Shown here: one piece after another, positions 1-64,000 of the stretch
Layout of the letters: the number at the start of each line of letters is the position of its first letter
Numbering within the stretch: position 1 is the stretch's first letter
Assembly: GCA_019057475.1 (NCBI GenBank)
Contig: DXJO01000046.1
Coordinates: 1-64,000, forward strand
Source of the DNA: Candidatus Thorarchaeota archaeon
Lineage (GTDB): Archaea > Asgardarchaeota > Thorarchaeia > Thorarchaeales > Thorarchaeaceae
Direction of reading: 5' to 3'
Length of the DNA stretch: 64,000 nt
Notes under the pieces: model-generated
Seen by the model: only the letters and a program-made list of their open reading frames with translations
Databases searched by the model: none
What the model was told of the DNA's origin: nothing
Position numbers and translations under genes: made by a program

Positions 1-139
1 GGACGTAAAATGCCCGTGGAGAGGACGTAAGACTTTCAGTTAATTCTTCAGAATTAACAAAAAGCAACCTCGATGAAGCAGGAACCGAACATCAGTTCAG
101 GACCTTGATGTCAAGGATTGTCGAGGTTTCGGGCAATGG
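1..139 (+). mobile_element. Probable right end / omegaRNA region of a TnpB-encoding IS (IS607-like; IS200/IS605 not excluded); element body lies upstream of the window
   Basis: ACGTAAAATGCCCGTGGAGAGGACGTAAGA reads T*NARGEDVR, and TCGATGAAGCAGGAACCGAACATC reads SMKQEPNI; both resemble tnpB 3' ends as I recall them. Hairpins at 39-58 and around 102-115. Ends ...GGTTTCGGGCAATGG at a GG. The adjacent host ORF runs into it. Confidence 0.55.
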
Positions 140-635
140 TCCACCTTTCGCTCTCAGCCACCAAGTGGAAAGTTAGTTTCCACACGTAGTTCACATCGCG
201 TCCCATCAAATGACCCGGCAACACCACAATCTCCTCACAGAAACCCCAATATCTGCCATCATCCACGAAGAAGTCGGTGGCAGCAATTACTATGGTTGAG
301 AAGTTGGCACTAACTGAAGAGTTCACAGAAACAACCCACTCCAGTGTTTGATTGTCAGGACTGAGGCAGATGATGGTTTCGTAGAAACCTGTTTCGTTGA
401 TCTGGACCACAGCGAAGGAACTCACCGAGGAGTTGGCGGAGAGATCCCGGTCCGAGCCTCCTAGAGGTTCCCAGAATAGAGTGTCATTGTCTGAAAGAAG
501 CTCGGATAATGCATGATTGCTTGTGAATTGCGGACTGATAGCAGTGAGCGCAGTCAAGTCCTCGGGCGCAAGGCGCAGCTCGCGGTAGTTGACGACAACA
601 ACAGCGTTGCAAACAGCTGTTGTAAATCTGGACAT
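111..635 (-). pseudogene. Truncated exported-type hypothetical protein, 3' end probably interrupted by the IS at about 139
   Basis: 174-aa ORF with many N-x-S/T sequons; its last codons (IARNLDNP*) lie inside the putative IS end. Confidence 0.45.
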
Positions 636-780
636 ACCTGAACAATTCTATTGTGGGCTTTATATAGACCAATACGACATTGATCTCTGAGGAATATGAC
701 ACACCTGTAAAGGTTCCTCACGGAGTAGTCCAGTGCCGTTTTCTGGACGTACTAGACTTCGGTGTCCAACTTTGTACAAC

Positions 781-870
781 TTACAATGAACGGTAGTCGG
801 AATCCTGAGCAGCCACTGGAACTGCGATCAGCAAGACCAGCGCTGCTGCAATGATTGCCTGCCGCTTCAT
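781..870 (-). pseudogene. Signal-peptide-only remnant (or small secreted peptide)
   Basis: ATG abuts the upstream gene's stop and follows GAAGGTGA; translates MKRQAIIAAALVLLIAVPVAAQDSDYRSL*. Confidence 0.45.
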
Positions 871-1173
871 TCAGTCACCTTCGTTCTCGCGAATCATCTC
901 AAATATCACTGTACCGCCGGATGTTAATGGCGGACCTGGATCCAGGCACTGAACAAAGTAGCTGTCCGTTTCCTTGGAGAGGCCAATCTCGTCTGCTGGA
1001 ATCCCGTACCGAACAGCCAGAAGGTAAGGCAAGAATGATGCAGATGCCCAGACACAATACGCGTCTGTTTCATCTTTCACAAGCTCCGGACCGTCAAAGA
1101 CCATCTGATCGTTCTTCTTGAATACCGGGCACGTGCCTTTGATTTCATGCACTCTAATTCGGATTCTGGTCAT
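871..1173 (-). CDS. TIGR04076 family protein
   Basis: V.EIKG.CP, C.WA...LPY and QC.DPG......GTV.F motifs. Confidence 0.8.
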   Translation of the reverse strand: MTRIRIRVHEIKGTCPVFKKNDQMVFDGPELVKDETDAYCVWASASFLPYLLAVRYGIPADEIGLSKETDSYFVQCLDPGPPLTSGGTVIFEMIRENEGD

Positions 1174-1250
1174 GGAACTCAATCCAGTCTAGCAATACTC
1201 CCATTTCTTTATCAATCTGACAGAATCATGCACAAGAACTCTTCCTGACA

Positions 1251-1937
1251 TCACTCGGCGTCCCATGCTAGCCAGAGTAATTCCACTATTTCATCTGCAT
1301 GAACCTGATGGGTACAATTCCTGGGGATGTAGTACACCGTCTGTGCCTGCAACTCGAACTCCTCATGCTCTATGAGAATCTTGCCTTTGCCTCCGAGAAC
1401 AACGAATGCCTGCGGCCATGGATCCTTCTCTCCTTCTTCGTTGAGGGTTTTTCCAGCTGGGACATGATACCATGCGTATCTGACTCCTTTCCAGTACACG
1501 AGCGGAATCGGCCTAGCACCGTGTGCCTCACCTGCAAGTCCAAGGCGAAGCTCCCTCCTCTTTATTCTCCCAGGGTTAAAGAAAAATGTTGCCAAGCCCT
1601 TTATCGCCTCCATTGCTTCATTCACTCGACTGTTGTCAATGAACTCGAAGTCGATGGGGCGTGTTTCCTTGATGTGCGAGCGACCCGCGAGAGCAAATGC
1701 ATCAACCTCACGTTTCATTATCTTCTCTAGGATTTCTGCAGTCATAGTGATCTTGAACACAGGGTCCACCAGCCCTTCTTCAACACCCGACTCCTCACCT
1801 ATCAGAAGCGTTGCGGTTTCACCTGTGTCCGTTAGCTCCACTCCCACACGCATGCTACCGGGAAAAATGTGCAAGAGATCGACATAGAGCTCAACATCGT
1901 TCATCATTTGTTTCAGAGTGCCGATCAGCTTCGACAT
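1251..1937 (-). CDS. Cupin domain protein with SCP2-like N-terminal domain
   Basis: C-terminal VLGGKG..IE...ELQ....YIPRN..HQV cupin barrel; N-terminal TATL...PVFKITMT is SCP2-like. Confidence 0.65.
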   Translation of the reverse strand: MSKLIGTLKQMMNDVELYVDLLHIFPGSMRVGVELTDTGETATLLIGEESGVEEGLVDPVFKITMTAEILEKIMKREVDAFALAGRSHIKETRPIDFEFIDNSRVNEAMEAIKGLATFFFNPGRIKRRELRLGLAGEAHGARPIPLVYWKGVRYAWYHVPAGKTLNEEGEKDPWPQAFVVLGGKGKILIEHEEFELQAQTVYYIPRNCTHQVHADEIVELLWLAWDAE

Positions 1938-2004
1938 GATTGTTCACATGCCACGGAAGAGAAACCACGAATTGAATCTTGGGTTTCGGAGAACAATCAG
2001 GTGA

Positions 2005-2079
2005 TGGGGCCCGAAGCGGGAATCGAACCCGCGTCAGAGGAACCACAATCCCCTATGCTGCCATTACACCACTCGGGCC
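2005..2079 (-). tRNA. tRNA-His(GTG), G-1 and CCA encoded, no intron
   Basis: Cloverleaf: acceptor GCCCGAG/TTCGGGC, anticodon arm GGGGA-TTGTGGT-TCCTC, T arm GCGGG-TTCGATT-CCCGC, C73. Confidence 0.97.
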
Positions 2080-2292
2080 ATGGGTTGTCCCCACCAAGGG
2101 AATGAAATCATGCAGAATTGACTTATCTTATTAGCTTATTCATGGCTCGCCTTAGTTCTCCTCAACTTGCAGTGCCAAACTCACAGTATTGGATTGTGGT
2201 TCAATGAGCCATTAGGACAACCATCATGTCACCGCGGGGCTATTGAACGTGATTTCCATGATATTGATAGAATCACAACGACACTCCAGCAA

Positions 2293-2667
2293 CTAGGAAA
2301 CGTGTTTGCGGGCCGCCTTCAGATCCGCAACCTCATCTTCGAGGTCACTGATACACTCGGTCATTTCCATGACCTTTTCGAGAAGGATGGATATCAGGTA
2401 TCCGTAGTTGACACTGTACCCCTCTTCACGCTCAATGATGTTGGTCTCTTCAAGTCTGCGTGCGGCGTTGGTGACCGACTGCTTGGAAACCCTGCGGTCC
2501 TTGAGAAACGCATCAACACTCTCGCGCACATCGCGCGGAGCCACTGGCGAGCTTCTCAGGGGATTAAGGAGAGTATGTAACAACAACAGCCCCGCACTCA
2601 TTCGGGGGTTCATCAATTTAGCAAATGCCAGATCGAGTTCTGACCTCAATGTGCTTCTCTTCCTCAT
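2293..2667 (-). CDS. Winged-helix protein with C-terminal coiled coil
   Basis: VSKQSVTNAARRLEETNIIER recognition helix/wing. Confidence 0.65.
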   Translation of the reverse strand: MRKRSTLRSELDLAFAKLMNPRMSAGLLLLHTLLNPLRSSPVAPRDVRESVDAFLKDRRVSKQSVTNAARRLEETNIIEREEGYSVNYGYLISILLEKVMEMTECISDLEDEVADLKAARKHVS

Positions 2668-2854
2668 CCTTTCATTTAGCTACGGTAGGTAAACGCTTAG
2701 TCTGTGTTAAACTTTCTCGTGCGCTTGGAAGGCCTCAGGAATGGACCAAGATTCGGTATTGGGACTGTAAACGTTTACCAGAACGCGTAGAAGATTCAAC
2801 AGGAATAACAAGAAAGAAAAGACACGTAGTGACCCTGAGTCAAGCGTGAACTGT

Positions 2855-3541
2855 ATGCCAGAAAGCCTCGAACGAGTTGTGTTTGTGTCTGTGATACACA
2901 CGGATGCGGATAGCGTTGAGCACGCAAGGAAAATCGTGAGAGAGGTAAAGCCAGATGTGGTGGCAGTGGAGCTTGACAGAGAGAGGTATGAGCAGCTAAT
3001 CAGTTCACATTCATCAACTGAAACCCCAGAGCTGCCAATAACAGGGGATGTGGTGCAGAATCTTCTGAACCAGATAGCAATGTTGGAGAACAGTCTTAGC
3101 GGTATCACCGGGGCGGCAGTGGGCGAAGAGATGCTTACTGCAATCAAAGAGGGACGAGAGATAGGTGCGAAGATTGCCTTAGTGGATAGGCCCATCAGTG
3201 CAACAGTACATGCCCTCAGGCAGGTGCCTCTGGATGAGATATACCGACTTACGAGTCTCGTTCCCGATGCTACCGCAGAGATTGAAGGGGGGAGTGCCCA
3301 GGATCTGATGTCGTTTCTGAAGGAGGATGGTTCTGTTGACGCGCTAATGGAGCAATTCAAGGATGAGTTTCCTCTCCTGCACGAAGCCCTCATCCACCAA
3401 AGAGATCTGTACATAGCAAAGGCACTGCTTTCGATTCTCAATGATGTTGAAGGGAATATAGTCGCCGTCTTAGGTGCGGGTCATACAGAGGGGGTTCGGA
3501 AGACACTTGGACAATTGCTTGAGGCTGAAGCTGGCTCCTAA
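2855..3541 (+). CDS. TraB/PrgY/GumN family protein
   Basis: KPDVVAVELD..RY, G.EM..A, LVDRPI, LIHQRD, VAVLGAGH. Confidence 0.9.
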   Translation: MPESLERVVFVSVIHTDADSVEHARKIVREVKPDVVAVELDRERYEQLISSHSSTETPELPITGDVVQNLLNQIAMLENSLSGITGAAVGEEMLTAIKEGREIGAKIALVDRPISATVHALRQVPLDEIYRLTSLVPDATAEIEGGSAQDLMSFLKEDGSVDALMEQFKDEFPLLHEALIHQRDLYIAKALLSILNDVEGNIVAVLGAGHTEGVRKTLGQLLEAEAGS

Positions 3542-4188
3542 AGCTCGAGTGCATCGATAAGCTCGTCTAGCCCCTCCCCAGTCTTTGAACTCACTTTGAA
3601 GGCTGGCAGTTTTGCATCAACCTCGCGAACATCATTGACAAGAGCATCGACATCGAATTCCAAGACATCTGCTAGGTCGATCTTGTTTATGATCACCATA
3701 TCAGATCTCTTGATTGTGAGAGGATGTTTCTTCACCATGTAGGGACCTTCTGTGATGCTGAGTACGACTATCTTCTTATCCACGCCAAGTGGGTATCCGG
3801 CGGGGCAGATCAGGTTTCCAACATTCTCGATGAACATGAGCTGATACTTGCCGAGATCTATTTCCCCCAAGGCGTAGCGTACCATTCTTGCATCGAGATG
3901 ACATGCAGTTCCAGTATTGATTTGCACTGTGTCCACACCATGCGAAGCGACTCTATCTGCATCAATTGTTGTGGCCAAGTCTCCTGCTACCATCAGTATG
4001 CGATACTTTCCAACAAGCCGAACACACAGTGACTCAATCAGCAGAGTCTTGCCGGTACCCACGGACCCCATTATATCAAAGGTCCTGATACCATGCTTTC
4101 TGAAGATATCAGCGTTGATACTGGCCGCCTCTTCATTGGCCCCAAAGAGGTCTTTGCGAATGTCAATTGATACGGTCTTGTCAGTCAT
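3538..4188 (-). CDS. hypB: Hydrogenase nickel incorporation GTPase HypB
   Basis: GSVGTGKT, INTGTACHLDA, IENVGNLICP, SITEG, INKID. Confidence 0.95.
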   Translation of the reverse strand: MTDKTVSIDIRKDLFGANEEAASINADIFRKHGIRTFDIMGSVGTGKTLLIESLCVRLVGKYRILMVAGDLATTIDADRVASHGVDTVQINTGTACHLDARMVRYALGEIDLGKYQLMFIENVGNLICPAGYPLGVDKKIVVLSITEGPYMVKKHPLTIKRSDMVIINKIDLADVLEFDVDALVNDVREVDAKLPAFKVSSKTGEGLDELIDALEL

Positions 4189-4769
4189 TCCGTTGTGTCC
4201 TCTGCATCCATGATGGGCTCATCAGGAGTTGGCTCTTCCGGTTCGGGATACAGATAATCACTAGCGATAGGCCTGATGATTCGTCGCTCTACAAACAATG
4301 CCACGATAGCCCAGAGAAATCCCTGGGTCATGTCCAACAGAGCTGCTGCCAAGATAATTTCGATGGGGTCTACAAATGATGCAAATACAGTCGCGGTTGG
4401 TATGAAGCCGCCGATTATTCCTCCACCTAGGACAACCATTAATGCATACTTCCGCGAGGTCCGCTCTTTTGTCACGTGAATCGCTAATCCAGAACCGATG
4501 CCCAGGAAGATGTTGCCAATCATTGGAAGAAGTGGGGGCTCGCCTCCACCCATGGCGCCGCCTATGCCAACTATGGCCCCAACGAATATGCCTCCTGGTA
4601 CACCACCAATCACACCACCCAGAAGCGAAAAGAGAAATCCTGGAGTTAGCTCCACGAATCCGGGGATTACAGGAATACGAATAAACATCCGCACAACGAT
4701 GCCAAGAGCTGCAATCAGTGCGAGTGTGGTCAATGAAACTGTGTTCTTTCGAAGAGGAATCTGAGCCAT
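4185..4769 (-). CDS. ECF transporter S-component-like membrane protein
   Basis: LTTLALIAAL N-terminal helix, Gly-rich TM helices (GGVPGGIFVGAIVG). Confidence 0.7.
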   Translation of the reverse strand: MAQIPLRKNTVSLTTLALIAALGIVVRMFIRIPVIPGFVELTPGFLFSLLGGVIGGVPGGIFVGAIVGIGGAMGGGEPPLLPMIGNIFLGIGSGLAIHVTKERTSRKYALMVVLGGGIIGGFIPTATVFASFVDPIEIILAAALLDMTQGFLWAIVALFVERRIIRPIASDYLYPEPEEPTPDEPIMDAEDTTE

Positions 4770-4787
4770 TTATTCGCCTCGCTGATT

Positions 4788-5165
4788 CTATCGAGGCGGT
4801 TCGGGCCAATTGCTCAACAAGAGTCTTTTGGTTTCTGTGTACCAGTGTTCTAGCTGTTCGAGTATCTGCAGTTTTACAGCTTCTGTCGATATTGCTCGAT
4901 AGACGTAGAAGTAGCCGCCTCGCTCAATTCTTTTCTTCTCGCGCTCTATGAGACCCTTGCGGTCCAATTTTTGCAGAATGCGTTGGACAGTGCTGCGGTC
5001 CCTGTCAATTCTTTTTTCCAGCTCTTCAACGGTCCTAGTACCACCAAGCAGAGAGAAGTAGATGTCAATCTCGCTGCTGCGCAGACCGAATGCGCAACAC
5101 AACAAGTCCGACGGCTTCTCGAGATTCTTTGTAAATAGCCCCACTAGTGGCTCTCTGGTCGTCAT
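4788..5165 (-). CDS. TrmB-like HTH transcriptional regulator
   Basis: CAFGL..SE..IY..L, RDRSTVQRILQKL, RGGYFYVY. Confidence 0.85.
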   Translation of the reverse strand: MTTREPLVGLFTKNLEKPSDLLCCAFGLRSSEIDIYFSLLGGTRTVEELEKRIDRDRSTVQRILQKLDRKGLIEREKKRIERGGYFYVYRAISTEAVKLQILEQLEHWYTETKRLLLSNWPEPPR

Positions 5166-5289
5166 AGCGACTTTATCAGGGTGCCCTTTCAAGATAAGGG
5201 TTGTGCAAAAGCAAGCACAAGCGAATCTGGGGGATAATACTTCGTTTCAAAAGAACACAACACCTTCTCTTTTAATGGGAGTGCCAGAT

Positions 5290-5745
5290 ATGGACTTTAG
5301 CGCACTAAGAAATGGTCGGGACTTAGCTCCATGGGAGCGCCCTGAGATTGATCCAAGACCCATGCATCACGTTAACCTGGCCCCGCTTAAGGGAGTTATA
5401 GAGTCCGACCCTGTTCGATCAAGAGTGCTTAGACTGTTGATTAATGACGGCGGCTGGGTGACCACTGCAGACCTGTTAGGAGCGGCACGCAAGGTTAGGC
5501 CAATCATTGGAGCTGTGACTATTGGCACAATCCTACACAGCTTGAATGAGATTGTTGCCTCTCGGCTGATACTGAGCAGAACATCTCTTGCCTCTGGCAT
5601 CGACTGGGCCGAGTGGAGGATTAACCCTGACTGGCTAGACCCAACGAGGAAGCTCCTCCGGATGCTAGGAAGACCCAAGCTACGAGTTCCGGCAGAAGAG
5701 AGAATTCACGCGAAAGTTGAGCAGCTGTTGAGTGACATACCATAG
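5290..5745 (+). CDS. Hypothetical protein, probable winged helix
   Basis: GGAGTG RBS before ATG 5290; DPVRSRVLRLL...VTTADL...EWRINP. Confidence 0.6.
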   Translation: MDFSALRNGRDLAPWERPEIDPRPMHHVNLAPLKGVIESDPVRSRVLRLLINDGGWVTTADLLGAARKVRPIIGAVTIGTILHSLNEIVASRLILSRTSLASGIDWAEWRINPDWLDPTRKLLRMLGRPKLRVPAEERIHAKVEQLLSDIP

Positions 5746-5818
5746 TCAATTACTCATTATTGGGTAGCTATCTCCTGCTGAGTAAACTTCTTAAGTTAGG
5801 CGTCTGCGAGTCGTCATC

Positions 5819-6469
5819 ATGCCAGATGCGACTACTCATCGGGCCCTTGATGCAGTCAGCTTCGTGGAGGATGACCAGGGAAGCATCGAGATGGAACTGG
5901 TTAAGGCCTCTGACTCGACTGACGATGTCATGGAAATCGTTGTGGCATCGGTTCTGGCGTCACTCTCCATTGCAGTCTCACCGGTCGCGGGATTCTTGGC
6001 ACGTGCTGGATGGGGAATCGCGTTTTTCGACCCAGTATCGCTATTCTGGATTGCCGCGTTCCTGATAGGCGGCCGAAAAGTTGGTTTTGTGAGTATGGTA
6101 GCAGGGACAGTTGGACTCCTCTTCTTTGATCCAACAGGGATTGGGCCGTTCTTCAAACTTGTAGCAACTGCACCGATGATCATCATCCCATGGGTGCTTG
6201 CCAATAGATCGGAACATGATCGGAAAGGGATGTATCTCTCTGACACAAAAGCCTACTTCATATCCATGCTTGGTGCGTCTATCCTGCGTCTTTGCATAAT
6301 GATTCCTGTCAATCTCATAGTAGTACCCATCATTTACCCATTCATTGGCACATTTGAGATCATCACGTTTACACTGACACTCAACGCATTCCAGAGCTTC
6401 TGGGATGCATTGGTTCCTTACGTGATTGTCCACAAGACCCCGGTTTACGACAAGTTTGGCATGTGGTAG
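5819..6469 (+). CDS. ECF S-component-like membrane protein
   Basis: About 6 hydrophobic helices; FFDPVS...GG...G, IGP.FK, NAFQ. Confidence 0.65.
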   Translation: MPDATTHRALDAVSFVEDDQGSIEMELVKASDSTDDVMEIVVASVLASLSIAVSPVAGFLARAGWGIAFFDPVSLFWIAAFLIGGRKVGFVSMVAGTVGLLFFDPTGIGPFFKLVATAPMIIIPWVLANRSEHDRKGMYLSDTKAYFISMLGASILRLCIMIPVNLIVVPIIYPFIGTFEIITFTLTLNAFQSFWDALVPYVIVHKTPVYDKFGMW

Positions 6470-6572
6470 AACTAGTGTGGTTCAATAGGAGGGGGGAGAC
6501 CCCGGTCGCAGAAATCGCTATATGCTGCAGACCCGAAGTAGTTGTAGGTTAGCTAAAGAGGGATGACTGAGA

Positions 6573-7394
6573 TTGCGTCGATGTGAGTTCTGTGATAGTC
6601 CAGTTCCAGCAGATGCAACAGTCTGTCCGGTCTGCAGGGAAACGATTGCAGAGGAAACCCTTGAGAGAATACTACCACTCTTAAAACGACCAGAATCCAA
6701 AGCGGTGAGGGTCAGAGGAACTATTGACCGACTATGGGGAGTCATTAGGAGACCAGCACCGACATATCGTGACATCGGACAGAGCCCAGATTTCTTAGGA
6801 CCATTCATAATCATTATTGCTAATGCCCTTGTATTCGCGGGGCTCTTTCTTGCAATGGCCTCAAAGATAACACAGATGGGCCCTGTATTTGACCCAGGGC
6901 TCAATGCCACAGTAATCCGACCAGTGAGCGTTCTGAATCTTGAATTCTCAATGCAGGTCTATGGCGCAGCCCTTACTAGCATTCTGCCGAGTATAATGAT
7001 GGGAATGCTGTATCTCTTCATTGGCAGCGCATTCGCACATTTTGCATTCAAGTTGGCAGGTGGAACGGGCAATAAATCAAAGACCATCGCAATTGTGGGC
7101 TACAGCATCATTCCAGTCGTGATCTTCAGACTCATAGCGACAATCTTTGTACTGGCCGCCATGTCACCCATCGCATTCGAATCCTTTGGAAGCTGGCAGG
7201 GGGTATTTGATGCCCTCTATGTATCCCCAATATGGCTGACAATAGACTGGATTACTCAAATCTCGTTCTTATGGGTAGGTTTTCTGCTCATCTTTGGAAT
7301 AAGAGAAGCCCATGATACTTCAACCCAGTGGGCCATGGTGGTTTCGATACTGTGTATGATTGCGCTGTCTTGGACCTTTTGGACGGCTCATTAG
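6573..7394 (+). CDS. Yip1 family membrane protein with N-terminal zinc ribbon
   Basis: CEFC..CPVC; VIRRPAPTYRDI, HFAFKLAGGTG, VGYSIIP, GIREAH. Confidence 0.85.
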   Translation: MRRCEFCDSPVPADATVCPVCRETIAEETLERILPLLKRPESKAVRVRGTIDRLWGVIRRPAPTYRDIGQSPDFLGPFIIIIANALVFAGLFLAMASKITQMGPVFDPGLNATVIRPVSVLNLEFSMQVYGAALTSILPSIMMGMLYLFIGSAFAHFAFKLAGGTGNKSKTIAIVGYSIIPVVIFRLIATIFVLAAMSPIAFESFGSWQGVFDALYVSPIWLTIDWITQISFLWVGFLLIFGIREAHDTSTQWAMVVSILCMIALSWTFWTAH

Positions 7395-7400
7395 CGGATT

Positions 7401-8333
7401 TCACAGGATGCCGTATAACGGAACTACGACAAAAGTGATGAGACCTACCAGTGCACCAATCTTGTCAAGCGTGCTACCTATCAGCAGACGTTTCGTATTG
7501 CTAGGACCAGTTAAAGGCGTTATAGCAGCGCCAATCACGACTGCCGAGCCAAGGAGGAGCAACAGCCATAGATCCCAGCTGGCATAGCCGAGGAACCATA
7601 TCAGTATGTAACAGGTGACTCCAATGAAATTCAGGATTGCAGCAACCCCAGCAGCAGCATGGTATCCGTACACTCTCGCAATGGTTCGGACATCTCTCAG
7701 CTTATCGCCCTCAACATCTTCAGCACCCTTGATTGTTTCGCGTGCCTGAAGTATCATGAAGGCAGTAATGAAGAATAGGATAGATGGAATGGGAATGTAT
7801 ATCGCAGCAACCTGTTCGCCATAAATGAAAGAGCCATAGATGACGCCGAAAGCGAAGGAAAAAGCAACCAAGAAGTTTCCAGCGATGCCAAGCTCCTTCA
7901 CTTTCGCCGCGTACGCATAGCCGACCACTAGGAAGATGACGACAATCACAGTGCCAAGAGGCCCATTCAGCCACGCGAACAACGCGCCAATCAGACTCAG
8001 GAAAGCAACATACATCCAGGCCTGCCGCACCGTCATGCGTCCGCTTGGCAGAGCCCTGTGTGGTCGATTGATCTTATCGACCTCTATGTCAAATATGTCA
8101 TTGACTACGTTGCCACCTGCTGCGACAAAGAAGTACGTTAGGTACGCGAAGATGAACAACGGCAGGTGTGTAGACAGAGCAGCAGGACTTGGGTCTAGTT
8201 TGTAGGACATTGCCACTCCTGCGATCACTGTTAAGCCGCCGATGATACAGTTTTGTGGGCGGATGATTTGCAGGAAGGCTTTCGGGTCTATTCCTTTCTG
8301 CTGATGGTTTTGAGATGAATCCATTTCCGACAT
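7401..8333 (-). CDS. UbiA-family digeranylgeranylglyceryl phosphate synthase
   Basis: IIRPQN, NDIFDIEVDKINRPHRALPSG, REtIKGAEDVEGD. Confidence 0.9.
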   Translation of the reverse strand: MSEMDSSQNHQQKGIDPKAFLQIIRPQNCIIGGLTVIAGVAMSYKLDPSPAALSTHLPLFIFAYLTYFFVAAGGNVVNDIFDIEVDKINRPHRALPSGRMTVRQAWMYVAFLSLIGALFAWLNGPLGTVIVVIFLVVGYAYAAKVKELGIAGNFLVAFSFAFGVIYGSFIYGEQVAAIYIPIPSILFFITAFMILQARETIKGAEDVEGDKLRDVRTIARVYGYHAAAGVAAILNFIGVTCYILIWFLGYASWDLWLLLLLGSAVVIGAAITPLTGPSNTKRLLIGSTLDKIGALVGLITFVVVPLYGIL

Positions 8334-8455
8334 TCGCTGTCCTTCCAACACACATGAAGACATCAATGTCGATTAAAGAATTGTGGAAACGGTTTGAGAA
8401 AACCTAATCACTCTTATTATGGTCCAAACTTAACCGCAGAAAGGATGTGCTGTAA

Positions 8456-8962
8456 ATGTTTGAGGACCTTCCGAAGGCCACACTGTTGAAAATAATTGAT
8501 GTATATGCCAAGGCGTGGCAGGCAATGGATGGCGCATACTTCCTAGCGCTGGAAAAAGAGTTCGGCATTGATGTGGCCATGGAAATGGACAAGGAAGCAT
8601 GGAAACTCTTCTCACCCATAGAGGCACGACGCATAATGCGGGAGTTTGGGGTTGAATCAAACGGAGGTCTGAAGTCGCTAGAGAAGGCGTTGGACTACCG
8701 AGTGTATGCGAGATTGAACAAGCAGTCTATAGTATGGAAGGATGACAAGACTCTGATATTCACCATGGATGAATGCAGAGTCCAGACTGCAAGGAATCGG
8801 AAGGGACTTCCAGATTTCCCCTGTCGACCGGTTGGAGAGATTGAGTACAGTTACTTCGCTGAAACGATTGACCCCAGAATCAAGACGTGCTGCGTATTCT
8901 GTCCGCCTGACAAACACCCCCCTGATGCTTACTGTCGCTGGGAGTTCACCGTGGAGGATTGA
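8456..8962 (+). CDS. DUF6125 family protein
   Basis: W.AMDG.YF, CRVQ.AR.RKGL.DFPC, C.FCPPD.HP...C.WEF. Confidence 0.8.
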   Translation: MFEDLPKATLLKIIDVYAKAWQAMDGAYFLALEKEFGIDVAMEMDKEAWKLFSPIEARRIMREFGVESNGGLKSLEKALDYRVYARLNKQSIVWKDDKTLIFTMDECRVQTARNRKGLPDFPCRPVGEIEYSYFAETIDPRIKTCCVFCPPDKHPPDAYCRWEFTVED

Positions 8963-8967
8963 ACTGA

Positions 8968-9813
8968 ATGGAGAAGATTCGCTTTGGTCCAGCTGGCTAT
9001 CCCGAAGAGGCCAAAGGCAAACCAAAGAGAGCCTTCGAAATTCTGAAAGAAGCGGGGTTAACCGCATTCGAGTATGCAGCTGTCTATGGATTGAGAGCAC
9101 CCGAGGAAAAAGCAAGAGTACTAGGAAATCTAGCCAGATCCACAGGTATAGCCATGAGCATGCATGCAGCATACTACATCAATCTGGCATCAAAGTCAGA
9201 TGACATTCGTCAACGATCAAAAAAACGGCTTGAAAAGGCTCTGCAATTCGCACCGCTAATGGGCGTGAAACGGATTGTATTCCATGTCGGGACATACGGA
9301 GGTTTCAGTCCCGAAGACGCACACAAGGTTGTTAGAAGTGCACTTCAGGAAGTCTGGGAGAAAGCAGGACATCTCGGCGAAGGAGCATACTTGGCTCCCG
9401 AGATTGCGGGCAAGATAAACGCATATGGGTCAGTCGAAGAGATTGCCAAGCTCTGCGCAGAATCGGACGGCCTGATTCCAACGATTGACTGGGCACATAT
9501 GCACGCGCGCACGCAGGGCAAGTGCAACGATAAGCAGAGTTATCTCAAGATTCTTGGCGCATTCGAGGATGCTCTTGGGGCTCAATTCATTCATAACATG
9601 CATTTCCATATCAGCGGCATAATCTTCACGCAAGCAGGAGAAAAAGCTCACAGGCCCCTCGGGGAGGAATGGGGGCCGGATATACTGCCACTGATTGAGA
9701 TAACCAAAGAAGTGGGTTACAAGCCAACATTCATCTCGGAAACGCCAACCCCATTGAAGGGAGCACTATATGCTAAGTTCCTATTGGAGGAGCTGGAGAA
9801 ACACAACACATGA
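8968..9813 (+). CDS. nfo: Endonuclease IV (AP endonuclease family 2)
   Basis: RFGPAG, SMHAAYYINL, FH.G, PE.AGK, IDWAH, HFHISG, ISE. Confidence 0.9.
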   Translation: MEKIRFGPAGYPEEAKGKPKRAFEILKEAGLTAFEYAAVYGLRAPEEKARVLGNLARSTGIAMSMHAAYYINLASKSDDIRQRSKKRLEKALQFAPLMGVKRIVFHVGTYGGFSPEDAHKVVRSALQEVWEKAGHLGEGAYLAPEIAGKINAYGSVEEIAKLCAESDGLIPTIDWAHMHARTQGKCNDKQSYLKILGAFEDALGAQFIHNMHFHISGIIFTQAGEKAHRPLGEEWGPDILPLIEITKEVGYKPTFISETPTPLKGALYAKFLLEELEKHNT

Positions 9814-11150
9814 CTGAATACATCTTCATCCTGGGAAAGAATTGGCTCTTGAGCATTGCAGAGATGCTTGTCTACTTGAGGGACCAGAATCTGACTGCGC
9901 ATGTCAATGACCACTCCAGGAATGCAGCTATTGTTGAGATTGACGAGCGCTTGAGTGATTCTCAAATTGTGGAGATTCAGGAGGCGCTTGGAGGCTGTTT
10001 CAAGATTGGCCGCGTAATCACCAAGTACAATCGGTCAGTCGCAGAGAGGGCGTTTCCAAAGCAGGGGCGGCCAGTCAAGAGGTACAGGGCCGAGCTAATG
10101 GAGTGTCCTTGGATAGACCGGATATGGCCATCTCCCAAGGGAAAAAAAGTCAAGTTTGGAGTCAGCACATACCCTACATTTAACGTTGAATCAACTGTAA
10201 GTCTCAAGCGTTTGACTCTTGGATTGGATGAGTGGGCTAAGAGAAGGCTTTTGGCTCATGGTGCCAGAAGAGCCGCTTACTACATCTATGAAGGGCCTGA
10301 TACTAGGAAAAAAGAGCGCCCTAATACAGCATTGTGGCCCCAGACAATCGCTCGATATAACCTGTTGCGCCCCCCGAATGCGGAGGTGCTCGCAGTGCTG
10401 ACTGAAGAAAACCTGTACATCGGAAAGACCGTGGTGGTGTACGACTCACGCCTTCAACAATATCGAGATGAATCGAGACCGTATATTTCTGCTAAGACCA
10501 GCACGAGTCCAAAGCTTTGTAGGACCCTATTAACGCTTGCAGGCGCCAAACCAGGCGACACCATCCTGGATCCATTCTGTGGCACAGGGACTCTGTTGAT
10601 GGAAGCTGCAATCCTAGGTATGAAATGCATAGGGATAGACATTGATGGCGACGCCGTACAAGGGGCTCGGTTGAACCTGAGGTGGTTAAGTTCCGACCTA
10701 GGGGAGAAACTCGATTTCCGAATTATAAAGGGCGATGCTCGCAGGGCCATAGAAGTTGTCGGCAAAGCAGTGGATGCAATTGCATTCGAGCCTGTCTTGG
10801 GCCCGGTCTATACCAAGCGACCTGAGCGAAAAGATGCTGAAAAGAGCATCTTGGAGCTAACGAAGCTGTACCGTGACTCCTTGAAAGGGATGGAGCCATG
10901 TCTTGGACCGGACGGAAGGATCGCCATGACACTCCCTGTGATTAACACAACAAAAGGACAAGTCAGCATTGAGTTTGAACAGATAATCAAGGGGACTGAC
11001 TTCGAGATTATCAAATTCCTTCCTCGAAAATCAATCAGAACTCAGTCAACGGATAAGCAGCTAGTGATTCGTCCCGAGCGTCGTACTCTGCCTGAGAGGA
11101 AGATGGGACAAGCAGTTGAGCGAACGGTCATCATGCTTGGCAAACGCTAG
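9810..11150 (+). CDS. Trm11/TrmG10-like SAM-dependent RNA methyltransferase
   Basis: RD..RP, SPKL.R.L, ILDPFCGTGTLLMEA, GIDID. Confidence 0.8.
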   Translation: MTEYIFILGKNWLLSIAEMLVYLRDQNLTAHVNDHSRNAAIVEIDERLSDSQIVEIQEALGGCFKIGRVITKYNRSVAERAFPKQGRPVKRYRAELMECPWIDRIWPSPKGKKVKFGVSTYPTFNVESTVSLKRLTLGLDEWAKRRLLAHGARRAAYYIYEGPDTRKKERPNTALWPQTIARYNLLRPPNAEVLAVLTEENLYIGKTVVVYDSRLQQYRDESRPYISAKTSTSPKLCRTLLTLAGAKPGDTILDPFCGTGTLLMEAAILGMKCIGIDIDGDAVQGARLNLRWLSSDLGEKLDFRIIKGDARRAIEVVGKAVDAIAFEPVLGPVYTKRPERKDAEKSILELTKLYRDSLKGMEPCLGPDGRIAMTLPVINTTKGQVSIEFEQIIKGTDFEIIKFLPRKSIRTQSTDKQLVIRPERRTLPERKMGQAVERTVIMLGKR

Positions 11151-11980
11151 AAGAGATAGCGAACAATATCATCTAGTATGTAGTACAGTTGCAGACGCTT
11201 GATGTCCCTTTTGACATATGGCATAGCGTGATCGAATATCATGTTTCTAAAGGCAGTCTGGGTGACGGTCTTACGTGTGGCGTCTGCCACGACCTGAAGC
11301 ATCATTTCCAGACCCTGGCGAAGCATGCGATAATTGATCTTTGAAACGTCCAAATGCAATATCTCTACGCCGCTATCATCAATCTGGATGTCAGAGAGGA
11401 CAGGGTCCAGTTCTAGCACTGGCCCGGCTAGTTCGCGAATCTTCTTTGTTAGCTTGGTGCGAGTTTTCTTTGGGGCCTTCACTCGTAAGATGGCACGAAA
11501 CAGATGGCTATACACAGCAAGGCAGTCCATCGCTTTGCCAGCAGTAAGAGACTCATCGGTCGATTCGTATTGGGAAATCAGTTCATCCACATATACCTCA
11601 AAATGCTTGAAGGTACTTGTGGTGCCGTGCCAGCGCTTCAACATTGTGCTCACGTCAGAGTTCTTCGGCACCTCGTTTCGCATAAACTCTGCCAAGGCAT
11701 ACTCAAGGATAAATCGCATGTGCCCGAGTCGCGCCCCCTTGGAAACCACCATCACAAAGAGAAGGAATTCATTCGCCACCCACACATAGCGGTTAGATTC
11801 AGTATCAATAGTCTGCAGCTCCTCGGACGACGCACGATCAATGAAGGTATGGGTAGCAGATAAGAAAGGCGCAATCAGGTCCATATCTATGTCGATTTCT
11901 GTGTAGGCTTTAGCAATCAAGTTTCGACCTGACCCACGCTCTATTAACCAGATTCCTTGAATGGCGCGTCGACCAGACAT
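11147..11980 (-). CDS. Longin-like domain protein (start could be GTG 11998)
   Basis: IQGIWLIERGSGRNL...DLIAPFLSA..TF...LQTI...LLFVMV is the Asgard longin pattern, followed by a helical domain. Confidence 0.65.
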   Translation of the reverse strand: MSGRRAIQGIWLIERGSGRNLIAKAYTEIDIDMDLIAPFLSATHTFIDRASSEELQTIDTESNRYVWVANEFLLFVMVVSKGARLGHMRFILEYALAEFMRNEVPKNSDVSTMLKRWHGTTSTFKHFEVYVDELISQYESTDESLTAGKAMDCLAVYSHLFRAILRVKAPKKTRTKLTKKIRELAGPVLELDPVLSDIQIDDSGVEILHLDVSKINYRMLRQGLEMMLQVVADATRKTVTQTAFRNMIFDHAMPYVKRDIKRLQLYYILDDIVRYLF

Positions 11981-12113
11981 GATATCTTCTGTCTCCACAA
12001 TTGAATCGAAATCGGGTAAAATAAGCCTATATGGGATACTAGTAGCAACCTATTTCGAAAGGAGACTGCCGAATCGTCTGGGCCCAGGCCAACCCCCGAC
12101 AATCCGGCGGCCT

Positions 12114-12638
12114 CTATGCTCGCGCACCTCTTTCGTTCTCTTCAAGTGTCGTTCTCTGGGCAATCTGACTGAACTTATCAACGCTAGGCGTCCAGAGCTT
12201 CCAGAGCAGTACTGTAGCAATGATTCCTGCAATGGGAGTCGTCAATACTGGAGTCATCTGCCATCCCTCCCAGGGCTTGAGGAGGATAAAGCAAGACTGA
12301 TGCCAGGCGATTGTGACAAGACTGTGAACAAGGAGACTTGCTACCACGGAGATTCGCCTTGATGCCTGAAGAGCGACCTGAATAATGACCAGCAAGCTCA
12401 GAAATCCAAACAAAGTAACTGAAAGGAAATCAGGGTTCCTCCAACTGGGAACGTACGCGACCACGGTGTGCAGGTAGTACCAGATTCGTGAAATGTGACC
12501 GGGTAGTGGTAATGGGTCCGGAATCGGGATTGTACAGGTCCTCACAGCGTAGGGGCTAGCAAATGCGATGATTGACAATGCCAATGTGAATACAACGCAA
12601 AGGGTGATCTCCCTATTCGTCATCATCGCAAGAACCAT
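12114..12638 (-). CDS. Hypothetical membrane protein
   Basis: About 4 hydrophobic segments. Confidence 0.55.
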   Translation of the reverse strand: MVLAMMTNREITLCVVFTLALSIIAFASPYAVRTCTIPIPDPLPLPGHISRIWYYLHTVVAYVPSWRNPDFLSVTLFGFLSLLVIIQVALQASRRISVVASLLVHSLVTIAWHQSCFILLKPWEGWQMTPVLTTPIAGIIATVLLWKLWTPSVDKFSQIAQRTTLEENERGARA

Positions 12639-12692
12639 CTAGAGCCAGAAGGATTTAGTTCTTGCGTACCAAACGGGGAGTGTCAGGCTGCT

Positions 12693-12742
12693 TTCAAAAG
12701 AGAGGGGAGGGGGATTCGACGGTTAGGCCAAGTCCCTCTTGA
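12693..12742 (-). terminator. Putative terminator after tfb
   Basis: Imperfect stem AGAGGGACTT/GAATCCCCCT followed by CCCCTCTCTTTT on the minus strand. Confidence 0.4.
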
Positions 12743-12752
12743 TATAGAGTTG

Positions 12753-13718
12753 TTACGAGGTTGAGATTCCTAGCTTCTCAACCATTTCTTTGTAGCGATT
12801 TCTTACTGTAACTTCAGTGACCCGTGCAGTACGAGCAATCTCCAATTGTGTACGACGCGAACCTGTGAGGATGCTTGCGACATAGATCGCAGCAGCAGCC
12901 ATCCCTTTCGGGTCCTTACCAATTGTGAGTCTCTGTTCGCGAGCCTGTTCAAGGATATCAATCGCCTTCTTCTTGGCTGCGCCAGGAAGATTGAGTTCAG
13001 TGCCAAATCTATGGACGAACTCAGCTGGCTTACTGAATGGGACCTTGAGGTTAAGGTATCGCAGGATGAGGCGTACACACAGGCTTAGCTCCTTGCGAGT
13101 GATGTGTATCTGGTCGCATACTTCCTCCAAGGGTCTCGGGACCGTATGGATTCTGCAAGCGAGATACAGCGAAGCTGCAATCATTCCGAGGATTGTACGA
13201 CCTCGGGTCAATCGCTTCCGCAGAGCTTTCCTGTAGAGTACAGCGGCGGTTTCTCGAATTGAGTAGGGGATACTAAGCTGAGAGCTTATCCGATGTAGTT
13301 CCGTCATTGCAACCGCAAGATTTCGTTTGTCAGAGGAGTGAACCTTAGTACGGATTTGCCATTTGCGCAGCCTGTGAATCTGTGCTCTACGCGTTGAAGT
13401 CAGCTTCCGTCCGGATGCGTCAACATTCTGACGACCGATTATGGTCGTGAGACCCTGATCGAACTTACTCCAATCAGTTGGACCACCCACACGCTGACGA
13501 CTGTTCTGTTCATCAGCAGTGAATGCACGCCACTCAGGTCCTGTGTCAATCGAACGATCAGAAAGAACGAGTCCGCAGCTGGAACAGATGACTTCACCAC
13601 GAGCTTTGTCAATGTAAATTCTGTCAGAACTGCAAGAAGAACAAATTTTGTTGGCCATACTAATTTTGTGCTCACGAGATTTCCTAGTCTTCTGCTGTTT
13701 ACTGGCCAGTCGAATCAT
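12753..13718 (-). CDS. tfb: Transcription initiation factor IIB (start 13718 or 13658)
   Basis: Zn ribbon CSSC..CSSCG, IDTGPEWRAF, RLRKWQ, cyclin repeats, GKDPKGMAAA, VTEVTVRNRY. Confidence 0.97.
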   Translation of the reverse strand: MIRLASKQQKTRKSREHKISMANKICSSCSSDRIYIDKARGEVICSSCGLVLSDRSIDTGPEWRAFTADEQNSRQRVGGPTDWSKFDQGLTTIIGRQNVDASGRKLTSTRRAQIHRLRKWQIRTKVHSSDKRNLAVAMTELHRISSQLSIPYSIRETAAVLYRKALRKRLTRGRTILGMIAASLYLACRIHTVPRPLEEVCDQIHITRKELSLCVRLILRYLNLKVPFSKPAEFVHRFGTELNLPGAAKKKAIDILEQAREQRLTIGKDPKGMAAAAIYVASILTGSRRTQLEIARTARVTEVTVRNRYKEMVEKLGISTS

Positions 13719-13836
13719 CTCCCTGCGGTAGCCACCGTTCAAGGAGGTACCGCCATTAGAGCTATCGTTGATACCTATTCGGTATGTTCTTCCACGGCGC
13801 ATGGAGGAACGCTAGTTGGGACGCGGGACTAGTGAA

Positions 13837-13855
13837 TCGTTCTCATTGAGAACGA
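13837..13855. promoter_or_regulatory. Perfect palindrome (operator-like) in tfb promoter region
   Basis: TCGTTCTCA-T-TGAGAACGA, about 25 bp downstream of a TATA-like CTTATATT on the minus strand. Confidence 0.55.
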
Positions 13856-14125
13856 GCAACTATGCCGAGATAAAAATGAATATAAGTCTGTTTACGGATT
13901 ATTCAAATATATAATTGTTTATTGGTTGTTATTTTGTCTTTGCATTCTGCACTAGACCATAAGATTCTAACCGATGCATGAGTATAATCGACCAAAAAGC
14001 AACCCCGGAATCAACATGAGCGGACATACGGTAACCCCAAGTAACACAATAGTCATAGTCACGAGTAGCGTTTACTTTATGAAGAAACATAAGCCTGCCC
14101 TACACATCAAGAGGCGACACATGAA

Positions 14126-16045
14126 GTGAGTCCAACTCCGCTGACCAACAACCCTTGGAATGCCGCAACAAATTTGGTTATCCAGTTGTTGGTCAAAGCG
14201 GCTTCAATCGACTCTGAGATAGTTCGAAAGTACATCGAGATTCCTCCAGACCCGGACCTTGGGGACATTGCCAGCACAGTGTCATTCCTGCTGGCAAAGG
14301 AACTGAAGAAGAGCCCTGCTGCCATAGCTACCGAGATTGCCCAAGGCCTTGAGAAAGAGGTGAAGAAAGAACCCATGCTGAATCGAGTGGAAACAAAAGG
14401 GCCCTACATCAATTTCTTCTTTGACAGCGGGGAGTTCGCAAGGCTCGTTGTGAGCGCAATAACAAAACGTGATGATAGATATGGCATGACTGAGGAATTC
14501 AAGGGCACTCGGGCACTTATCGAATCCCCTGCAGTGAATCCTTCCAAGCCTTGGCACATTGGCCATGCACGCAATGCAATACTTGGCGACACACTCGCGA
14601 ACATCCTTGAAGCCGTAGGTTGCGAAGTTGTGAGAATCGATTACATCAACGACCTTGGGCTTCAAATTGCTCAGCTCACATGGAAGATAATGCATGATGA
14701 TGTGGATTTGGCAGAGGTCGACGAAAAGATGGACCACTTCTTGGGTCACCTCTATGTTGAAGTTCAGAAAGTCGCAGAGAACGACAGTGGCGTAGAAAAC
14801 AAGATTCGAGATATCACCCGCAGACTGGAAGACCTGAACTCAGAAGAGGCAAGGCGGAGCGCTGAGATGGTCACCCTGTGTCTCAAAGCACAGTGTCAGA
14901 CTGCATATCGTCTGGGCATCTACAAGAACTATCAGGTCTGGGAGAGCTCGATTGCACACAGCGGGCTCTTGCAGACTGCCAAAGATTTGATGTTGCAGGC
15001 AGAGAACATTATGATGCTGACGAAAGGGGAGAAGAAGGGTTGCATCGTTGCGAACCTAGCCGCAATTGAGGAATTCAAAGATATGAAGGATCCCCACAAG
15101 GTCCTGTTCAGGTCAGATGGAACACGAACGTACACTGGAGCGGACGTTGCATTCCAGATGTGGAAATTCGGCATCATCAAGGACCCATTTCATTATGGCG
15201 TGTTCGAGGAGCAGGCGAACGGCGAGAATGTGTATAGGACAGCCTTGGATGGGTCAGATCGCAACCTAGGGAGATTCAGTATTGTCTACAACGTGATTGC
15301 ATCTGCTCAAGCACACCCGCAAAGGCTAATCTACACCATTCTGGATTTGCTCGGATACCGCGAACAGAGCCTTAACTCTCACCATGTTGCCTACGAATTT
15401 GTTGGTCTAGAGGACGCAGACTTCTCTGGGAGAAAGGGGACTTGGATTGGGTACTCGACAGATGACGTCTTGGATAAGGCAACCGAACTCGCAAAGGAAG
15501 AGGTGGCGAAACGCAATCCCGATGAAAGTGACGAGTTCAAGGAAACTGTAGGTGCCAAGGTGGGCACTGGTGCAGTCAGGTACTTCATGCTGAAGGCATC
15601 ACCCGACAGGAAGATTACATTCAGATGGGAAGAGGCGCTAGACTTCAACGGGGATGCTGCTCCCTATCTTCAGTATTCATTCGCAAGAGCACAGAGGATT
15701 CTCGAAAAGGCTGAAATGGAACCCGCTGGAGCGGCAGAGTTGACATTGCTGTCCTCTGAGGCTGAGTTCGCGCTGGTGAAAGCAATAGCGAAGTTCCCCG
15801 AGGAGATTCTTGAGGTAGTAAGGGGACTGAAGAAGGATGTGTGGGGAACCAGCTTTAGCTCCAACAGAATTGCAGGATACTGCTACGAGCTGGCCACACT
15901 GTTCAGCAAGTTCTACGATTCCTGTCCAGTATTGAAAGCCGAGTCCGCAACCAGAGCGGCACGCTTGGAGCTAGTCACTGCATTCAGGATAACTATGGGT
16001 AATTGCCTACGAGTTCTGGGCATTCCAGTTGTCGAGAGAATGTAG
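14126..16045 (+). CDS. argS: Arginine--tRNA ligase
   Basis: NPSKPWHIGHARNA, YINDLG.Q, FSGRKG, YLQYS.AR, DALR domain. Confidence 0.97.
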   Translation: MSPTPLTNNPWNAATNLVIQLLVKAASIDSEIVRKYIEIPPDPDLGDIASTVSFLLAKELKKSPAAIATEIAQGLEKEVKKEPMLNRVETKGPYINFFFDSGEFARLVVSAITKRDDRYGMTEEFKGTRALIESPAVNPSKPWHIGHARNAILGDTLANILEAVGCEVVRIDYINDLGLQIAQLTWKIMHDDVDLAEVDEKMDHFLGHLYVEVQKVAENDSGVENKIRDITRRLEDLNSEEARRSAEMVTLCLKAQCQTAYRLGIYKNYQVWESSIAHSGLLQTAKDLMLQAENIMMLTKGEKKGCIVANLAAIEEFKDMKDPHKVLFRSDGTRTYTGADVAFQMWKFGIIKDPFHYGVFEEQANGENVYRTALDGSDRNLGRFSIVYNVIASAQAHPQRLIYTILDLLGYREQSLNSHHVAYEFVGLEDADFSGRKGTWIGYSTDDVLDKATELAKEEVAKRNPDESDEFKETVGAKVGTGAVRYFMLKASPDRKITFRWEEALDFNGDAAPYLQYSFARAQRILEKAEMEPAGAAELTLLSSEAEFALVKAIAKFPEEILEVVRGLKKDVWGTSFSSNRIAGYCYELATLFSKFYDSCPVLKAESATRAARLELVTAFRITMGNCLRVLGIPVVERM

Positions 16046-16046
16046 A

Positions 16047-17399
16047 TTAGCCCGAGATAACTCTGGCTGATTCGACCACAATCGAGGGCGTCACAACAGT
16101 TGATGTCACCCTAACGTCAGCCCCAACTCGATGAACTCTCTGAAGCAAGTCACGCATGTTGATGCCCACGAGAGTGTTCTTCACCGAATGTTCAATCGCC
16201 CCATCCTCAATGTAATGGCCTTCCATCACCATGGCGCTCAAATCGCCCGTCGTCATGTTTGGACGGTCCCCAGTATATCTGAACAGGATGCCCTTCTTGA
16301 TCTCGGAAACTAGGTCATCAAGGGTCCCTTTTCCAGGCGCTATGACAAGGTTGGAAGGCGAGATTGAGGGGAGTCCTGAGTAGGAGGGTCGACTTGCGTT
16401 TCCAGTGTTCTCCACCTGGTCCTTGTTGGCAGTATAGGAGTTGTGCAGGATGTTCTTCAATACCCCACCATGCAGAATCTGTGTGCGCTGTGTTGGAACC
16501 CCTTCGGCGTCAAAAGATCGAGAGCCAATCCCACCAGCTATATGAGAGTCGTCCATGATACTGAGCTCTTCCGATGCAATCGACTCGCCCAGTGCGTCTG
16601 CTATGTATGAGCGCCCGTATTGAATCTCCTCAGCATTGATGGCGCCTCCAAAGCCGCCTCCGATGATAGTGCTCACCGCGAGAGGCGTGAGAATGATGGG
16701 CATATCACCACCCTCAATTGTTCGACCACCGAGACTGTTTACTGCATTGCGCCCTGCAGTGGAGCCAACCCATTCAGGATCTATGTTCCTGAGGCTTCTA
16801 GATACTTGGAACTCGAAACTAGAAGTCTGGTCATTATCGTCCTTGACTGTGGGAGAGCTATAGATGAACATAGATGCGGTTTCCACGGAACCGGAGATGC
16901 CAAGGGAGTTGACTATTGCCTTGGTCCCTGCGGACGCATTCAACTGTGCTTCCACAGCAGTCTGCTTGGAGCCAACTGCTTCATTCGTAGCATCGACTGT
17001 CTGTATAATCAACTCTGCGGCTTCTTCAGATGAGAGCCTCTTAATTGCCGGGTCGAAGAGTCCCTTTACGGAGGGGTAGGTCCCGTCATAGGATGGCAAT
17101 GCAAAGAAGTCCGGGTCGGGCACTGATGCCTTTGCGAGTTCGACAGATCTTGCGGCGGCCTCAAGCAAATCCTCATCTTGAATCGTGGTGACATATGCAA
17201 AGCCGATCCCGCCCTTCTTGATCACTGAACGGATACCACATCCTGCGTCCCTCTTTTCAGATGCGCTCTTGATTGCACTATTCTCAACATTGATTGTGAA
17301 TGATCGTGATGCTGCTACATAGGCTTCGGCTTGACTTGCACCAAGTTCTTCCGCCCTTTTAACGACCAGTTCCCCAATCTCAAGAAGCTCGCCGTTCAA
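16047..17399 (-). CDS. pmbA: TldD/PmbA family protein, PmbA/TldE subunit
   Basis: GASQAEAY, FDAEGVPT, TGNASR, N.TTGD.S; no HExxxH. Confidence 0.9.
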   Translation of the reverse strand: MNGELLEIGELVVKRAEELGASQAEAYVAASRSFTINVENSAIKSASEKRDAGCGIRSVIKKGGIGFAYVTTIQDEDLLEAAARSVELAKASVPDPDFFALPSYDGTYPSVKGLFDPAIKRLSSEEAAELIIQTVDATNEAVGSKQTAVEAQLNASAGTKAIVNSLGISGSVETASMFIYSSPTVKDDNDQTSSFEFQVSRSLRNIDPEWVGSTAGRNAVNSLGGRTIEGGDMPIILTPLAVSTIIGGGFGGAINAEEIQYGRSYIADALGESIASEELSIMDDSHIAGGIGSRSFDAEGVPTQRTQILHGGVLKNILHNSYTANKDQVENTGNASRPSYSGLPSISPSNLVIAPGKGTLDDLVSEIKKGILFRYTGDRPNMTTGDLSAMVMEGHYIEDGAIEHSVKNTLVGINMRDLLQRVHRVGADVRVTSTVVTPSIVVESARVISG

Positions 17400-17400
17400 C

Positions 17401-18786
17401 TCACGCACCTCCCACAGGAATTTCTCTGATTCGAGCGTGAGGCCCACCGGACATTTCTGGCACAGCCTGTCCTGATTTTCCGCACGTGCCAGCTTCCATT
17501 GAGAAATCATTGCCGATGGCGTCTATCTTTGCTAGCACTTCAAGAATCTGTCCCGCCATTGATACATCGCGGACAAGCTCTGTGAGCTCACCGTTGTCTA
17601 TCAGGTATCCATAGTTAGCTTGGAACATGAACTGACCCTTAGAAGGGTCCGTATAGCCGTAGTTGAAACCGCATAGCAGAATTCCTCCATTTGTGTCCGA
17701 AATTAGCTCCTCGGCGTCCCAGTCACCAGGTTCCATGAAGGTATTGCTCATTCGAGGAAGGGGAGGATGCATGAAGGATTGAGCTCGGGCGGATCCATTT
17801 GGTTCCATGTCAAGAAGAACAGCGGTTTCCAAGCTATGCATCAACTCTGTCAAGATTCCATCCTTCACTAAGGTTCTTTTTCTTGTCTTGGTGCCTTCCC
17901 AATCGTATTCAAAGGACCCTCGCTTGCCAGGCAAGGTTGGATCGTCTGTCAAGTTCAAGTGCTCTGGGCCAACCTTTTTTCCCACCTTGTCCTCAAGAAT
18001 TGTCGTGTGTGCTGGCCAGTTATCAGCCTCAGATGCATGACCAAAGGCCTCATGAACCATCACACCGTTGAGAACAGGATCCATAACTACGTCGTAGGTT
18101 CCACCTTTGGCCGCTTTAGATGAGAGAAGGTCTATGGCAAGCTTTGCAGACTCCTCGCCAATGTGTTGGGGCCGCTCCGTTTCCAACTCTTCGAATCCCC
18201 CTCTTGTGCCCACTGACTTGAAACCACGTTGTCGATTAGCACCATCTTTCGCTGTTGTGACCGAGATTATTCTTGGCAATGAATTCTCTAGATGGACGCT
18301 CGTGCCGAAGGAGTTCGCAATGTAAAGCTCGGTCCACAGGTCTCCGTAGACAGTTCGAGTGTTGTGGACCCGGCCATCAAAGTCACGGGCTTGATCATCA
18401 ATCATCTTTGCGAAAGCAATCTTCTCCTCAAACGTGACGCCCTGAACTGGCCTTTTGACATTCAGTCTGACCTTGTCCTGGAAAGATGGACCATCAATCT
18501 CGAATCGCTTTGCTACCCTGCTACGTGTTGCTAGCGCCAGGCGCGCAACAGACTCCCCAGTTTCTCGCATGCCTTTCAGTGTCAGATCAGTTGCCTGTCC
18601 AAAGGCCCATGCGCCATCAATGAATGCCCTAATTCCAGCGCCCTTCAACCTCGAGGCGAGCGAACGCTTTGTAACGCCATCACTCATCTCAATGATTGTA
18701 GTTGTGGTGTTCTCGATTCGAACGTCAGCAAACTTAGCGCCAACCTTGAGAACTGCTTCAATGGCAGCGCTGGCCGCATCTTCCAT
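17401..18786 (-). CDS. tldD: TldD metalloprotease
   Basis: HEAFGHASEAD, DDPT, YDWEG, PRMSNT, CGKSGQ. Confidence 0.93.
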   Translation of the reverse strand: MEDAASAAIEAVLKVGAKFADVRIENTTTTIIEMSDGVTKRSLASRLKGAGIRAFIDGAWAFGQATDLTLKGMRETGESVARLALATRSRVAKRFEIDGPSFQDKVRLNVKRPVQGVTFEEKIAFAKMIDDQARDFDGRVHNTRTVYGDLWTELYIANSFGTSVHLENSLPRIISVTTAKDGANRQRGFKSVGTRGGFEELETERPQHIGEESAKLAIDLLSSKAAKGGTYDVVMDPVLNGVMVHEAFGHASEADNWPAHTTILEDKVGKKVGPEHLNLTDDPTLPGKRGSFEYDWEGTKTRKRTLVKDGILTELMHSLETAVLLDMEPNGSARAQSFMHPPLPRMSNTFMEPGDWDAEELISDTNGGILLCGFNYGYTDPSKGQFMFQANYGYLIDNGELTELVRDVSMAGQILEVLAKIDAIGNDFSMEAGTCGKSGQAVPEMSGGPHARIREIPVGGA

Positions 18787-19033
18787 AGTAATCGCCTCGG
18801 GGTCTTTGCTCAGGCGCGGCATTGCGGTTTAACTAGTTTCGGATACGGAGTTTGCACCATTCGAGGCGCTCTCACGCCAATCATGAATGACTGCAGATCT
18901 ACAGTCAAATGTGGGTCAATGTGTTCAGGACTATCAAGTCTCCTGCAATTGTTGTGGGTGTTTTGGGGATAATACACGGGTCTTTTTGGCCTGCATGGAC
19001 AAGGGAGATGGGCCATGGACCGGAGGTGCCCAG

Positions 19034-20608
19034 TTGACTGAGGAGTCCTCAAACCGTATATGCAGAGCATGCAAGAGCAAAGGTGCCACTCACCTGTGTG
19101 AAGATTGTGGAGCAGTGCTCTGCTCGAATTGTCTTGAAACCAAGTCTACATCTTCATACGTATGCAAAGATTGTCATAGTATATTGGGCACTCCGTTGCC
19201 CGGGCAAAGGTTTGAGGAATGCAGTGACTGTGGGTCTGAGAATCTGAGTGTAGGTAGGCGGATGGAGGAGATATGTCCCGAGTGTCACTCTACCCGCACC
19301 ATCTTGGTGGATGTTAAGCAAAGGAGCATCGCACAAGAACTCAGGCAGGCAATCAACAGCTTGCAGTATGGCCACATAAAATTGAGAGAACTCAATAACA
19401 GACTAATCGGAGCAAAGCGCCTGCTCGTTTCCTTGAGGATGGCTAACTTCTTGCACTATAGGTGGCTGGATGACAAAATCCAGAGCACACAGGAGGAGCT
19501 ACCCGCAATCAAGAATCGGATAGGAAACCAAGCAGACATGTTAGCCAGGCAAATTGCAGCTGAAACAAAGGGTTTGATGAACACTGCCTCCTGGTCCGCC
19601 TCCCAGTTTCCGTTCATTGAAGGTGTTACAAACAGGGTGACGCATCTGGTCAACCAGTACAAGCACTCTGTGGACGAAGCATTGAGTGAAGCCGATCTTA
19701 CCTTGAAGGACATTACAAAGCAACTAGACGGATTGAACTATTACCGGTCACGGTTCTCTGGTTTTTACGAGCAAACTGAACTCTCAATCAACGAACTGCC
19801 TGTCTGTGCGCTACCCAAAATCAAAGTCACAGGGAGCGACTTCCTCAAGCATGACAAGGCAACTGGCACTCTCTTCATCACGAACAGGAGACTCGTCTTC
19901 ATTGGGCAGACAGGTGTTGTTCGCAAGAAAACTGAGATTATCTTTGACTTTCCGCTTCTCTACCTGACCTCTATCGAGGAGGATGGTAGATTCAGGAAGA
20001 GAATTGTTCTGAAGATGAAACAAGGCGAAGTGAAGATTTCCTGCAGTGAGCAAACGAAGAAAGTACTACCGGATTACGTCGAGATTGCTAAGAAGTTTGA
20101 CAGGTATATGCAGACAGACCTGCAGAAGGTACGGAAACTAGAGCAGGTAAATGTCAACGTAAGCGACGTCAGACTCAGGATTGAGGACCTGATTTATTCG
20201 TTGAATACGGGAAGGAATAGACCGAGATCCTGTATGACATACCCACAGACACCGGCTGGAGCGTACTATGCTGAGCCATCAAGTCCCCAACCGAGGTATG
20301 CCCACCGCGATTACGGAAGCTATCGTCAAGGGGCTCAACTCAAGGACCACCTGGAGAGGACAATAGATAGACGTGCATATCAGCAGTATCCAGGTGCAAG
20401 AGGCGAGATGGTGGCAGAAATTGAAACCCTCAGGAGAAACGCATCATCTTTGGACAACGCATTACGTGATACTGTTCATCTCTTCAGGGGAGGAAGACTT
20501 GTTCCAGAGGATTTCATCAGACGGTACAAGGGACTGATGCGTGACTCATACTATACAAGAAAAGAAATCGAAAGAAAATCTTCAAGAGACGCGGGCTACT
20601 ACAGGTAA
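19034..20608 (+). CDS. ESCRT-associated multidomain protein: Zn fingers, coiled coil, PH/GRAM(GLUE)-like domain, steadiness-box-like C-terminus
   Basis: GGAGGTG RBS before TTG 19034; six CxxC; GTLFITNRRLVF; LDNALRDTVHLFRGGRLVPEDFIRRYKGLMRDSY; adjacent to the ESCRT-III gene. Confidence 0.7.
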   Translation: MTEESSNRICRACKSKGATHLCEDCGAVLCSNCLETKSTSSYVCKDCHSILGTPLPGQRFEECSDCGSENLSVGRRMEEICPECHSTRTILVDVKQRSIAQELRQAINSLQYGHIKLRELNNRLIGAKRLLVSLRMANFLHYRWLDDKIQSTQEELPAIKNRIGNQADMLARQIAAETKGLMNTASWSASQFPFIEGVTNRVTHLVNQYKHSVDEALSEADLTLKDITKQLDGLNYYRSRFSGFYEQTELSINELPVCALPKIKVTGSDFLKHDKATGTLFITNRRLVFIGQTGVVRKKTEIIFDFPLLYLTSIEEDGRFRKRIVLKMKQGEVKISCSEQTKKVLPDYVEIAKKFDRYMQTDLQKVRKLEQVNVNVSDVRLRIEDLIYSLNTGRNRPRSCMTYPQTPAGAYYAEPSSPQPRYAHRDYGSYRQGAQLKDHLERTIDRRAYQQYPGARGEMVAEIETLRRNASSLDNALRDTVHLFRGGRLVPEDFIRRYKGLMRDSYYTRKEIERKSSRDAGYYR

Positions 20609-20610
20609 CC

Positions 20611-21234
20611 TCAAATGCCTAGCTCGCTCTCCAGAGATTTGATAGCTTCTTCGAGTTCATCGGTCTGGCTGGCAGGTCTAGTGTCAGTTGAGGCTTCTGC
20701 TAGTCCTGCCTCCTTGTCTATCTCTTGCATGGAAGCAGCCAAATCATCCGTTGTGATCTCCGGCATCGTGGCATGAAATGCATCATCAGCGATACCACTC
20801 TCGATTTCGAATTCCTCTAAGCGCTGAGCTATCTCATCGACATTAGCGACTACCTTCGTGGCATCGGTTGCATTTCCCAGCAACCCAAGGATCTTGGCGA
20901 CCTCATCCATGGCGCGATTCGTCTTGGCAGCTGTCTGCGCACGGTTGACATGAGCGAGAATTTTGAGGATGTTGAGCCGCGACCTATCAACAGAAAGCGC
21001 AAACCTACGAAACCGGACCATCTCGGTCGCATAGGTTCGAAATGCGTTCACCTGTCCGGCCTTGCGTGCACGCACAGCCCTGCTCTTAGTTCCCCGCTCC
21101 TCCTTCTCGAGCTTGTTCCGTTGTCGTTCCAGCTGCTTCGCTAATATTCGCAGCTCGCTCTTGACTTCTCCAATGTCGGGTTTCTTCCGACCCCAAGAGA
21201 AAGCCTTTTTTATTGTACCCAAGTGCCTCACCAA
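20611..21234 (-). CDS. ESCRT-III subunit, Vps2/24/46 (CHMP1-3)-like, Snf7 family
   Basis: Basic helical hairpin LRILAKQLERQRNKLEKEE...KAGQ...RTYA.E.VR; acidic C-terminal half; MIM1-like ELEEAIKSL. Confidence 0.9.
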   Translation of the reverse strand: MVRHLGTIKKAFSWGRKKPDIGEVKSELRILAKQLERQRNKLEKEERGTKSRAVRARKAGQVNAFRTYATEMVRFRRFALSVDRSRLNILKILAHVNRAQTAAKTNRAMDEVAKILGLLGNATDATKVVANVDEIAQRLEEFEIESGIADDAFHATMPEITTDDLAASMQEIDKEAGLAEASTDTRPASQTDELEEAIKSLESELGI

Positions 21235-21411
21235 GTCCGCAGGTTATGACCCAACAACCGGAGATGCAAATCCGCGTTTAAACTTTCGTAGCCCCACCCT
21301 AGCACAGTTGGGAAGCACCTCGGAGGAATGGTTGATTCTCAGTTGGTCAACGGCGAAGATAAAACACAGACATTCTTAATAGCTTACAGCACATCTCACA
21401 CTTGAATTCGC

Positions 21412-22641
21412 ATGTCAGGATCAGATAGCGACAGGTTAGACATTGGGCTCAAGAATCTACTCGACAAAGCGATAGAGTTGGACAATAGAGGAATGAAGAA
21501 AGAAGCTTGTCAGTACTATCTGCGAGCCAGCAAGATTCTCATCAAGCTCTCAAAGTCTACGTCCCTCCCTTCTGTTCGAAAGCATTACTTCAAGCGAGCC
21601 CAGGAGTGTGTTGATAGAGTCCGATACCTCTCAGGAATCAAGAAGAAGGCCCGTGGGCCAGTTGATGGCCTGCAGACTCCTCTAAAGAGCGATATCAGAG
21701 CAGTCACTGAGTCGGCTGTTAGTAAGCGACCTGATGCCACTCCCGAGCCAGACGAAGATACTAAGAGGCTCCAAGAGATGATTGCGGATACAATTGTCAC
21801 AGAGCGCCCCAACGTCAATCTGTCCGAGGTCGCCGGTCTCGACGATGCAAAACAAGCCATCTACGATGCGATACTGGCACCGATGAAGCATCCAGAGTTA
21901 TTCAAAGGAAAAGCGAGGCAGCCGTGGAGAGGCATCCTGTTGTACGGTCCAGCGGGCTGTGGGAAGACATTGATAGCGAAAGCAGTTGCAGCCGAAGTCA
22001 ACGCCACATTCTTCAACGTGTCAGCCGCCAATATAGTGAGTAAATGGCTTGGCGAATCTGAACGTCTAGTCATGCGCCTCTTTGAGATGGCAAGAAAGAA
22101 CCAACCAGCAATCATCTTCATGGACGAGCTGGATTCAATTGGCGTTTCAAGGTCCGGGGATGATGTTGGAGGCGAAAGGCGGCTAAAGACTCAGTTGTTA
22201 ACAGAGCTGCAGGGTCTCGCAAGCGACCAGAATGAGAGAATTACGCTAATTGGCGCAACCAATCTCCCGTGGGAATTGGACTTTGCTTTGAGGTCCCGTT
22301 TCGAGAAGCGAATCCATGTACCGCTACCGGATAAGAGAGGACGAAAAGAGATTTTCAGGATTCATATCGAAGATGTAGAGTTAGCATCAGAAGTGGACTT
22401 TGAGGAGCTTGCAAGTCTTAGTGAGGGGTACAGTGGAAGGGACATCGGTGTGGTCTGTAGAGAGGCGGCAATGGAACCCATAAGAGACCTTCAGAAGACA
22501 GGAAGAATGGAAGAGGAAGCGGAGATACTGAACCTTCGCCCTGTTTCGAGAGAGGACTTTCTTGGAGCCATTGAGAATATCAGGCCAGCGACGTCCCCAG
22601 AAGATATCAAGAAGTACATTGACTGGGCGGAGGGGTCGTAG
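21412..22641 (+). CDS. vps4: Vps4 AAA ATPase (MIT domain + AAA)
   Basis: MIT AIELD...EA...Y; VAGLDDAK, PWRGILLYGPAGCGKT, SKWLGESE, FMDELD, ATNLPWELD, EGYSGRDI. Confidence 0.95.
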   Translation: MSGSDSDRLDIGLKNLLDKAIELDNRGMKKEACQYYLRASKILIKLSKSTSLPSVRKHYFKRAQECVDRVRYLSGIKKKARGPVDGLQTPLKSDIRAVTESAVSKRPDATPEPDEDTKRLQEMIADTIVTERPNVNLSEVAGLDDAKQAIYDAILAPMKHPELFKGKARQPWRGILLYGPAGCGKTLIAKAVAAEVNATFFNVSAANIVSKWLGESERLVMRLFEMARKNQPAIIFMDELDSIGVSRSGDDVGGERRLKTQLLTELQGLASDQNERITLIGATNLPWELDFALRSRFEKRIHVPLPDKRGRKEIFRIHIEDVELASEVDFEELASLSEGYSGRDIGVVCREAAMEPIRDLQKTGRMEEEAEILNLRPVSREDFLGAIENIRPATSPEDIKKYIDWAEGS

Positions 22642-22644
22642 GGC

Positions 22645-23373
22645 TTGGGTATCAAGGAGCGACAGCGAGAGAAGAAGAAGACAGAAGAACCTGTCAAAGA
22701 TGCTGCCGAGCCCTCGGTGGTTATGAAGCAGACTACTGCTAGTGATGATTCCGCACACATACCAGAGATTGTTGTAAAAGTGGATGGTGGGTCCAATGCA
22801 ACTGACACCATCGAAACTGCTGTCGTTGAACCAGAACAAATGATGGACACTGAAGCGGCCGCCGTAACCGAAATCGTGCCGCGATGGGGGAACATAGGAG
22901 AAGCTGAGTGGATGTACAACATTCCCACGAGGTCGCAGGACCTGGTTCTCTGGGCCGAAGAATGGGGAGACTTCCTGCTTGAATGGACAGAATTCGAGAA
23001 GATTCATGTTCTCTCTGTTTCAGCATTCATTTCGAAACCCCCATTCAAGGACATACTTGGGAAAGTCAAAGCCTTTAGATCAATCGGAGACTCGTTAGTT
23101 GGGAAAGATGTTGCTGCATGGCTTGATCGGAATAGAGAACAACTCAGAGTGTACTGGAGACCACTGGGGGAGTGGGCGGACTTGGTCTACAGATGGGCTC
23201 TGGACACAGGCATACTTCGTCTCGATGTGAAGTCACTGGTCATCCAAGAAGCAGAGCAGGCTTTTTCGAAACTTCCTGAAGAGGACATCCACGGGATAAT
23301 GGCTCTACTTGTTGAGAGGGGATTTGCCAAGTGGGTTGATAAAAAAGCTGGGGCTATTGTTGTCAAAGTCTAA
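22645..23373 (+). CDS. vps25: ESCRT-II Vps25-like protein with acidic N-terminal extension
   Basis: W..EWGDFLLEW and VYWRPLGEWADLVYRWA..TG match Vps25 WH1/WH2. Confidence 0.85.
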   Translation: MGIKERQREKKKTEEPVKDAAEPSVVMKQTTASDDSAHIPEIVVKVDGGSNATDTIETAVVEPEQMMDTEAAAVTEIVPRWGNIGEAEWMYNIPTRSQDLVLWAEEWGDFLLEWTEFEKIHVLSVSAFISKPPFKDILGKVKAFRSIGDSLVGKDVAAWLDRNREQLRVYWRPLGEWADLVYRWALDTGILRLDVKSLVIQEAEQAFSKLPEEDIHGIMALLVERGFAKWVDKKAGAIVVKV

Positions 23374-23378
23374 TCGAT

Positions 23379-24137
23379 TCAGGCTTCGGAAGTGCCTCCG
23401 CTCTCTGAATCATCTCTTGATCTCAAACCAGGGAAGTAATATCGTCCACCCGTGCTGAATCTGATGTCGGCAACAGCCATGCCGGCATCCACTAGACTAG
23501 TGAGAACCTGACGAGCGTGATCTTCTGACCACTTCAGGTTCATCATGACCTCTTCAATCGAAACGTACCCCTTCAAGGCCGCCAAGTTAATTACATCGGA
23601 TTGGTCTCGACGAAGCTCAAGGGGACGAAGCTCCACGACCTTTACGCCTCCTCTCAGAGTTCGTATGCCGGGTATTAGACCGTGTTCGGCGACTCGGTTC
23701 ACTGCCTCGATAACATCACTGAAGCTTACTGCCTTGAATTGAGGAAGCCGTTTAACCACCTCAACAATCAGCTCTGCGAGACCCATGAGTCCCTTCGAAG
23801 CGTGGATTGTGGCGACGTCAAGTATCGCCAACCCAATGTAGTCATAGAATTCGTCAAGGGTCAGACCTTGCGGAACAGACCTCATAGATTGCACAGACAG
23901 GTCCAACATATTCATTGCGTTAGGAAATCTTTCAAGGATTCTTTCATGGTCAAGGAACCGAAAGATATCCGTCCCCAGACGCCTCAGCTCACCGATGTTG
24001 GACTTGACTTCTTGAACCAGTGCCTCCGATTCTCGCTCGAATGTTCGGATTTCTACCGCACCGAGGTCGTATATCATCTTCAGCTGGTCCAACGTGGCAA
24101 TTGAAGCAAATATCTCAGTTTGAAGTCGCTCATGCAT
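23379..24137 (-). CDS. ESCRT-II Vps22/EAP30-like protein with Vps28-N-like N-terminal domain
   Basis: DEFYDYIG..I, GLMGLAEL, PLEL..DQ..V..LA...GYVS...LKWS..HA..VL..L...GMA..D, YYFPG (Vps22); N-terminal EIFASIATLDQLKMIY. Confidence 0.85.
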   Translation of the reverse strand: MHERLQTEIFASIATLDQLKMIYDLGAVEIRTFERESEALVQEVKSNIGELRRLGTDIFRFLDHERILERFPNAMNMLDLSVQSMRSVPQGLTLDEFYDYIGLAILDVATIHASKGLMGLAELIVEVVKRLPQFKAVSFSDVIEAVNRVAEHGLIPGIRTLRGGVKVVELRPLELRRDQSDVINLAALKGYVSIEEVMMNLKWSEDHARQVLTSLVDAGMAVADIRFSTGGRYYFPGLRSRDDSESGGTSEA

Positions 24138-24233
24138 CGGCTCGCATCCCTTCATACATCTAGATAGCTGACTAAGCTGACAGAACAAAGCTCTCGCTAC
24201 TTGCTTTAAGACGGAGTATTATTCGAAGCATCA

Positions 24234-25592
24234 CTAGGGTGTCAATCTGTCACGGTCCCGTGGAAGGAGCGTTGCCTCCCTTATGTTCGGGATGCCAAGC
24301 AGCTGCATCGTCAGACGTTCTACCCCCAACCCAAGACCTCCATGAGGCGGAGCGCCATACTTGAACGGGTCAAGATAGAATGCGAATGCATCAGGGTTGA
24401 AGCCTTTGGTCTTGAATCTCTCGACAAGTAAGTCATAGAGATGTATGCGCTGTCCACCCGTGGTGATTTCCATGCCTTTGTATGTGAGGTCGAAACTCTC
24501 TGTCATGCCCTCGTCGGTCATACTGGGCATTGTATAGGCGGGCCTGAGCTCCAGAGGATAGTGGGTAATGAAGACCATGTCAGTACCGAACTTTTCTGGG
24601 AACATCTTGCCAAGAATACGTTCGGCCTCAGGATCAAGATCATCCGTGATGGACAGGTCTTTGCCAGCCTCATTAAGCAAGTCAACGGCTTCAGCATACT
24701 TGACTCGTTTGAATGGGAGCTTTGGTACCTCAATCTCAACTTCCAAAGTCTCAAGTTGCTCAGCCATGGCTTCTCGTGTCTTTGTGAATGAATGGTGGAG
24801 CATGTTCTCCTCCATCTTCATGACATCGTCTACATCTCGAATCCAAGCCATCTCAAAGTCGAAGGACGTATACTCGTTGATGTGACGTCTTGTGTTGTGC
24901 TTCTCGGCACGGAATACCGGGGCAATCTCAAAGACGCGACCAAAGCCAGCTAGTAGCATCAGTTGCTTGTAGAACTGCGGACTCTGAGCTAGATACGCCT
25001 TTTTCTCAAAATACTTGACCTCGAAGAGGTTGGCGCCACCCTCGGTAGCTTCTACCACAAGCTTCGGTGTATGAATCTCAACAAACCTATTGTCTTCTAG
25101 ATATTCCCGAGCGAATCGCACCAAGGAATGTTGAATCCAAAATATCGCATTCACCGTTGGTTTCCGCAAGTCCAGAATCCGATGGTTCAATCGTGTATCT
25201 AGGTCGATATCCACTTTTCCTTCCACTACATCGATTGGTAGACGCTCAGCAGTGTTGATGATACGAATTCCGGTGGGAATGACCTCTGCGCCTGACGCTA
25301 CCTGCTTCGCTGCAACGACCTTACCTCGGATTGCTAGGGCGTACTCTGGCTTGAGAGTCCCAGAGGTCTCAAAGACTTCTTCTGAAACCTTCTTCTGCGG
25401 AAGTGTAATCTGGACTGTGCCATATTCATCTCGAAGGACGATGAACTTGATTCGTCCCTTGTTTCGGAGTATGTGCATCCAACCCACTAGGGTCACGTCT
25501 TGTCCGTCAAGATCTGGACCAATCTGGTTGCTGTAGTGGGTTCTGGTCCAATCATTAAGTGGTTCGACATCTGCTTTCTTGTAGAAATCCAT
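24234..25592 (-). CDS. aspS: Aspartate--tRNA(Asp/Asn) ligase, archaeal type
   Basis: OB fold, TRLNHRILDLR, YLAQSPQFYKQ, FRAE, GGQRIH, PPHGG.GLG.ER, PRD..RLTP. Confidence 0.96.
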   Translation of the reverse strand: MDFYKKADVEPLNDWTRTHYSNQIGPDLDGQDVTLVGWMHILRNKGRIKFIVLRDEYGTVQITLPQKKVSEEVFETSGTLKPEYALAIRGKVVAAKQVASGAEVIPTGIRIINTAERLPIDVVEGKVDIDLDTRLNHRILDLRKPTVNAIFWIQHSLVRFAREYLEDNRFVEIHTPKLVVEATEGGANLFEVKYFEKKAYLAQSPQFYKQLMLLAGFGRVFEIAPVFRAEKHNTRRHINEYTSFDFEMAWIRDVDDVMKMEENMLHHSFTKTREAMAEQLETLEVEIEVPKLPFKRVKYAEAVDLLNEAGKDLSITDDLDPEAERILGKMFPEKFGTDMVFITHYPLELRPAYTMPSMTDEGMTESFDLTYKGMEITTGGQRIHLYDLLVERFKTKGFNPDAFAFYLDPFKYGAPPHGGLGLGVERLTMQLLGIPNIREATLLPRDRDRLTP

Positions 25593-25644
25593 AGGTCTCG
25601 CCTCGTTCTACAGTCTACCAACTCGGACCCTGCAGCATTATGAG
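25540..25644. repeat. Outer direct repeat, copy 1 (aspS 5' end plus upstream region)
   Basis: 88 of 105 aligned positions identical to 27061-27164 (manual alignment). Confidence 0.9.
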
Positions 25645-25842
25645 GCTTTTGGAACTCAAGCGTATGGAAGGGATATTGGAGATGATTCTCTTCCAACCAG
25701 TGAGTACCAAGCATGCTTCATGGCGACAATGAGCGAATACGTTTGAAGACCCTTGAATTGGCTTCAAGAGGATACAAGATACTTGCAGAACGATTCTTGA
25801 GATAATGCAATCTCGTGCTATAATAAATCATATATAGATTAC

Positions 25843-25867
25843 ATGAAACAACGTATTGGCCAGTTGA
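25843..25867 (+). repeat. Inner direct repeat, copy A (abuts DUF3795 start)
   Basis: ATGAAACAACGTATTG matches ATGAAACAGCGTATTG at 26863 in 15 of 16 positions. Confidence 0.75.
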
Positions 25868-26866
25868 ATGGGAGATCTCTACTCGAAATGCGGATGTAAC
25901 TGCGGAGTCTGTCCACTCTTTAAACAGAACTTAAAGACAAAGGCGGACAGAATTCGAACAGCGGAAGGAATGAAATTCATCGGATGGAATCCCACCGCGG
26001 AGAAATTGAAGGCGTGTAGTGGATGTCAGAGTAGTAGTGGGTTTACCTATATTGCGAAATGTAGGGTGCGTATGTGTGCGAAATTTAACAACTTCAAGAC
26101 ATGTGCGAACTGCTCGATATTTCCTTGTTCTGAAGTACCCCAAGTATCCATTGCAGATCCTGTTTCATTCCGAGAACAACGAGAGAAAGCACTGGGTCAG
26201 GAAATCTCTGAGGAGGATTTCCGAGCGTATATTGAGGTGTATGCTGGGATGGATCACCTCAAAGTGATACGCCGTGGTTTAGCTGATTCTGAGATTAATG
26301 AAATCGAACGATTACCGCCCCTATCTTCGCGAACCACGAATGTACCCGAGGGTCTTGCAGATGAGAGTCTTCTATCATTGCACTCTTTTCTTACCGAAAT
26401 GAAAACGTCCAAGATGGGCTTGAAAAACACCGATGTCTATGCTGTTCAACAAACTCAGAAGAAAAGAATAGAGAAGCTATTTCGGTTTTTGTGGCTTGTT
26501 GGTAGACATGGAAGATACAATGATGATGAATCTTCGCTCGTGATTGACAGTATCACTTATTTTGACAGTAAGGAGGGAAAAATTCCAGCAACAGAAGATG
26601 AAATGAAACTCATTTTCAAGATGCTGAAGAAAGAGGGGGTGAAGGGTGAATTTGTTCCCCTAATAGACAAAGAATGGAAGACACCTTTAGGACATCTCAG
26701 GAAAAAAGAAAGCCGAAAAAAGAACCCCGCCTGGAAAATAAGGCTCATTGAAAAACCAGGAGGGCAAGATCTGTTATCTGCTCTGCAGAGTTACTCATTG
26801 GGATTGGACAAGCAGAAGGGTAAGAGAGCATATAGCGCATTTTCTAAAATCGATATGAGGAAATGA
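25868..26866 (+). CDS. DUF3795 domain Cys-rich protein
   Basis: CGCNC..CP, C.GC, C.VR.CA, TCA.C..FPC; visibly more AT-rich than neighbours. Confidence 0.85.
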   Translation: MGDLYSKCGCNCGVCPLFKQNLKTKADRIRTAEGMKFIGWNPTAEKLKACSGCQSSSGFTYIAKCRVRMCAKFNNFKTCANCSIFPCSEVPQVSIADPVSFREQREKALGQEISEEDFRAYIEVYAGMDHLKVIRRGLADSEINEIERLPPLSSRTTNVPEGLADESLLSLHSFLTEMKTSKMGLKNTDVYAVQQTQKKRIEKLFRFLWLVGRHGRYNDDESSLVIDSITYFDSKEGKIPATEDEMKLIFKMLKKEGVKGEFVPLIDKEWKTPLGHLRKKESRKKNPAWKIRLIEKPGGQDLLSALQSYSLGLDKQKGKRAYSAFSKIDMRK

Positions 26867-26888
26867 AACAGCGTATTGCCAAGATTGA
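26863..26888 (+). repeat. Inner direct repeat, copy B (overlaps DUF3795 stop)
   Basis: ATGAAACAGCGTATTGCCAAGATTGA; opens short ORF MKQRIAKIEKEISRLKHLSFSES*. Confidence 0.75.
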
Positions 26889-27060
26889 GAAAGAAATTTC
26901 TCGCTTAAAACACCTATCCTTCTCCGAATCGTAACGACCAACATTGATGATGGTCATAGTATCATCAAAGGGCCAGAATGAATCCGTAGACAGAATAACT
27001 GTAACCAGTACAGTTTCATAAGTCACAGACACTGCTTAAGGTAGTAAATCAATGCGGCGA

Positions 27061-27164
27061 GTTCGGGTCCAGTCATCAAGTGGTTCAACATCTGTTCTCT
27101 CGTAGAATCCATCGGTTTCACTTTGTTTTACAGTCTACCAACTTGAGCCCTGCAGCATTATGAG
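27061..27164 (-). pseudogene. Decayed aspS 5' fragment (outer direct repeat, copy 2)
   Basis: With a 1-bp gap restored it encodes MD(F)YERTDVEPLDDWTRT versus AspS MDFYKKADVEPLNDWTRT. Confidence 0.88.
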
Positions 27165-27245
27165 AGTTTTACAGAAGAGGCGTTTCGAAGCTAAAGAAAG
27201 AGAAAACGTGAACAGCTGCAATACAGTCCACGTTTCCATACTGAA

Positions 27246-27458
27246 TCACATAGGCGCCGAAACAAGCTCGAATACCTTCTCCCGCGCGTCCCTCTCATGC
27301 TCTTGCTCCTCAATGAGACCTAGGTCCTTCAGTCGACTCAAACCATAGTTGACTGTTCTCGGAGGCAAGAATGTGCTACTGATTAGGTCTCGCCGGGACA
27401 TCCGGCGCTTACCCTTAAGAAGCACGTACAGAAACTTCGCGGAAGGAGGTAGTGACAA
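27246..27458 (-). CDS. Small MarR/ArsR-like winged-helix regulator
   Basis: LPPSAK.LY..L, T.LPPRTV.Y.L.RL...GL, DAR. Confidence 0.85.
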   Translation of the reverse strand: MSLPPSAKFLYVLLKGKRRMSRRDLISSTFLPPRTVNYGLSRLKDLGLIEEQEHERDAREKVFELVSAPM

Positions 27459-27598
27459 GAATGAGCGTCTGGCAAACGTGATCCCACCTTAGAGTTGTTG
27501 CCATATCGAATTGTACCTCCTATTTGTTTTGCTCAACCAGAACGGATTCATAGATAAGCCTTAGCATTCATTCTGTCCTTGCAAAAGAGGAAGATTTC

Positions 27599-28252
27599 AT
27601 GTACTCCTTTGGTAGCCTGAAAATTAAAGGTCACGCGGATGAACCAGTTCCCAACACGCTCTACAGACAGAAAATTGAAACTGAACAGACGGCGATTGTC
27701 TTTCCGGGTTTTGGGTACACATGTCAAATGCCATTGCTCTTCTACTCAATAGAGGTGCTTCTGCAAAAGGGATTGAATGTGCTGACAGTGGAGTACAACT
27801 ACTCAAGGAATGTCCAGTTTCGTGCACTATCGAAAGAAGAACAGACTGGGTGGCTGCATGCCGACGTGGAAGCGTCATATCGTGCCGCTCAGAATCAGGG
27901 ATACTCAAATATCGTCACTCTTATCGGGAAGTCCCTGGGGACCAGAGCTATTGCGCATCTACTGAGAGAGCACTCAGAGTTGGAGAATGCGAAGATTGTC
28001 TGGCTTACTCCACTCATCAAAGACCAGGACTTACGCGAGCAAATCGCAAGCCATAAGGCGGGGAATCTTATCGCCATAGGCACGGCAGACCCACATTGCG
28101 ATGTGGACATCTTGTCTTCGTTGCAGGATAATCCAAGGATAAGTGTGGTTCTCATTGAAGATGGAGATCATGGGCTTCAGGTTCAAGATGACCTGAATCG
28201 ATCTCTTGAGGCATTGAGCAAGGTTATAGCATCCGTGAATCAGTTTCTCTAA
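27599..28252 (+). CDS. Alpha/beta hydrolase
   Basis: FPG.GY, GKSLG nucleophile elbow, GTADP, GDHGL. Confidence 0.88.
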   Translation: MYSFGSLKIKGHADEPVPNTLYRQKIETEQTAIVFPGFGYTCQMPLLFYSIEVLLQKGLNVLTVEYNYSRNVQFRALSKEEQTGWLHADVEASYRAAQNQGYSNIVTLIGKSLGTRAIAHLLREHSELENAKIVWLTPLIKDQDLREQIASHKAGNLIAIGTADPHCDVDILSSLQDNPRISVVLIEDGDHGLQVQDDLNRSLEALSKVIASVNQFL

Positions 28253-28555
28253 GAGCCTGGTCTAGCACCGACTGTGTGTGGACCCAAAGCATAATTCGGT
28301 AAGTGTCGAAGAAGGAGCCCTTGGTTTCACACCAGTTATATAGCGGCACCTTCAGCGTGTATTCGTCCTTGTAAGCTACCAAGAATTAGGATTTCTATTC
28401 ATGACAGACACGCGTCATATGAGTAGAGTGAGAATTCAGTATTGTTTTTCTTTCACTGGCTTTTCGCCATCTACGCGTGTGGCCTTCGCTCATGAATGAA
28501 TCCTTCTTGGAGGCACCTAGGATGCAAAAACGCAAGAAATGGAGTGTAAGCGAAT

Positions 28556-28885
28556 ATGGCAGATCTTAAAGAAATTAGCAAGATTCTAGTTATGCTTGGT
28601 GGTATCCTCGGAGTACTCTTCGGAATCATGAAAGCCCTGTTGATCACCGGTTGGGGATGGGTTAGCTTCCCGCTCCTCGCCCTAGGAGGCGTTGTCGAGG
28701 GAATAATCCTTATCGTCGTTTCACTGATTGTACTTGCCACGAGCGGAGTTGTAAAGATCCCAGCTCTGAAGTTCGATAACAACTGGATTATCCTGTTGAT
28801 TCTAGGCATCGTGATGTGGATCTTCGGCGGCGACTTGGGTTCAATTCTAGTCATAGTCGGCGCAATACTACTTGTAGTCAAATAG
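28556..28885 (+). CDS. Small Gly-rich membrane protein
   Basis: About 4 TM helices; GGAGTG RBS. Confidence 0.75.
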   Translation: MADLKEISKILVMLGGILGVLFGIMKALLITGWGWVSFPLLALGGVVEGIILIVVSLIVLATSGVVKIPALKFDNNWIILLILGIVMWIFGGDLGSILVIVGAILLVVK

Positions 28886-28941
28886 GTAGGTTGCTCATGC
28901 CCCGCGTCCTAAATGGGGCATGGGCTACCTTTCTTTTTCTT
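28884..28941 (+). terminator. Hairpin plus T-tract between convergent genes
   Basis: CTCATGCCCC/GGGGCATGGG stem, outer AGGTAG/CTACCT, then TTCTTTTTCTT. Confidence 0.6.
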
Positions 28942-28986
28942 GGTTTAACTACATAATAACCAGATGATTTTCTATTGCCGCGTGCG

Positions 28987-30348
28987 CTATGCGCTCTGAG
29001 AGATCGCCTTATCGAGCCGGTCAATTACGTCATCTATCTCCTCGTTCGTGATGACATAGCTTGGAGTCAATCGTAGTGTGTTCAGTCCCGAACCAAGCAT
29101 CCACAATTTCTGCTTCTGAACCGCATTCTTGACAACACGGTTTCTAATCTTAGGAGCCTTCTCTTTGGACTTCTTATCTTTCACGAATTCCACGCCAACC
29201 ATCAGCCCCAATCCGCGGACATCTCCAACGACTTCGTATTTGTCCTTGAGTTCCTCTAGGCGTTTCAACAGATAGGCACCCTTCTCGGCGTTATTCTTGA
29301 GAAAATCTCCGTCCTCCAAATGTTTGAGGATCCATAGTGATAGAAGTGCCATTTTAGGCTCTGCTGAAAACGTTTCAGAATGACGGGTCGGACCTGAAAA
29401 CATCGGAGCAGGACCAATCGATGCGCCCATCGGATAACCCGCACCCAGGGCCTTGCCCATCGACATGTAATCAGGAACAACATCATGGTTCTCAATCGCG
29501 AACATCTTCCCAGTTCGACCCATCCCCGCTTGAACCTCGTCCGATATGAAGAACCCACCAACATCTCTTGTGACCTCATACATCCCCTTCACTGCTTTGG
29601 CGGGAGGAACTATGAGACCTCCTTCGCCGCATAGGGGTTCCATGACAGTGGCTGCGATGTCATTGCCCTCCAATTGTAGTGCGTACCGAAGAGCTTCAAC
29701 GCATTCTACATTACAGTCCTCAACATTCTGACCATATGGACAGCGGTAGCAGTAAGGATAGAAAACTCGAATGACATCGACACCTTGCGGATAGCCTGAT
29801 TTGTGCTTGGAGTTGGAGGCGGTGAGCGCCATTGCGTAACCAGTCCGTCCATGGAAAGCAGGTCTAAAGCCCACGAACCTCTGCTTGCCTGAGAGATCCA
29901 TTGCAGACTTCATGCAACCTTCGACTGCACGTCCGCCAGAGGTCGTGAAGACAACTTGTCTCTTCTGATTGCTTGGCGCCATCTTGCCGAGCTTCTCAGC
30001 AAGCAGAGTCTGCGGTATGCCGTCAAAGTCAGCGCCTGGAAACTCGCGCACCACATCATTGATGCTGGCTTCGAAATCAAGGAGTGGTTTGTATCTCAGT
30101 CCGAAAGCCCGAACAGCTACACCTCCGGTGACATCAAGATATTCCGTGCCTTCGATATCGTAGATTGTTGTTCCATGACCACAAGTATGGTCAAGACATC
30201 CGTAGACTTCGCGATCCTGTGTGGTGAGGGCTAAGCTCTCAGCACCACGCTTCTTCCAGTAATCGTTGGTCATTGTCTCCTGTGATATATCGTCGAACCC
30301 TAAGTCCTTGATAATCTGAATATGCTTCTCGTCCATTGCCACAACCAT
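28987..30348 (-). CDS. Class III PLP aminotransferase (GABA/acetylornithine type)
   Basis: AFHGRT, EPLCGEGG, DEVQAGMGRTG, MGKALG, DVRGLGLM.G.E. Confidence 0.93.
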   Translation of the reverse strand: MVVAMDEKHIQIIKDLGFDDISQETMTNDYWKKRGAESLALTTQDREVYGCLDHTCGHGTTIYDIEGTEYLDVTGGVAVRAFGLRYKPLLDFEASINDVVREFPGADFDGIPQTLLAEKLGKMAPSNQKRQVVFTTSGGRAVEGCMKSAMDLSGKQRFVGFRPAFHGRTGYAMALTASNSKHKSGYPQGVDVIRVFYPYCYRCPYGQNVEDCNVECVEALRYALQLEGNDIAATVMEPLCGEGGLIVPPAKAVKGMYEVTRDVGGFFISDEVQAGMGRTGKMFAIENHDVVPDYMSMGKALGAGYPMGASIGPAPMFSGPTRHSETFSAEPKMALLSLWILKHLEDGDFLKNNAEKGAYLLKRLEELKDKYEVVGDVRGLGLMVGVEFVKDKKSKEKAPKIRNRVVKNAVQKQKLWMLGSGLNTLRLTPSYVITNEEIDDVIDRLDKAISQSA

Positions 30349-30422
30349 CCTTGGAGGGACGAGCCAAACCTAGCAACACCGCATTATCTAATTTGTGATG
30401 AGGGCTAGGGAGCTTTCTAGCG

Positions 30423-30791
30423 CTACTTGCTGAACAACATCAGAAGCCCTGCAAGAAGAATCATGAATCCTGCAAGAGTACCTATATTCGTCAACCACCC
30501 AATGACGTCGAACGTGAGATTGCCAACGATTATGATGATTGATAAGAACCCGAAAAGAGCAAGAAGGGCTCCGGATTTTCCCACCTTCCACGACACAAAG
30601 CCACTAGCATCAAATGATAGAACAACCATCAAGATTAGAGCAATTCCTTGGATAAGAACCACAAGTCCGTTGATGTCACCACCTGAAAAGGTGTTGAGTC
30701 CGCCAATGATCATTTGTATTGCGAAATACGCAAGAACTATGCCGCCAAGAACTGTGTATCCCTGTGCGGCACCATCAGCCTTACAGCCCAT
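30423..30791 (-). CDS. Small 4-TM membrane protein
   Basis: Four hydrophobic Gly-rich helices. Confidence 0.7.
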   Translation of the reverse strand: MGCKADGAAQGYTVLGGIVLAYFAIQMIIGGLNTFSGGDINGLVVLIQGIALILMVVLSFDASGFVSWKVGKSGALLALFGFLSIIIIVGNLTFDVIGWLTNIGTLAGFMILLAGLLMLFSK

Positions 30792-30952
30792 CTATATTAT
30801 GTTTCCTTGGGGACCAAGCCCCTTTCAGAAATCGCTATGCTATCGGTACATAAACCGTTTGGATGAGTGCGGGACGTATTCCTCCCTGTAATACATAGGA
30901 TTGTATTCTTGATGTTCCACGCTCATATGACGTCAATATTGATTCGTAAGAG

Positions 30953-31825
30953 GTGGCCACTACGAGATATCCCACATACGAGGGAAACAAAAGCACTGAA
31001 AAACCCGTTCGACTTGACAAGACTGAGGGTCATGTAGTCATAGAAGGGAGAGCCTATCCAGCCCGAGAGATTATAGAAGCACTCGCTCAGAGCGGATACA
31101 CAGAGCTTCGATCGGTTGGTGATGCTTTGGTGCTAGGTCGCCACCGGATCACGCCCATCTTCAAATCTGCAAAGGATAGAGCTATGGCATCCCTCTGTCA
31201 TGGGAGCTTGGCTTTCTGCTGCCCGCTGTCAAAACGATGTGCTGAGAGAGATAGAGCTTTGGAAGTCCTAGGTCTCACCATAGAAGAATATGAGAACCTG
31301 AAAGGCGATGCTCATTACAGATTCATAGACGCTGCCAGAGGCCTCTCATCGGCGGATGAGGCGCGACCCTACGATGTTCGAGGTATCACTGCAAACAGAC
31401 CGGCAGTCGACAGAGGATACGGGTCGGATGACTATCGAAGAGAATTCGACAGGCGTGATAGCGCACTCCATCGAAGAGATGTCGAGTCTGCTTCAAGACG
31501 GGACTACGGGTCCTATCGGAGCTCTAGTCATTCTGATCCCTACTCAGATTTGACCACAGCAATTCCATACTCTGAAAGCCATCGTAAGGACAAGCTGATG
31601 GATGAAATGCGTTCTAGTTCCTGTGACGTTTCAATCCAATCCTCATGCGGCAGCAGAACAGATGAGGCGGTAGAAGGTCTGGGTGCGTTATTCATGCAGG
31701 GTGAACTAAGCCCATTCAATGATGATACCAGAGATGACAGTTCGTCACCTAGCTTCTGTTTCTCTTGTGGTCGAACGATAAGAATGGGAATCAAGGTTTG
31801 TCCCTATTGTGGAGCGACTCAGTGA
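30953..31825 (+). CDS. Methanogenesis-marker-9-like Cys domain protein with C-terminal zinc ribbon
   Basis: CHGSLAFCC..SKRC..RD.AL..LGLT.EEY..LK; FCFSCG...CPYCG. Confidence 0.7.
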   Translation: MATTRYPTYEGNKSTEKPVRLDKTEGHVVIEGRAYPAREIIEALAQSGYTELRSVGDALVLGRHRITPIFKSAKDRAMASLCHGSLAFCCPLSKRCAERDRALEVLGLTIEEYENLKGDAHYRFIDAARGLSSADEARPYDVRGITANRPAVDRGYGSDDYRREFDRRDSALHRRDVESASRRDYGSYRSSSHSDPYSDLTTAIPYSESHRKDKLMDEMRSSSCDVSIQSSCGSRTDEAVEGLGALFMQGELSPFNDDTRDDSSSPSFCFSCGRTIRMGIKVCPYCGATQ

Positions 31826-31837
31826 CAGAAATGAAGC

Positions 31838-32875
31838 CTAGTAGTTACCAATGGCGCTCTCACGCCGCACAGGGTAATCCTTTGGATACCCGAAGCTTGT
31901 GACAAACCGGTCTATGCCAACATCTTTGCCGAGTGCTTTCAACTCACGGAGTTGCTCTATGGAACTCACACCCCAGCGGAAGAGAGAAACGATACCTCCG
32001 CGTCGGGAGAACTCCTTCACGAAGTACATGCTTTCGACTAAGTCATTGTAATCGGCTGTTCCAGGCGCTGGAAGCACGGGGGACCACGGAAACAGGTTAA
32101 TCATAAGACCGCCTGTTATCTCTCGTATCTTGGTATAGTCATAACCATAAGTCTTCTTGGCACCCTCTGTAAGTCCGCTCTCCGGATCAACCAGAACCTC
32201 AACAGAGATCTTTAGGGGTTTGAAACGGTTTCCCTCATCCCCAATGAGGCTATCTGCTCCGCTCTGCAAGACGCGAAGTCCTTGGAGAACCTTTTCAGTT
32301 CGCCATTCATGCCACTTATCATGGTAGTCTGGATTCTCTGTGAGATATCCATGAGTGAGTCGTGCAGGCTCTTGGTCCACAAGAGGTGCGAATTCCTTCC
32401 GACACCTGTCACAGAAACAGAACTCGTCTCTGATGAAACCTACACCAAAGAGGAGGATTTCGTCTATTGGATAAGCCCCGAGCTCCTTTACAATTTCCGC
32501 ACCATACTCCCAGAACTCTTCACGATTCGGACATATCTGATGTGGCATTGACTGGCCGCTGGCAGTCATGGTCTGGTACTTCGGGTCACGTGCAAACCAC
32601 GCATCGGTGTAAAAGTCCATGCTCACAGCAGTGTGTATTTCCAGAGCTTCGGAAAGGGCGACCCATTCATCGAAGAACTCCGCGTACCCCTCATCAACTG
32701 GCGCCGTCTTGCTGGGAAATACCACATGTCCGTTGGGCTCTTTGCCGACAATGCCAACCTCCCTCATATATGAGGCGTAAGTCGACATGAAGTCTCTTGC
32801 TGAAACATCTATGTCTTCAGCTCTGAATAGTATCAGCGCTTTTTGCATGAGGAATTCTCTGATGTTTTGTTTCAT
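31838..32875 (-). CDS. Glycoside-hydrolase-like TIM barrel (GHL10/GHL6-like)
   Basis: ICPN, IVKEL..YPID.I, CFCDRC...F, W.EWR. Confidence 0.6.
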   Translation of the reverse strand: MKQNIREFLMQKALILFRAEDIDVSARDFMSTYASYMREVGIVGKEPNGHVVFPSKTAPVDEGYAEFFDEWVALSEALEIHTAVSMDFYTDAWFARDPKYQTMTASGQSMPHQICPNREEFWEYGAEIVKELGAYPIDEILLFGVGFIRDEFCFCDRCRKEFAPLVDQEPARLTHGYLTENPDYHDKWHEWRTEKVLQGLRVLQSGADSLIGDEGNRFKPLKISVEVLVDPESGLTEGAKKTYGYDYTKIREITGGLMINLFPWSPVLPAPGTADYNDLVESMYFVKEFSRRGGIVSLFRWGVSSIEQLRELKALGKDVGIDRFVTSFGYPKDYPVRRESAIGNY

Positions 32876-33048
32876 GCTAGTGTACCCCGTCGGTGATGCT
32901 CTGGCATTCTATTGTCGGTTCCTCGCTCTAGCGGTGGGCCACGCTCGCTATAAGAATTTCCTAGAGGGACTATCAACGCGTGTGTTATTATATCCTCACT
33001 TCTCGAACGATGTTTCATGTGACTGCAACAGCTTCTGTCGAATTAGCA

Positions 33049-35859
33049 TCAGAAGAACTGATCAAGGGTCGTAAATCCTAGAAGCTCCTCGAAATCAATC
33101 CCCACTGAATCAAGTACCTGGCCGAAGACTGACCTTAGTGTATCAGTGTATTTGTCCGTATCCAGCCAGTAGCTCTTTTCCTTTGCAAGCTCAATCGGCA
33201 ATACGCCTCCATTGCCCTTAGTCTTAATGTACTCAACTATTGTACCAGGTGGGACATCATATCCGGCATTATCAAGCATATGGGCTGCCCGAACATGCTG
33301 AGGTGTGGTCTTCCCATATTGATCGAGTTTCTTGGTCAACTGGACGCGGAATGCCAAATCATCTGGAGTGAAGGGATCGGCTTTGCCCTCCAACCGGTCA
33401 ATGGCTGTGTTTACAATCTCACGAATCTCGTCTTTTGCTGCTTCGAATCCTTCGAGATTGTCCACCTTGCTAAGTACCGTCAGCATCTCCTGAAACGCGT
33501 CCTGGATGAATCGAGGCGTGTTTCTCTTCTTGCCGCTTAAGCCTTTCACTTCAACGTATCCTGTGGAGTAGACGCCAATGTAGTTTTTCTTAAGTTCAGA
33601 AAGAGCGACGTACTTGTAGGTTTTCTCCACTTCCAAATCGATTCCAAGCGCCTCCTGAGACCACTTCACAAGCTCATCTTGCTGTTCCTTGGATGGATTA
33701 TCCAGAAACACGGAGTCTGTGTCCCCATATAGTACTCTTACACCCATGGACTCTGCTTTTTCTTTCGTTTTCATGATTGCATTTCGTCCATAAGCCGTTA
33801 CGCTCTCAGCTGCCGGCATGCAAAACAGCTCAAAGTGTCGAGCTCCGGTGACACCATAGGACGCATTGAGATACACCTTGAGCGCCTTCTCAACGACGCT
33901 ATACCAGGTCCAGGTTCTCTCATCCAATGACTTATCCTTGCTTTTCGCCTTGAACCACATCACTCTAGTATCTCTGAAGAAGCCAATGATTTCACTAATC
34001 ATGCCTGTATGCTTCTTGCAGGTCCAATGACCTGTTTCAGGAACTTTGTTGTCTGTCGCAACCCTGCATTCTTCGTGTGGGCAATCGACTGTTTCATAGC
34101 TGATATTATGCCTCTTCATAATTGTCGGATAAAGACTTGCAAAGTCAAGCACCGTGGCATTGAAGTGAACTCCCGCGATTGGGTCGATTACAATTGCACC
34201 CTTGAACGCCTTGTCCTTTATCATAGCCTTAGTGTGTGCTTCCGCAGATTTGGCAGCCTCTATGTCAGACTGTCGAGGAATCAGAGCCCCCCGAGAACGA
34301 TGTTCTTGCCTGAATAGGGACTGAATCCAAGAGGAAATACCCAGACGCGTCACATCCTCCATCGACAAGCGGGATATGCGCATCAACAAGACAATCAATC
34401 GGAGGAGTAGATTATCATCGAATCTTGTCAGGTCCAATGTTATGTTAGCGTCACGCCAACAGTACTGTGCCAGCTCATAGTAGGGAAGAGATGAGATGTC
34501 AGTGGTGAGTTCGAGTTTTCCTACGCCTAGAAGGCCTTGGGCAATCGTTTCCAGGTTCGACCGATCATAAGCACCTGACATAGCATAGATTCGGATGGAG
34601 GGGTTCTTGAGGAACCTATAGAGATCCACGTGGATTCCGCTACGAAGGAATGCGGTGTCATTCGCGCGATTCATTCTGATAGGGCAGTACGTATCCATAT
34701 CGACCTTCAATCGCTGAGCCCTATGATATAGGTAATTCAGGTCGAATGCATCTCCTACAAAAGTCAGAACAATCGGATAATTATTAATGACTTCGAATGC
34801 CTTCACAAGCATCTCTGCCTCGTCGTCGAAATACACAATCTCAAGACCCTTTGGAAAATCATCCCTCTTCTTGCCTGTGGGATGTCCTTTTCGCTTGAGC
34901 ACGAAACACATGCCGTAACCTTCATTATCGGAGAGACCAATTGCTGTGACCTTGTTGGGGGCTTTCTGCGTGTTTGGCATTCTGTTTTTGACAGGAACAT
35001 AGACCTCGATATCTAGGGCAATCCGCCTAATGTCAGGAACCTCACCAAAGAACATGGGAGCATAGGTTTCGATGATTCTCTCAATACGCTCCGAACCAGG
35101 AATGGTTCTCTTGAACTCTTTCATAGTGTTTTTATCGATCTCCGGGGGGCTGGCTACAAGAGTCCCATTCTCAATCTTGTAGATGAGACCGGAAACGAAT
35201 CTCATATCGTAGGTGTAGGTATGATGATATCGGATGTTGGCCTCCCAGGCATGATTCACTTCCTTGATTCGCAAACTCTCTCTCATCGAATCTGGGCGAC
35301 CACCAATGCTGAGGGGATCATTGGCGATTACCTTGGTCATAGCAACCTGCTTGTCACTGAGCAAATCAGTGAGCTCAACTGCTTCAGTGCGTATGAAACC
35401 AGGATGACGTCGAATTCCATTAATCTTCTCGACTTCCTGTTGCGACAGGTCGGTGTACATATACGGCTTGTGCCCGCTATTATCAGTCCAGAAATGAATC
35501 TTCTTTGTTTCAGGATTGTAGAGGCTAGCAATAGCCTTGTTCGTATTCCTATCGTAGTCAATTGAAAGAAGGAACGAGGGTGGAAGATCCTTTGGCATGT
35601 CGCGGTAGCCAATTTCATGAGTTTGCTTGACCTTGTCCACGGCGGCCGGCTTCTTTTCCTTTTCATCATTAGGTGGAGATGGCTTAACGTTATCTACGCG
35701 TTCAACACTTGCATTGACGGAGGTTTTTCTAGATTGTGATGCTTTCGTCACAATGACATCTGGCGTCACTTCAGCACCGGAATTTTCATGACCACCGAAG
35801 TAATCATCCAAAGTGGACTGATTTCCATCTTCAGGTTTCTCGTCATTCACCAAAGTCAC
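33049..35859 (-). CDS. polB1: Family B DNA polymerase, PolB1 group
   Basis: LLSIDYD...D.SGHKPY N-terminus of PolB1; DIEV, FDL.YL, Y...DA; DFASLYP, K...NA.YG, YGDTDS. Confidence 0.93.
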   Translation of the reverse strand: MTLVNDEKPEDGNQSTLDDYFGGHENSGAEVTPDVIVTKASQSRKTSVNASVERVDNVKPSPPNDEKEKKPAAVDKVKQTHEIGYRDMPKDLPPSFLLSIDYDRNTNKAIASLYNPETKKIHFWTDNSGHKPYMYTDLSQQEVEKINGIRRHPGFIRTEAVELTDLLSDKQVAMTKVIANDPLSIGGRPDSMRESLRIKEVNHAWEANIRYHHTYTYDMRFVSGLIYKIENGTLVASPPEIDKNTMKEFKRTIPGSERIERIIETYAPMFFGEVPDIRRIALDIEVYVPVKNRMPNTQKAPNKVTAIGLSDNEGYGMCFVLKRKGHPTGKKRDDFPKGLEIVYFDDEAEMLVKAFEVINNYPIVLTFVGDAFDLNYLYHRAQRLKVDMDTYCPIRMNRANDTAFLRSGIHVDLYRFLKNPSIRIYAMSGAYDRSNLETIAQGLLGVGKLELTTDISSLPYYELAQYCWRDANITLDLTRFDDNLLLRLIVLLMRISRLSMEDVTRLGISSWIQSLFRQEHRSRGALIPRQSDIEAAKSAEAHTKAMIKDKAFKGAIVIDPIAGVHFNATVLDFASLYPTIMKRHNISYETVDCPHEECRVATDNKVPETGHWTCKKHTGMISEIIGFFRDTRVMWFKAKSKDKSLDERTWTWYSVVEKALKVYLNASYGVTGARHFELFCMPAAESVTAYGRNAIMKTKEKAESMGVRVLYGDTDSVFLDNPSKEQQDELVKWSQEALGIDLEVEKTYKYVALSELKKNYIGVYSTGYVEVKGLSGKKRNTPRFIQDAFQEMLTVLSKVDNLEGFEAAKDEIREIVNTAIDRLEGKADPFTPDDLAFRVQLTKKLDQYGKTTPQHVRAAHMLDNAGYDVPPGTIVEYIKTKGNGGVLPIELAKEKSYWLDTDKYTDTLRSVFGQVLDSVGIDFEELLGFTTLDQFF

Positions 35860-35958
35860 TCACTCCATAGATGAGCTATTGAGTCCTGATAAGCACTTCC
35901 AATGAACCAGAAATACATTCCGAGCAGTTCATATGAGAAGCCAACCTCTTGCAGGTTC

Positions 35959-36396
35959 ATGGTGCGCTCACTCACTACTGAAGCGAAACGAGTTATCTTC
36001 GCGCGCATGGAGCCTGGCGAGGATATTCTAAAGACGATTGAGGCCGTTTCTTCGGAACATGGCGTTCGGACAGGCCAACTGACATTGATAGGAGCAGTAT
36101 CAATGGCCAGCCTGGGATTTTTTGATAGAGAGAGCATGGAATACAAGACATTCACTGTGGACAAAGACCTTGAAGTTGTGTCATGCATGGGAAACATCGC
36201 ATCCACACATGAGGGGGGGCTCATTGTACATGCTCACATGGTTGTTGCTGATCAAGACGGTACGTGCTATGGAGGTCATCTAATGTTGGGGTGCAAAGTT
36301 TCTGTCACAATGGAATTGATCATCACGGAACTGGACCAAGATGTTAGGCGAGCCAGAGATGAAGCGACCGGTCTGAATCTGCTTGATATCAAGTAA
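35959..36396 (+). CDS. PPC/DUF296 domain protein
   Basis: PGEDI, IGAV, EVVS..GNI, HAH, GGHL. Confidence 0.92.
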   Translation: MVRSLTTEAKRVIFARMEPGEDILKTIEAVSSEHGVRTGQLTLIGAVSMASLGFFDRESMEYKTFTVDKDLEVVSCMGNIASTHEGGLIVHAHMVVADQDGTCYGGHLMLGCKVSVTMELIITELDQDVRRARDEATGLNLLDIK

Positions 36397-36409
36397 GACA
36401 TCAGACTGC

Positions 36410-36862
36410 TCATTGCTTCAAACCAAGCAGGTCAGTTTGTGCCCGGATAGTTTTGGCAACGCTGTCAAGCTCATCGCGTGGAGATATCTTCTCACGGTAG
36501 TCGTCTGGAAACATGAAACCGAATTTATCACCTTCGTTCCTAGGTATTACATGTATATGTAGATGGGGAACCTCTTGTCCCGCACCAACCCCATTGGCAA
36601 TCACATTGATTATGCCATCTGGTTCAAATGCTGAGTGCACCTTGCGGGTCAACTCCGCCAGACGCACACCAAGACGCTTAGCGACTTTGGTATCAACGTC
36701 TAGCATGTTCACATAGTGCTGCTTTGGAATCAACAAGCAGTGCCCTTTGCTAATGGGAAATATATCCATGAAGGCCATCGTGAATTTGTCTTCGAAAATG
36801 ACAGATGCGGGTATCTCACCACGAACTATCTTGCAGAAAAGGCAGGATTCATTGTCGCTCAT
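36410..36862 (-). CDS. HIT family hydrolase
   Basis: CLFCKI, DIFP..KGH.L.IPK.H, AGQEVPHLHIHVIPR. Confidence 0.95.
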   Translation of the reverse strand: MSDNESCLFCKIVRGEIPASVIFEDKFTMAFMDIFPISKGHCLLIPKQHYVNMLDVDTKVAKRLGVRLAELTRKVHSAFEPDGIINVIANGVGAGQEVPHLHIHVIPRNEGDKFGFMFPDDYREKISPRDELDSVAKTIRAQTDLLGLKQ

Positions 36863-36980
36863 ATCGGTCACTGACTGTGGGAGTTTGAAATAAATCGTTC
36901 GAAATTCGTGCAAAGACACGCGCACAAGCCTCATTAGCGCACATCTCATAATCACAACTTGGCTTCACAGGTGGTCCCAG

Positions 36981-38141
36981 TTGAGCAGGAGAATGAAGGT
37001 CTTCTTTGACCAAACACAGAACGAACGTGGGAAACTAGACACAACATATTCTTCACTTGGTAGTCTTCTCACTGATAATGATCTCGACGTAGAACCATAT
37101 ACCGAATTCATGATACTAGCCAAGAGTATCAAAGAAGCAGCAGTGTTAGTCTTTGGATGCCCAAACAGCTCCAAGCTGCGACCTACAGAGATAGATGTTC
37201 TAACGCATTATGTAAAAGCTGGCGGGGGGCTGTTCCTGCTCTCACTGTCGGGCGGCGACCGGGGCCTGATGAACAATCTCAGCAAGCTGTCCAAAACCTT
37301 TGGCATTGAATTCGATAATACAGCTGTAAAGGATGAGAGAAGCAATGCCGGTTTGCCCACAATGCCGTTTATCAGTAACCTCATAGCACATCCATGCACT
37401 GAAGATGTTCAAGATATTCTATACCCGTCCGGGTGTTCACTGAAGGTGTCAGGGAAGGCAGTGGCATTAGTATCAACATCTGAAATGGCGGACCCGGCAA
37501 ATCAACCCGTAATTGCCCTCGCTGAATACGGAAAGGGGCGAGTCATCTGCTCCGGCAGCTATGAGATATTCCGAAAAGGAGGCGGGCTTAAGCATGCTGG
37601 AAATAAGACATTTGCAATCAATGCCTTAAGATGGCTCAGTGGAGATGTCAGACTAGCCAAACCAAGCAAGGTTGCCAAGGCCAAGAAAGGTATGCCCGCT
37701 GCAGAAGTTTCACCTGCAAAGCTCGACGAGATGGAGGGTGCTCTTCGAAGGCTCGTCAATGCGGTATTTGACCTGCAGAAAGACATAGGAAAAGTAGGAG
37801 AGCAAGTCACAAGAGTCGACAGCAACGTAGAGATGCTGCGCAACCAATTCCAGGATTTTGCAGAAAAAACGCAACAGCAGTTCGGAGTAATGATACCAAC
37901 CAAGCAATTCAAGACTCCAGAAGAGAATCAAGAGGTGGATTTGCAGGCGGACATCAATGCACTCCAGCGAGAAGTCAAGTCCATACAAAAGCTGAAAGAT
38001 CACATCAATCAAAGGCACTCCTCCGGAATAATGGAGAAGGAAACCTATGATGAACAAGTCAAGAAACTCGATACTCGCCTGCAGAACTTGAAGAAGCATC
38101 TAAAAGCGAAGAAGAAAGAACTCAAGGATCTCGGGCAGTAG
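36981..38141 (+). CDS. Cytoplasmic GIFT (IFT52/DUF4350-like) domain protein with C-terminal coiled coils
   Basis: VFFDQT.NE, YVKAGGGL, GGD...NL..L...FGI, YPSGCSL.V, GRV...GS..IF, N..F..N...WL; no signal peptide. Confidence 0.75.
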   Translation: MSRRMKVFFDQTQNERGKLDTTYSSLGSLLTDNDLDVEPYTEFMILAKSIKEAAVLVFGCPNSSKLRPTEIDVLTHYVKAGGGLFLLSLSGGDRGLMNNLSKLSKTFGIEFDNTAVKDERSNAGLPTMPFISNLIAHPCTEDVQDILYPSGCSLKVSGKAVALVSTSEMADPANQPVIALAEYGKGRVICSGSYEIFRKGGGLKHAGNKTFAINALRWLSGDVRLAKPSKVAKAKKGMPAAEVSPAKLDEMEGALRRLVNAVFDLQKDIGKVGEQVTRVDSNVEMLRNQFQDFAEKTQQQFGVMIPTKQFKTPEENQEVDLQADINALQREVKSIQKLKDHINQRHSSGIMEKETYDEQVKKLDTRLQNLKKHLKAKKKELKDLGQ

Positions 38142-38144
38142 GTT

Positions 38145-39764
38145 TCACGCGTTATCTGCGGAATGCTCATTGATCTGTTCTTCATCCAGATAGTAATCAA
38201 AGGTAGCGAATATTCCGCTGTGAATCGCGGTAAGGTTTTTCTCGATGTCTTTGAGAACAAACAAAGCACGTGGTAGTCGACCACTGGACTGCTTGGCAAG
38301 GTATCTCCCAGGAGCCTTAACAAAGGACCAGAACGTGCCAATCTTATCAGCAAGGCCGTAGCCAACAAGAATTAGGATGACGCTGAAGAGGTAGATGTTT
38401 CGGGGAGGGATGAGTATCATAAGACTGAGAGCAATCGGCAGCCAAAGCATGGACAGTGAGAATGGTACTGTTTCGTCACGATTTGTGACCATCTGCGCAG
38501 ACGAGAATATAGAGAAGAAGGGAGCAAATAGAGTGAAGTAGTACTTGTAAACGCCGCGAGGACCTGTTAGATGAACCCAGAGCATCATTATCATTGTGAG
38601 CAACAGTAGACGACGAAGATAGAAACTCTTCTTGTCACCATCCTTCTTCTGGAGGAACATGAAGCCAGCAATAAGAGTCACACCGAACCAGAGTAAGAAG
38701 CCGTAGTATACAAGCCCATCAAGTATCTGTGCAAGCACGGGCATGCCTACAACTACCGCCAGAATCTGAAGCCGCATCGGACTTCCATAGCCAGGAGGGT
38801 CTGTCAGTGATACGAGAGGAAAGCCTCCCATGGCCAAACGTATATTGACCAACATATTTGGCTGCGCTAAGAAGAATGGGAAGATGATAGCTCCAGCAAA
38901 GGCGAAGACGATTAGGACGCTAATCATGAACTGGCGAATGTCAAGGGGCTCCGCAATACGTTTCAAGAACCCCTTCGCTCTCTCTGCAGTAGATGTTATT
39001 ATCCTAGAGGAATACTGCGTTCTTAAAATCAAGTAAATGACAAGCGGAATACCCAAGAACCACGCAATCTGTTTGAATAGTGCTCCTGTCACAATGAGTA
39101 GCGTTGCAGCATCACGCTTACCCTTGGTGAGCATGTAGAAGCCTGAGAAAAAGAAGAAGATGAACGGTGCTGTGTTCAGCCACACAAAGGTGGTATGGTA
39201 CAGAACATTCGGATTCATGAGGTAGGTGAAAGCTGCGGCTTCGCCAACTCGTCTGTTACCTGACAGCTGCTTGGCAATTCCATATACCGGCAAAGCAGTG
39301 AAATATCCAAAGATTGCGAGAAGAAGACCAATTCCCCAACCATCCACCGGAATCATAAGACCGATAGCATACAAAATGGCAGTGAGTGGAGGGAAGATGT
39401 AAGCTCCATTCTCATTGACAAATCCATCTAGTTCAATATATCCGAACCCGGGGCTGTAGGGCATCACGCCTCTGAGCATATTGTTGCCCCAATGAAAGTA
39501 GTAGAACGAATAGTCCGTGTAGCCCTCGAATTGGTACACCAAAGTGTAGCCGAAAAGGTCGAGCTCTCCGTTTCCGAGCCAGACACCACGAAACCTCCAG
39601 AAACTGGAGCTGGTGAAGTCAACTACGGCGGCATGAAAAACCTGATTCCAAACAAGAGCAGCAAAACAAAGAATGAGTATCAAGACTGCATTCTCAAACA
39701 GGAAACGTAGTCCACGCACTGCCCATGAGAATAGAAACCGTTCAGCTCGTTTGGCAATGCGCAT
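38145..39764 (-). CDS. GT-C membrane glycosyltransferase (GT87/PIG-M-like)
   Basis: YTDY, G.MPY, YIFPPL, YLMNP, KQ; more than 10 TM helices. Confidence 0.75.
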   Translation of the reverse strand: MRIAKRAERFLFSWAVRGLRFLFENAVLILILCFAALVWNQVFHAAVVDFTSSSFWRFRGVWLGNGELDLFGYTLVYQFEGYTDYSFYYFHWGNNMLRGVMPYSPGFGYIELDGFVNENGAYIFPPLTAILYAIGLMIPVDGWGIGLLLAIFGYFTALPVYGIAKQLSGNRRVGEAAAFTYLMNPNVLYHTTFVWLNTAPFIFFFFSGFYMLTKGKRDAATLLIVTGALFKQIAWFLGIPLVIYLILRTQYSSRIITSTAERAKGFLKRIAEPLDIRQFMISVLIVFAFAGAIIFPFFLAQPNMLVNIRLAMGGFPLVSLTDPPGYGSPMRLQILAVVVGMPVLAQILDGLVYYGFLLWFGVTLIAGFMFLQKKDGDKKSFYLRRLLLLTMIMMLWVHLTGPRGVYKYYFTLFAPFFSIFSSAQMVTNRDETVPFSLSMLWLPIALSLMILIPPRNIYLFSVILILVGYGLADKIGTFWSFVKAPGRYLAKQSSGRLPRALFVLKDIEKNLTAIHSGIFATFDYYLDEEQINEHSADNA

Positions 39765-39839
39765 GATGTAAAGGCTGGCAGAACCTCTGAATAATGTTTG
39801 TGATTAGAGAGAGAACCAGGTCATGGACCAAGCGTATCG

Positions 39840-41927
39840 CTACATGAGAAGTTTCGCAGTGGCAGATGATCTACTCTTAGAAACCTCGATGGTTGGTACA
39901 CTATCCCAGCCTTGAATGTCTGTGTGAGTTATCAGCAAAATTTGTTCGAAGCTCTGATCGTTCACCAAGTTACTAACAACAGAGGCCCTGCGGTTCTTGT
40001 CAAGGCCTCCAAGCGGTTCGTCAAGCATAACGCATCGAATCCGGGGAGCAAGCGAGGGACTGTCCCTTAGCGGCCGAATGGAGCTCATCGTTCTACTAAT
40101 TCCTAGACGAAGTCCTAGGCTAACGGCAGTTCTGTCACCAAAGCTCAGTTGTGTTGTTTTCTTCGTGGCATTGTCTCGCTGGTCGTGTATCTTCAATGCC
40201 AATCCCGCGCCAGAGCGCCCTCTCGCAGCTGTCGGAACTAGATCAATTCCAGTATATTGATTGTTTGTAAACGCGCGAACGTATTCGTTCGTAGCACCCC
40301 TGATAATACCCAACAGCCGCTTTTGCACCACGTAATCAGCCACAAAGCTGCTAACTAGTTTTAATCTAACATACTTGGTATGCTCATTCAGACTCCTCAA
40401 CGAATCCATCTCTGCACCAAGCTCACGCATCTTCACGGATCTGGCTTCTAATTCCCTTATGGCGCCTTGCTCCCTGTCGATGAGTTTTCTGAAGGAGTCG
40501 CATTGGCTCACGATTTCACCGAGCTTTGTGGAGAGTACATCAAGCCTTCGCTGAAGATTAAGGACACTCTTCCCTCCATGCTTCTTGAGGAGCGACTCAA
40601 TGTCAGTCACCCCAGCCTTCTTGATAGCGTCCAAGAGCTTCGCCTGCTGCTTCTCAAGGCGTTTCTCGGCTTTATCAACATCCTTCTGTTTCTCTTTGAT
40701 ACGGCACACTGCATCATACGCCTTGGAAATATCAGATAAGTGCTCCTCGACACCACGGAGCTCATCTGACACCTCCACACGACGACCCTTGAATGTCTTG
40801 GCCTTTTCTTCGTCCTGTTTCAGTACCTGCCTGTATTTCACTAGCAGATTCTCGCGCTCTTCGACGGAAAGGGGCTTTGCGCAGGTTGGACATTCAGCGA
40901 CGCCTGAATCGTCATCTACAGAAACACCTTCAAGAGTCACGACCTTCTCACTGAGGTCCGTCTTGGTCGCATCGATTGCTCCTAGCTCGCGGTCAACTTC
41001 GGTTGTTTCTGTTTCGAGTTTCTTGCGACTGGACTCGTATCGCTTGGCTTCTTTCTTGAGAATTTTCAGACGTGCCTGCACAACTTCAGTTTCAGCCAAT
41101 GAAAGACCAGCATCTGCAAGGTCAGAGTCCCGATAACGAATGCTTGAGTTATGGTCGCGCTCTATTCTCTCGACTTCTTGAGTTAGGGCGTGTATTGCCT
41201 CAAGACCTTCAGGATCAGGCATTTCCTTCAGATGGTCCTTGATCTCCCCGGCTTCGGCTTCGTTGCTTTTGAAACTGCGTTCATAATCCTCGATTCTTAT
41301 CTTTGTATCATTGATCTGTTCCGCGATATGCTCAGGACGAATGTAATCGTCTTCAAGCCCTCTAATCTGGGCTTCAAGGTCCAACTCGAAGCTCTTCAGA
41401 TGGTCTGACATCTTGTCCAATAGCTCGATGTTGTATATCCTCACTATGAGGTTTCTTAGCACGGTGGGAGTAGCATTGGCGATTAGAGCCACTTCCCCCT
41501 GGCGGACCAGCAACGTGTTCAAGGCTTGCTGCAGATCAAGATTCAGAATCTGCATGAGCTCATTGCTCACAGATTTGCTCTTATCAGCAAGACGCTTCCA
41601 TGCATCCCCCGTCCGTGTGTACAAAACAACAGCCATTCCTTTGGCTGAACTATAGGACCGGTCCATTTTATACTGAGTCCCAGCAACCTCGAAGACTAAG
41701 ATCGCCTTGCACCAAGTTGATGTGAAACTGACGAGCTCATCATTGGTAAGACCAACAGCATCAGGCCCCCACAGAGCCCATAGTATTCCTTCGAATATTG
41801 AAGACTTCCCAGTCGAGTTCGGACCCCTGATGAGTATCAGTCCTCCAGGCAGTTCGCCCTCTCCCTCAGGGAGCTCGAGGTTTCGAAATGGCTTGAAGTT
41901 CTTCAATTCGAGACGAAGTAGTTTCAC
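39840..41927 (-). CDS. rad50: Rad50 ATPase
   Basis: GPNSTGKSS, RQGE, Zn hook CPTC, LSFGD, LDEP, ITH. Confidence 0.92.
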   Translation of the reverse strand: MKLLRLELKNFKPFRNLELPEGEGELPGGLILIRGPNSTGKSSIFEGILWALWGPDAVGLTNDELVSFTSTWCKAILVFEVAGTQYKMDRSYSSAKGMAVVLYTRTGDAWKRLADKSKSVSNELMQILNLDLQQALNTLLVRQGEVALIANATPTVLRNLIVRIYNIELLDKMSDHLKSFELDLEAQIRGLEDDYIRPEHIAEQINDTKIRIEDYERSFKSNEAEAGEIKDHLKEMPDPEGLEAIHALTQEVERIERDHNSSIRYRDSDLADAGLSLAETEVVQARLKILKKEAKRYESSRKKLETETTEVDRELGAIDATKTDLSEKVVTLEGVSVDDDSGVAECPTCAKPLSVEERENLLVKYRQVLKQDEEKAKTFKGRRVEVSDELRGVEEHLSDISKAYDAVCRIKEKQKDVDKAEKRLEKQQAKLLDAIKKAGVTDIESLLKKHGGKSVLNLQRRLDVLSTKLGEIVSQCDSFRKLIDREQGAIRELEARSVKMRELGAEMDSLRSLNEHTKYVRLKLVSSFVADYVVQKRLLGIIRGATNEYVRAFTNNQYTGIDLVPTAARGRSGAGLALKIHDQRDNATKKTTQLSFGDRTAVSLGLRLGISRTMSSIRPLRDSPSLAPRIRCVMLDEPLGGLDKNRRASVVSNLVNDQSFEQILLITHTDIQGWDSVPTIEVSKSRSSATAKLLM

Positions 41928-43234
41928 CTGGATTCCTCCTTCGAAATCGTATCCAGAGTGAGCTTCTCCCCACTGCGTCCAACTGTAATCTCAAGAGCAC
42001 GTACTGCAATTCGAGTTAGTGTTTCAGGGTCGTACTTCTCGTCGAGTGATAGCGTTTCTAGATAAGTCTTGAAATCCTCCTCGGGATCTTCGATAAGATA
42101 CTCGGATTCGATCTCAGGGTATGCTGCTTCATCATGGTCGGTTTCGCGATGCCTTATTGTCCATACAAGCTGTACGATGTTGTACTCGGAGTCCTGTGAT
42201 AAGACCTTCATGCGAAATGATTCCATTGCGAGGCTAAGGTCGAACCCACTGATTCTCGAAGACCCACCTTTGAAGACTAGTCGCACTCGTGCGGCAGTAG
42301 CCGAATCCCACTGTCCCTTCAGATTCTTCTCGTCGAACAATGATTCCATCCTTTGAACGATTGATTCAACTGTATCATCGGCCTCTATTGCAATCTTCTC
42401 GGTGTAAACAGGCCGTGCAAAATCAATGTGGTGCGGAGTGACTATCGGAGCCGTTCCACGCTCAATGTCAACTACAAGGAATCCTTTCTCATGTCGAATT
42501 TCATCAAACCTCCACCGCTCTGGAGAACCAGCGTACCACGCATTCTTTGCATGCTTGTGCTGATGGTGGTCGTGACCTAATGCGATGTAGTCATATCCCA
42601 TGCTGAAGATGGCTGGTTGAAGGCTACGATCAAGGTCCATTCCGTGTGCCACTGCAATAGATGGACGGTCAGAATCCGGAAGCTGGTGGGTTGTGATCCA
42701 GTCGTTGAAGGTGGTTACTGCGCCAGCAGATTCGAGAACGTTGTACTCAATGAAAGGAAAACAATAGACATTCAGTTTCTCGTATGAACGCACGAGTGGT
42801 TTTCCTTCCCGGAGTGCAAGTTTCAGCTCCTGTTGGGTCGCCACATCCAGACCGGGAATTGCCATCTTCAAGCTATCAAGAAATGACACCTCAAGATTCC
42901 GGTATATGCCATGATTGCCCTCCAGTATCAGAACAGGAATGCTGGTTTTCTCAATGAATTTCTTCAGCACAGTAATGACTGTTTCTCTCGCAACAACAGG
43001 AGGTTGAGTGGGGTTGTACTCCCAAGGTTGATCATAGAGGTCCCCAGAATGAACCACGATATCAACTGGCGGATCGAGCTCGGCTATCCTGGTAAACAGC
43101 TCTGAGAAACGCTCGTAGAAGTCGTTCTCGAGGACTCTGGTGCGCATCTCAACTGCCCAGACATTATGTCTCACACCTTCCCGGGGCTTCGTGCCAAGAT
43201 GGGTGTCAGAAATATGCGCAACTCTTACAGTCAT
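41924..43234 (-). CDS. mre11: Mre11 nuclease
   Basis: HISDTHLG, SGDLYD, GNH, ALGHDH, YAGSPE. Confidence 0.92.
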   Translation of the reverse strand: MTVRVAHISDTHLGTKPREGVRHNVWAVEMRTRVLENDFYERFSELFTRIAELDPPVDIVVHSGDLYDQPWEYNPTQPPVVARETVITVLKKFIEKTSIPVLILEGNHGIYRNLEVSFLDSLKMAIPGLDVATQQELKLALREGKPLVRSYEKLNVYCFPFIEYNVLESAGAVTTFNDWITTHQLPDSDRPSIAVAHGMDLDRSLQPAIFSMGYDYIALGHDHHQHKHAKNAWYAGSPERWRFDEIRHEKGFLVVDIERGTAPIVTPHHIDFARPVYTEKIAIEADDTVESIVQRMESLFDEKNLKGQWDSATAARVRLVFKGGSSRISGFDLSLAMESFRMKVLSQDSEYNIVQLVWTIRHRETDHDEAAYPEIESEYLIEDPEEDFKTYLETLSLDEKYDPETLTRIAVRALEITVGRSGEKLTLDTISKEESR

Positions 43235-43245
43235 CGCTCTATTCC

Positions 43246-45018
43246 TCAGAGAATGTGTTTCTCACGCTTCTTGCTGGACCTCTTACTCTTGTACTTGTCC
43301 TTATCGCGTTCGAAGATAGTATCAAACAACGGAATCTTGACAGGTAATGGCAGCTCTCGATATGAGGCTGTCAGCAATGCCTCTCCTCGTGACATCACTC
43401 GGAACTCATTCTCAAATCCAGAGATGTTGACACTTGCGTTATCGATGCATGACCTAATCTCACGTTCATTTCCCATCCGCAGGTTAATTTCCGTGTTCAT
43501 CTGACTGAGAATCACATTGTCAAGTACGCTCACTTGTTGACTTACAACCAGGAGTCCGATATTGAACTTCCGTCCTTGCCTTGAGATATCCTTGAATACC
43601 GACCGTCCCTTCATGAGTTCTGGATTGAGGATTGAAGGAGCTTCCTCTACTGTAATCTGAATGACCGGTAAATTACGCGGATCTTTCACCTCAGCAGAGT
43701 CACTTGTCCCTCCACGCCCATAGAAACCCCGGGCCATTTTCTTGACTCGATTGAAGAAGGGATTTGGTAGTCGCATCTTACCTTGCGTTTCGAAATCTCC
43801 TAGGTTACCACTACTCTTCACAGCTCGCCTCATGTCAGACAAGGTCCGGGTAACCACGGTTGTCAGGAGGAATTGCTCAGTGTCACTCATCAGGCTTGTA
43901 TTCACGACTAGAACACGGCCAGTTTCCATCGCCTCATAGATGGCATCAAGAACCGATGTCCCGTCCTTGATGAATATTGGAGAACGCTCCAGGAATCGGA
44001 GCCTCCGCTGGACCGCTTTCATTGTCCCCTTGGGTGTAGACGTCCCCTCAGGTTCGTCCTTCATTTCAAGTATCTCAGCGATCCAGTTCTGGTGCTTGGA
44101 CGCATACGTGGCATCAATGAATGAGTTCATCTGGGGGGTGAATTCAGTGATAGAGTACAAATCCCGAGGTTGAATCTCATCCCACTTAATCCTGATTTCC
44201 TTGGCGTACTTCTTTACCTCCCGCGGCGTGGCTCTCAAGTGGGTTGTCAGGTAGTAGAAGGTTCCCAAAACCTCTGATCTAATCGTCGGACTCATGGCTT
44301 CGACTATGTGGTGGATTCCGTATTTGTCTACACCCTTAGCGAATTCATCATGCGGGTCGATACAGAAGGCAGATATCCGAAGCACGTCGCTATCAGGATT
44401 TGTGCTAGCCTCGATATTGGTGTCAATCAATGACTTGATGAGAACCATCATGAGATTGCTCTTTCCAGATCCTGTTGAACCAAATATCCCAACGTGCATG
44501 GGCAGGAACTTGGAAGGAATCATCACAGGCACATCAAGAGTTGCTTCGCCTACTTGGAGGTCTCCGACATACATCTCACCGTCGGTCTGAGATTCAAGCA
44601 TCATCCGGACTACTGAGTCTGATATTCCGCGCACTGGTCTGTAGACAGACGCAAGATGATCGGGCAACCGGCGTGGAGAACGAAACACCCACTCATTATC
44701 AATTTGCTCTGCGTAGCCAAGCATTCGGCCCTGCACGTCCAGAAGCATGTTGCGTTCGATTCCAGAGAGATACGCGTCGCCTTCCACCATGAGTGTGCCA
44801 GCAACGCGGCTCATGTCATCTACTTGTCTCAGATAGTTTTGGAGGCCTAGAACCCGGAAGAAAAAGACCCTTTCATGACCATCACGCTCGGAAGTGATCA
44901 TGAATATCTCGCCTACACTAATGTCGCGATTGTTTCCCATTATCTCTAGGTTAGTCTGGTTACCCACACCGACTTTTCCGAATAGCTCGCCTAGGTTGTC
45001 TTTGTTGAACACCATCAT
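43246..45018 (-). CDS. herA: HerA helicase/translocase
   Basis: H.GIFGSTGSGKSN, DPHDEF, VEEA, RQGRKF, SQQ, SQMNT. Confidence 0.93.
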   Translation of the reverse strand: MMVFNKDNLGELFGKVGVGNQTNLEIMGNNRDISVGEIFMITSERDGHERVFFFRVLGLQNYLRQVDDMSRVAGTLMVEGDAYLSGIERNMLLDVQGRMLGYAEQIDNEWVFRSPRRLPDHLASVYRPVRGISDSVVRMMLESQTDGEMYVGDLQVGEATLDVPVMIPSKFLPMHVGIFGSTGSGKSNLMMVLIKSLIDTNIEASTNPDSDVLRISAFCIDPHDEFAKGVDKYGIHHIVEAMSPTIRSEVLGTFYYLTTHLRATPREVKKYAKEIRIKWDEIQPRDLYSITEFTPQMNSFIDATYASKHQNWIAEILEMKDEPEGTSTPKGTMKAVQRRLRFLERSPIFIKDGTSVLDAIYEAMETGRVLVVNTSLMSDTEQFLLTTVVTRTLSDMRRAVKSSGNLGDFETQGKMRLPNPFFNRVKKMARGFYGRGGTSDSAEVKDPRNLPVIQITVEEAPSILNPELMKGRSVFKDISRQGRKFNIGLLVVSQQVSVLDNVILSQMNTEINLRMGNEREIRSCIDNASVNISGFENEFRVMSRGEALLTASYRELPLPVKIPLFDTIFERDKDKYKSKRSSKKREKHIL

Positions 45019-45031
45019 CTATCATCTCATG

Positions 45032-46327
45032 TCAAAGGTTGTAGTCTTCCCGAAGAGGAAGTGCCCTCCGGGGGTCGTGATTAGTTGCACGCAGTACGTC
45101 CCGGTATACTTCACGTGCTAGCCCAAGGTCCTCATAACTGAGCTTACATGCCTCGTGGGCGAGAGCTAATGCCACAGGATAGCCATACCATCTTGCGTCC
45201 CTAGACATGAACTCTAGGTCACGAAAGATCTGTTTCTCATTCGCCCTTGTTGCCGCGGGGTCGCCACGTACGAAGATGTTCTTGAGCCACCAAACCCGAT
45301 CGAAATCGATTCGCGAAGGCCTGTTGTCTCGTGAGAAGCTAAACAGGTATGGCACCGCAAGCTTTGGCGGTAGGTACGTTCTGTCACTGATGATGTGGAG
45401 CCCTCCATTCGGATCGTTCTTTGATGGTAGCAAACAGAACCATTTCGCCTTCGCGCCGAATATGTCTTCTGCCATTTTCGCAATCCTATGTGCAAATGGT
45501 ATTGTGTGATTCTTGCTCACAGCACAGAGAATGGCTTCTTTGTTCCGTGCCAGAGCACAGAGCTCTCTCAGCATGAATCCGCTCGGCATCGAGGGATACT
45601 TGAGAACATGGTGTATGAAGATACTCATTGCACCATCGATAAGGATGAACTTCGGCTTGAACTTGCTAGTCAGCACTTTTCTGATAGCGGCATATTCTGA
45701 CACCGTTCTGAGTTCATCATGGACCACGGGGTTGGTGAGGTATCCGGCCCTTGATATGAGGGAAACCATGTTCTCCAGTTTGGATTTGTAGCGGGCAAAG
45801 TCAGTGCTATCCAAGTCAGAGAACGATTTCACTTGAGGCCCCAAATTATCTCGGAAGAATTGTGTCACGAAGTCAGTTGAATCCTTGTTGGGATAGATGT
45901 TCGTCAAACTGTCGGCCATCTTGTTCTTTGCATCGTGACGTACACCGGAGTGCCAATGCATATCGAGAGAGGGCTGTGCTCCAAGTTCAGATTCCAAAGC
46001 CGCTCGTTCCATTATCGAAAATGGGGGACCTTTCTGTGTGTTAGTGTCAAGTATCACGGTTGCAGTGCTTAGCAGGTGGATGCGAATGTCATCCAGCGTG
46101 CCAAAGTTCTCAGTCCCAGATCCGTCAACAGCTGCAACGAGGAAGTCCTCATCGAGTACAATATCAGCGGAGTAAGACTCCACTGTATCCAGGAGGTCCT
46201 CCTTGATTCTCACCTCGTCTTTTGCGAACTCTTCTTCATCTCGACGGTCTTGTTGGTTCCGAATGTCTTCAAGAACCGTTTTCAATAGTTTCCTGAACTT
46301 ATCGGTGAGTATCTTCTCGAGCATCAA
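45032..46327 (-). CDS. nurA: NurA nuclease
   Basis: AAVDGS, LIDG, VSK, GYP..L.LAH. Confidence 0.9.
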   Translation of the reverse strand: MMLEKILTDKFRKLLKTVLEDIRNQQDRRDEEEFAKDEVRIKEDLLDTVESYSADIVLDEDFLVAAVDGSGTENFGTLDDIRIHLLSTATVILDTNTQKGPPFSIMERAALESELGAQPSLDMHWHSGVRHDAKNKMADSLTNIYPNKDSTDFVTQFFRDNLGPQVKSFSDLDSTDFARYKSKLENMVSLISRAGYLTNPVVHDELRTVSEYAAIRKVLTSKFKPKFILIDGAMSIFIHHVLKYPSMPSGFMLRELCALARNKEAILCAVSKNHTIPFAHRIAKMAEDIFGAKAKWFCLLPSKNDPNGGLHIISDRTYLPPKLAVPYLFSFSRDNRPSRIDFDRVWWLKNIFVRGDPAATRANEKQIFRDLEFMSRDARWYGYPVALALAHEACKLSYEDLGLAREVYRDVLRATNHDPRRALPLREDYNL

Positions 46328-46572
46328 ACCCCTCTTTTCAGATTAGCAAACAAGCATTCAAACGACTGCCACCGTTCAGTGTGGATGCAATCATAAAAAG
46401 ATAGCACTCGGAACGCATGAGTCAATGATGGCAATACCTGCGTAATATCACCAGTAGTAAATACTGAAATCTGCTTGTGCGAAATTATCTTTTAAGGACA
46501 CACCACAACGAGTCCTCTGTAGCAAGTATTCTGACTAAATGGTAACTTAGCGAAGCGACGGGAAGTGCTTGA

Positions 46573-47268
46573 TTGCTGAAACTCACATACTTCGGCCACA
46601 CTACATTCGTACTGGAGTCAAAGGACGTCACACTCCTGCTGAACCCAGGGATTTGGAATGGCGAACCCGTTGTACCTGTAGACGTTGACGTGAGAATCAT
46701 TGTGGCGACAAACCGTGACGATGACTCTGTGGGAAATGCCGCTGAAATTGCGGCCAACGCCAAGGCTTGGTTCCTGGGAAACGAGGAAACAGTCGAGAAG
46801 GTCAGATCTCAGGGCGGGAAATCTTGGTTGCTTCATACACTCAAGGTTGAAGGAACCTATGAAATCCCTGGCCTGAAGATTAGTGCATACCCCCTTCAGA
46901 AGAAGGACCCCACGTCTGGTGAGAGGTACGAGAACCTTGGACTCTACATCGAGATGGGCGGCATGAAGGTCGGCTATCTTGGTGATAGTGCAGTGCAAGG
47001 CCCATTCGGTGAATTCGAGATGGATGTTCTCATTGTTCCAATAGGGGGCGGAGAGGTGTTTGAGGTGAAAGACGCAGTCAGTCTGTGCTTGGACGCCAAA
47101 CCCAGGATTGGTATCCCTGTAAGGTGGACTTCGCCAGATCAACCATCGAACTTCGCGAAGTATGTATCCCAATTCGGACAAGGAGTCATACCCGTAGTCA
47201 TGGAGCACGACCAAGTCTTAGAGATTCACTGGGCTGCGGGCAACGAGTTTAGACATACACTATCCTAG
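46573..47268 (+). CDS. UPF0173-like MBL-fold protein with degenerate metal site
   Basis: YFGH..F, GDS, PIGG, P...IP..W; HxHxDH replaced by NRDDDS. Confidence 0.75.
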   Translation: MLKLTYFGHTTFVLESKDVTLLLNPGIWNGEPVVPVDVDVRIIVATNRDDDSVGNAAEIAANAKAWFLGNEETVEKVRSQGGKSWLLHTLKVEGTYEIPGLKISAYPLQKKDPTSGERYENLGLYIEMGGMKVGYLGDSAVQGPFGEFEMDVLIVPIGGGEVFEVKDAVSLCLDAKPRIGIPVRWTSPDQPSNFAKYVSQFGQGVIPVVMEHDQVLEIHWAAGNEFRHTLS

Positions 47269-47328
47269 TCCATTCGCTGAGCTGCTCTTTGAGCAGAATA
47301 CGCACTCGAGAGGTTAAGAGAAAGATAA

Positions 47329-49119
47329 GTGGGTGAGCCGCGATTGAGCGAGCACAAAATTGTAAACATTGACTTGGAAGAAAGCGAAAACGTCACACTA
47401 GGCGGAAGAAGTGGCCTTGACCATATAGACGTTTCAGGCGTTCTAAAAGTGACCAACCCATCGGATCGATGTAGGATATGGAACGTCAAGGTCCACCTAG
47501 GTGAAACTGGAAAAGGCACTGGCCTTCGGAAGAAAACGCTTCCTGGGGGAGAGATTGATGCCGGCGGAAAGTGGGAAACATATTACACGGTTGGTGTAAA
47601 AGCCCCACTCCTCGCACTCACTGAGGCTTATGATACGTGTAGCAGTGTTGAAACCGAAGAACCGCACTGGGCTTATGTCTTTGGCGCGGATAATCCGATC
47701 AGGATGACAATCCAGTTGAAGAATAACTCAGGCGGACAGATTGACAACATCATATTGAACAAGACTGTTCCTCCAGAGCTCTCCGAGGTCACCATCGAGA
47801 GCGCGTCATCAGGAGTGGCTGAGTTTGATGAAGGTACCAGTCAAATTATGTGGAAAGATTTCATGATCTACCCTGAGGAAAGCTCCACTCTGGTTGTGAC
47901 TGCGATTGGTAAGGTTGACGACGTCAAGTCGAAAGTCGCGGGTGAAATAGTTGTGACCTATAGAGCTGAGGAACAACAACGCTCGGAACTAGATCCGGAT
48001 ATGACCGCCTTGACAGAATTTCTCACCGGAATCGAGAACGCTGAAACCGAGCCAAATCATTGGGAATGCACACTTGAGTGCTCCAATGAGAGCGATTTAA
48101 TGATAAGACTTGACAAGGCAGCGGTGTTCCTAGTTCCAGAGGGCGGCGGTAAGAAAGAACTAAAGATAGACGAGAGTCCTGCGTTCGAAATGGCGCCCGA
48201 TCAGGATTGGAGCGCAAAGTTTGACATTGAGAGCAAGTCGCCGCCAAAATGCAGCCAGGATGTCGTATATACCCCCGTGGGAATTGTTACAAAAAGAGTG
48301 CTAGGAACAATCGAGAAGACTGCACAGATTATCCCAGTAGCAAGAATCGGCTACACGAAAGTCTTCGAACCTCCTGCTGTGGACAGCTTTGATAAAACAC
48401 CCGTTGAGGTCACAGTTGAAATCACCAACAGTGGCTCTGCGAAGTTGAACGAGATTCTTGTGGAAGATAGCCTTCCTGATGATGTCATGCCACCTCTAGA
48501 GGAGCATATCTCCGTTTGGATTCGCGGAAAGAAGTATACTGGCGACTTTGAGTTTATCAAAAAACCGAATAACCAAAACCCGGAGAACGCACATAAGCTC
48601 ACGTTTAGGATTAGTAATCTCAAGGATTCTGTGGGAGAACTTGCGCCTGGCGAGAGTGTGAAGATCAACTATGCCATAATGGCATGGAAGAGTAGGCCTG
48701 AGAAGGAGTATCCCAGCCCAATACTATGCTCTGCCAATACGCACATAGCAGGATTACTGGCTACAGTGCTAGGCGAAGACCACAGGCTAGAGGTCATATA
48801 CAAGAAGAGGCGTATCTCGACGAAGAAGGCGATAAACAAGGGTGCGGACGTCGGGGAGTATGTCGTTGTGCTCGTTGTTGAGAATCGAGGCGAGGTTACT
48901 GCGGAGAACGTGGTCGTAACAGATTGGATACCACCCGGTTTTGAATATGTGTCAGTGGACCCTGAGGAATTAGTACCAAAGGTAAAACCAGCCCGCAAAG
49001 GCAGCAATGTCGTGTGGACCTTCACCCGGATGAACCCTGGCGAGAAGAAGAGAATCAGATTGTCTGTAAGCGGTGAAGGTGAATATGAGCGCCGTGAGCC
49101 ACAAGTGACATCTGACTAA
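47329..49119 (+). CDS. Cytoplasmic beta-sandwich protein (mu-homology-like N-terminus, DUF11-like repeats)
   Basis: IDLEESENVTL...IDVSGVL; three N.G...N.....D.[LI]P-type repeats; no signal peptide or TM segment. Confidence 0.65.
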   Translation: MGEPRLSEHKIVNIDLEESENVTLGGRSGLDHIDVSGVLKVTNPSDRCRIWNVKVHLGETGKGTGLRKKTLPGGEIDAGGKWETYYTVGVKAPLLALTEAYDTCSSVETEEPHWAYVFGADNPIRMTIQLKNNSGGQIDNIILNKTVPPELSEVTIESASSGVAEFDEGTSQIMWKDFMIYPEESSTLVVTAIGKVDDVKSKVAGEIVVTYRAEEQQRSELDPDMTALTEFLTGIENAETEPNHWECTLECSNESDLMIRLDKAAVFLVPEGGGKKELKIDESPAFEMAPDQDWSAKFDIESKSPPKCSQDVVYTPVGIVTKRVLGTIEKTAQIIPVARIGYTKVFEPPAVDSFDKTPVEVTVEITNSGSAKLNEILVEDSLPDDVMPPLEEHISVWIRGKKYTGDFEFIKKPNNQNPENAHKLTFRISNLKDSVGELAPGESVKINYAIMAWKSRPEKEYPSPILCSANTHIAGLLATVLGEDHRLEVIYKKRRISTKKAINKGADVGEYVVVLVVENRGEVTAENVVVTDWIPPGFEYVSVDPEELVPKVKPARKGSNVVWTFTRMNPGEKKRIRLSVSGEGEYERREPQVTSD

Positions 49120-49185
49120 TCGATCACGTGCACCCCATCAACAGGTTGGGGGCTAGATTCCCCCACCTGCTTCTCAATTCTACGT

Positions 49186-49527
49186 CTACCTGCGATCATC
49201 CTCAAGACTGCGAATTTCCTTTCGTGTTGAATCCAGAAATTCATCAATGTCCTGCAATAGTGTATGGTCCACATCTTCTGCACGTTGCGTATCAAGCGCA
49301 TACAGAACCTTGAATCCCTTCAGTGTTGCATGGATGGCGTTCGAAATCTCAAGAATCGCACTACTCAAATCTCGGCTATCCATTTCGTCTTTTCCATGCT
49401 CATACACAAAGTCGTAAGCACCTCTCACTGCCTTGAATCCAAGTTCAAGCAACTTTTGCATAACTAAAGAAGGAGATGCACCTTCACTATAGAACCAAAC
49501 TGAAACACGTGTCACATAGCGTGTCAT
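49186..49527 (-). CDS. Conserved archaeal hypothetical protein
   Basis: F.SEGA.PS.V...L..LGF....G.YDFVY, IH..LKG..V. Confidence 0.75.
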   Translation of the reverse strand: MTRYVTRVSVWFYSEGASPSLVMQKLLELGFKAVRGAYDFVYEHGKDEMDSRDLSSAILEISNAIHATLKGFKVLYALDTQRAEDVDHTLLQDIDEFLDSTRKEIRSLEDDRR

Positions 49528-49577
49528 GGACAAGAACCCCAACCTTTTGGAACGAAGTCATTGGCATTCGGTTTGCT

Positions 49578-50690
49578 TTAAGCCTTTCCGACTGGCTTCC
49601 TGCGACTGCGTGAGTGGATGAGCAAAGAGATATCCTCGTGATTGAGGACATGATGCCACTGACGCTTACAGTCACAATCCAGTGAGTCAAACACAGAAAC
49701 GTCTTGATGAATTGAGAACTCTCGGATGGCGCTTGTTATGGATTCATCACAAGAACCACAGTTGTGTGCGCCACGAGGCTTCCCTGCGGCAACAGGGTCA
49801 CACAAGATGTTGACCGAGCTCCCTACTTCGTCCCAGGCATCTCTTAGGACACTCAGAACGGTCCACAACCAAGGAGGTCTATACTGTTCTTTCAACCAGA
49901 GGCGCTCAACGAGCGTATACTTCTGGATATTGATAGGATTCATAGAAACCGTTGACACACCCAACTTGGCGGCGTCTTCAATGGTTTTGACTGCATCTAG
50001 GAGAGCGTCCCTCTCCGTTAGAAAGGGAGGCTTCAAGAGAACATAAGCGCGCACTCCAATATCGTATTCCTTGGCGGTTGCTACAGAGTCCTTGAAGGTG
50101 CCAAGACTGAATCCCTTATTGATACAGATTGACCGAACAGCATCATTTGAGCTCTCAAGACCAATCCCAAGTTCTACTCTACGAGACCCCAGGATGTCGC
50201 GCGTTTCACGCATAATCTCGGGTGTGACATATTCAGGTCGGGACTCAATGACAACTTCTTGAATCCGATCGTCCTTAGCAATTCGGGCGAGTATCTTAGC
50301 CCGAACATCAGCTGGTATCTCGGTAGTGTCTAAGAAGCTCCCGCTCGTATAGATCTTTACAGAAAGAGGCGTCGATTCATCAGCCAAATCTGAGAGAGCA
50401 GCATCAAACTGCTGTAGCAGTTCATCAGTGGTCGCACTGCGTTCATCGCCATCTAACAGGTAGCTGCACATCGTGCAACCCCCCGAATCACCGCGGGCAT
50501 GAGAACACCCAACCGTTCCCAATACGACCGCCAGTGCCATGCCAACCTCGTTTCCAATCCTTGCAGGTGCAATCCATTTGGCTGAAGGTCTTGTGGGGTC
50601 TCGTCTACGTCGCTTTGTTACTGATGTACCACGAGCTTTGATTGTTGAATCTACAACGAGGTGTTCAAGCTGGTCAATGATATCGCTCAT
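49578..50690 (-). CDS. raSEA: Archaeosine biosynthesis radical SAM protein RaSEA
   Basis: GC......GGCTMC, KIYTSGSFLD, ESRPE, INKG, YRPPWLW, RGAHNC; follows arcS. Confidence 0.92.
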   Translation of the reverse strand: MSDIIDQLEHLVVDSTIKARGTSVTKRRRRDPTRPSAKWIAPARIGNEVGMALAVVLGTVGCSHARGDSGGCTMCSYLLDGDERSATTDELLQQFDAALSDLADESTPLSVKIYTSGSFLDTTEIPADVRAKILARIAKDDRIQEVVIESRPEYVTPEIMRETRDILGSRRVELGIGLESSNDAVRSICINKGFSLGTFKDSVATAKEYDIGVRAYVLLKPPFLTERDALLDAVKTIEDAAKLGVSTVSMNPINIQKYTLVERLWLKEQYRPPWLWTVLSVLRDAWDEVGSSVNILCDPVAAGKPRGAHNCGSCDESITSAIREFSIHQDVSVFDSLDCDCKRQWHHVLNHEDISLLIHSRSRRKPVGKA

Positions 50691-50696
50691 TTCGTG

Positions 50697-52586
50697 TCAC
50701 TTCACCTTGTGCCGCACTGAAACAGCTTGGCCCTTCTTGAAATCGCACATCTCACGCCCAGACATCTCACTCCGACCCACAGCAATAATATCATCTTGGT
50801 TGTTCAACACAATTACCTCGTCGCCAGGGCGTATCCCTGAATCGGCCTCGTTGATTCCCACTGCGAAGACAGAGCCGCCCTCCAGTTTGCGCCCCTCAAA
50901 TCGCACCCAATAGCGGTGGAGTGGAATCAGTCGGCGTCCGCCCTCAAGCGTGAGCGAAAGGGAGCCACTGTCGCCGATGAATGCACATGTCTGTTCCTTG
51001 TTGATTCTGCACACAACCATTCTGTATAGCTTTCCTCCAAGTTTGGCTCCGTCAGGCACAAGTGCTTCACCAGCCCCTGGCCCAAACTGGTAGTCTGCAG
51101 TAGCGCGCAGGGTGTCTTCAAAGAGAGCGGGGCGACCGCCTTTTAACGAGAGAACTTCGCGCATATCTAACAGCACATTCTGCAGTGACTGTAGAGAGTC
51201 GAAACTCGAAGGTGAGTGCTGATCCGTCGTGTATACAATGCTCTGACTAACACGATCCTCTGCACTCTTCACAACATCAAGATAACCACCTGAAATGTGT
51301 GCCACAACCACAGCGGACTCAGCAAACTTCTGGAGATGTGTCACAAGAGCCTCAGCTGCGATTTCGGTTTCCTCCGTATCCCAGTCCCCAGTCACTGGAA
51401 TATCATAGTACGCAGCAGGATACAGCCGCTCCAATTCTCTTGGAATCACTCCCAAAGGAGAGGTCAGAATGGTTTCTGCCACTGAAGAACGTGTTGTCCC
51501 AATTGCGTGCTCTATTGCTTTGATGAAGCGCTGATGCGACTTGGATTCTGAATATGGCTTTCGAGCAGAACACGGGAGGAGCAAAACGAGTTTCTTATGG
51601 TTAGGAGGCATGTATCTGGATGCTAGGCAATCTCGGAAGCGTTTCACTGCAGGCGAGTTGTAGGATTCTGGACCAATCAGAGACAGGTTGGTTTGACCAG
51701 ACGTTGGCGTGAATTCCTCAAGAAAAGCGAATAGCGACTTGTCTGTCTTCCTGAGAAGAGACGTTGCGGCGGTGCTTGAGTGTCCCATTGATTCGACGAG
51801 CCACCTCAGCTTCCCTAAACGCAAAGATTGGATGCTCTCGGACAGAATAGATTGGTAGATGTTCAGGTTGTGACACAACAACACTGTATGAAGCTCATCT
51901 TGGCTTAGTTCTCGAAGGTCGCTATGATCTGCACACGCTATGCACGAACAAGTCCTTGGAAGAATCCTGCCCGTGATTGATTCCTCGGAGAGATTCCAAA
52001 GACGTACTCCTCTCGAGGCCGACTCAGCCGCATATCCCAAATCAAACACATCAAAGCCCAGATAGAAGAGGAGGGGGACTGAAGAGGGGGAGATTCTACC
52101 GAGTGCAATGGTTAGCCAGTCGATTGGCAGCATTGTTCGGTTGCTGAGCGCGCTGTAGTCATGTGGTCCAAGCCATCCATCGAAGGATACAGATGCAGCC
52201 CTGACCCCTAAGGAAGCGAATTCTGTCAGTATTGATGTAAGTTTCTCAGAACCCAATTGCTGGGGGATTCTGACAATCAAACGAGAAGGGTCTACCTTGC
52301 CTTGAACTTCATCTATGAAATGTAACTGATTTTCTAGCAATAGCTCAGCTGCTTCCGCGCCGAGAAACGAAACAGCAGGGAATGAGGGTAGGAGGAGTGA
52401 GTCATCTTCGCGGACGCCTGATATGAGTAACTTCGAATCATGAATTGGCGAAGGAACAGCAAGAATCATGGATCCGCCTACAGGGCGATCGTTTCTGCCA
52501 AGAGTCGCATATCCCATGATGGACTCGGTGTTAGGGGGGCCAACCAAGAACGGAGTCTGAACCTTTGTAGACCCCATCTTGTACAC
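50697..52586 (-). CDS. arcS: Archaeosine synthase subunit alpha
   Basis: LLLPCSARKPYS.S.SH, TSPLG.IPRELE..YPA..YDIPVTG.W, DYQFG, C-terminal PUA domain. Confidence 0.92.
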   Translation of the reverse strand: MYKMGSTKVQTPFLVGPPNTESIMGYATLGRNDRPVGGSMILAVPSPIHDSKLLISGVREDDSLLLPSFPAVSFLGAEAAELLLENQLHFIDEVQGKVDPSRLIVRIPQQLGSEKLTSILTEFASLGVRAASVSFDGWLGPHDYSALSNRTMLPIDWLTIALGRISPSSVPLLFYLGFDVFDLGYAAESASRGVRLWNLSEESITGRILPRTCSCIACADHSDLRELSQDELHTVLLCHNLNIYQSILSESIQSLRLGKLRWLVESMGHSSTAATSLLRKTDKSLFAFLEEFTPTSGQTNLSLIGPESYNSPAVKRFRDCLASRYMPPNHKKLVLLLPCSARKPYSESKSHQRFIKAIEHAIGTTRSSVAETILTSPLGVIPRELERLYPAAYYDIPVTGDWDTEETEIAAEALVTHLQKFAESAVVVAHISGGYLDVVKSAEDRVSQSIVYTTDQHSPSSFDSLQSLQNVLLDMREVLSLKGGRPALFEDTLRATADYQFGPGAGEALVPDGAKLGGKLYRMVVCRINKEQTCAFIGDSGSLSLTLEGGRRLIPLHRYWVRFEGRKLEGGSVFAVGINEADSGIRPGDEVIVLNNQDDIIAVGRSEMSGREMCDFKKGQAVSVRHKVK

Positions 52587-52655
52587 GCCAACTCTTGCGG
52601 GCCCGTCGTGACCGCGTCCAATGAGAAACTCTGTTATACTCTCTCACCTCTCAGA

Positions 52656-55319
52656 CTAGACTACTGGCTGATAACTAGTGTATCCTTTCGTATCCACACT
52701 GGTTTCAATCTTCTCAAGGATCTGCCTCACGCTCTCTAAGGCACCTGCTTTGAATAATGGTCGGTTGTTGTTGCCACACTGATATGAGTACGTGCATTGA
52801 GGACAGCCATCCACAGTCTTACAATCGCACGTTTCCAAGATGGTTTCTGTCCTTCTAAAGGCTTCATCCAATCTTGAGAAAAGCAACTTGGATGCACCAG
52901 TTCCTCCTGGACTTCCATCATAAACGAAGATTATTCCGGAGTCACCCATCGAAACCCCTCCAATCTCGCGGGTACTCCCGCCCGTTAGCATATCACTGGA
53001 CTCAATCACAACATGCTCCAACGCGTGGAATGCACCTTCATAGAGCTGGGCTGGATCCAGCCTTGGACCCTTGGAGTCCTTCATCGGACCTTCAATGTAT
53101 TCGTTTGCGGTCTTCGTGGGCTTTGGGGCAGTGAAAGCAAAGCCTCGCGTGACATACTTGTAGATGAGCGACTCAGGCAAATCAAAGCTTCCAACGCTTC
53201 TTCCAGTCCGTGTTTCCTTCTTGACGTATCCATAAACAGTCTGGGTCATCTCGAGACTGCAATACACGGCGTTGAGTCCCAGGATCTTTCGTTCTTCAAT
53301 TACACTTAGGATTTTGGGCATAAATGAATACAATGGGCGAGTGTAGTATGTCCGATCTTGCATGGAAGCGACTGTGGCTCTCCCGAAGCCGGGGGCGTAT
53401 TTGAAGTCAACAGAAAGGAAGTTCTTCCCACCGTGAAGATAGATTGCACCAGGATGTAGACTCTGAGCGGCCATTGGCATGGATCGATCCCCAAGCGTTT
53501 TCATCCCCAGCTTAATCTGAACGGTATCGCCAATCCCTCTGATACTATAGCCCCTCCAAGCCTTTCGAGCCTTCTCCGAATCTACTACTCTAACACTGCC
53601 GTTTTCACTAACATGAAGCAAGCCATCTCGCTCAAGGGTTTCCATGATTTTGAGTTGATGCGGGAAATGAGATGTGTTTAATTTGCCACTCATGGCTGCA
53701 GCGATAAGCTGGTAGTATCCAACTATTTCATTCCCAGGTTCCATGTATGCAGAATCAATATCTGTGAAGTACTTCTCAGGCTGATTCTTGTAATAGGATG
53801 ATATCGGGTCATTCTCTCTTAGGGCAAGTATCGCTACACTTTCCTGACCCATTCTGCCTGCACGACCTATGCGCTGTGTGAGTCGTGTAATCGAAGTTAT
53901 CATACTGACCACACTGTCAAGGTGACCGATATCCACCCCTAGCTCCAAAGTCGGTGTGGAAACTAGAACAGGCAATCTACCAGCTTTGAATTCAGTTTCC
54001 ACTTGGCTGCGATATTTCTTAGTAAGCCCTGCCCTGTGGACCATAGACTTGATTCCGAGGTCATTGATGAGTATGTTTAGAACCTCAGCCTCTGAATGCG
54101 TGTTGCCAAAGACTAGAGTCTTGAACCCGCCGCTCTGCAGGATTCGCACGATGTTCACAATCATACTGTATTTGCTGCGTTCCCCCGGGTAGTACATCAT
54201 GAAATGGACTGGTCCGCGTTTGGCGGCAGCTGACTCCACAAGGTGCACATCCCCGTCGAAAATTTGTTCAGCGAACTCCTTCGGATTCGCGATTGTGGCA
54301 GAGGCACCTATCTTTTGGAACTGGCCTGCTTCCAGCTCAAGTCGTTTCAAGATATAGTAAACATTAGCGCCCATCGATCCTGTGTAAAGATGAATCTCAT
54401 CAAGAACCACGTATTTCACTGTGTGGAGCAAGGGCACCAGCCGAGAACTGTCCCATCCAAGATGATAGTGAAGTATGTCAGGGTTCGTGAGTAATATATC
54501 TGGAGGACGCTCATAGATCCTACTCCGCTGAGATTGTGAAACGTCCCCATCGAATACAGCCACAGTTAACCCCGAAGCTTCGCATATCCCCTTTATCTTG
54601 TTGTACTGGTCTTTTGCCAGTGCTTTTGTTGGGTATAACAGCAAAGCCCGAACACCCGGATTCATGAAGGCCTCTTGCACAGTGATAACAAGACTCCTCA
54701 CGATAGGCAGAATGAAAGCTTCGGTCTTTCCCTGTGCTGTAGGAGCGGATATGACCACATCATTGCCCTTCAAGATTGAATTGTACACTTCTTCTTGGAA
54801 ACGATACAATTGCTTGATTCCCTTTGCGTGAAGGTGTTCTTTGAGCCGTGTCGGCACCTTGAGACTGTCTACTTGACAACCGTACTCCGCATCGCTTTGG
54901 GGCATATAACGATAAGTGACCAGGTAGTCGTTCCCATTGGTGACCAAAGCACGGACTTCATCCTTGAGAGTTTCAAGATTGGAGCCTCCATTCTCTACTA
55001 GCTTCTGAATCTCCGTCCGTGATTGGACAGGGGCACGACCTGCGCGGGGCTTGCGCGTTGCACGACTCCGTCCTTCTGCTATGCTGTCAGTCGTTGTGGG
55101 TGTGCGTGGGGAGCCTTTCGAATCCCCAGCGGAAATGCGTCCGGTCTTGATTGCTTTCGTGTATGCCTCGTAAGCATCGAACAAATCCTTGTTCCTACCA
55201 TCAACAAGTATCTCTGCATCGCAGGAGTAGCATCGCACTGTCCAGATGTGGCCTCCCTTCCTGATGTCTAGTGTGGAGCCACACTTTGGACAATGAAGAA
55301 CGGGCACTAGCTTAACCAC
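52656..55319 (-). CDS. Hrq1/SftH-like DEAH helicase with DUF1998 and N-terminal zinc ribbon
   Basis: APTAQGKT, YPTKALA.DQ, TNPD, DEIH, SAT, LELGVDIG, QRIGRAGR, C.C..GCP.C. Confidence 0.92.
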   Translation of the reverse strand: MVKLVPVLHCPKCGSTLDIRKGGHIWTVRCYSCDAEILVDGRNKDLFDAYEAYTKAIKTGRISAGDSKGSPRTPTTTDSIAEGRSRATRKPRAGRAPVQSRTEIQKLVENGGSNLETLKDEVRALVTNGNDYLVTYRYMPQSDAEYGCQVDSLKVPTRLKEHLHAKGIKQLYRFQEEVYNSILKGNDVVISAPTAQGKTEAFILPIVRSLVITVQEAFMNPGVRALLLYPTKALAKDQYNKIKGICEASGLTVAVFDGDVSQSQRSRIYERPPDILLTNPDILHYHLGWDSSRLVPLLHTVKYVVLDEIHLYTGSMGANVYYILKRLELEAGQFQKIGASATIANPKEFAEQIFDGDVHLVESAAAKRGPVHFMMYYPGERSKYSMIVNIVRILQSGGFKTLVFGNTHSEAEVLNILINDLGIKSMVHRAGLTKKYRSQVETEFKAGRLPVLVSTPTLELGVDIGHLDSVVSMITSITRLTQRIGRAGRMGQESVAILALRENDPISSYYKNQPEKYFTDIDSAYMEPGNEIVGYYQLIAAAMSGKLNTSHFPHQLKIMETLERDGLLHVSENGSVRVVDSEKARKAWRGYSIRGIGDTVQIKLGMKTLGDRSMPMAAQSLHPGAIYLHGGKNFLSVDFKYAPGFGRATVASMQDRTYYTRPLYSFMPKILSVIEERKILGLNAVYCSLEMTQTVYGYVKKETRTGRSVGSFDLPESLIYKYVTRGFAFTAPKPTKTANEYIEGPMKDSKGPRLDPAQLYEGAFHALEHVVIESSDMLTGGSTREIGGVSMGDSGIIFVYDGSPGGTGASKLLFSRLDEAFRRTETILETCDCKTVDGCPQCTYSYQCGNNNRPLFKAGALESVRQILEKIETSVDTKGYTSYQPVV

Positions 55320-55408
55320 CTAGACTACAGACCCCGTCTGATTTCCTCTTATCAAACTTTGGCACGGAATGCGATTCGCAATCTCAAGTCGGCGTCACAA
55401 TAGCTAAC

Positions 55409-55443
55409 CTTATATGCGGTTGTGTAACCGACATGCACAACCG
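55409..55443 (+). promoter_or_regulatory. TATA-like box followed by inverted repeat upstream of thioredoxin
   Basis: CTTATATG then CGGTTGTGTA-N7-TGCACAACCG. Confidence 0.5.
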
Positions 55444-55472
55444 ACCCGCAGTGGTCAGGAAGATGATTAGCA

Positions 55473-55832
55473 ATGGTTGAAGATGTTAACTCCGACGAAT
55501 TGGCACAATTGATAGGCGATAACAAGGTAGTCTTTGTTGACTGCCACGCAGATTGGTGTCAGCCCTGCAAAATCCTTGGCCCCATCTTGGAAGAGCTCGA
55601 TGAGAAATTCCAAGACAAGGGTCTGAAAGTCGTCAAGATTGATGTGGATCAGAACAGGGAATTCAGCGCGGAAAATCAAATTTCAGGAATTCCGAGCGTA
55701 CTTGTATACAGCGAAGGCAAACGTGTCGTGTTTGACGACGGCGGCGGACGAAAGATGGACAAACTCGTAGGTGTAATGCCAAACGAGGTCTACGAACAGA
55801 TTGCTGAGAATCTTCTAGCTGAAGCGGCATAG
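55473..55832 (+). CDS. trxA: Thioredoxin
   Basis: ADWCQPC, KIDVD, ISGIP. Confidence 0.92.
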   Translation: MVEDVNSDELAQLIGDNKVVFVDCHADWCQPCKILGPILEELDEKFQDKGLKVVKIDVDQNREFSAENQISGIPSVLVYSEGKRVVFDDGGGRKMDKLVGVMPNEVYEQIAENLLAEAA

Positions 55833-55842
55833 GTGGATAACA

Positions 55843-55900
55843 GAGTCCCCCCAGTATCTCACTCTCTCTCTCACTTCGGGGGGAACTCCTCCTTCTTTTT
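55843..55900 (+). terminator. Hairpin plus pyrimidine tract after first thioredoxin
   Basis: GAGTCCCCCCAGT...ACTTCGGGGGGAACTC then CTCCTTCTTTTT. Confidence 0.55.
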
Positions 55901-55986
55901 CGAACAGCTGTCCTCAACCCACTGGGGATTAGGAACATTATTAGGTGCTTCAACTTCCGGACACCGAAACGGAGTGAACTCCACTG

Positions 55987-56346
55987 GTGAATGATGTTGC
56001 CCCAGATGCTATCGAGAAAGCAATCAATGAAACCAAGCTCCTGTTTGTAGACTGTTGGGCGCCTTGGTGCAGACCTTGCCTAGTATTGGGCCCGATACTG
56101 GATGAACTTGATCAGAAGTATGCTGATAATCCAGAGGTTGGCTTTCTGAAGGTCAATACGCAGATTCATCAAGAGTTCGCTGTCAAGCAAAACCTCTACG
56201 CTATACCCTGTGTACTCGTCTACTTTGATGGAAAACCAGCCAAGTTTGAGCTTGCTCGCGGTGATAAAACAGAGGTTACAGATCGTCTGATAGGCACCAG
56301 GCCGGCAGAGCACTATGAGAACGTGATTAGGCAGCTTGTGGAATAG
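55987..56346 (+). CDS. Thioredoxin family protein (tandem paralogue)
   Basis: WAPWCRPC, AIP, DRLIG. Confidence 0.9.
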   Translation: MNDVAPDAIEKAINETKLLFVDCWAPWCRPCLVLGPILDELDQKYADNPEVGFLKVNTQIHQEFAVKQNLYAIPCVLVYFDGKPAKFELARGDKTEVTDRLIGTRPAEHYENVIRQLVE

Positions 56347-56419
56347 GCCCCGTTTCAACTCCATTGTTTTATTAGAGAAGACAGCCGGTTCTAAGTTAAC
56401 GCATAGCGAGGTGACAGAC

Positions 56420-56944
56420 TTGCCGATTCTTCCTTTTGGCGATAAGACTCCGAAAATCGATACGAAATCCTACGTAAGCCCGCAGGCGACCATTGTGGGT
56501 GATGTTGAGATTGGTGCGCAAGCAAGCATATGGCCAGGTGCAGTAATACGCGGCGACCAAGCTTCAGTCAGAATTGGAGAGAGCTCCTGCATTCAGGACA
56601 GTGTGGTAATACATGCACACACTGAGGATAATCCAGCCATCATTGGCAGTCTCACTATTGTAGGCACAGCATCAGTATTGCATGGAGTCTACATCGGCGA
56701 TATGGCAAGCATAGGTGAAGGGTGTGTCGTCTTCGATGGCGCAACACTCGGAGAGGGCGTAAGACTTGCACCCGGCAGTATTGTGCCAGCAAATGTGGTT
56801 ATTCCCCCCAGAAGTGCGAACTCCGGAGCCCCGGCAGCCCAGATTCGCGACTTGTCCAGAGAGGAAGTTGAAAAGCAATCAGCGAGGGCGGAAACAATCG
56901 CGCAAGTCTTCCAGAAACTGCGAAGATGGAAGCAACTCGTTTAG
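56420..56944 (+). CDS. Gamma carbonic anhydrase family protein
   Basis: GAGGTG RBS; VGDV.IG..ASIW.GAVIRGD, IQD..VIH, LHG; hexapeptide repeats. Confidence 0.9.
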   Translation: MPILPFGDKTPKIDTKSYVSPQATIVGDVEIGAQASIWPGAVIRGDQASVRIGESSCIQDSVVIHAHTEDNPAIIGSLTIVGTASVLHGVYIGDMASIGEGCVVFDGATLGEGVRLAPGSIVPANVVIPPRSANSGAPAAQIRDLSREEVEKQSARAETIAQVFQKLRRWKQLV

Positions 56945-57026
56945 AATACATGGTTTCCAGCGATGCTCCTTGGCCTAAAGCGGCGAATGCAATCTGCATC
57001 ATATCAACAAAGCAGAAAAATTGCCA

Positions 57027-57104
57027 TGGCGGGACCGCCCAGATTCGAACTGGGGATAACCAACTCCGCAAGCTGGTGCCTTATCCATGCTAGACTACGG
57101 CCCC
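57027..57104 (-). tRNA. tRNA-Arg(GCG), CCA encoded
   Basis: Acceptor GGGGCCG/CGGTCCC; anticodon arm CCAGC-TTGCGGA-GTTGG; T loop TTCGAAT. Confidence 0.97.
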
Positions 57105-57210
57105 GCTCGCAGAAACTTCGAGTTATCTTAAAGATTCTTCGCTAATATGCATAGTAGAAAATCATGCTGACATGAGGATTGGTGCTGCACCTAGGTTCCC
57201 CTAGCTGCCC

Positions 57211-57441
57211 TCATGCCGCTGGAACGCCGACTAGGTTCACAACTGCTTTGCCTTTTCGCTTGGTAATACGCATAGTGTGATCTGATGTCTGGAGGATGAA
57301 ACTCTCTCCTTCGTCTAGGTTGTCAAGCACGCTACGTCCCAGAGGCCCATTCAGGTAGTTGGTGAACCTGACTACTACACGACAAGTGGGTGTCTTGATC
57401 TCTTCAACGGCGTTCATTGTCTTAAACCTCAGTTCGGTCAT
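57211..57441 (-). CDS. Small hypothetical protein between the two tRNA-Arg genes
   Basis: ORF fills the gap, has its own TTTAAAAG box just upstream, globular composition. Confidence 0.6.
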   Translation of the reverse strand: MTELRFKTMNAVEEIKTPTCRVVVRFTNYLNGPLGRSVLDNLDEGESFILQTSDHTMRITKRKGKAVVNLVGVPAA

Positions 57442-57504
57442 CCGTGCCCTCATTGGGCTTTTAAACTACAATCGAATTGTTTGATTGATGAAGAAGAGTA
57501 ATTG

Positions 57505-57582
57505 TGGCGGGACCGCCCGGATTCGAACCGGGGATGACCAACTCCGGAGGCTGGTGCCTTATCCATGCTAGACTACGGCCCC
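57505..57582 (-). tRNA. tRNA-Arg(CCG), CCA encoded
   Basis: Same body as 57027-57104; anticodon arm CCAGC-CTCCGGA-GTTGG. Confidence 0.97.
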
Positions 57583-57665
57583 AAGCCCCACAGACGCACT
57601 CTCTTTAAATCGTTTGCTCAGAAAACCTCAGCTGGCAATTAAAGACGAGTTCAAATAAAGAGCCG

Positions 57666-58181
57666 CTATACTAATTGCTTCTTGTTTACTAACCACCAGG
57701 CGCCACGCTTACCCTTGACAATGCCCTTCCTATGCGTCACTATCTCTACACCCAAGATGGTTTTCGCTCTCTCGTTGATCTTGTCCAAGCGATCGAGTAT
57801 CGTTCGGCGTTTTCCTTGACTCCCTATCAGAGCCAGTGCGAGTTCAGGTGTTGTAGCACCTTCATGTTGTAGGAAGTATGCGAGAAGCTTACGATCAAGG
57901 TCATCCCGGCAGACTTTCGTCTTTGTCAGATCATTCAACTCGTCAAGGTATACGCTGGTCGACTGCTCCGTTTCAAGATGGCTCACCCTTGTTCTCAATT
58001 GATTGATCTCTTCGGCAAGTTCCATCACCATCGGAGGCAATTTCTCATCAAGCCTCCACAGAATTGCGGCCTTAATGAACCGTTGGCGGCCATTGGCCCC
58101 AGCAAGCCGATCTATTCGGTCTAGTGTTTTCTGATCCAATCGGATACGGATGCTGACTGATGCATTGCTTTTCTTAGTCAT
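57666..58181 (-). CDS. Ribbon-helix-helix + coiled coil + winged-helix protein
   Basis: ISIRIRLD..TL.RID.LA....R..FI..AI-like RHH; DRKLL.YF...GATT.EL wHTH. Confidence 0.7.
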   Translation of the reverse strand: MTKKSNASVSIRIRLDQKTLDRIDRLAGANGRQRFIKAAILWRLDEKLPPMVMELAEEINQLRTRVSHLETEQSTSVYLDELNDLTKTKVCRDDLDRKLLAYFLQHEGATTPELALALIGSQGKRRTILDRLDKINERAKTILGVEIVTHRKGIVKGKRGAWWLVNKKQLV

Positions 58182-58337
58182 TGCCCGACACCGCACGTGT
58201 CTGTGCATTGATAGACACAACAATTGATGCACTTGACCAAGAGAAAAAGGCTTGCCCTAGGTCAAGCGGTTAAGCGCCCGACACAGTTATAACATCAACA
58301 TCGAGGGACTCGCAAAGAATACCCTTCGGTGTGGAGA

Positions 58338-58703
58338 ATGGTAAACAAGACGAAGGCTCTAGAGCGTGAGAGAACGCGACTGATTAAGTTACAGAACTCT
58401 GGACAAGTGGACCTCAGACGAATGAGAAGACTCCGCAGAGTTAGAACCAAGTTCTGGACCTCCAAGAAGAGGGCTGCTGTTCTGGGCGAGAAGGTTCCGA
58501 GTGAGGAGCCAAAGGTGGAGAAGAAAGAGCCTGAGCTTGAGGTCATCGAGTTGAAGCCTGAGGTCGGGGAAGTAGATGAACTCGATGAGTTGTACACTTA
58601 TGATGAGGAGATTGAAGAGGAGTCTACTGAAACCAAGGAGAAGCTTGAGGTCGAGGAAGTAGATGAGGTGCCTTTCGAAACCGATGAGAACCCCGAAACC
58701 TAA
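58338..58703 (+). CDS. Hypothetical protein, basic N-half and acidic C-half
   Basis: R/K-rich first 45 aa, E/D-rich tail. Confidence 0.65.
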   Translation: MVNKTKALERERTRLIKLQNSGQVDLRRMRRLRRVRTKFWTSKKRAAVLGEKVPSEEPKVEKKEPELEVIELKPEVGEVDELDELYTYDEEIEEESTETKEKLEVEEVDEVPFETDENPET

Positions 58704-58819
58704 AGTCAGCGATTTTATTGAAGAGAGGCTTCACGAATAGTATTGGTGGGCAGTTCTGAAACATCTGAAGAGAATAGCTTATCTATGGCATTGTGTTCAT
58801 CGGAGATTGTTGGTCTCCC

Positions 58820-61243
58820 ATGAAACCGTGGAAAATATCTATTCTGCTGCTTTTTCTTCTAGCCTCAGTGTCACTATGGCCAGCGCTGTCGAGTGGCCCT
58901 GCGAACGTATTGATCGAAGCAAGTGTGCCCCAGAGGACCGCTCTGGCATTTACGTCTGCTAACATCCTCGTCGACGAGCACCATACCAGAAACGCCTCCG
59001 ATATGTGGACTCCTGGCAACGCATCGACGTTTGGCTGGCTTTTAATGGAGCATGGCTACAATGTGTCAAACAACTGGGATGCACCGCTGGACTCAGGGAT
59101 TCTGGATGATTACGATGTGCTCTGCCTGTTTTTCCCAATGATACCATTGACGAGTGGGGAAGTGGCTGCAGTACATAACTTCGTGAATGCAGGCGGAGGA
59201 CTTCTCATGGTGGGTGTGGACTACACCAACATTGGATGGGAGTACACTGCCGCCAACCTCAATCCGATTTCGGAAACCTACGGAATCACATTCCATGAGG
59301 ATAGATGGCTGGGCAAAGTCCTAGAGAGCGAAGGTCAGTTCGTAGACCATCATCTGACGTATGATATCAGCTCATTCAACTCTGACTGTGACCAGCTAAA
59401 GGGTTGTACTATCACAGTGAGTAGCCCAGCAACGTTACTTGCGACCAACCATAAGGATGAGGAAGTACTTGCCATTGCTGAACCAGGGAGCGGAAGAGTT
59501 GTGGCGGTAGGTTCGGCGGCGCCTTTCATTATCTATCGGCATGGGGCGAGTTGGCAAGTTGAACCAGATGACCACTTCCAATTCTCCCTCAATGTTATAG
59601 ACTGGTTGACTGGGAATGGAGAAAGAAAGGTAGATCCGCCCGAGAAGGCGATAATTAGGGTCGGTTCTGGACCATCACTCAATAGCTCGGAGATAGAAGA
59701 GTATGACGTCTTCAACGGCGTCTATCATGACCACACAACCCGCAGTGATGGACAGGATACACCGTTGAATATGATGATTAGGAGCCTTGATGTCGCTCTC
59801 GATTTCTGGGTAGTTGCAGACCATTCCTACGATCGTGATGGCCCGAATGGTATAAACGGGGGGCTAGAGGTCAAGGAATGGGCTGACTTGTACGATGCTG
59901 ACGTTTCGATTTTTGTTGGAGCTGAGTTGTCCAGCGTACCACACACAGTCGGATTTCCGCTCAGTGCACAAGTCATTACGAGCGACATACAGGAGGCAGT
60001 TGACGGAATCCATAGCCAAGGCGCAATGGCAGTCTTTGCGCATCCCACTATAGGTGCAGCATATGCTCCGGTCTGGGAGGCTTTCGACGACTATGGGTAT
60101 GATGCATTTGAGGTGGATTGTAGAAGCTTCTTCCATGGATTGGGTGAGTCGTGCTACTTCAGACCGTTTATGGCGTCAAACGACGGTCACTCTGTGCCAA
60201 ACCACGGCCTTGTCAGAAATGTGATGTTCGTAGAGAACCCTTCAGGGCCAGATGGAACCCTCTCAGCCTACGACATAATCGATGCAGTCATGGACATGAG
60301 GATTGTCATCCTTGACAAGGTGAACGGACTCGTTTTCGGACAAGGAGTCTGGGTTGATCGTTACCTCCAACTCTGGGATGAAGCTGAGATTGCCATCGAG
60401 AATGCACGAACTCAGATTGAACTATTGGAGGGTGAGGGAACCAATGTTGGCTTATCAAGGCTATATCTGAGCGATGCGGAGAACTCTCTTGCATGGTGGA
60501 ATCCATCTCGCGCATTGAGGGCTGTTGCAGATGCGGTTTCGGAGTCAGTGTTAGGATTAGATCTAGCTCTGGCAGCTCCCAGTCTAGGTTTGGTGGACCC
60601 CAATAGCAATGTCAACGTGACCATAAACCTAACAAATAGGCTTGATGTAGATGTTCAGTTTAGCGCCACTCCATTTGGCTACACATCACTGATCTTCGAT
60701 GAGTTTTCAACACAGGTTCAAGCCGGTCCGGAGTCTACTTCGGCTACTCCGATAACCGCAACAACGACAAACTTTGGTTATACGAAAGTAATCTTCAATT
60801 TGAAGGATTTCAATACGCCTATGGAACCCCATCCCGTATTACTCACTGTGGGCGGCCTTGTTTCGAATGTGACCGTAGATATTGAAGACGAAGATGAGGG
60901 CTACTTCATTCGCATCCGCATTCTAAGAAACAACCTAGATGCACGCATGATTAGCTCTGCGATTATCCAGTATGACAACGGCACTGGAGAAGACACGATT
61001 CCCCTTGAGAACTATGGGGATAGTTACGGCATGCTATTCGGCCCATTCACAACGAATGCGATAACGATAACATACATGATCAATGTGACGGACATCCTTG
61101 GAAATGTTTTCAGTATCGAAGGCGTCATCAACGAAGGTGCTCCTGTGCCTCCGACTGTCGACATTTGGCCGTCAATCTTGATTGGAGGCGGACTGATTGC
61201 GGTACTCGTTGTTGCATTGGTCATTGCAAAGAGGAGGAAGTGA
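58820..61243 (+). CDS. Secreted, C-terminally anchored GIFT + PHP-type metallohydrolase
   Basis: Signal peptide; ILVDEHH, FV..GGGLL (GIFT); HDHT..SDG, ADH, GAE, AHP, SNDGH (PHP); C-terminal TM + KRRK. Confidence 0.8.
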   Translation: MKPWKISILLLFLLASVSLWPALSSGPANVLIEASVPQRTALAFTSANILVDEHHTRNASDMWTPGNASTFGWLLMEHGYNVSNNWDAPLDSGILDDYDVLCLFFPMIPLTSGEVAAVHNFVNAGGGLLMVGVDYTNIGWEYTAANLNPISETYGITFHEDRWLGKVLESEGQFVDHHLTYDISSFNSDCDQLKGCTITVSSPATLLATNHKDEEVLAIAEPGSGRVVAVGSAAPFIIYRHGASWQVEPDDHFQFSLNVIDWLTGNGERKVDPPEKAIIRVGSGPSLNSSEIEEYDVFNGVYHDHTTRSDGQDTPLNMMIRSLDVALDFWVVADHSYDRDGPNGINGGLEVKEWADLYDADVSIFVGAELSSVPHTVGFPLSAQVITSDIQEAVDGIHSQGAMAVFAHPTIGAAYAPVWEAFDDYGYDAFEVDCRSFFHGLGESCYFRPFMASNDGHSVPNHGLVRNVMFVENPSGPDGTLSAYDIIDAVMDMRIVILDKVNGLVFGQGVWVDRYLQLWDEAEIAIENARTQIELLEGEGTNVGLSRLYLSDAENSLAWWNPSRALRAVADAVSESVLGLDLALAAPSLGLVDPNSNVNVTINLTNRLDVDVQFSATPFGYTSLIFDEFSTQVQAGPESTSATPITATTTNFGYTKVIFNLKDFNTPMEPHPVLLTVGGLVSNVTVDIEDEDEGYFIRIRILRNNLDARMISSAIIQYDNGTGEDTIPLENYGDSYGMLFGPFTTNAITITYMINVTDILGNVFSIEGVINEGAPVPPTVDIWPSILIGGGLIAVLVVALVIAKRRK

Positions 61244-62301
61244 ACACGGAGGACAGTGAAACCATCGAGATTCAGATTGATTTGCCCAAGCAATCCCCCG
61301 CAAGGCGGCTCTATGAGGTCAGATTCCTTATTCTGACTCTGCTGCTTCTAGGCCTGATTCTCTGGTTTCACGTCAATATCCCTACTTTCAATCTCTCACT
61401 CTTCACCAGGGTGTTTGCCGGTATTTTCTTCGGTTCATTGATCTACCTTCTGCTTGGTATTGTCATAGGCAGCATAGTGAAGGTATACGTACCACTCGAC
61501 TCTGTGATGCTAAGAATCGCAAAGCATGAACGTGCTGGAGTAGTACTGGGGTCTCTCATGGGGGTGTTTATCCCAGTGTGCACTTGTGGCCTTCTACCCA
61601 TCTTCTCTACGCTTGTTGAACAAAAAATGCCTAAACGTGCAGCATATGCATTTCTGTTCTCTGCACCAGCAGCAAACCCAATAGTCTTTGTTGTAACGGC
61701 GTCCGTATTCGGACTACAGTTGGCCATTATTCGTACGGTGTCAATGATAGTGTTGGGAATCATTGGAGGTGTACTTCTTGACATTCTACACGATGGACCG
61801 ATACTCTCTGAGAGAGTCGGACCCGAAAAAACAATTATTGGCGGTCGAGCATTCGGACAATCAGAGGATGTAGAACAGATTGTTTCAAACCCGCTTCAAG
61901 TGCTTTGGGACATTGGTGAAGAAACCTTGGAGGTTGGCAAGTACTACGTGTTCGCAGTCACCATCTTGACTTTTCTTGTTGCAGTTCTTGATCAAGCCCT
62001 ATTCTTTGATTTCTTCGCGGGCAGCCTGATCTCCGTACCAGTCGGGGCGCTCATGGGTGTTCTGTTCTGTCTCTGTCCAACGGCAGACCCACCCATTGGC
62101 AAGACATTTCAAGATCTTGGATTGAGCACGGGAGGCCTAGTATCGTTCTTTCTCGCAGGTCCGTTGCTGGGAATGGCTTACGTGGGTATGATGTTTGGAT
62201 ACCTGAACAAGAAGCTGATTTTTGCCTATCTCTTTCTTTCCGCAATACTAATCTTGGCAATCGGCTATTTCGTGAATGGTCTTGCAGGGGTGTTACTGTG
62301 A
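61240..62301 (+). CDS. DUF318/ArsP-type permease
   Basis: PVCTCG.LP, FL.SAP..NP, CLC.TAD, F..AGP. Confidence 0.88.
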   Translation: MNTEDSETIEIQIDLPKQSPARRLYEVRFLILTLLLLGLILWFHVNIPTFNLSLFTRVFAGIFFGSLIYLLLGIVIGSIVKVYVPLDSVMLRIAKHERAGVVLGSLMGVFIPVCTCGLLPIFSTLVEQKMPKRAAYAFLFSAPAANPIVFVVTASVFGLQLAIIRTVSMIVLGIIGGVLLDILHDGPILSERVGPEKTIIGGRAFGQSEDVEQIVSNPLQVLWDIGEETLEVGKYYVFAVTILTFLVAVLDQALFFDFFAGSLISVPVGALMGVLFCLCPTADPPIGKTFQDLGLSTGGLVSFFLAGPLLGMAYVGMMFGYLNKKLIFAYLFLSAILILAIGYFVNGLAGVLL

Positions 62302-62987
62302 AGCCTGTTGGAACGAGAGCCAATCACGGTTGGTTACTGATTGCCCTAGGTGTTACTATCCTTGTATTTCGGATTCAGTTCGACACTCTGATGTCGCTAA
62401 TCAACGGACCAATCCTCTTACTTGCTGGGATAGCTGTAGTGGTGGGGCAATATCGTGATCCAGAAGCAAGAACGTGCCAAGTATGTGCGGCAACTTCAAG
62501 CGAAAGCAAGATGGGGTTCAAGATGTCTGCAATTCCCCTCATTCTACCCATAATACTACTTATCATCACGCCAATGATTGTGGTTGATGCTACACATAGT
62601 GACGACTGGATAAACGATGTTGTAGGAGAGAAATATTTCGACGAGATTCCAGAGAACAGAACAGCGACGAACCTCTTCGAGCTCACCAATTTCGGTGAGA
62701 AGTACAATGGTCTATTTGTTGAAGTTAATGGCAGTATCCTTCAAAGACGAACCGATGGATTCCAGATGCACCAGTACGTCCCACTGTGTACATGTTGTCC
62801 TCCGGTCGAGGTGACAATGTGGGTCTACTTCTCCGTTGACCCCAATCCAGACGATCTTTTCATTGTTGAAGAGGCTGAGCTTGGAAAGACCGATCTCTAT
62901 CTTGTGATAGGTCAGTTCTACTTCAATGCGGAACAGAACTTCGCGTCCCTACTACTAATACATATGGAGCCTCTAGAGGAATCCTGA
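62298..62987 (+). CDS. DUF1980/TIGR03943-like membrane protein
   Basis: 3 N-terminal TM helices, KY.G..V...G, TCC; coupled to the permease. Confidence 0.65.
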   Translation: MKPVGTRANHGWLLIALGVTILVFRIQFDTLMSLINGPILLLAGIAVVVGQYRDPEARTCQVCAATSSESKMGFKMSAIPLILPIILLIITPMIVVDATHSDDWINDVVGEKYFDEIPENRTATNLFELTNFGEKYNGLFVEVNGSILQRRTDGFQMHQYVPLCTCCPPVEVTMWVYFSVDPNPDDLFIVEEAELGKTDLYLVIGQFYFNAEQNFASLLLIHMEPLEES

Positions 62988-63069
62988 TTATCCACGGAAA
63001 AGGATATGACGGCCAAGGCGAAGAGTTCTTCAGCAAGAGGTTTCCCTCAATCGCAGTTTGGTGTTGAGC

Positions 63070-63900
63070 ATGACTACTCTTCGGGACATTGTGAAGTACC
63101 TCAAGGATATCGCGCCACAGGAGTCTACCTTCCAGGGCCGTGAGAGTCGGGTTGAGGTTGGACCTCAGACTGAGAGAAACCAAGCAAAGACCACCATAAA
63201 CAGAGTCACCATAGCCACATACGCTTCGGCAAAGATTGTTGCGACGGCATCGCAAAGCAAGGCGAATCTGCTTGTCACACACAGGCCTCTGTTTCCTTTA
63301 GCAGTAGATCGTCTCACAGGCTTAGACCTCATCCGGGCCAGACTCTTAGCCAAGAATTACATCTCAGCTTATGTGATTGGGAGCGCGTGGATTGGTGTAG
63401 AGGGTGGTCTTAGTGACAGCCTTGTGGAATCCCTCGACCTAAGCAATGTACGTGAGTTCATGACCTATGGGGACTGTGATCAGATGGTCCCGATTGGAAG
63501 AGAATGTGATCCGCCTAGTGCGATGAACCACTCTCGTCTAGTTAACTACGTGGCAGAGAAACTGAACATTGACACAGTCCTGTTTGCGGGAGCCTTGGAC
63601 GATGATGTCGGGAGGATACTTGTGAGCCCAGGCTTTTACATTGACATGCCTGAAATCCTCAGTGCCAAACAGCAAGACATTGGAACTATTGTCACAGGCG
63701 AACTATCACCGGAGATTAGGTTGCTTGCAAATGAGGAGAACCTAAACACAATCGAGCTAGGCGCATTCGTGTCAGAAGAGCCTGGAATGAAGCGATTAAG
63801 ACATCAGCTAAGTCTGGAGATGCCAGAGTTGAACATAGAGTTTGTGGAGTCCGCACCACTTGCCAAGGCGCTTAGACCATACAGCGAAGACATGAAGTAA
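63070..63900 (+). CDS. Nif3-like protein with degenerate metal ligands
   Basis: IV..L..IAP, LLVTH.PLF, IGR, VTGE, SE..GM..L. Confidence 0.8.
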   Translation: MTTLRDIVKYLKDIAPQESTFQGRESRVEVGPQTERNQAKTTINRVTIATYASAKIVATASQSKANLLVTHRPLFPLAVDRLTGLDLIRARLLAKNYISAYVIGSAWIGVEGGLSDSLVESLDLSNVREFMTYGDCDQMVPIGRECDPPSAMNHSRLVNYVAEKLNIDTVLFAGALDDDVGRILVSPGFYIDMPEILSAKQQDIGTIVTGELSPEIRLLANEENLNTIELGAFVSEEPGMKRLRHQLSLEMPELNIEFVESAPLAKALRPYSEDMK

Positions 63901-64000
63901 TACTCTAGAGACGTCGTATCATCACGACATTCTTGTTTCGCGGACACCCCACGTGTTTCGCAACCGGATTGCACTTCGTTCTCATTATGTGAACTACTGG

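Follow-up and report, generated by a model that had tools for sequence, protein, structure and literature searches.

A Vps28N-Vps22 fusion and its predicted steadiness-box partner in the ESCRT core locus of Thorarchaeia

How ESCRT-I is linked to ESCRT-II in Asgard archaea without Vps36 is the question raised by five contiguous ESCRT genes of a thorarchaeon. They lie in the window, i.e., the whole stretch of 64,000 nucleotides that was analysed. The first gene (19034-20608, + strand) encodes a Znr_CC_PH_SB protein of 524 aa, an ESCRT-I-like adaptor (asCOG cog.011556, orthologue of ThorAB25_08990). It is followed by genes for ESCRT-III (20611-21234, - strand; Snf7 E 2.9e-10; orthologue of ThorAB25_09000, 'ESCRT3A'), the Vps4 ATPase with MIT, AAA and Vps4_C domains (21412-22641, + strand), Vps25 with a charged N-terminal leader (22645-23373, + strand; ESCRT-II (Vps25) E 2.4e-12) and a 252-aa Vps28N-Vps22 fusion (23379-24137, - strand; orthologue of ThorAB25_09030). 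All open reading frames were found where the preliminary description had placed them, and the domain calls agree. Since the strands alternate (+, -, +, +, -), the genes do not form a single operon; a promoter and terminator scan of the locus, by a method unsuited to archaea, gave chance-level results.

The order SB, ESCRT-IIIA, vps4, vps25, vps22 was identical in 59 of the 60 Thorarchaeia loci that had enough flank to be counted, AB_25 and SMTZ1-45 among them, and the thorarchaeal identity of the locus was likewise supported. The sister family (G001) has the Zn/PH/SB gene on a separate contig. With a probability of about 0.7, we regard the five genes as the canonical ESCRT core locus of Thorarchaeia, passed on by vertical inheritance, with the fusion and the mechanism proposed below.

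The fusion joins two modules. Residues 86-242 (23412-23882, - strand) form a Vps22 tandem winged-helix pair: an EAP30 domain was recognized at residues 87-224 (E 6.9e-13), the protein matched human SNF8 (E 1.5e-17), and the winged-helix core aligned to 1w7p_A with Z 12.9. Residues 1-81 (23895-24137, - strand), joined to it by a linker (81-89) of low confidence in the model, correspond to the N-terminal head of Vps28, i.e., the SB hairpin with additional helices. With a profile of residues 1-82, the four best PDB matches were N-terminal chains of yeast Vps28 (E 0.003-0.005), and intact Vps28 of Asgard archaea was recovered at E 1e-10 to 1e-19; modelled residues 1-81 aligned to human VPS28 in headpiece 6vme_E (Z 11.0, rmsd 2.3, 79 residues). 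Profile matches and structural alignment thus support the view that the fused hairpin is of the Vps28-N and not the Vps23 type; the Vps28-N and SB hairpin profiles align poorly to each other (19.8%). In the same genome, the Pfam models VPS28 and Vps23_core gave no match; they are too insensitive here, as lineage profiles do find the domains. The VPS28-like residues take the place of the N-terminal helix and helical domain typical of eukaryotic and other Asgard Vps22, and the structural alignment to Vps22 begins at target residue 53-57. The C-terminal four-helix bundle of Vps28 is absent too, the winged helices coming straight after the head.

The fusion was found only in Thorarchaeia, and most other Asgard lineages still have a complete vps28 gene, in most cases immediately before vps22. 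It is full-length in 67 of 72 Thorarchaeia genomes, and in the six tested with the Vps28-N profile there was exactly one match per genome, always on Vps22. At non-thorarchaeal loci, Vps28-N was part of a Vps28 with a C-terminal domain of 116-127 aa in 23 of 24 cases and of Vps22 in none, and at 18 of the 24, vps22 followed vps28 in the same orientation. This neighbourhood suggests fusion by deletion: in the class ancestor, adjacent co-directional vps28 and vps22 genes were most likely joined by a deletion that would have taken out the C-terminal bundle of Vps28 along with the N-terminal helices of Vps22. An Asgard Vps28-CTD profile, which hits PDB 2j9w at 2.6e-13, matched 24 of 30 other Asgard, compared with one weak match in the sister family, none in 86 genomes of the organism's own family and none at E <= 0.01 in its own genome. 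These searches support a loss of the canonical Vps28 C-terminal domain in this lineage.

The Znr_CC_PH_SB protein starts at a TTG, 5 nt past a Shine-Dalgarno-like GGAGGTG motif (19022-19028); its homologues begin at that position, and the longest open reading frame starts at 18887. Along the + strand, an N-terminal Cys-rich Zn-ribbon/B-box-like region (19049-19306; invariant C22, C30, C44, C47, C63, C66, C81 and C84) is followed by a helical stalk or coiled coil (residues 92-247; 19307-19774), a PH domain of the GRAM/GLUE type (19760-20110) and a steadiness-box (SB) helical hairpin (residues 455-521; 20396-20596). The PH domain emerged from structure comparison (MTMR2 Z 12.9, EAP45-GLUE Z 10.3), and residues R286, R297, R319, R321, K322 and K329 are kept at 99-100%; fold and conserved basic residues make it a putative membrane binder. 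The hairpin may be Vps23-like, to judge from weak matches: its profile reached the Vps23/STP22 core at E 0.013, weak by itself, Vps23_core was matched by 14 of 73 orthologues, and structure comparison gave Z 9.9, which unrelated hairpins equal. Both domains, as earlier assigned to the partner protein, are supported. Foldseek with whole models returned winged-helix and DH-PH matches only; the DH-PH matches, though many, arise from a PH domain that comes after helices and are not taken to indicate a GEF function.

The SB hairpin is predicted to bind the Vps28-N head directly, as the preliminary description had proposed. The modelled complex scored 0.76 against 0.00 for the best control, a score that may stem from likeness to solved Vps23-Vps28 (ESCRT-I) structures. 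Of 80 solved pairs, 58 reach the mark used for such scores, as do 2 of 110 mismatched ones. Contact agreement between runs was 92%, with partner pLDDT of at least 85. The part of the predicted interface that lies on the SB hairpin includes F494, I495, Y498, M502, R503 and Y506 and is no more conserved than other positions (0.71 vs 0.70), whereas the part on Vps28-N is better conserved than the remainder of that hairpin (0.84 vs 0.72, p 0.02). ESCRT-I/Vps22 two-hybrid interactions have been reported for Loki and Heimdall, and the thorarchaeal SB protein 'may interact with Vps28', though the thorarchaeal set has no Vps28 (Hatano 2022, PMC9192718). The head might instead serve chiefly to homo-oligomerise the fusion, in place of the Vps22 helical domain that was lost, with the Zn/PH/SB protein acting separately, e.g., as a CdvA-like self-polymer or a direct binder of ESCRT-III. 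Such a role would fit the two-hybrid self-interaction of thorarchaeal Vps22, the Vps25-bypassing interactions suggested for Thorarchaeota and the resemblance of SB hairpins to CdvA (structural match 9s9g, Z 10.3; Makarova 2024, PMC10936438), but we consider it unlikely given the high-confidence heterodimer prediction, the complementary Vps23 and Vps28 types of the hairpins and the tight synteny.

The window had been described as free of ubiquitin, E1, E2, UEV and JAB genes. Genome-wide searches, with a positive control for ubiquitin only, detected neither ubiquitin nor E2 nor UEV, and matches to ThiF and JAB sit on other contigs, so that this description of the window holds. The genome is 96% complete and has no canonical ubiquitin. 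Ubiquitin was detected in 0 of 72 Thorarchaeia as compared with 217 of 229 other Asgard genomes (positive controls run), while searches without a positive control gave UEV in 0 of 41 genomes and E2 in 0 of 1. Ubiquitin and UEV-Vps23 are both missing from Thorarchaeia, which sets them apart from the eukaryote-type ubiquitin-ESCRT pathway with its UEV reader. The analysis suggests that Thorarchaeia became ubiquitin-free by secondary simplification and do not represent an ancestral stage in this respect. A SAMP/ThiS-like modifier read by the Zn ribbons could have replaced ubiquitin as a protein tag, as the genome encodes six ThiS/MoaD-family, two ThiF-family and one JAB gene. We find this quite improbable: all lie away from the locus, archaea commonly have these families, which were also positive in control genomes, and the Zn/PH/SB protein, present in many ubiquitin-bearing Asgard lineages, is older than the loss of ubiquitin.

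Other ESCRT components are encoded in trans. The ESCRT-IIIB gene is on a different contig from the locus, contig C31 encodes a second Vps22-like (EAP30-like) protein of 780 aa, and a coiled-coil protein (C40:122982-124061) that ends in a divergent Vps28-CTD-like domain is represented by orthologues in 47 of 47 Thorarchaeia; two domains paralogous to this end occur on C19 and C56. Given these genes, together with the ThiS/MoaD, ThiF and JAB genes, the minimal three-protein route from membrane to ESCRT-III in the preliminary description was overstated. The fusion may be only one of several entries into a multi-adaptor system in which the Vps28-CTD-like and C31 proteins feed ESCRT-II in trans, the latter perhaps as a heterodimer with Vps22; a CTD-type link would then persist and the route would not be minimal. 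We rate this as a serious contender of somewhat less than even probability. Besides the distribution and paralogues of the C40 protein, the match of its end to the Asgard Vps28 CTD profile (64.5%, E 6e-5) and the EAP30-like protein, the BAR-Vps28 proteins of Thorarchaeia (Eme 2023; Makarova 2024) speak for it. Against it, the profile similarity spans only some 46 columns, the C40 domain has no Vps28 match in the PDB and no usable Atlas match, the genes are unlinked to the ESCRT locus, and the fusion carries other sequence in place of the N-terminal helices of Vps22. A multi-adaptor system is compatible with the SB-Vps28N contact. Separately, a 411-aa protein (C40:120805-122037), whose orthologues have weak Pfam VPS28 matches, was rejected as a separate Vps28. 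Its orthologues are missed by the Asgard Vps28-CTD profile, searches of its own genome with the Vps28-N and CTD profiles do not pick it up, and the Atlas clusters closest to it consist of Bathyarchaeota and Methanobacteriota proteins.

For the core locus as we read it, the following sequence can be proposed. The basic PH domain would anchor the Zn/CC/PH/SB protein on the membrane, with the Zn ribbons possibly binding cargo, and the SB hairpin is predicted to pack onto the Vps28-N head in the fashion of the ESCRT-I headpiece. The Vps22 winged helices would thereby be brought to the membrane and, by analogy with eukaryotes, bind Vps25. Vps25 may then nucleate ESCRT-IIIB, its two-hybrid partner (Hatano 2022, PMC9192718), and published two-hybrid data on Asgard orthologues are consistent with co-polymerisation of the locus IIIA protein; Vps4 would remodel and recycle the filament. 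Asgard archaea lack a full-length, GLUE-bearing Vps36, and therefore the fusion replaces a Vps28-to-Vps22 link; the bypassed CTD-GLUE link proposed earlier was misframed. It is a tentative idea, appreciably short of even odds, that Thorarchaeia have a tag-free ESCRT in which, after the deletion fusion and the loss of ubiquitin and UEV-Vps23, a lipid-sensing adaptor feeds straight into ESCRT-II, six proteins (the five of the locus plus ESCRT-IIIB) sufficing for the I-II-III-Vps4 scission pathway. If this is confirmed, scission driven by ESCRT-I/II could be reconstituted in a small, ubiquitin-free system. The predicted contact offers a specific, mutable interface for the question of how the two complexes are linked.

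The locus and the two architectures have been published before and are hence no discovery, and the same holds for the lack of ubiquitin, stated for Thorarchaeota together with two-hybrid tests on orthologues of the locus proteins (Hatano 2022, PMC9192718). The AB_25 cluster ThorAB25_08990-09030 (PMC9192718) has the same five genes, order and orientation; its members are called 'SB' and 'Vps22', and the excerpted text of that paper mentions neither a Vps28 head on Vps22 nor SB-to-Vps22 wiring. The name Znr_CC_PH_SB and the proposal that the PH domain is a membrane anchor come from Makarova 2024 (PMC10936438), where the architectures of cog.011556 and the SB-fused Vps22 cog.002769 are as here, and Table S3 assigns residues 1-70 of thorarchaeal Vps22 to the VPS28 N-terminal SB (HHpred 99%). 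The main text gives the SB fusion for Asgard Vps22 generally and assumes that Vps28-C binds ESCRT-II, whereas we find the Vps28-N head on Vps22 in Thorarchaeia only, which narrows the published statement, and predict a direct SB-SB link. The papers retrieved contain no statement of the direct wiring or its lineage restriction, and a 2026 structural-clustering preprint has nothing about the wiring.

Hairpin and winged-helix modules are shared with the eukaryotic ESCRT-I headpiece (Vps23/Vps28/Vps37; 2f66, 2p22, 6vme) and ESCRT-II (1w7p, 3cuq). Unlike these, the locus has no UEV, Vps28 CTD, Vps36 or Vps37, carries the GLUE-like PH domain on the SB protein and places ESCRT-I and ESCRT-II modules on one chain. 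The UEV-Vps23-Vps28 fusion of Heimdallarchaeia (HeimAB125_14070) is likewise a lineage-specific fusion of neighbouring ESCRT genes, but it links two ESCRT-I parts and retains UEV, CTD and ubiquitin, whereas the thorarchaeal fusion spans the ESCRT-I/II boundary and has dropped the CTD.

All five contiguous ORFs are present and were correctly annotated in the preliminary description, and the feature is real: the Zn/CC/PH/SB adaptor (19034-20608, + strand), ESCRT-III (20611-21234, -; Pfam Snf7), Vps4 (21412-22641, +; Pfam MIT-AAA-Vps4_C), Vps25 (22645-23373, +; Pfam ESCRT-II) and the Vps28N-Vps22 fusion (23379-24137, -; Pfam EAP30). The cluster is flanked on one side by tldD/pmbA and on the other by a gene identified from its sequence as aspartyl-tRNA synthetase-like. 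The longest adaptor ORF begins at 18887; because the TTG at 19034 has a GGAGGTG motif ahead of it and the homologue consensus starts there, the originally assigned start at 19034 is probably right. In the convergent pairs at 20608-20611 and 23373-23379 the stops are just 2 and 5 nt apart, and argS and pmbA likewise converge at 16045/16047.

In the AlphaFold model of the fusion, a hairpin (2-24 and 30-53) is followed by short helices that extend to residue 78 and then by a pair of winged helices, joined on through a linker of low confidence (81-89). Structural alignment matched residues 1-81 to the human VPS28 chain of the ESCRT-I headpiece (6vme_E) with Z 11.0 and rmsd 2.3 over 79 residues, and to yeast 2caz_E as well, whereas residues 86-242 fit Vps22 (Z 12.9), bearing out the proposed architecture. 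The four best PDB matches of the N-terminal profile are yeast Vps28 N-terminal chains. Pfam VPS28 is matched weakly by 51 of 88 fusion orthologues and above cut-off by the sister-family orthologue, and Vps23_core is absent among the 25 families listed for the 88. For these reasons, the head is of Vps28 type.

The domain layout described for the adaptor also holds: its N-terminus is rich in Cys and leads into a helical stalk (92-247), which is followed by a PH domain with invariant basic residues, a disordered stretch and a hairpin (455-521). The PH domain is nearest GRAM/GLUE types (MTMR2, Z 12.9; EAP45-GLUE, Z 10.3). Since unrelated hairpins reach equal scores, structure alone cannot discriminate the hairpin type, and evidence for a Vps23-like steadiness box (SB) is weak but consistent.

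With SB and head hairpins each supplied as an alignment, the predicted complex scored 0.76 (best control 0.00), passing a mark that 58 of 80 solved complexes attained, as did 2 of 110 mismatched pairs. Contact agreement between runs was 92% or more, and partner pLDDT was 85 or more. The predicted core places SB F494/Y498/M502/R503 against head F10/A11/A14/T15/Q18; head-side interface residues are more conserved than the remainder of that hairpin (p 0.02), and those of SB are no more conserved than the rest of theirs. The proposed docking of SB on fused Vps28N thus has a predicted interface, but because Vps23-Vps28 is already solved, the pass may come from resemblance to known complexes and not from a real contact in this copy. 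Overall, the computational evidence lends support to SB wired to Vps28N-Vps22, with a probability of roughly 0.7.

Named homologues of adaptor and fusion are nearly all from Thorarchaeota. Of 60 loci with sufficient flank, 59 share an identical gene order, those of the AB_25 and SMTZ1-45 genomes among them; the sister family has its adaptor gene at an unlinked site. One relative's cluster (L179) is rearranged, without ESCRT-III between vps4 and adaptor, and in another the fusion gene lies in three frames (G024:C13:104460-105196; frameshift or assembly error). A profile search found full-length fusion in 67/72 Thorarchaeia genomes, and the start of the profile was missing among the non-Thor matches listed. 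The Vps28-N profile matched once per genome, on Vps22, in 6/6 Thor genomes and never on Vps22 in 24 non-Thor loci. In 23 of the latter it bears a 116-127 aa tail, the Vps28 CTD (PDB 2j9w, 2.6e-13), and in 18 vps22 follows downstream on the same strand. A Vps28-CTD profile matched none of 86 genomes of the source family (source genome completeness 96.4%), gave one weak match in the sister family and matched 24/30 other Asgard genomes. In the simplest reading, a deletion would have fused neighbouring vps28 and vps22 in the Thorarchaeia ancestor.

Ubiquitin was found in 0/72 Thorarchaeia versus 217/229 other Asgard genomes; as this lineage counts as one event, no causal link between fusion and ubiquitin loss is shown. 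The adaptor family occurs also in many ubiquitin-bearing Asgard lineages, and the source genome carries elsewhere six ThiS/MoaD-like genes, two ThiF genes and one JAB gene.

It had been suggested that the fusion bypasses a CTD-GLUE link. Asgard archaea lack full-length Vps36, so no such link existed; the one replaced is more likely Vps28-Vps22, an interaction reported from two-hybrid assays in Loki and Heimdall by Hatano 2022 (PMC9192718). The minimal three-protein route is limited by genes unlinked to the cluster. ESCRT-IIIB, a second ESCRT-III (G000:C56:20136-20618; orthologue of ThorAB25_07240), is the Vps25 partner in published two-hybrid data from the same source. A 780-aa protein (G000:C31:15790-18159, - strand; L014:7791-10133), with a coiled coil and C-terminal Vps22-like winged-helix pair, resembles an 810-aa ORF in the sister-family genome G001 and may form a heterodimer with the fusion. 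Another coiled-coil protein (G000:C40:122982-124061; L017:9034-10065) carries a divergent Vps28-CTD-like bundle at its end; it has orthologues in 47/47 Thorarchaeia and is possibly the BAR-Vps28 described by Eme 2023 and Makarova 2024. Paralogous domains occur in coiled-coil proteins at C19:59851-60441 and C56:66233-67165.

The C40 gene adjoins a D-aminoacyl-tRNA deacylase-like gene. Three genes away, a 1304-aa protein (L017:11140-15054) has, as read from sequence, an apparent helix-turn-helix N-terminus and a very long helical body; the C56 protein has an apparent mid-protein winged helix. Orthologues of a 411-aa helical protein (G000:C40:120805-122037; L017:6806-8041) weakly match Pfam VPS28 and BAR, the VPS28 match probably being spurious because the protein belongs to a wider archaeal family.

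The five-gene feature is already known. According to Hatano 2022 (PMC9192718), ubiquitin is missing from Thorarchaeota; the paper reports two-hybrid assays on ThorAB25_08990-09030 plus ESCRT-IIIB and writes that Vps28 'may' be an interaction partner of the Thor SB protein, though its Thor set lacks Vps28; one possibility is that the fusion served as that partner. Makarova 2024 (PMC10936438) describes SB-fused Vps22 and also Znr_CC_PH_SB, which it places in ESCRT-I and credits with a PH domain that binds membranes; its Table S3 assigns Thorarchaeota Vps22 residues 1-70 to VPS28 N-terminal SB (99%). The literature searched yielded no passage that spells out a direct SB-Vps28N-Vps22 link or its confinement to Thorarchaeia.

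Elsewhere in the window, a 596-aa protein (47329-49119) combines a weak adaptor-complex medium-subunit match (E 3e-4) with a DUF11 Ig-like domain and is possibly a trafficking-related adaptor. The PolB, Rad50-like and HerA-like gene cluster at 33049-45018 (- strand) is an ordinary archaeal repair locus.

Follow-up and report, generated by a model that had tools for sequence, protein, structure and literature searches.

The window (the whole 64,000-nt stretch of a Candidatus Thorarchaeota contig analysed here) carries a gene for a multidomain protein with N-terminal zinc modules, a PH domain and a C-terminal helical hairpin, followed by genes for ESCRT-III, Vps4 and ESCRT-II. The genes and features are:

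19021..19027, + strand: GGAGGTG, Shine-Dalgarno-like, 6 nt ahead of the TTG, read directly
19034..20608, + strand: Znr_CC_PH_SB protein gene, 524 aa, TTG start, stop codon included
19061..19174, + strand: first zinc module, four CxxC pairs (C10-C47) with B-box/RING/ZZ-like spacing, two predicted Zn sites
19220..19285, + strand: second zinc module, a zinc ribbon CxxC-x14-CxxC (C63-C84) around a beta hairpin, invariant Cys
19307..19774, + strand: helical stalk or bundle of three long helices (AlphaFold2)
19781..20101, + strand: PH domain, residues 250-356, GRAM/GLUE-like (fold matches, Pfam)
20102..20206, + strand: post-PH segment of conserved short helices, residues 357-391 (conservation, AlphaFold2)
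20216..20398, + strand: variable disordered Pro/Tyr/Arg-rich linker, residues ~395-455 (pLDDT <50, poor conservation)
20399..20602, + strand: Vps23-type steadiness-box helical hairpin, residues 456-523 (pLDDT 93-97, hhalign, superposition)
20611..21234, - strand: ESCRT-III, Snf7 family (Pfam Snf7, E 2.9e-10); convergent, stop codons 2 nt apart
21412..22641, + strand: Vps4, MIT + AAA + Vps4_C (Pfam)
22645..23373, + strand: Vps25, ESCRT-II (Pfam ESCRT-II, E 2.4e-12)
23379..24137, - strand: Vps22/EAP30, ESCRT-II, probable 252-aa form (Pfam EAP30; homologues mostly 252 aa)
23883..24137, - strand: Vps28-N-like hairpin fused to the Vps22 N-terminus, where the steadiness box is predicted to dock

Gene and start codon

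The full open frame around the gene runs from 18887 to 20608 (573 aa by ORF reading). The first-pass annotation had placed the start at the TTG at 19034, and this is the real start: GGAGGTG lies upstream, and the start codon is kept in orthologues. At the aligned position, all 61 Thorarchaeota loci compared have a start codon (TTG in 49, ATG in 10, GTG in 2), and in 57 of these loci a GGAGG-like motif lies no more than 16 nt upstream. Homologues are mostly 515-530 aa long, and more than 100 Thorarchaeota proteins share 50-60% identity, which rules out a chance ORF. The AlphaFold2 model of the 524-aa protein has a mean pLDDT of 81.7. For the protein on its own, Pfam and NCBIfam gave sub-threshold matches only, and a sequence-profile search of the PDB returned nothing significant (Vps23 at E 0.13-0.73, RNF4 at E 0.016).

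Predicted zinc sites at the N-terminus

The N-terminus carries six CxxC pairs (C10/13, C22/25, C30/33, C44/47, C63/66 and C81/84), and each of the 12 Cys is either invariant or conserved to 90% or more among 38 Thorarchaeota sequences and 27 divergent family members. The six pairs had been recognised before and they stand; the first gap, given earlier as x7, is actually x8, the full spacing being CxxC-x8-CxxC-x4-CxxC-x10-CxxC-x15-CxxC-x14-CxxC. The region, with its three predicted Zn sites, is modelled confidently as a beta-rich structure. Of 122 protein sequences compared (120 public homologues and the gene of the window in two translations), 23 lack the first pair.

Modelled as an isolated domain, the first zinc module reaches a pLDDT of 85.7. 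The B-box/TRIM character proposed for it is only a loose resemblance: Pfam zf-B_box (PF00643) gives E 2.7e-4 on this protein, scoring 21.5 bits where the cut-off is 24.1, and its matches in 18 of the 27 family members (best E 1.9e-5) all fall below curated cut-offs. For the module folded alone, Foldseek returned nothing at E <= 0.001, and the structural matches were all weak, with a best VIA Z of 5.1; the KAP1 and COL2 B-boxes scored Z 4.3, tied with RING, ZZ and U-box, a level at which Z does not discriminate. The second module shows strands at 71-80 and 89-91 in the models and matches Pfam DZR at E 0.0068.

Stalk, PH domain and linker

Where about 150 aa of coiled coil had been expected, AlphaFold2 predicts long helices spanning residues 92-240 (92-136, 143-178 and 189-240), with a short one at 242-247; no other block of the family is as well conserved within Thorarchaeota as this stalk. 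The PH domain that follows is modelled as seven strands (256-336) capped by a helix at 339-353. The segment GTLFITNRRLVF (residues 278-289), earlier taken for a PH-GRAM/GLUE-type strand, indeed lies within these strands, in a domain that superposes on GRAM-type and also on GLUE domains. The best superposition is with the MTMR2 PH-GRAM domain (1lw3_A; VIA Z 13.2, rmsd 2.7 A over 107 residues), followed by Lam6 (Z 12.4) and the EAP45 GLUE domain (2dx5_A; Z 10.4, 23% identity); Foldseek returned 2hth_B (TM 0.59) and 1zsq. Pfam bPH_3 matches 20 of the 27 family members and GRAM (PF02893) 8, while the Vps36_ESCRT-II model gave weak matches in 3 of the 27. The GRAM match falls below the cut-off, with E 0.18 here and E 4.7e-5 in the best-scoring relative. 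Conserved basic residues are R286, K298, R319, K322 and R323.

The helices and PH domain taken together also resembled DH-PH (RhoGEF) proteins (Foldseek E ~1e-5, VIA Z ~10-11); since the rmsd is 5-20 A once the helices are counted, we took this as a match to the PH domain only and not to a DH domain. Beyond the post-PH helices, the Pro/Tyr-rich linker noted on first reading is borne out as a disordered segment at ~395-455, rich in R, Y and P (R 8, Y 8 and P 7 of 61 residues), with a short helix at 433-448 inside it.

A C-terminal hairpin of the Vps23 type

The C-terminal hairpin (AlphaFold2 helices 456-485/491-523) is, judged by profile comparison, homologous to the Vps23 steadiness box. The family C-terminus aligns by hhalign with Asgard UEV-Vps23 proteins (Prob 97.5-97.9, E 7.6e-12 to 4.5e-13), and the Thorarchaeota C-terminus aligns with those of family members outside Thorarchaeota (Prob 96.2, E 2.7e-9). 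Compared directly with Vps23, the Thorarchaeota C-terminus aligns in the same register at P 0.0098; this direct alignment is weak and there is no direct Vps23_core match, so the homology rests on intermediates. Pfam Vps23_core (PF09454) has no match to this protein at E <= 1 and none in its genome; it matches 15 of the 27 family members, and three relatives picked up by a blind scan of genomes have C-termini that score above its curated cut-off. For this hairpin, hhalign places Vps23 closer than the Vps28-type hairpin. In superposition its rmsd to yeast Vps23 (residues 321-385) is 1.4 A, with a Z of ~10 that does not discriminate among helical hairpins, and its rmsd to the filament hairpin of S. 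islandicus CdvA (9s9g_A) is 0.9 A across 69 residues (Z 10.6). The Vps23-core-like C-terminus suggested by the first-pass annotation is thus supported through both the relatives outside Thorarchaeota and the 1.4 A superposition. Neither Pfam nor AlphaFold2 reveals a UEV/E2 fold in this protein, and the genome has none; the protein is therefore Vps23-like in its C-terminus only.

When the genome was searched with an HMM built without Thorarchaeota sequences, this ORF was the only one found (E 5e-6). Two other ORFs of the genome that are weakly steadiness-box-like (C13:3990-4394 and C56:3410-4051) have no informative Pfam match and were set aside.

ESCRT neighbourhood and a predicted partner

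The gene order Znr_CC_PH_SB, Snf7, Vps4, Vps25, Vps22 is found in every Thorarchaeota locus that extends far enough. The same synteny also spans unrelated TldD/PmbA and AspRS genes, so within-class synteny is weak evidence alone. The family gene stays paired with ESCRT-III both in Thorarchaeota and at several distant Asgard loci, and ESCRT genes lie within ~10 kb of the family gene in 15 of 20 distant Asgard loci. The genome has a second ESCRT-III paralogue at C56:20136-20618.

We found no Vps28, Vps23_core or E2 in the window's own genome (96% complete). Among 43 genomes of its family, Vps28 occurs in one, Vps23_core in one and E2/UEV in none, as against 137, 58 and, for E2, 141 of 201 Asgard genomes across the phylum. 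The family coexists with Vps28 elsewhere in the phylum, whereas in Thorarchaeota it stands without it. The ubiquitin independence conjectured earlier fits the absence of E2/UEV in these counts, and Thorarchaeota reportedly lack ubiquitin (Hatano 2022, PMC9192718).

The Vps28-N-like hairpin at the Vps22 N-terminus matches the Vps28 N-terminus of other Asgard lineages by tblastn (E 2e-7), and an entry in Table S3 of Makarova 2024 (PMC10936438) pairs Thorarchaeota Vps22 residues 1-70 with PF03997 at 99%. The steadiness box is predicted by complex modelling to dock there: the model gave an ipSAE of 0.75 (runs 0.75, 0.77 and 0.71; best control 0.01), a mark attained by 58 of 80 solved complexes and by 2 of 110 mismatched pairs, although Vps23-Vps28 headpieces have been solved (2F66, 2P22, 6VME) and the score may therefore mirror likeness rather than binding of this copy. 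Contacts agreed at 100% between runs, partner pLDDT was at least 73, and the Vps22 interface comprised residues 3-40. The predicted interface falls on the most conserved residues, with F494, Y498, M502, R503 and Y506 facing A11, A14 and T15 of Vps22.

Family membership and published identity

A profile search for the family yielded 124 cluster representatives, and divergent members of 480-830 aa keep the order zinc modules, helices, PH domain, C-terminal hairpin. The family has a match in 182 of 201 Asgard genomes and was found in Asgard-derived sequences only; a related-locus search from one family alignment returned Thorarchaeota matches only.

Our own homology searches identify the gene product as a member of Znr_CC_PH_SB (= Znr_PH_CC_SB; asCOG cog.011556), defined by Makarova 2024 (mBio, PMC10936438) and proposed there as an ESCRT-I component with a membrane-binding PH domain. 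The architecture is the same (three zinc modules, a coiled-coil/helical region, PH domain and C-terminal steadiness box), as are the Asgard-only distribution, the ESCRT neighbourhood and the proposed role; nothing essential differs. In addition, Supplementary Data 1 of Hatano 2022 (Nat Commun, PMC9192718) lists ThorAB25_08990|SB, from Thorarchaeota AB_25, in a two-hybrid screen. We located its motifs in locus L022, a direct orthologue at 56% identity that shares the locus order. Unlike the TTG-started gene, the published sequence begins at an internal Met (MCEDCG...) and so is short of 20 N-terminal residues, the first CxxC pair among them. The legend of Supplementary Fig. 8 in the same paper names RING, CC, PH and 23-SB among the domains of Asgard ESCRT-I-like proteins, and the paper reports that a freestanding steadiness box protein of Lokiarchaeota binds Vps22 in two-hybrid.

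The protein type was thus already published, in 2022 (Hatano) and 2024 (Makarova); with family and architecture in the literature, the window adds no discovery. Its additions are modest: the corrected start, which gives back the first zinc-ligand pair missing in the published ThorAB25 sequence, a specific predicted interface between steadiness box and Vps22, and phylum-wide counts of coexistence with Vps28.

Discussion

The protein shares with Vps23/Tsg101 a homologous steadiness-box hairpin, a helical stalk ahead of it, a Pro-rich disordered linker and a predicted partner of the Vps28-N type. It differs in having zinc modules and a PH domain at the N-terminus in place of a UEV, and its linker lies between PH domain and steadiness box, whereas that of Vps23 follows the UEV. 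Its PH fold resembles the Vps36/EAP45 GLUE domain, and both are ESCRT proteins that combine PH and zinc fingers; in GLUE (PF11605), however, one or more zinc fingers are inserted in a split PH domain, whereas here the PH domain is continuous and the zinc modules are N-terminal. GRAM-type PH domains (MTMR2, Lam6) fit better than GLUE, and the EAP30 winged helices of Vps36 are lacking.

Our preferred reading is that the gene is the Thorarchaeota orthologue of the Asgard-specific Znr_CC_PH_SB, which is also the freestanding steadiness-box protein of Hatano 2022, and that its product is most likely an ESCRT-I-like upstream adaptor that makes no use of ubiquitin. The GRAM/GLUE-like PH domain, with its conserved basic patch, would keep the protein at the membrane. 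The Vps23-type hairpin, whose homology is established by profiles, would pack on the Vps28-N-like hairpin fused to Vps22 through the predicted contact, and this packing would tie the adaptor directly to ESCRT-II (Vps22/Vps25). ESCRT-II would in turn nucleate the adjoining ESCRT-III, which Vps4 would then recycle. The succession ESCRT-II, ESCRT-III, Vps4 is the established eukaryotic order. For Asgard archaea, this order is backed by published two-hybrid data. More speculatively, the three-zinc module and helical stalk probably bind some partner or self-associate, and the protein may sense lipid or cargo.

Asgard ESCRT-I/II proteins bear on the origin of eukaryotic membrane trafficking, and Znr_CC_PH_SB is the main candidate for bringing ESCRT to membranes in lineages without a ubiquitin-binding Vps23. 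A bolder and distinctly tentative version is that in Thorarchaeota, where ubiquitin, E2/UEV, Vps23 and free Vps28 are lacking, the protein might be the sole ESCRT-I-type element; it and the Vps28N-Vps22 fusion would then make up a minimal ESCRT-I/II supercomplex, independent of ubiquitin and targeted by lipid (through PH) and by a non-ubiquitin signal (through the three-zinc module). If true, this supercomplex could represent either the state before ubiquitin joined ESCRT sorting or a secondary loss.

A division adaptor resembling CdvA, which would polymerise or anchor at the membrane via hairpin and PH domain and recruit the adjacent ESCRT-III directly, with ESCRT-II contact secondary, is rather unlikely in our judgement. 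In Crenarchaeota, CdvA recruits CdvB. Like CdvA, the protein would act as an adaptor at the membrane, upstream of ESCRT-III, and the helical hairpins of the two (9s9g_A for CdvA) are homologous or similar; the gene abuts a convergent ESCRT-III gene in a pairing that recurs in distant lineages, weak Pfam CdvA matches occur in 2 of 27 members, and Makarova 2024 (PMC10936438) relates the steadiness box to CdvA. Against this, the C-terminal profile is far nearer to Vps23 (E 4.5e-13) than those weak CdvA matches, and a full ESCRT-II is kept, complete with the Vps28-N-like docking hairpin on which the model puts the steadiness box. CdvA itself carries a PRC barrel and a tail that binds ESCRT-III, and lacks PH domain and zinc modules, whereas in this protein we saw neither PRC barrel nor E3B-type ESCRT-III-binding peptide. 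The CdvA-like reading overlaps in part with that of an ESCRT-I-like adaptor.

We regard as highly improbable a TRIM-like E3 ligase or ubiquitin-related factor, in which a B-box/RING-like zinc module and coiled coil would act in conjugation of ubiquitin or a ubiquitin-like protein. The zinc-module matches to RING, U-box, ZZ and B-box (RNF4 at E 0.016, zf-B_box in 18 of 27, Z 4-5) and the word RING in the Hatano 2022 figure legend point that way, but every match lies below curated cut-offs or at a non-discriminating Z, the third set of CxxC pairs is a plain zinc ribbon, and E2 is found in neither the genome itself nor the 43 sampled genomes of its family, from a lineage reportedly without ubiquitin.

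It is equally hard to credit a generic PH protein of bacterial type whose C-terminal hairpin is coincidental and which has no functional link to ESCRT, a case the first-pass annotation had itself raised: the top Pfam PH match is bPH_3 ("bacterial PH"), helical hairpins are common and the Thorarchaeota synteny takes in unrelated genes too, but the PH domain is of GRAM/GLUE flavour with an ESCRT link, ESCRT genes lie near the family in those 15 of 20 loci, drawn from many distant Asgard families, the family was found in Asgard-derived sequences only, and its C-terminus is homologous to Vps23_core, with three relatives above the curated cut-off.

A known Asgard family and its gene

The protein encoded at window 19034-20608 (+), P0002 (524 aa), has exactly the architecture published for the Asgard family Znr_CC_PH_SB (asCOG cog.011556), which Makarova et al. 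(2024, PMC10936438) describe as missing from eukaryotes, shared by several Asgard lineages, probably ancestral, and a likely ESCRT-I component whose PH domain is expected to be membrane-associated. The family appears as 'Steadiness/Vps23 box' in a 2023 preprint (10.1101/2023.07.25.550441), and 'ThorAB25_08990|SB' is among the two-hybrid screen proteins of Hatano et al. (2022, PMC9192718), whose Supplementary Fig. 8 legend gives the domains RING, CC, PH and 23-SB. The ThorAB25_08990 motifs are encoded in L022, the AB_25 locus orthologous to the window's gene. Because these three sources describe it, the zinc finger/coiled coil/PH/steadiness-box chimera recognized in the first-pass annotation is correct and already known. 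Close relatives of P0002 number more than 100 (50-60% identity across ~90% of its length), almost all annotated as Thorarchaeota 'hypothetical protein', and homologues are mostly 515-530 aa long.

The longest open frame around the gene covers 18887-20608 (+) and overshoots the gene start by 49 codons (18887-19033); the real gene is shorter, 19034-20608, and is preceded by one signal:

19021-19027 (+): ribosome-binding motif GGAGGTG, six bases upstream of the TTG

The gene coordinates assigned from the sequence alone are upheld by this motif with its TTG and by start-codon conservation: the first aligned codon is a start codon in 61 of 61 Thorarchaeota orthologous loci (TTG 49, ATG 10, GTG 2), and a GGAGG-like motif lies just 5' of it in 57 of them. 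Start annotation is uneven across the family (cases include the homologues P0047, P0062, P0064, P0090 and P0101). In 23 of 122 protein sequences (120 public homologues plus two translations of the window's gene) the start is an internal Met (MCxxCG), so that the first pair of CxxC zinc ligands is lost; one such truncated form is ThorAB25_08990, as used in the published two-hybrid assays.

Domain architecture

An AlphaFold2 model of P0002 built on 38 homologues (mean pLDDT 81.7) resolves the following regions.

Regions of P0002 in the AlphaFold2 model
Residues 1-91: zinc region, beta-rich
Residues 92-136, 143-178, 189-240: three long helices
Residues 256-336: PH domain, seven strands; capping helix 339-353
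After the PH domain, up to residue 391: short conserved helices
Residues about 395-455: linker, disordered, poorly conserved, Arg/Tyr/Pro-rich
Residues 456-485/491-523: helical hairpin, pLDDT 93-97

Across Thorarchaeota, and in divergent family members too, the twelve Cys that make up the six CxxC pairs show no or almost no variation; the pairs were read correctly, the sole slip being the spacer after the first, which is x8 and not x7. Folded alone, the zinc module gives a confident model (pLDDT 85.7), for which a Foldseek search returned no significant match and the VIA structural search only weak ones (best Z 5.1, with ZZ, RING, U-box and B-box tied). Pfam zf-B_box matches P0002 just under its cut-off, and the Cys spacing can fairly be called 'B-box-like'; for a lineage lacking E2, an E3 function of the TRIM type is unlikely. 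ANCHR is an abscission-checkpoint protein that binds Vps4. Pfam ANCHR-like_BBOX matches weakly in 9 of 27 family members (the broad alignment A2), and a PDB profile search matched the FYVE domain of ZFYVE19/ANCHR (1wfk, E 0.029); both matches probably reflect cysteine spacing only.

The PH domain had been called PH-GRAM/GLUE-type, and an all-against-representatives structural search agrees while placing it closer to GRAM-type domains (MTMR2 1lw3_A, the top match, Z 13.2, rmsd 2.7 A over 107 residues; Lam6 5yqr_A, Z 12.4) than to the Vps36/EAP45 GLUE domain (2dx5_A, Z 10.4, 23% identity). Foldseek concurs (2hth_B, 1zsq, 5yqr), and among 27 diverse family members Pfam reports bPH_3 in 20, GRAM in 8 and Vps36_ESCRT-II in 3. 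At least 80% of family sequences have a basic residue at positions R286, K298, R319, K322 and R323, which is compatible with a possible binding of anionic lipid.

The C-terminal hairpin is a steadiness box

Pfam Vps23_core does not match P0002 itself; it does match the extreme C-terminus in 15 of 27 relatives (best E 7.2e-6). Run blind across 201 Asgard genomes, this profile hit two kinds of target: ~260-aa ORFs adjoining Vps28, which are taken to be UEV-Vps23, and Znr_CC_PH_SB C-termini, three of which exceed the curated cut-off. In profile-profile comparisons, non-Thorarchaeota family C-termini match Asgard UEV-Vps23 (Prob 97.9, E 4.5e-13) and Thorarchaeota C-termini match the non-Thorarchaeota ones (Prob 96.2, E 2.7e-9), so that the suggested likeness to the Vps23 core is borne out through these relatives. 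The direct Thorarchaeota-Vps23 comparison gives P 0.0098 in an unchanged register, against 0.09-0.33 for control comparisons with other domains of P0002; Vps23 is also much closer than the Vps28-type hairpin (E 2e-5 to 7e-5). An HMM built without Thorarchaeota sequences found P0002's ORF as the sole significant match (E 5e-6) among 26,549 six-frame ORFs of its own genome. In superposition, the hairpin lies within 1.4 A rmsd of yeast Vps23 residues 321-385 and within 0.9 A of the CdvA filament hairpin; a Z of ~10 does not discriminate among helical hairpins.

Two small ORFs on other contigs of this genome, C13:3990-4394 (-) and C56:3410-4051 (+), match the steadiness-box profile weakly (E 0.002-0.07), and Pfam returned nothing informative on either. 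They could be further hairpin proteins (a third headpiece member, or the 'BAR-SB' type that Makarova et al. 2024, PMC10936438, give for Thorarchaeota) or chance matches.

An ESCRT locus, with no Vps28, Vps23_core or E2 found in the genome

By Pfam, the gene is accompanied by ESCRT-III, which is convergent with it (2 nt between the stop codons), and by Vps4, Vps25 and Vps22/EAP30. This order is conserved in every sufficiently long Thorarchaeota locus. Unrelated flanking genes are also kept, so within-class synteny is weak evidence; among them, a divergent upstream gene pair at 16047-18822 (-), which from reading the sequences we take to be PmbA/TldD-like, keeps its synteny with the ESCRT locus in almost every Thorarchaeota locus examined. 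The informative test of ESCRT linkage is offered by distant Asgard loci: 182 of 201 Asgard genomes contain a match to the family profile, and ESCRT genes (Snf7, Vps4, Vps25, Vps22, Vps28) lie within ~10 kb in 15 of 20 loci drawn from many other Asgard families.

Several features of the ESCRT genes themselves were also observed. A second, better-scoring ESCRT-III (Snf7) paralogue lies outside the locus on a separate contig (G000:C56:20136-20618 (-), locus L125). The Vps25 ORF carries an acidic low-complexity N-terminal extension of ~100 aa ahead of its winged helices (22645-22950), also seen in the ThorAB25 orthologue; some Vps25 N-termini resemble steadiness boxes according to Makarova et al. 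(2024, PMC10936438). The longest Vps22 ORF (23379-24188 (-), 269 aa, TTG start) is probably over-extended, its homologues being mostly 252 aa, equivalent to a start at 24137.

With the 201-genome phylum sample as positive control, Vps28 is found in 1 of 43 genomes of the window's own GTDB family versus 137 of 201, Vps23_core in 1 of 43 versus 58 of 201, and E2 (UQ_con) in 0 of 43 versus 141 of 201; all three were sought in the window's own genome (96% complete) and none was found. The 2023 preprint (10.1101/2023.07.25.550441) reports UEV-Vps23 as missing from Loki- and Thorarchaeia. The Vps22 of the locus has an N-terminal hairpin that matches Vps28 N-termini from elsewhere in the Asgard archaea (tblastn E 2e-7), the sole one in this genome; Table S3 of Makarova et al. 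(2024, PMC10936438) gives the same for another Thorarchaeota Vps22.

Predicted docking on Vps22

In eukaryotic ESCRT-I, the N-terminal hairpin of Vps28 packs with the Vps23 steadiness box, and we therefore examined docking of the P0002 hairpin on the Vps22 N-terminus. The complex model (P0002 residues 430-524, Vps22 residues 1-95) reached an ipSAE of 0.75 (three runs: 0.75, 0.77, 0.71), compared with 0.01 for the highest-scoring of three controls; in a benchmark, 58 of 80 solved complexes scored that high, as did 2 of 110 mismatched pairs. Contact agreement between runs was 100%, partner pLDDT was at least 73, and the modelled interface, formed by residues 3-40 of Vps22 and 481-510 of the adaptor, draws on the residues best conserved in the two alignments. 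Because Vps23-Vps28 structures are already solved, this result may stem from those known structures, and the predicted complex shows likeness to Vps23-Vps28, not binding. [quoted passage not shown] 2022, PMC9192718).

The working model that we consider most likely runs in four steps: the PH domain would sit on the membrane; the C-terminal hairpin would bind the Vps28N-Vps22 fusion; ESCRT-II (Vps22/Vps25) would nucleate the adjacent ESCRT-III; and Vps4 would remodel it. A CdvA-like route, in which ESCRT-III is recruited directly, is a less likely alternative and could coexist with the ESCRT-II route.

Trp is the last residue in 99 of the 122 sequences. P0002 and its closest relatives end instead in ...GYYR (20597-20605), while P0003, a 93% identical homologue, ends in ...GYHW; this may be a short C-terminal motif.

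Follow-up and report, generated by a model that had tools for sequence, protein, structure and literature searches.

A Thorarchaeota Vps22 with a Vps28-type steadiness box in place of the ordinary N-terminal helical domain

In eukaryotes, the steadiness-box (SB) hairpins of Vps23, Vps28, and Vps37 bundle to form the headpiece of ESCRT-I, the C-terminal domain of Vps28 contacts ESCRT-II, and the winged helices of Vps22 and Vps36 carry Vps25, the recruiter of ESCRT-III (Makarova 2024, PMC10936438). Asgard Vps22 family proteins that are fused to a steadiness box have been described by Makarova et al. (2024, mBio, PMC10936438). The closest described system is the Thorarchaeota Vps22 KXH75178.1 (cog.002769, 'Vps22#'), residues 1-70 of which were assigned to the N-terminal SB of VPS28 (PF03997) with 99% in HHpred (Makarova 2024 Table S3, PMC10936438). 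ESCRT subunits are likewise joined in one chain in the UEV-Vps23-Vps28 protein HeimAB125_14070 of Heimdallarchaeota (Hatano 2022, PMC9192718). For Thorarchaeota, two-hybrid assays have revealed a self-interaction of Vps22, and it has been suggested that the ESCRT-I/II proteins may touch ESCRT-III directly (Hatano 2022, PMC9192718).

The window considered here is the whole analysed stretch of 64,000 nucleotides, which belongs to contig C26 of a 3.3-Mb Thorarchaeota assembly with a completeness of 96%. One of its genes codes for Vps22, a subunit of ESCRT-II, in its Thorarchaeota form and is composed of the following parts:

23379..24137, minus strand: Vps28N-SB::Vps22 winged-helix fusion gene (ESCRT-II Vps22-family subunit), 252 aa plus stop
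23889..24137, minus strand: Vps28-type steadiness-box (SB) domain, aa 1-83 (hhalign, library hits, model, and Foldseek)
23865..23888, minus strand: flexible linker at the Vps28/Vps22 junction, aa 84-91 (pLDDT and alignment ends)
23418..23864, minus strand: Vps22/EAP30 tandem winged helices, aa 92-240 (Pfam PF04157, SNF8, Foldseek, and secondary structure)

The reading frame extends from the ATG at 24137 to the stop codon at 23379-23381. In the list of open reading frames it opens at an upstream TTG. The start at the ATG of position 24137, which results in 252 aa, is shared by most homologues; of these, 137 were found, mostly with 252 aa and mostly named Thorarchaeota. An earlier note on this DNA had described the protein as part of an ESCRT-I subunit fused to an ESCRT-II subunit. 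Both halves have now been identified, so that the description is correct; the fusion is not new, because it has been reported for Thorarchaeota by Makarova 2024 (PMC10936438). Compared by its published description, KXH75178.1 is equal in architecture and lineage and differs in nothing essential. The Heimdallarchaeota protein differs in that its fusion remains within ESCRT-I and includes a whole Vps28, whereas the Thorarchaeota protein combines half of an ESCRT-I subunit with an ESCRT-II subunit.

The C-terminal two thirds, which had been called a clear Vps22 in the earlier note, are indeed of this type. Pfam EAP30 (PF04157) matches aa 87-224 with E 6.9e-13 and 49.3 bits against a cut-off of 26.8, and this match starts at profile position 82. 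Human SNF8 (3CUQ_A/2ZME_A) is matched with E 1.5e-17, whereby aa 92-239 of the query lie opposite residues 91-240 of SNF8. With a family profile, the SNF8 match is raised to E 5e-22, whereas Vps36 reaches just E 0.3. In the full-length AlphaFold model (mean pLDDT 82), two winged helices follow the linker, and the best PDB matches of this model in Foldseek are the Vps22 chains 2ZME_A, 3CUQ_A, and 1U5T_A. The winged helices of the fusion protein are nearer to those of Vps22 than to those of Vps36. The limits of the linker are given by the alignments, as the one with the Vps28 N-terminal domain (Vps28-N) stops at aa 83 and the one with SNF8 begins at aa 92; in the full-length model, residues 82-88 are disordered with a pLDDT below 50.

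The first 80 residues had been proposed to resemble the N-terminus of Vps28, and the strings TEIFASIATLDQLKMIYDLGAV, FERESEALVQEVK, FLDHERI, and FPNAMNML all lie within this part of the fusion protein. By profile comparison, this resemblance far exceeds chance. A Thorarchaeota-only profile of the N-terminus aligned by hhalign with Asgard Vps28-N with 99.4% and E 2.8e-21 over 80 gapless columns (aa 4-83). The same profile reached 0.3% with the C-terminal domain of Vps28, 0.7% with the N-termini of ordinary Vps22 from Asgard archaea and eukaryotes, and 0.1% with its own winged helices. In addition, 20 Thorarchaeota homologues were combined into a profile for an hmmsearch of 1.8 billion representative proteins. 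Apart from EAP30 proteins, this search yielded three proteins (P0215, P0226, and P0268) that match residues 4-88 of the query only, with E 7e-11 to 2e-8. These are full Vps28 proteins according to Pfam (E 1e-11 to 3e-17), and the match is located in their N-terminal half. The alignment of the Thorarchaeota fusions with Asgard Vps28 is gapless over about 75 residues, with an invariant IATL(D) motif and invariant G26, F61, and A74. The yeast Vps28 core (2F66_B, 2F6M_B, 2P22_B, and 2CAZ_B) is reached with E ~0.02 at query 6-68 by a profile that contains no Vps28 rows. When the whole protein and aa 1-90 were compared with Pfam as single sequences, VPS28 was not matched even at E 10. This carries no weight against the Vps28 assignment because the test is too insensitive.

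The assignment is further supported by structure prediction. An AlphaFold model of aa 1-90 (pLDDT 88.8) consists of a helical hairpin (H2-24 and H30-53) and three short helices (58-78). In a Foldseek search of the PDB, its best 11 matches were all Vps28-N chains from ESCRT-I headpieces. Superposition on Vps28 of human 6VME gave a TM of 0.74-0.78 and an rmsd of 1.5-2.0 A over 83 columns, followed in rank by yeast 2F6M, 2CAZ, 2F66, and 2P22. The alignment behind this model contained three Vps28 sequences, and the helices agree with those of the full-length model, which was derived from fusion proteins only. Thus, aa 4-83 are a Vps28-type SB domain, and both the profile comparison and the superposition suggested in the earlier note came out in favor of its reading. 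In profile and fold, this domain is like that of Vps28 (PF03997; 6VME, 2F66, 2F6M, 2CAZ, and 2P22). However, eukaryotic Vps28 continues with an ESCRT-II-binding C-terminal four-helix bundle, whereas the Thorarchaeota hairpin runs straight into the winged helices. As the C-terminal domain of Vps28 is missing, the fusion protein is not a Vps28 and carries the N-terminal domain only.

The fusion gene is one of five ESCRT genes that are located between 18.9 and 24.2 kb of the window. The other four are:

18887..20608, plus strand: 573-aa protein with Zn ribbons, coiled coil, PH, and putative C-terminal SB (Pfam B-box 3e-4, bPH_3 1.4e-3)
20611..21234, minus strand: ESCRT-III (Snf7 family) subunit (Pfam PF03357 E 2.9e-10)
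21412..22641, plus strand: Vps4 with MIT, AAA, and Vps4_C (Pfam AAA 1.9e-39, MIT 5.8e-7, Vps4_C 1.5e-6)
22645..23373, plus strand: Vps25 (ESCRT-II), convergent with the fusion gene (Pfam PF05871 E 2.4e-12, aa 105-190)

The cluster recurs in other Thorarchaeota, as seen from adjacent locus tags (for example BAJATHORv1_10428/10432 and JW779_12735/12760), with a member of the 573-aa family at a distance of four or five genes from the fusion. A second gene of the Snf7 family is present elsewhere in the source genome (contig C56:20136-20618). The Vps25 protein has an N-terminal extension of about 100 aa, which is acidic, apparently of low complexity, and without a Pfam match; additional N-terminal subdomains of Asgard Vps25 have been noted before (Makarova 2024, PMC10936438).

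The 573-aa protein contains several CxxC Zn ribbons and a bacterial-type PH/GRAM-like domain. Its architecture agrees with the Znr_PH_CC_SB family (cog.011556) of Makarova 2024, and this family has been classed among the steadiness-box proteins (Makarova 2024, PMC10936438; Lu et al. 2023). The conserved C-terminus of the protein (…GRLVPEDFIRRY…) can be placed in register with the steadiness boxes of Asgard Vps23, without statistical support. A comparison with yeast Vps23 (2F66_A) gave a weak match with E 1.7, and hhalign values were likewise weak with 17.7% for Vps28-N and 4% for the Asgard Vps23 SB. The same program does join the boxes of Vps28-N and Vps23 with 95%. Between the Thorarchaeota hairpin and Asgard Vps23-type boxes, similarity was undetectable by hhalign (0.4%).

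In the 96%-complete source genome, ubiquitin, UQ_con (E2/UEV), and Vps23_core had no Pfam match, in line with what has been published on Thorarchaeota. When the open frames of this genome were all scanned with HMMs, the Vps28-N domain was found in the fusion gene only, and the C-terminal domain of Vps28 was not found in any of these frames. The genome's only PF03997 match (57666-58232, minus strand) is due to chance (E 0.47) and belongs to a 188-aa protein that resembles a regulator with RHH and winged-HTH parts.

For the role of this protein, the reading to which we assign a probability of about 60% is, as a whole, that SB-Vps22 originated by deletion fusion and that its hairpin ties the ESCRT-II core to a partner with a steadiness box, bypassing the step of the Vps28 C-terminal domain. 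Any bundling partner of the hairpin would now be tied covalently to the ESCRT-II core, and the likeliest one would be the 573-aa Zn-ribbon/coiled-coil/PH steadiness-box protein from the same five-gene cluster. The adaptor step of the Vps28 C-terminal domain would be bypassed in a setting in which ubiquitin, UEV-Vps23, and canonical Vps28 were not found by Pfam; as the hairpin would join the ESCRT-II core directly to an upstream factor bearing an SB, such an adaptor would be unnecessary. The binding partner, be it the upstream SB protein or the hairpin itself, is to be regarded as a candidate. Four observations count against the proposed coupling: the 573-aa protein lacks a significant SB at its C-terminus in these comparisons, a Vps23-type core is unmatched by Pfam in the genome, the hairpin is without detectable similarity to Asgard Vps23-type boxes, and a 781-aa EAP30 paralogue of the same genome retains an ordinary helical domain.

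The helical domain of eukaryotic Vps22 helps in the pairing with Vps36. The main alternative, conceivable though in our view rather unlikely, is that the hairpin only stands in for this lost domain as a self-association module, so that homo-oligomers are formed without an ESCRT-I-like partner. Steadiness boxes are hairpins that form bundles, the fusion has lost the ordinary helical domain of Vps22, and a significant Vps23-type box was not found in the source genome, all of which would fit such a function, as does the self-interaction of Thorarchaeota Vps22 in two-hybrid assays (Hatano 2022, PMC9192718). However, IATLD and the other family-invariant residues are common to the Thorarchaeota fusions and to stand-alone Vps28, and their conservation speaks for the retention of a contact particular to Vps28 and against a generic coiled coil. 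Furthermore, a protein that has been classed as an SB protein in the literature is encoded in the same conserved cluster.

With regard to the architecture of Vps22, the ordinary N-terminal helical domain is replaced in the fusion protein and not added to. Ordinary Vps22 proteins of Asgard archaea (~240 aa) and eukaryotes have a common N-terminus (MGL..IE... or MRRR.G...), which the Thorarchaeota protein lacks, and the winged helices begin at residues 87-99 in ordinary Vps22 and likewise in the Thorarchaeota protein. Replacement follows from the facts that aa 92 aligns with residue 91 of SNF8, that the two proteins have 252 and 258 aa, respectively, and that the Vps22 N-terminus reaches only 0.7% in hhalign. 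The protein has the normal length of a Vps22 because the roughly 90 residues that it lost from Vps22 were exchanged for a Vps28 segment of about 90 residues. Compared to eukaryotic Vps22/SNF8/EAP30 (3CUQ_A, 2ZME_A, and 1U5T_A), the fusion protein is thus alike in its winged-helix core and overall length, and the adjoining Vps25 gene is a further likeness to the eukaryotic system. The difference is that eukaryotic Vps22 has a helical region of about 90 residues at the N-terminus, and the Thorarchaeota protein has the Vps28-type hairpin instead.

A length of 252 aa and winged helices that begin at aa 92, both as in human Vps22, could also be expected if the N-terminus were an ordinary Vps22 helical domain that has diverged in sequence, and the lack of a single-sequence Pfam match to VPS28 even at E 10 would be compatible with this. 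This explanation is very improbable and is refuted for aa 1-83 by hhalign (0.7% with ordinary Vps22 N-termini against 99.4% with Vps28-N) and by the fold search, in which the top matches were all Vps28-N. Also, the proteins matched in the library are Vps28 proteins, and the N-termini of other Asgard Vps22 are visibly different and eukaryote-like. Accordingly, neither an ordinary Vps22 helical domain nor a sequence without any likeness to Vps28 was found at the N-terminus. That the steadiness box shares its ancestry with the helical domain of ordinary Vps22 was considered as well and is unsupported (hhalign 0.7% and 3.5%).

The replacement of the helical domain by the steadiness box is restricted to particular lineages. 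Among 301 Asgard species-representative genomes, the full-length form (query 1 to ~248) is confined to the order of the source organism, where 75 of the 76 genomes of the same family and the single genome of a sister family have it. Other Asgard matches start at query ~71-113 and in some genomes already at ~19-48. The survey suggested in the earlier note therefore resulted in a conserved, lineage-specific fusion; it adds to cog.002769 that the fusion is not general and that most Asgard Vps22 carry a eukaryote-like N-terminus. That an assembly or gene-calling error has joined two genes, as could happen locally where vps28 adjoins vps22 in many Asgard genomes, has a negligible probability and is refuted by the recurrence of a 245-260-aa frame in 75/76 family genomes and in more than 100 protein clusters from independent metagenomes. 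Nor is there any read-through of the C-terminal domain of Vps28 or the helical domain of Vps22, both of which are cleanly absent.

Canonical Vps28 (Pfam positions 2-188) is present in nearly all other ESCRT-bearing Asgard families. A canonical stand-alone Vps28 was not found by Pfam in the order of the source organism (76 genomes of its own family and 1 of the sister family). Weak Pfam matches to VPS28 occur in 6 of the 76 genomes of the family, and the three that were checked belong to a different protein of about 410 aa; the VPS28 match of the sister-family genome (G108) is the fusion gene itself.

The gene order in other lineages suggests how the fusion gene originated. A comparison of coordinates revealed that vps28 immediately precedes vps22, in the same orientation, in about 50 genomes from 13 other families (f4, f7, f8, f12, f13, f14, f15, f16, f19, f21, f26, f27, and f28). 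At locus L015, a UEV-Vps23-like gene is followed by the genes for Vps28 and Vps22, and the frames abut. As this adjacency suggests, the fusion gene would have been created by an in-frame deletion between adjacent and co-directed vps28 and vps22 genes. The deletion would have removed the C-terminal four-helix bundle of Vps28 together with the N-terminal helical domain of Vps22; with one end in mid-vps28 and the other where the first winged helix of vps22 begins, it would yield exactly the Thorarchaeota gene.

Further fused clusters were found by an HMM scan of the library matches. These are P0121 with 254 aa and two proteins with a longer linker:

L029:6001-6900: P0126, 299 aa, from a MAG labelled Odinarchaeia
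L030:6001-6948: P0127, 315 aa, from a MAG labelled Ranarchaeia

Both P0126 and P0127 are encoded within ESCRT clusters (vps25, vps4, ESCRT-III-type context). The gene for P0126 is located between an E2/UEV-type gene and the gene for Vps25, with ubiquitin and RING genes nearby. No full-length orthologue of either protein was found among the 301 species-representative Asgard genomes. In a tree of the winged helices, the fused forms are found at three places, which requires three changes; placing them in a single clade was not rejected by an AU test (p 0.07).

Two other proteins of the source genome are related to the subject. The 781-aa EAP30 paralogue is encoded on the minus strand of contig C31 (L032:4788-7133). 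In its C-terminal ~200 aa, two winged helices (E 5e-20) are preceded by a helical domain of the ordinary Vps22 type (HMM E 1.5e-5), and the protein matches Pfam EAP30 with 24.4 bits, slightly below the cut-off. The N-terminal 570 aa contain a coiled coil and otherwise no known domain, and a protein-atlas search with this part returned its own cluster alone. Relatives with 730-810 aa are common among the library matches, and a gene for an Arf-like small GTPase is located nearby (L032:8426-9307). The layout with a long N-terminal part, a helical domain, and two winged helices recalls Vps36. The second protein has 411 aa, is encoded on the plus strand of contig C40 (L024:1501-2736), and is conserved Thorarchaeota-wide. 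One of its orthologues (L020) reaches 24.2 bits on PF03997 (positions 10-185) and has a weak BAR match in addition; the family profile matches the C-terminal domain of Vps28 (2J9W_A) weakly with E 0.086. From these sequence matches, it may be a diverged Vps28-like-BAR protein, for which 'BAR-SB' in Table S3 of Makarova 2024 (PMC10936438) is to be compared. Either of the two proteins could take part in an ESCRT complex of Thorarchaeota.

Beyond the literature, the present analysis adds the restriction of the fusion to particular lineages, the replacement of the Vps22 helical domain, and the fact that canonical Vps28 was not found by Pfam in the order of the source organism. It further adds the vps28-vps22 gene order pointing to a simple deletion and the fusions in two other labelled Asgard classes. 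The fusion had been regarded beforehand as a Rosetta-stone link between ESCRT-I and ESCRT-II. The fusion is real, but as a link it merely restates the connection of the two complexes that is known in eukaryotes. As a tentative extension, the upstream ESCRT machinery of Thorarchaeia might be one ubiquitin-independent particle, held together by the hairpin of Vps22 and the C-terminal hairpin of the Zn-ribbon/PH protein, and this short-circuit might have arisen repeatedly. Such a particle would unite the headpiece of ESCRT-I and the core of ESCRT-II with the recognition of membrane and cargo. With an ESCRT-I module covalently attached to the core of ESCRT-II, the fusion shows, as is already found in the literature, that the two complexes were linked before eukaryotes arose and that the wiring of this link is variable. 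For Thorarchaeota, the fusion would represent a naturally simplified system for the ubiquitin-free recruitment of ESCRT-III by upstream ESCRT factors.
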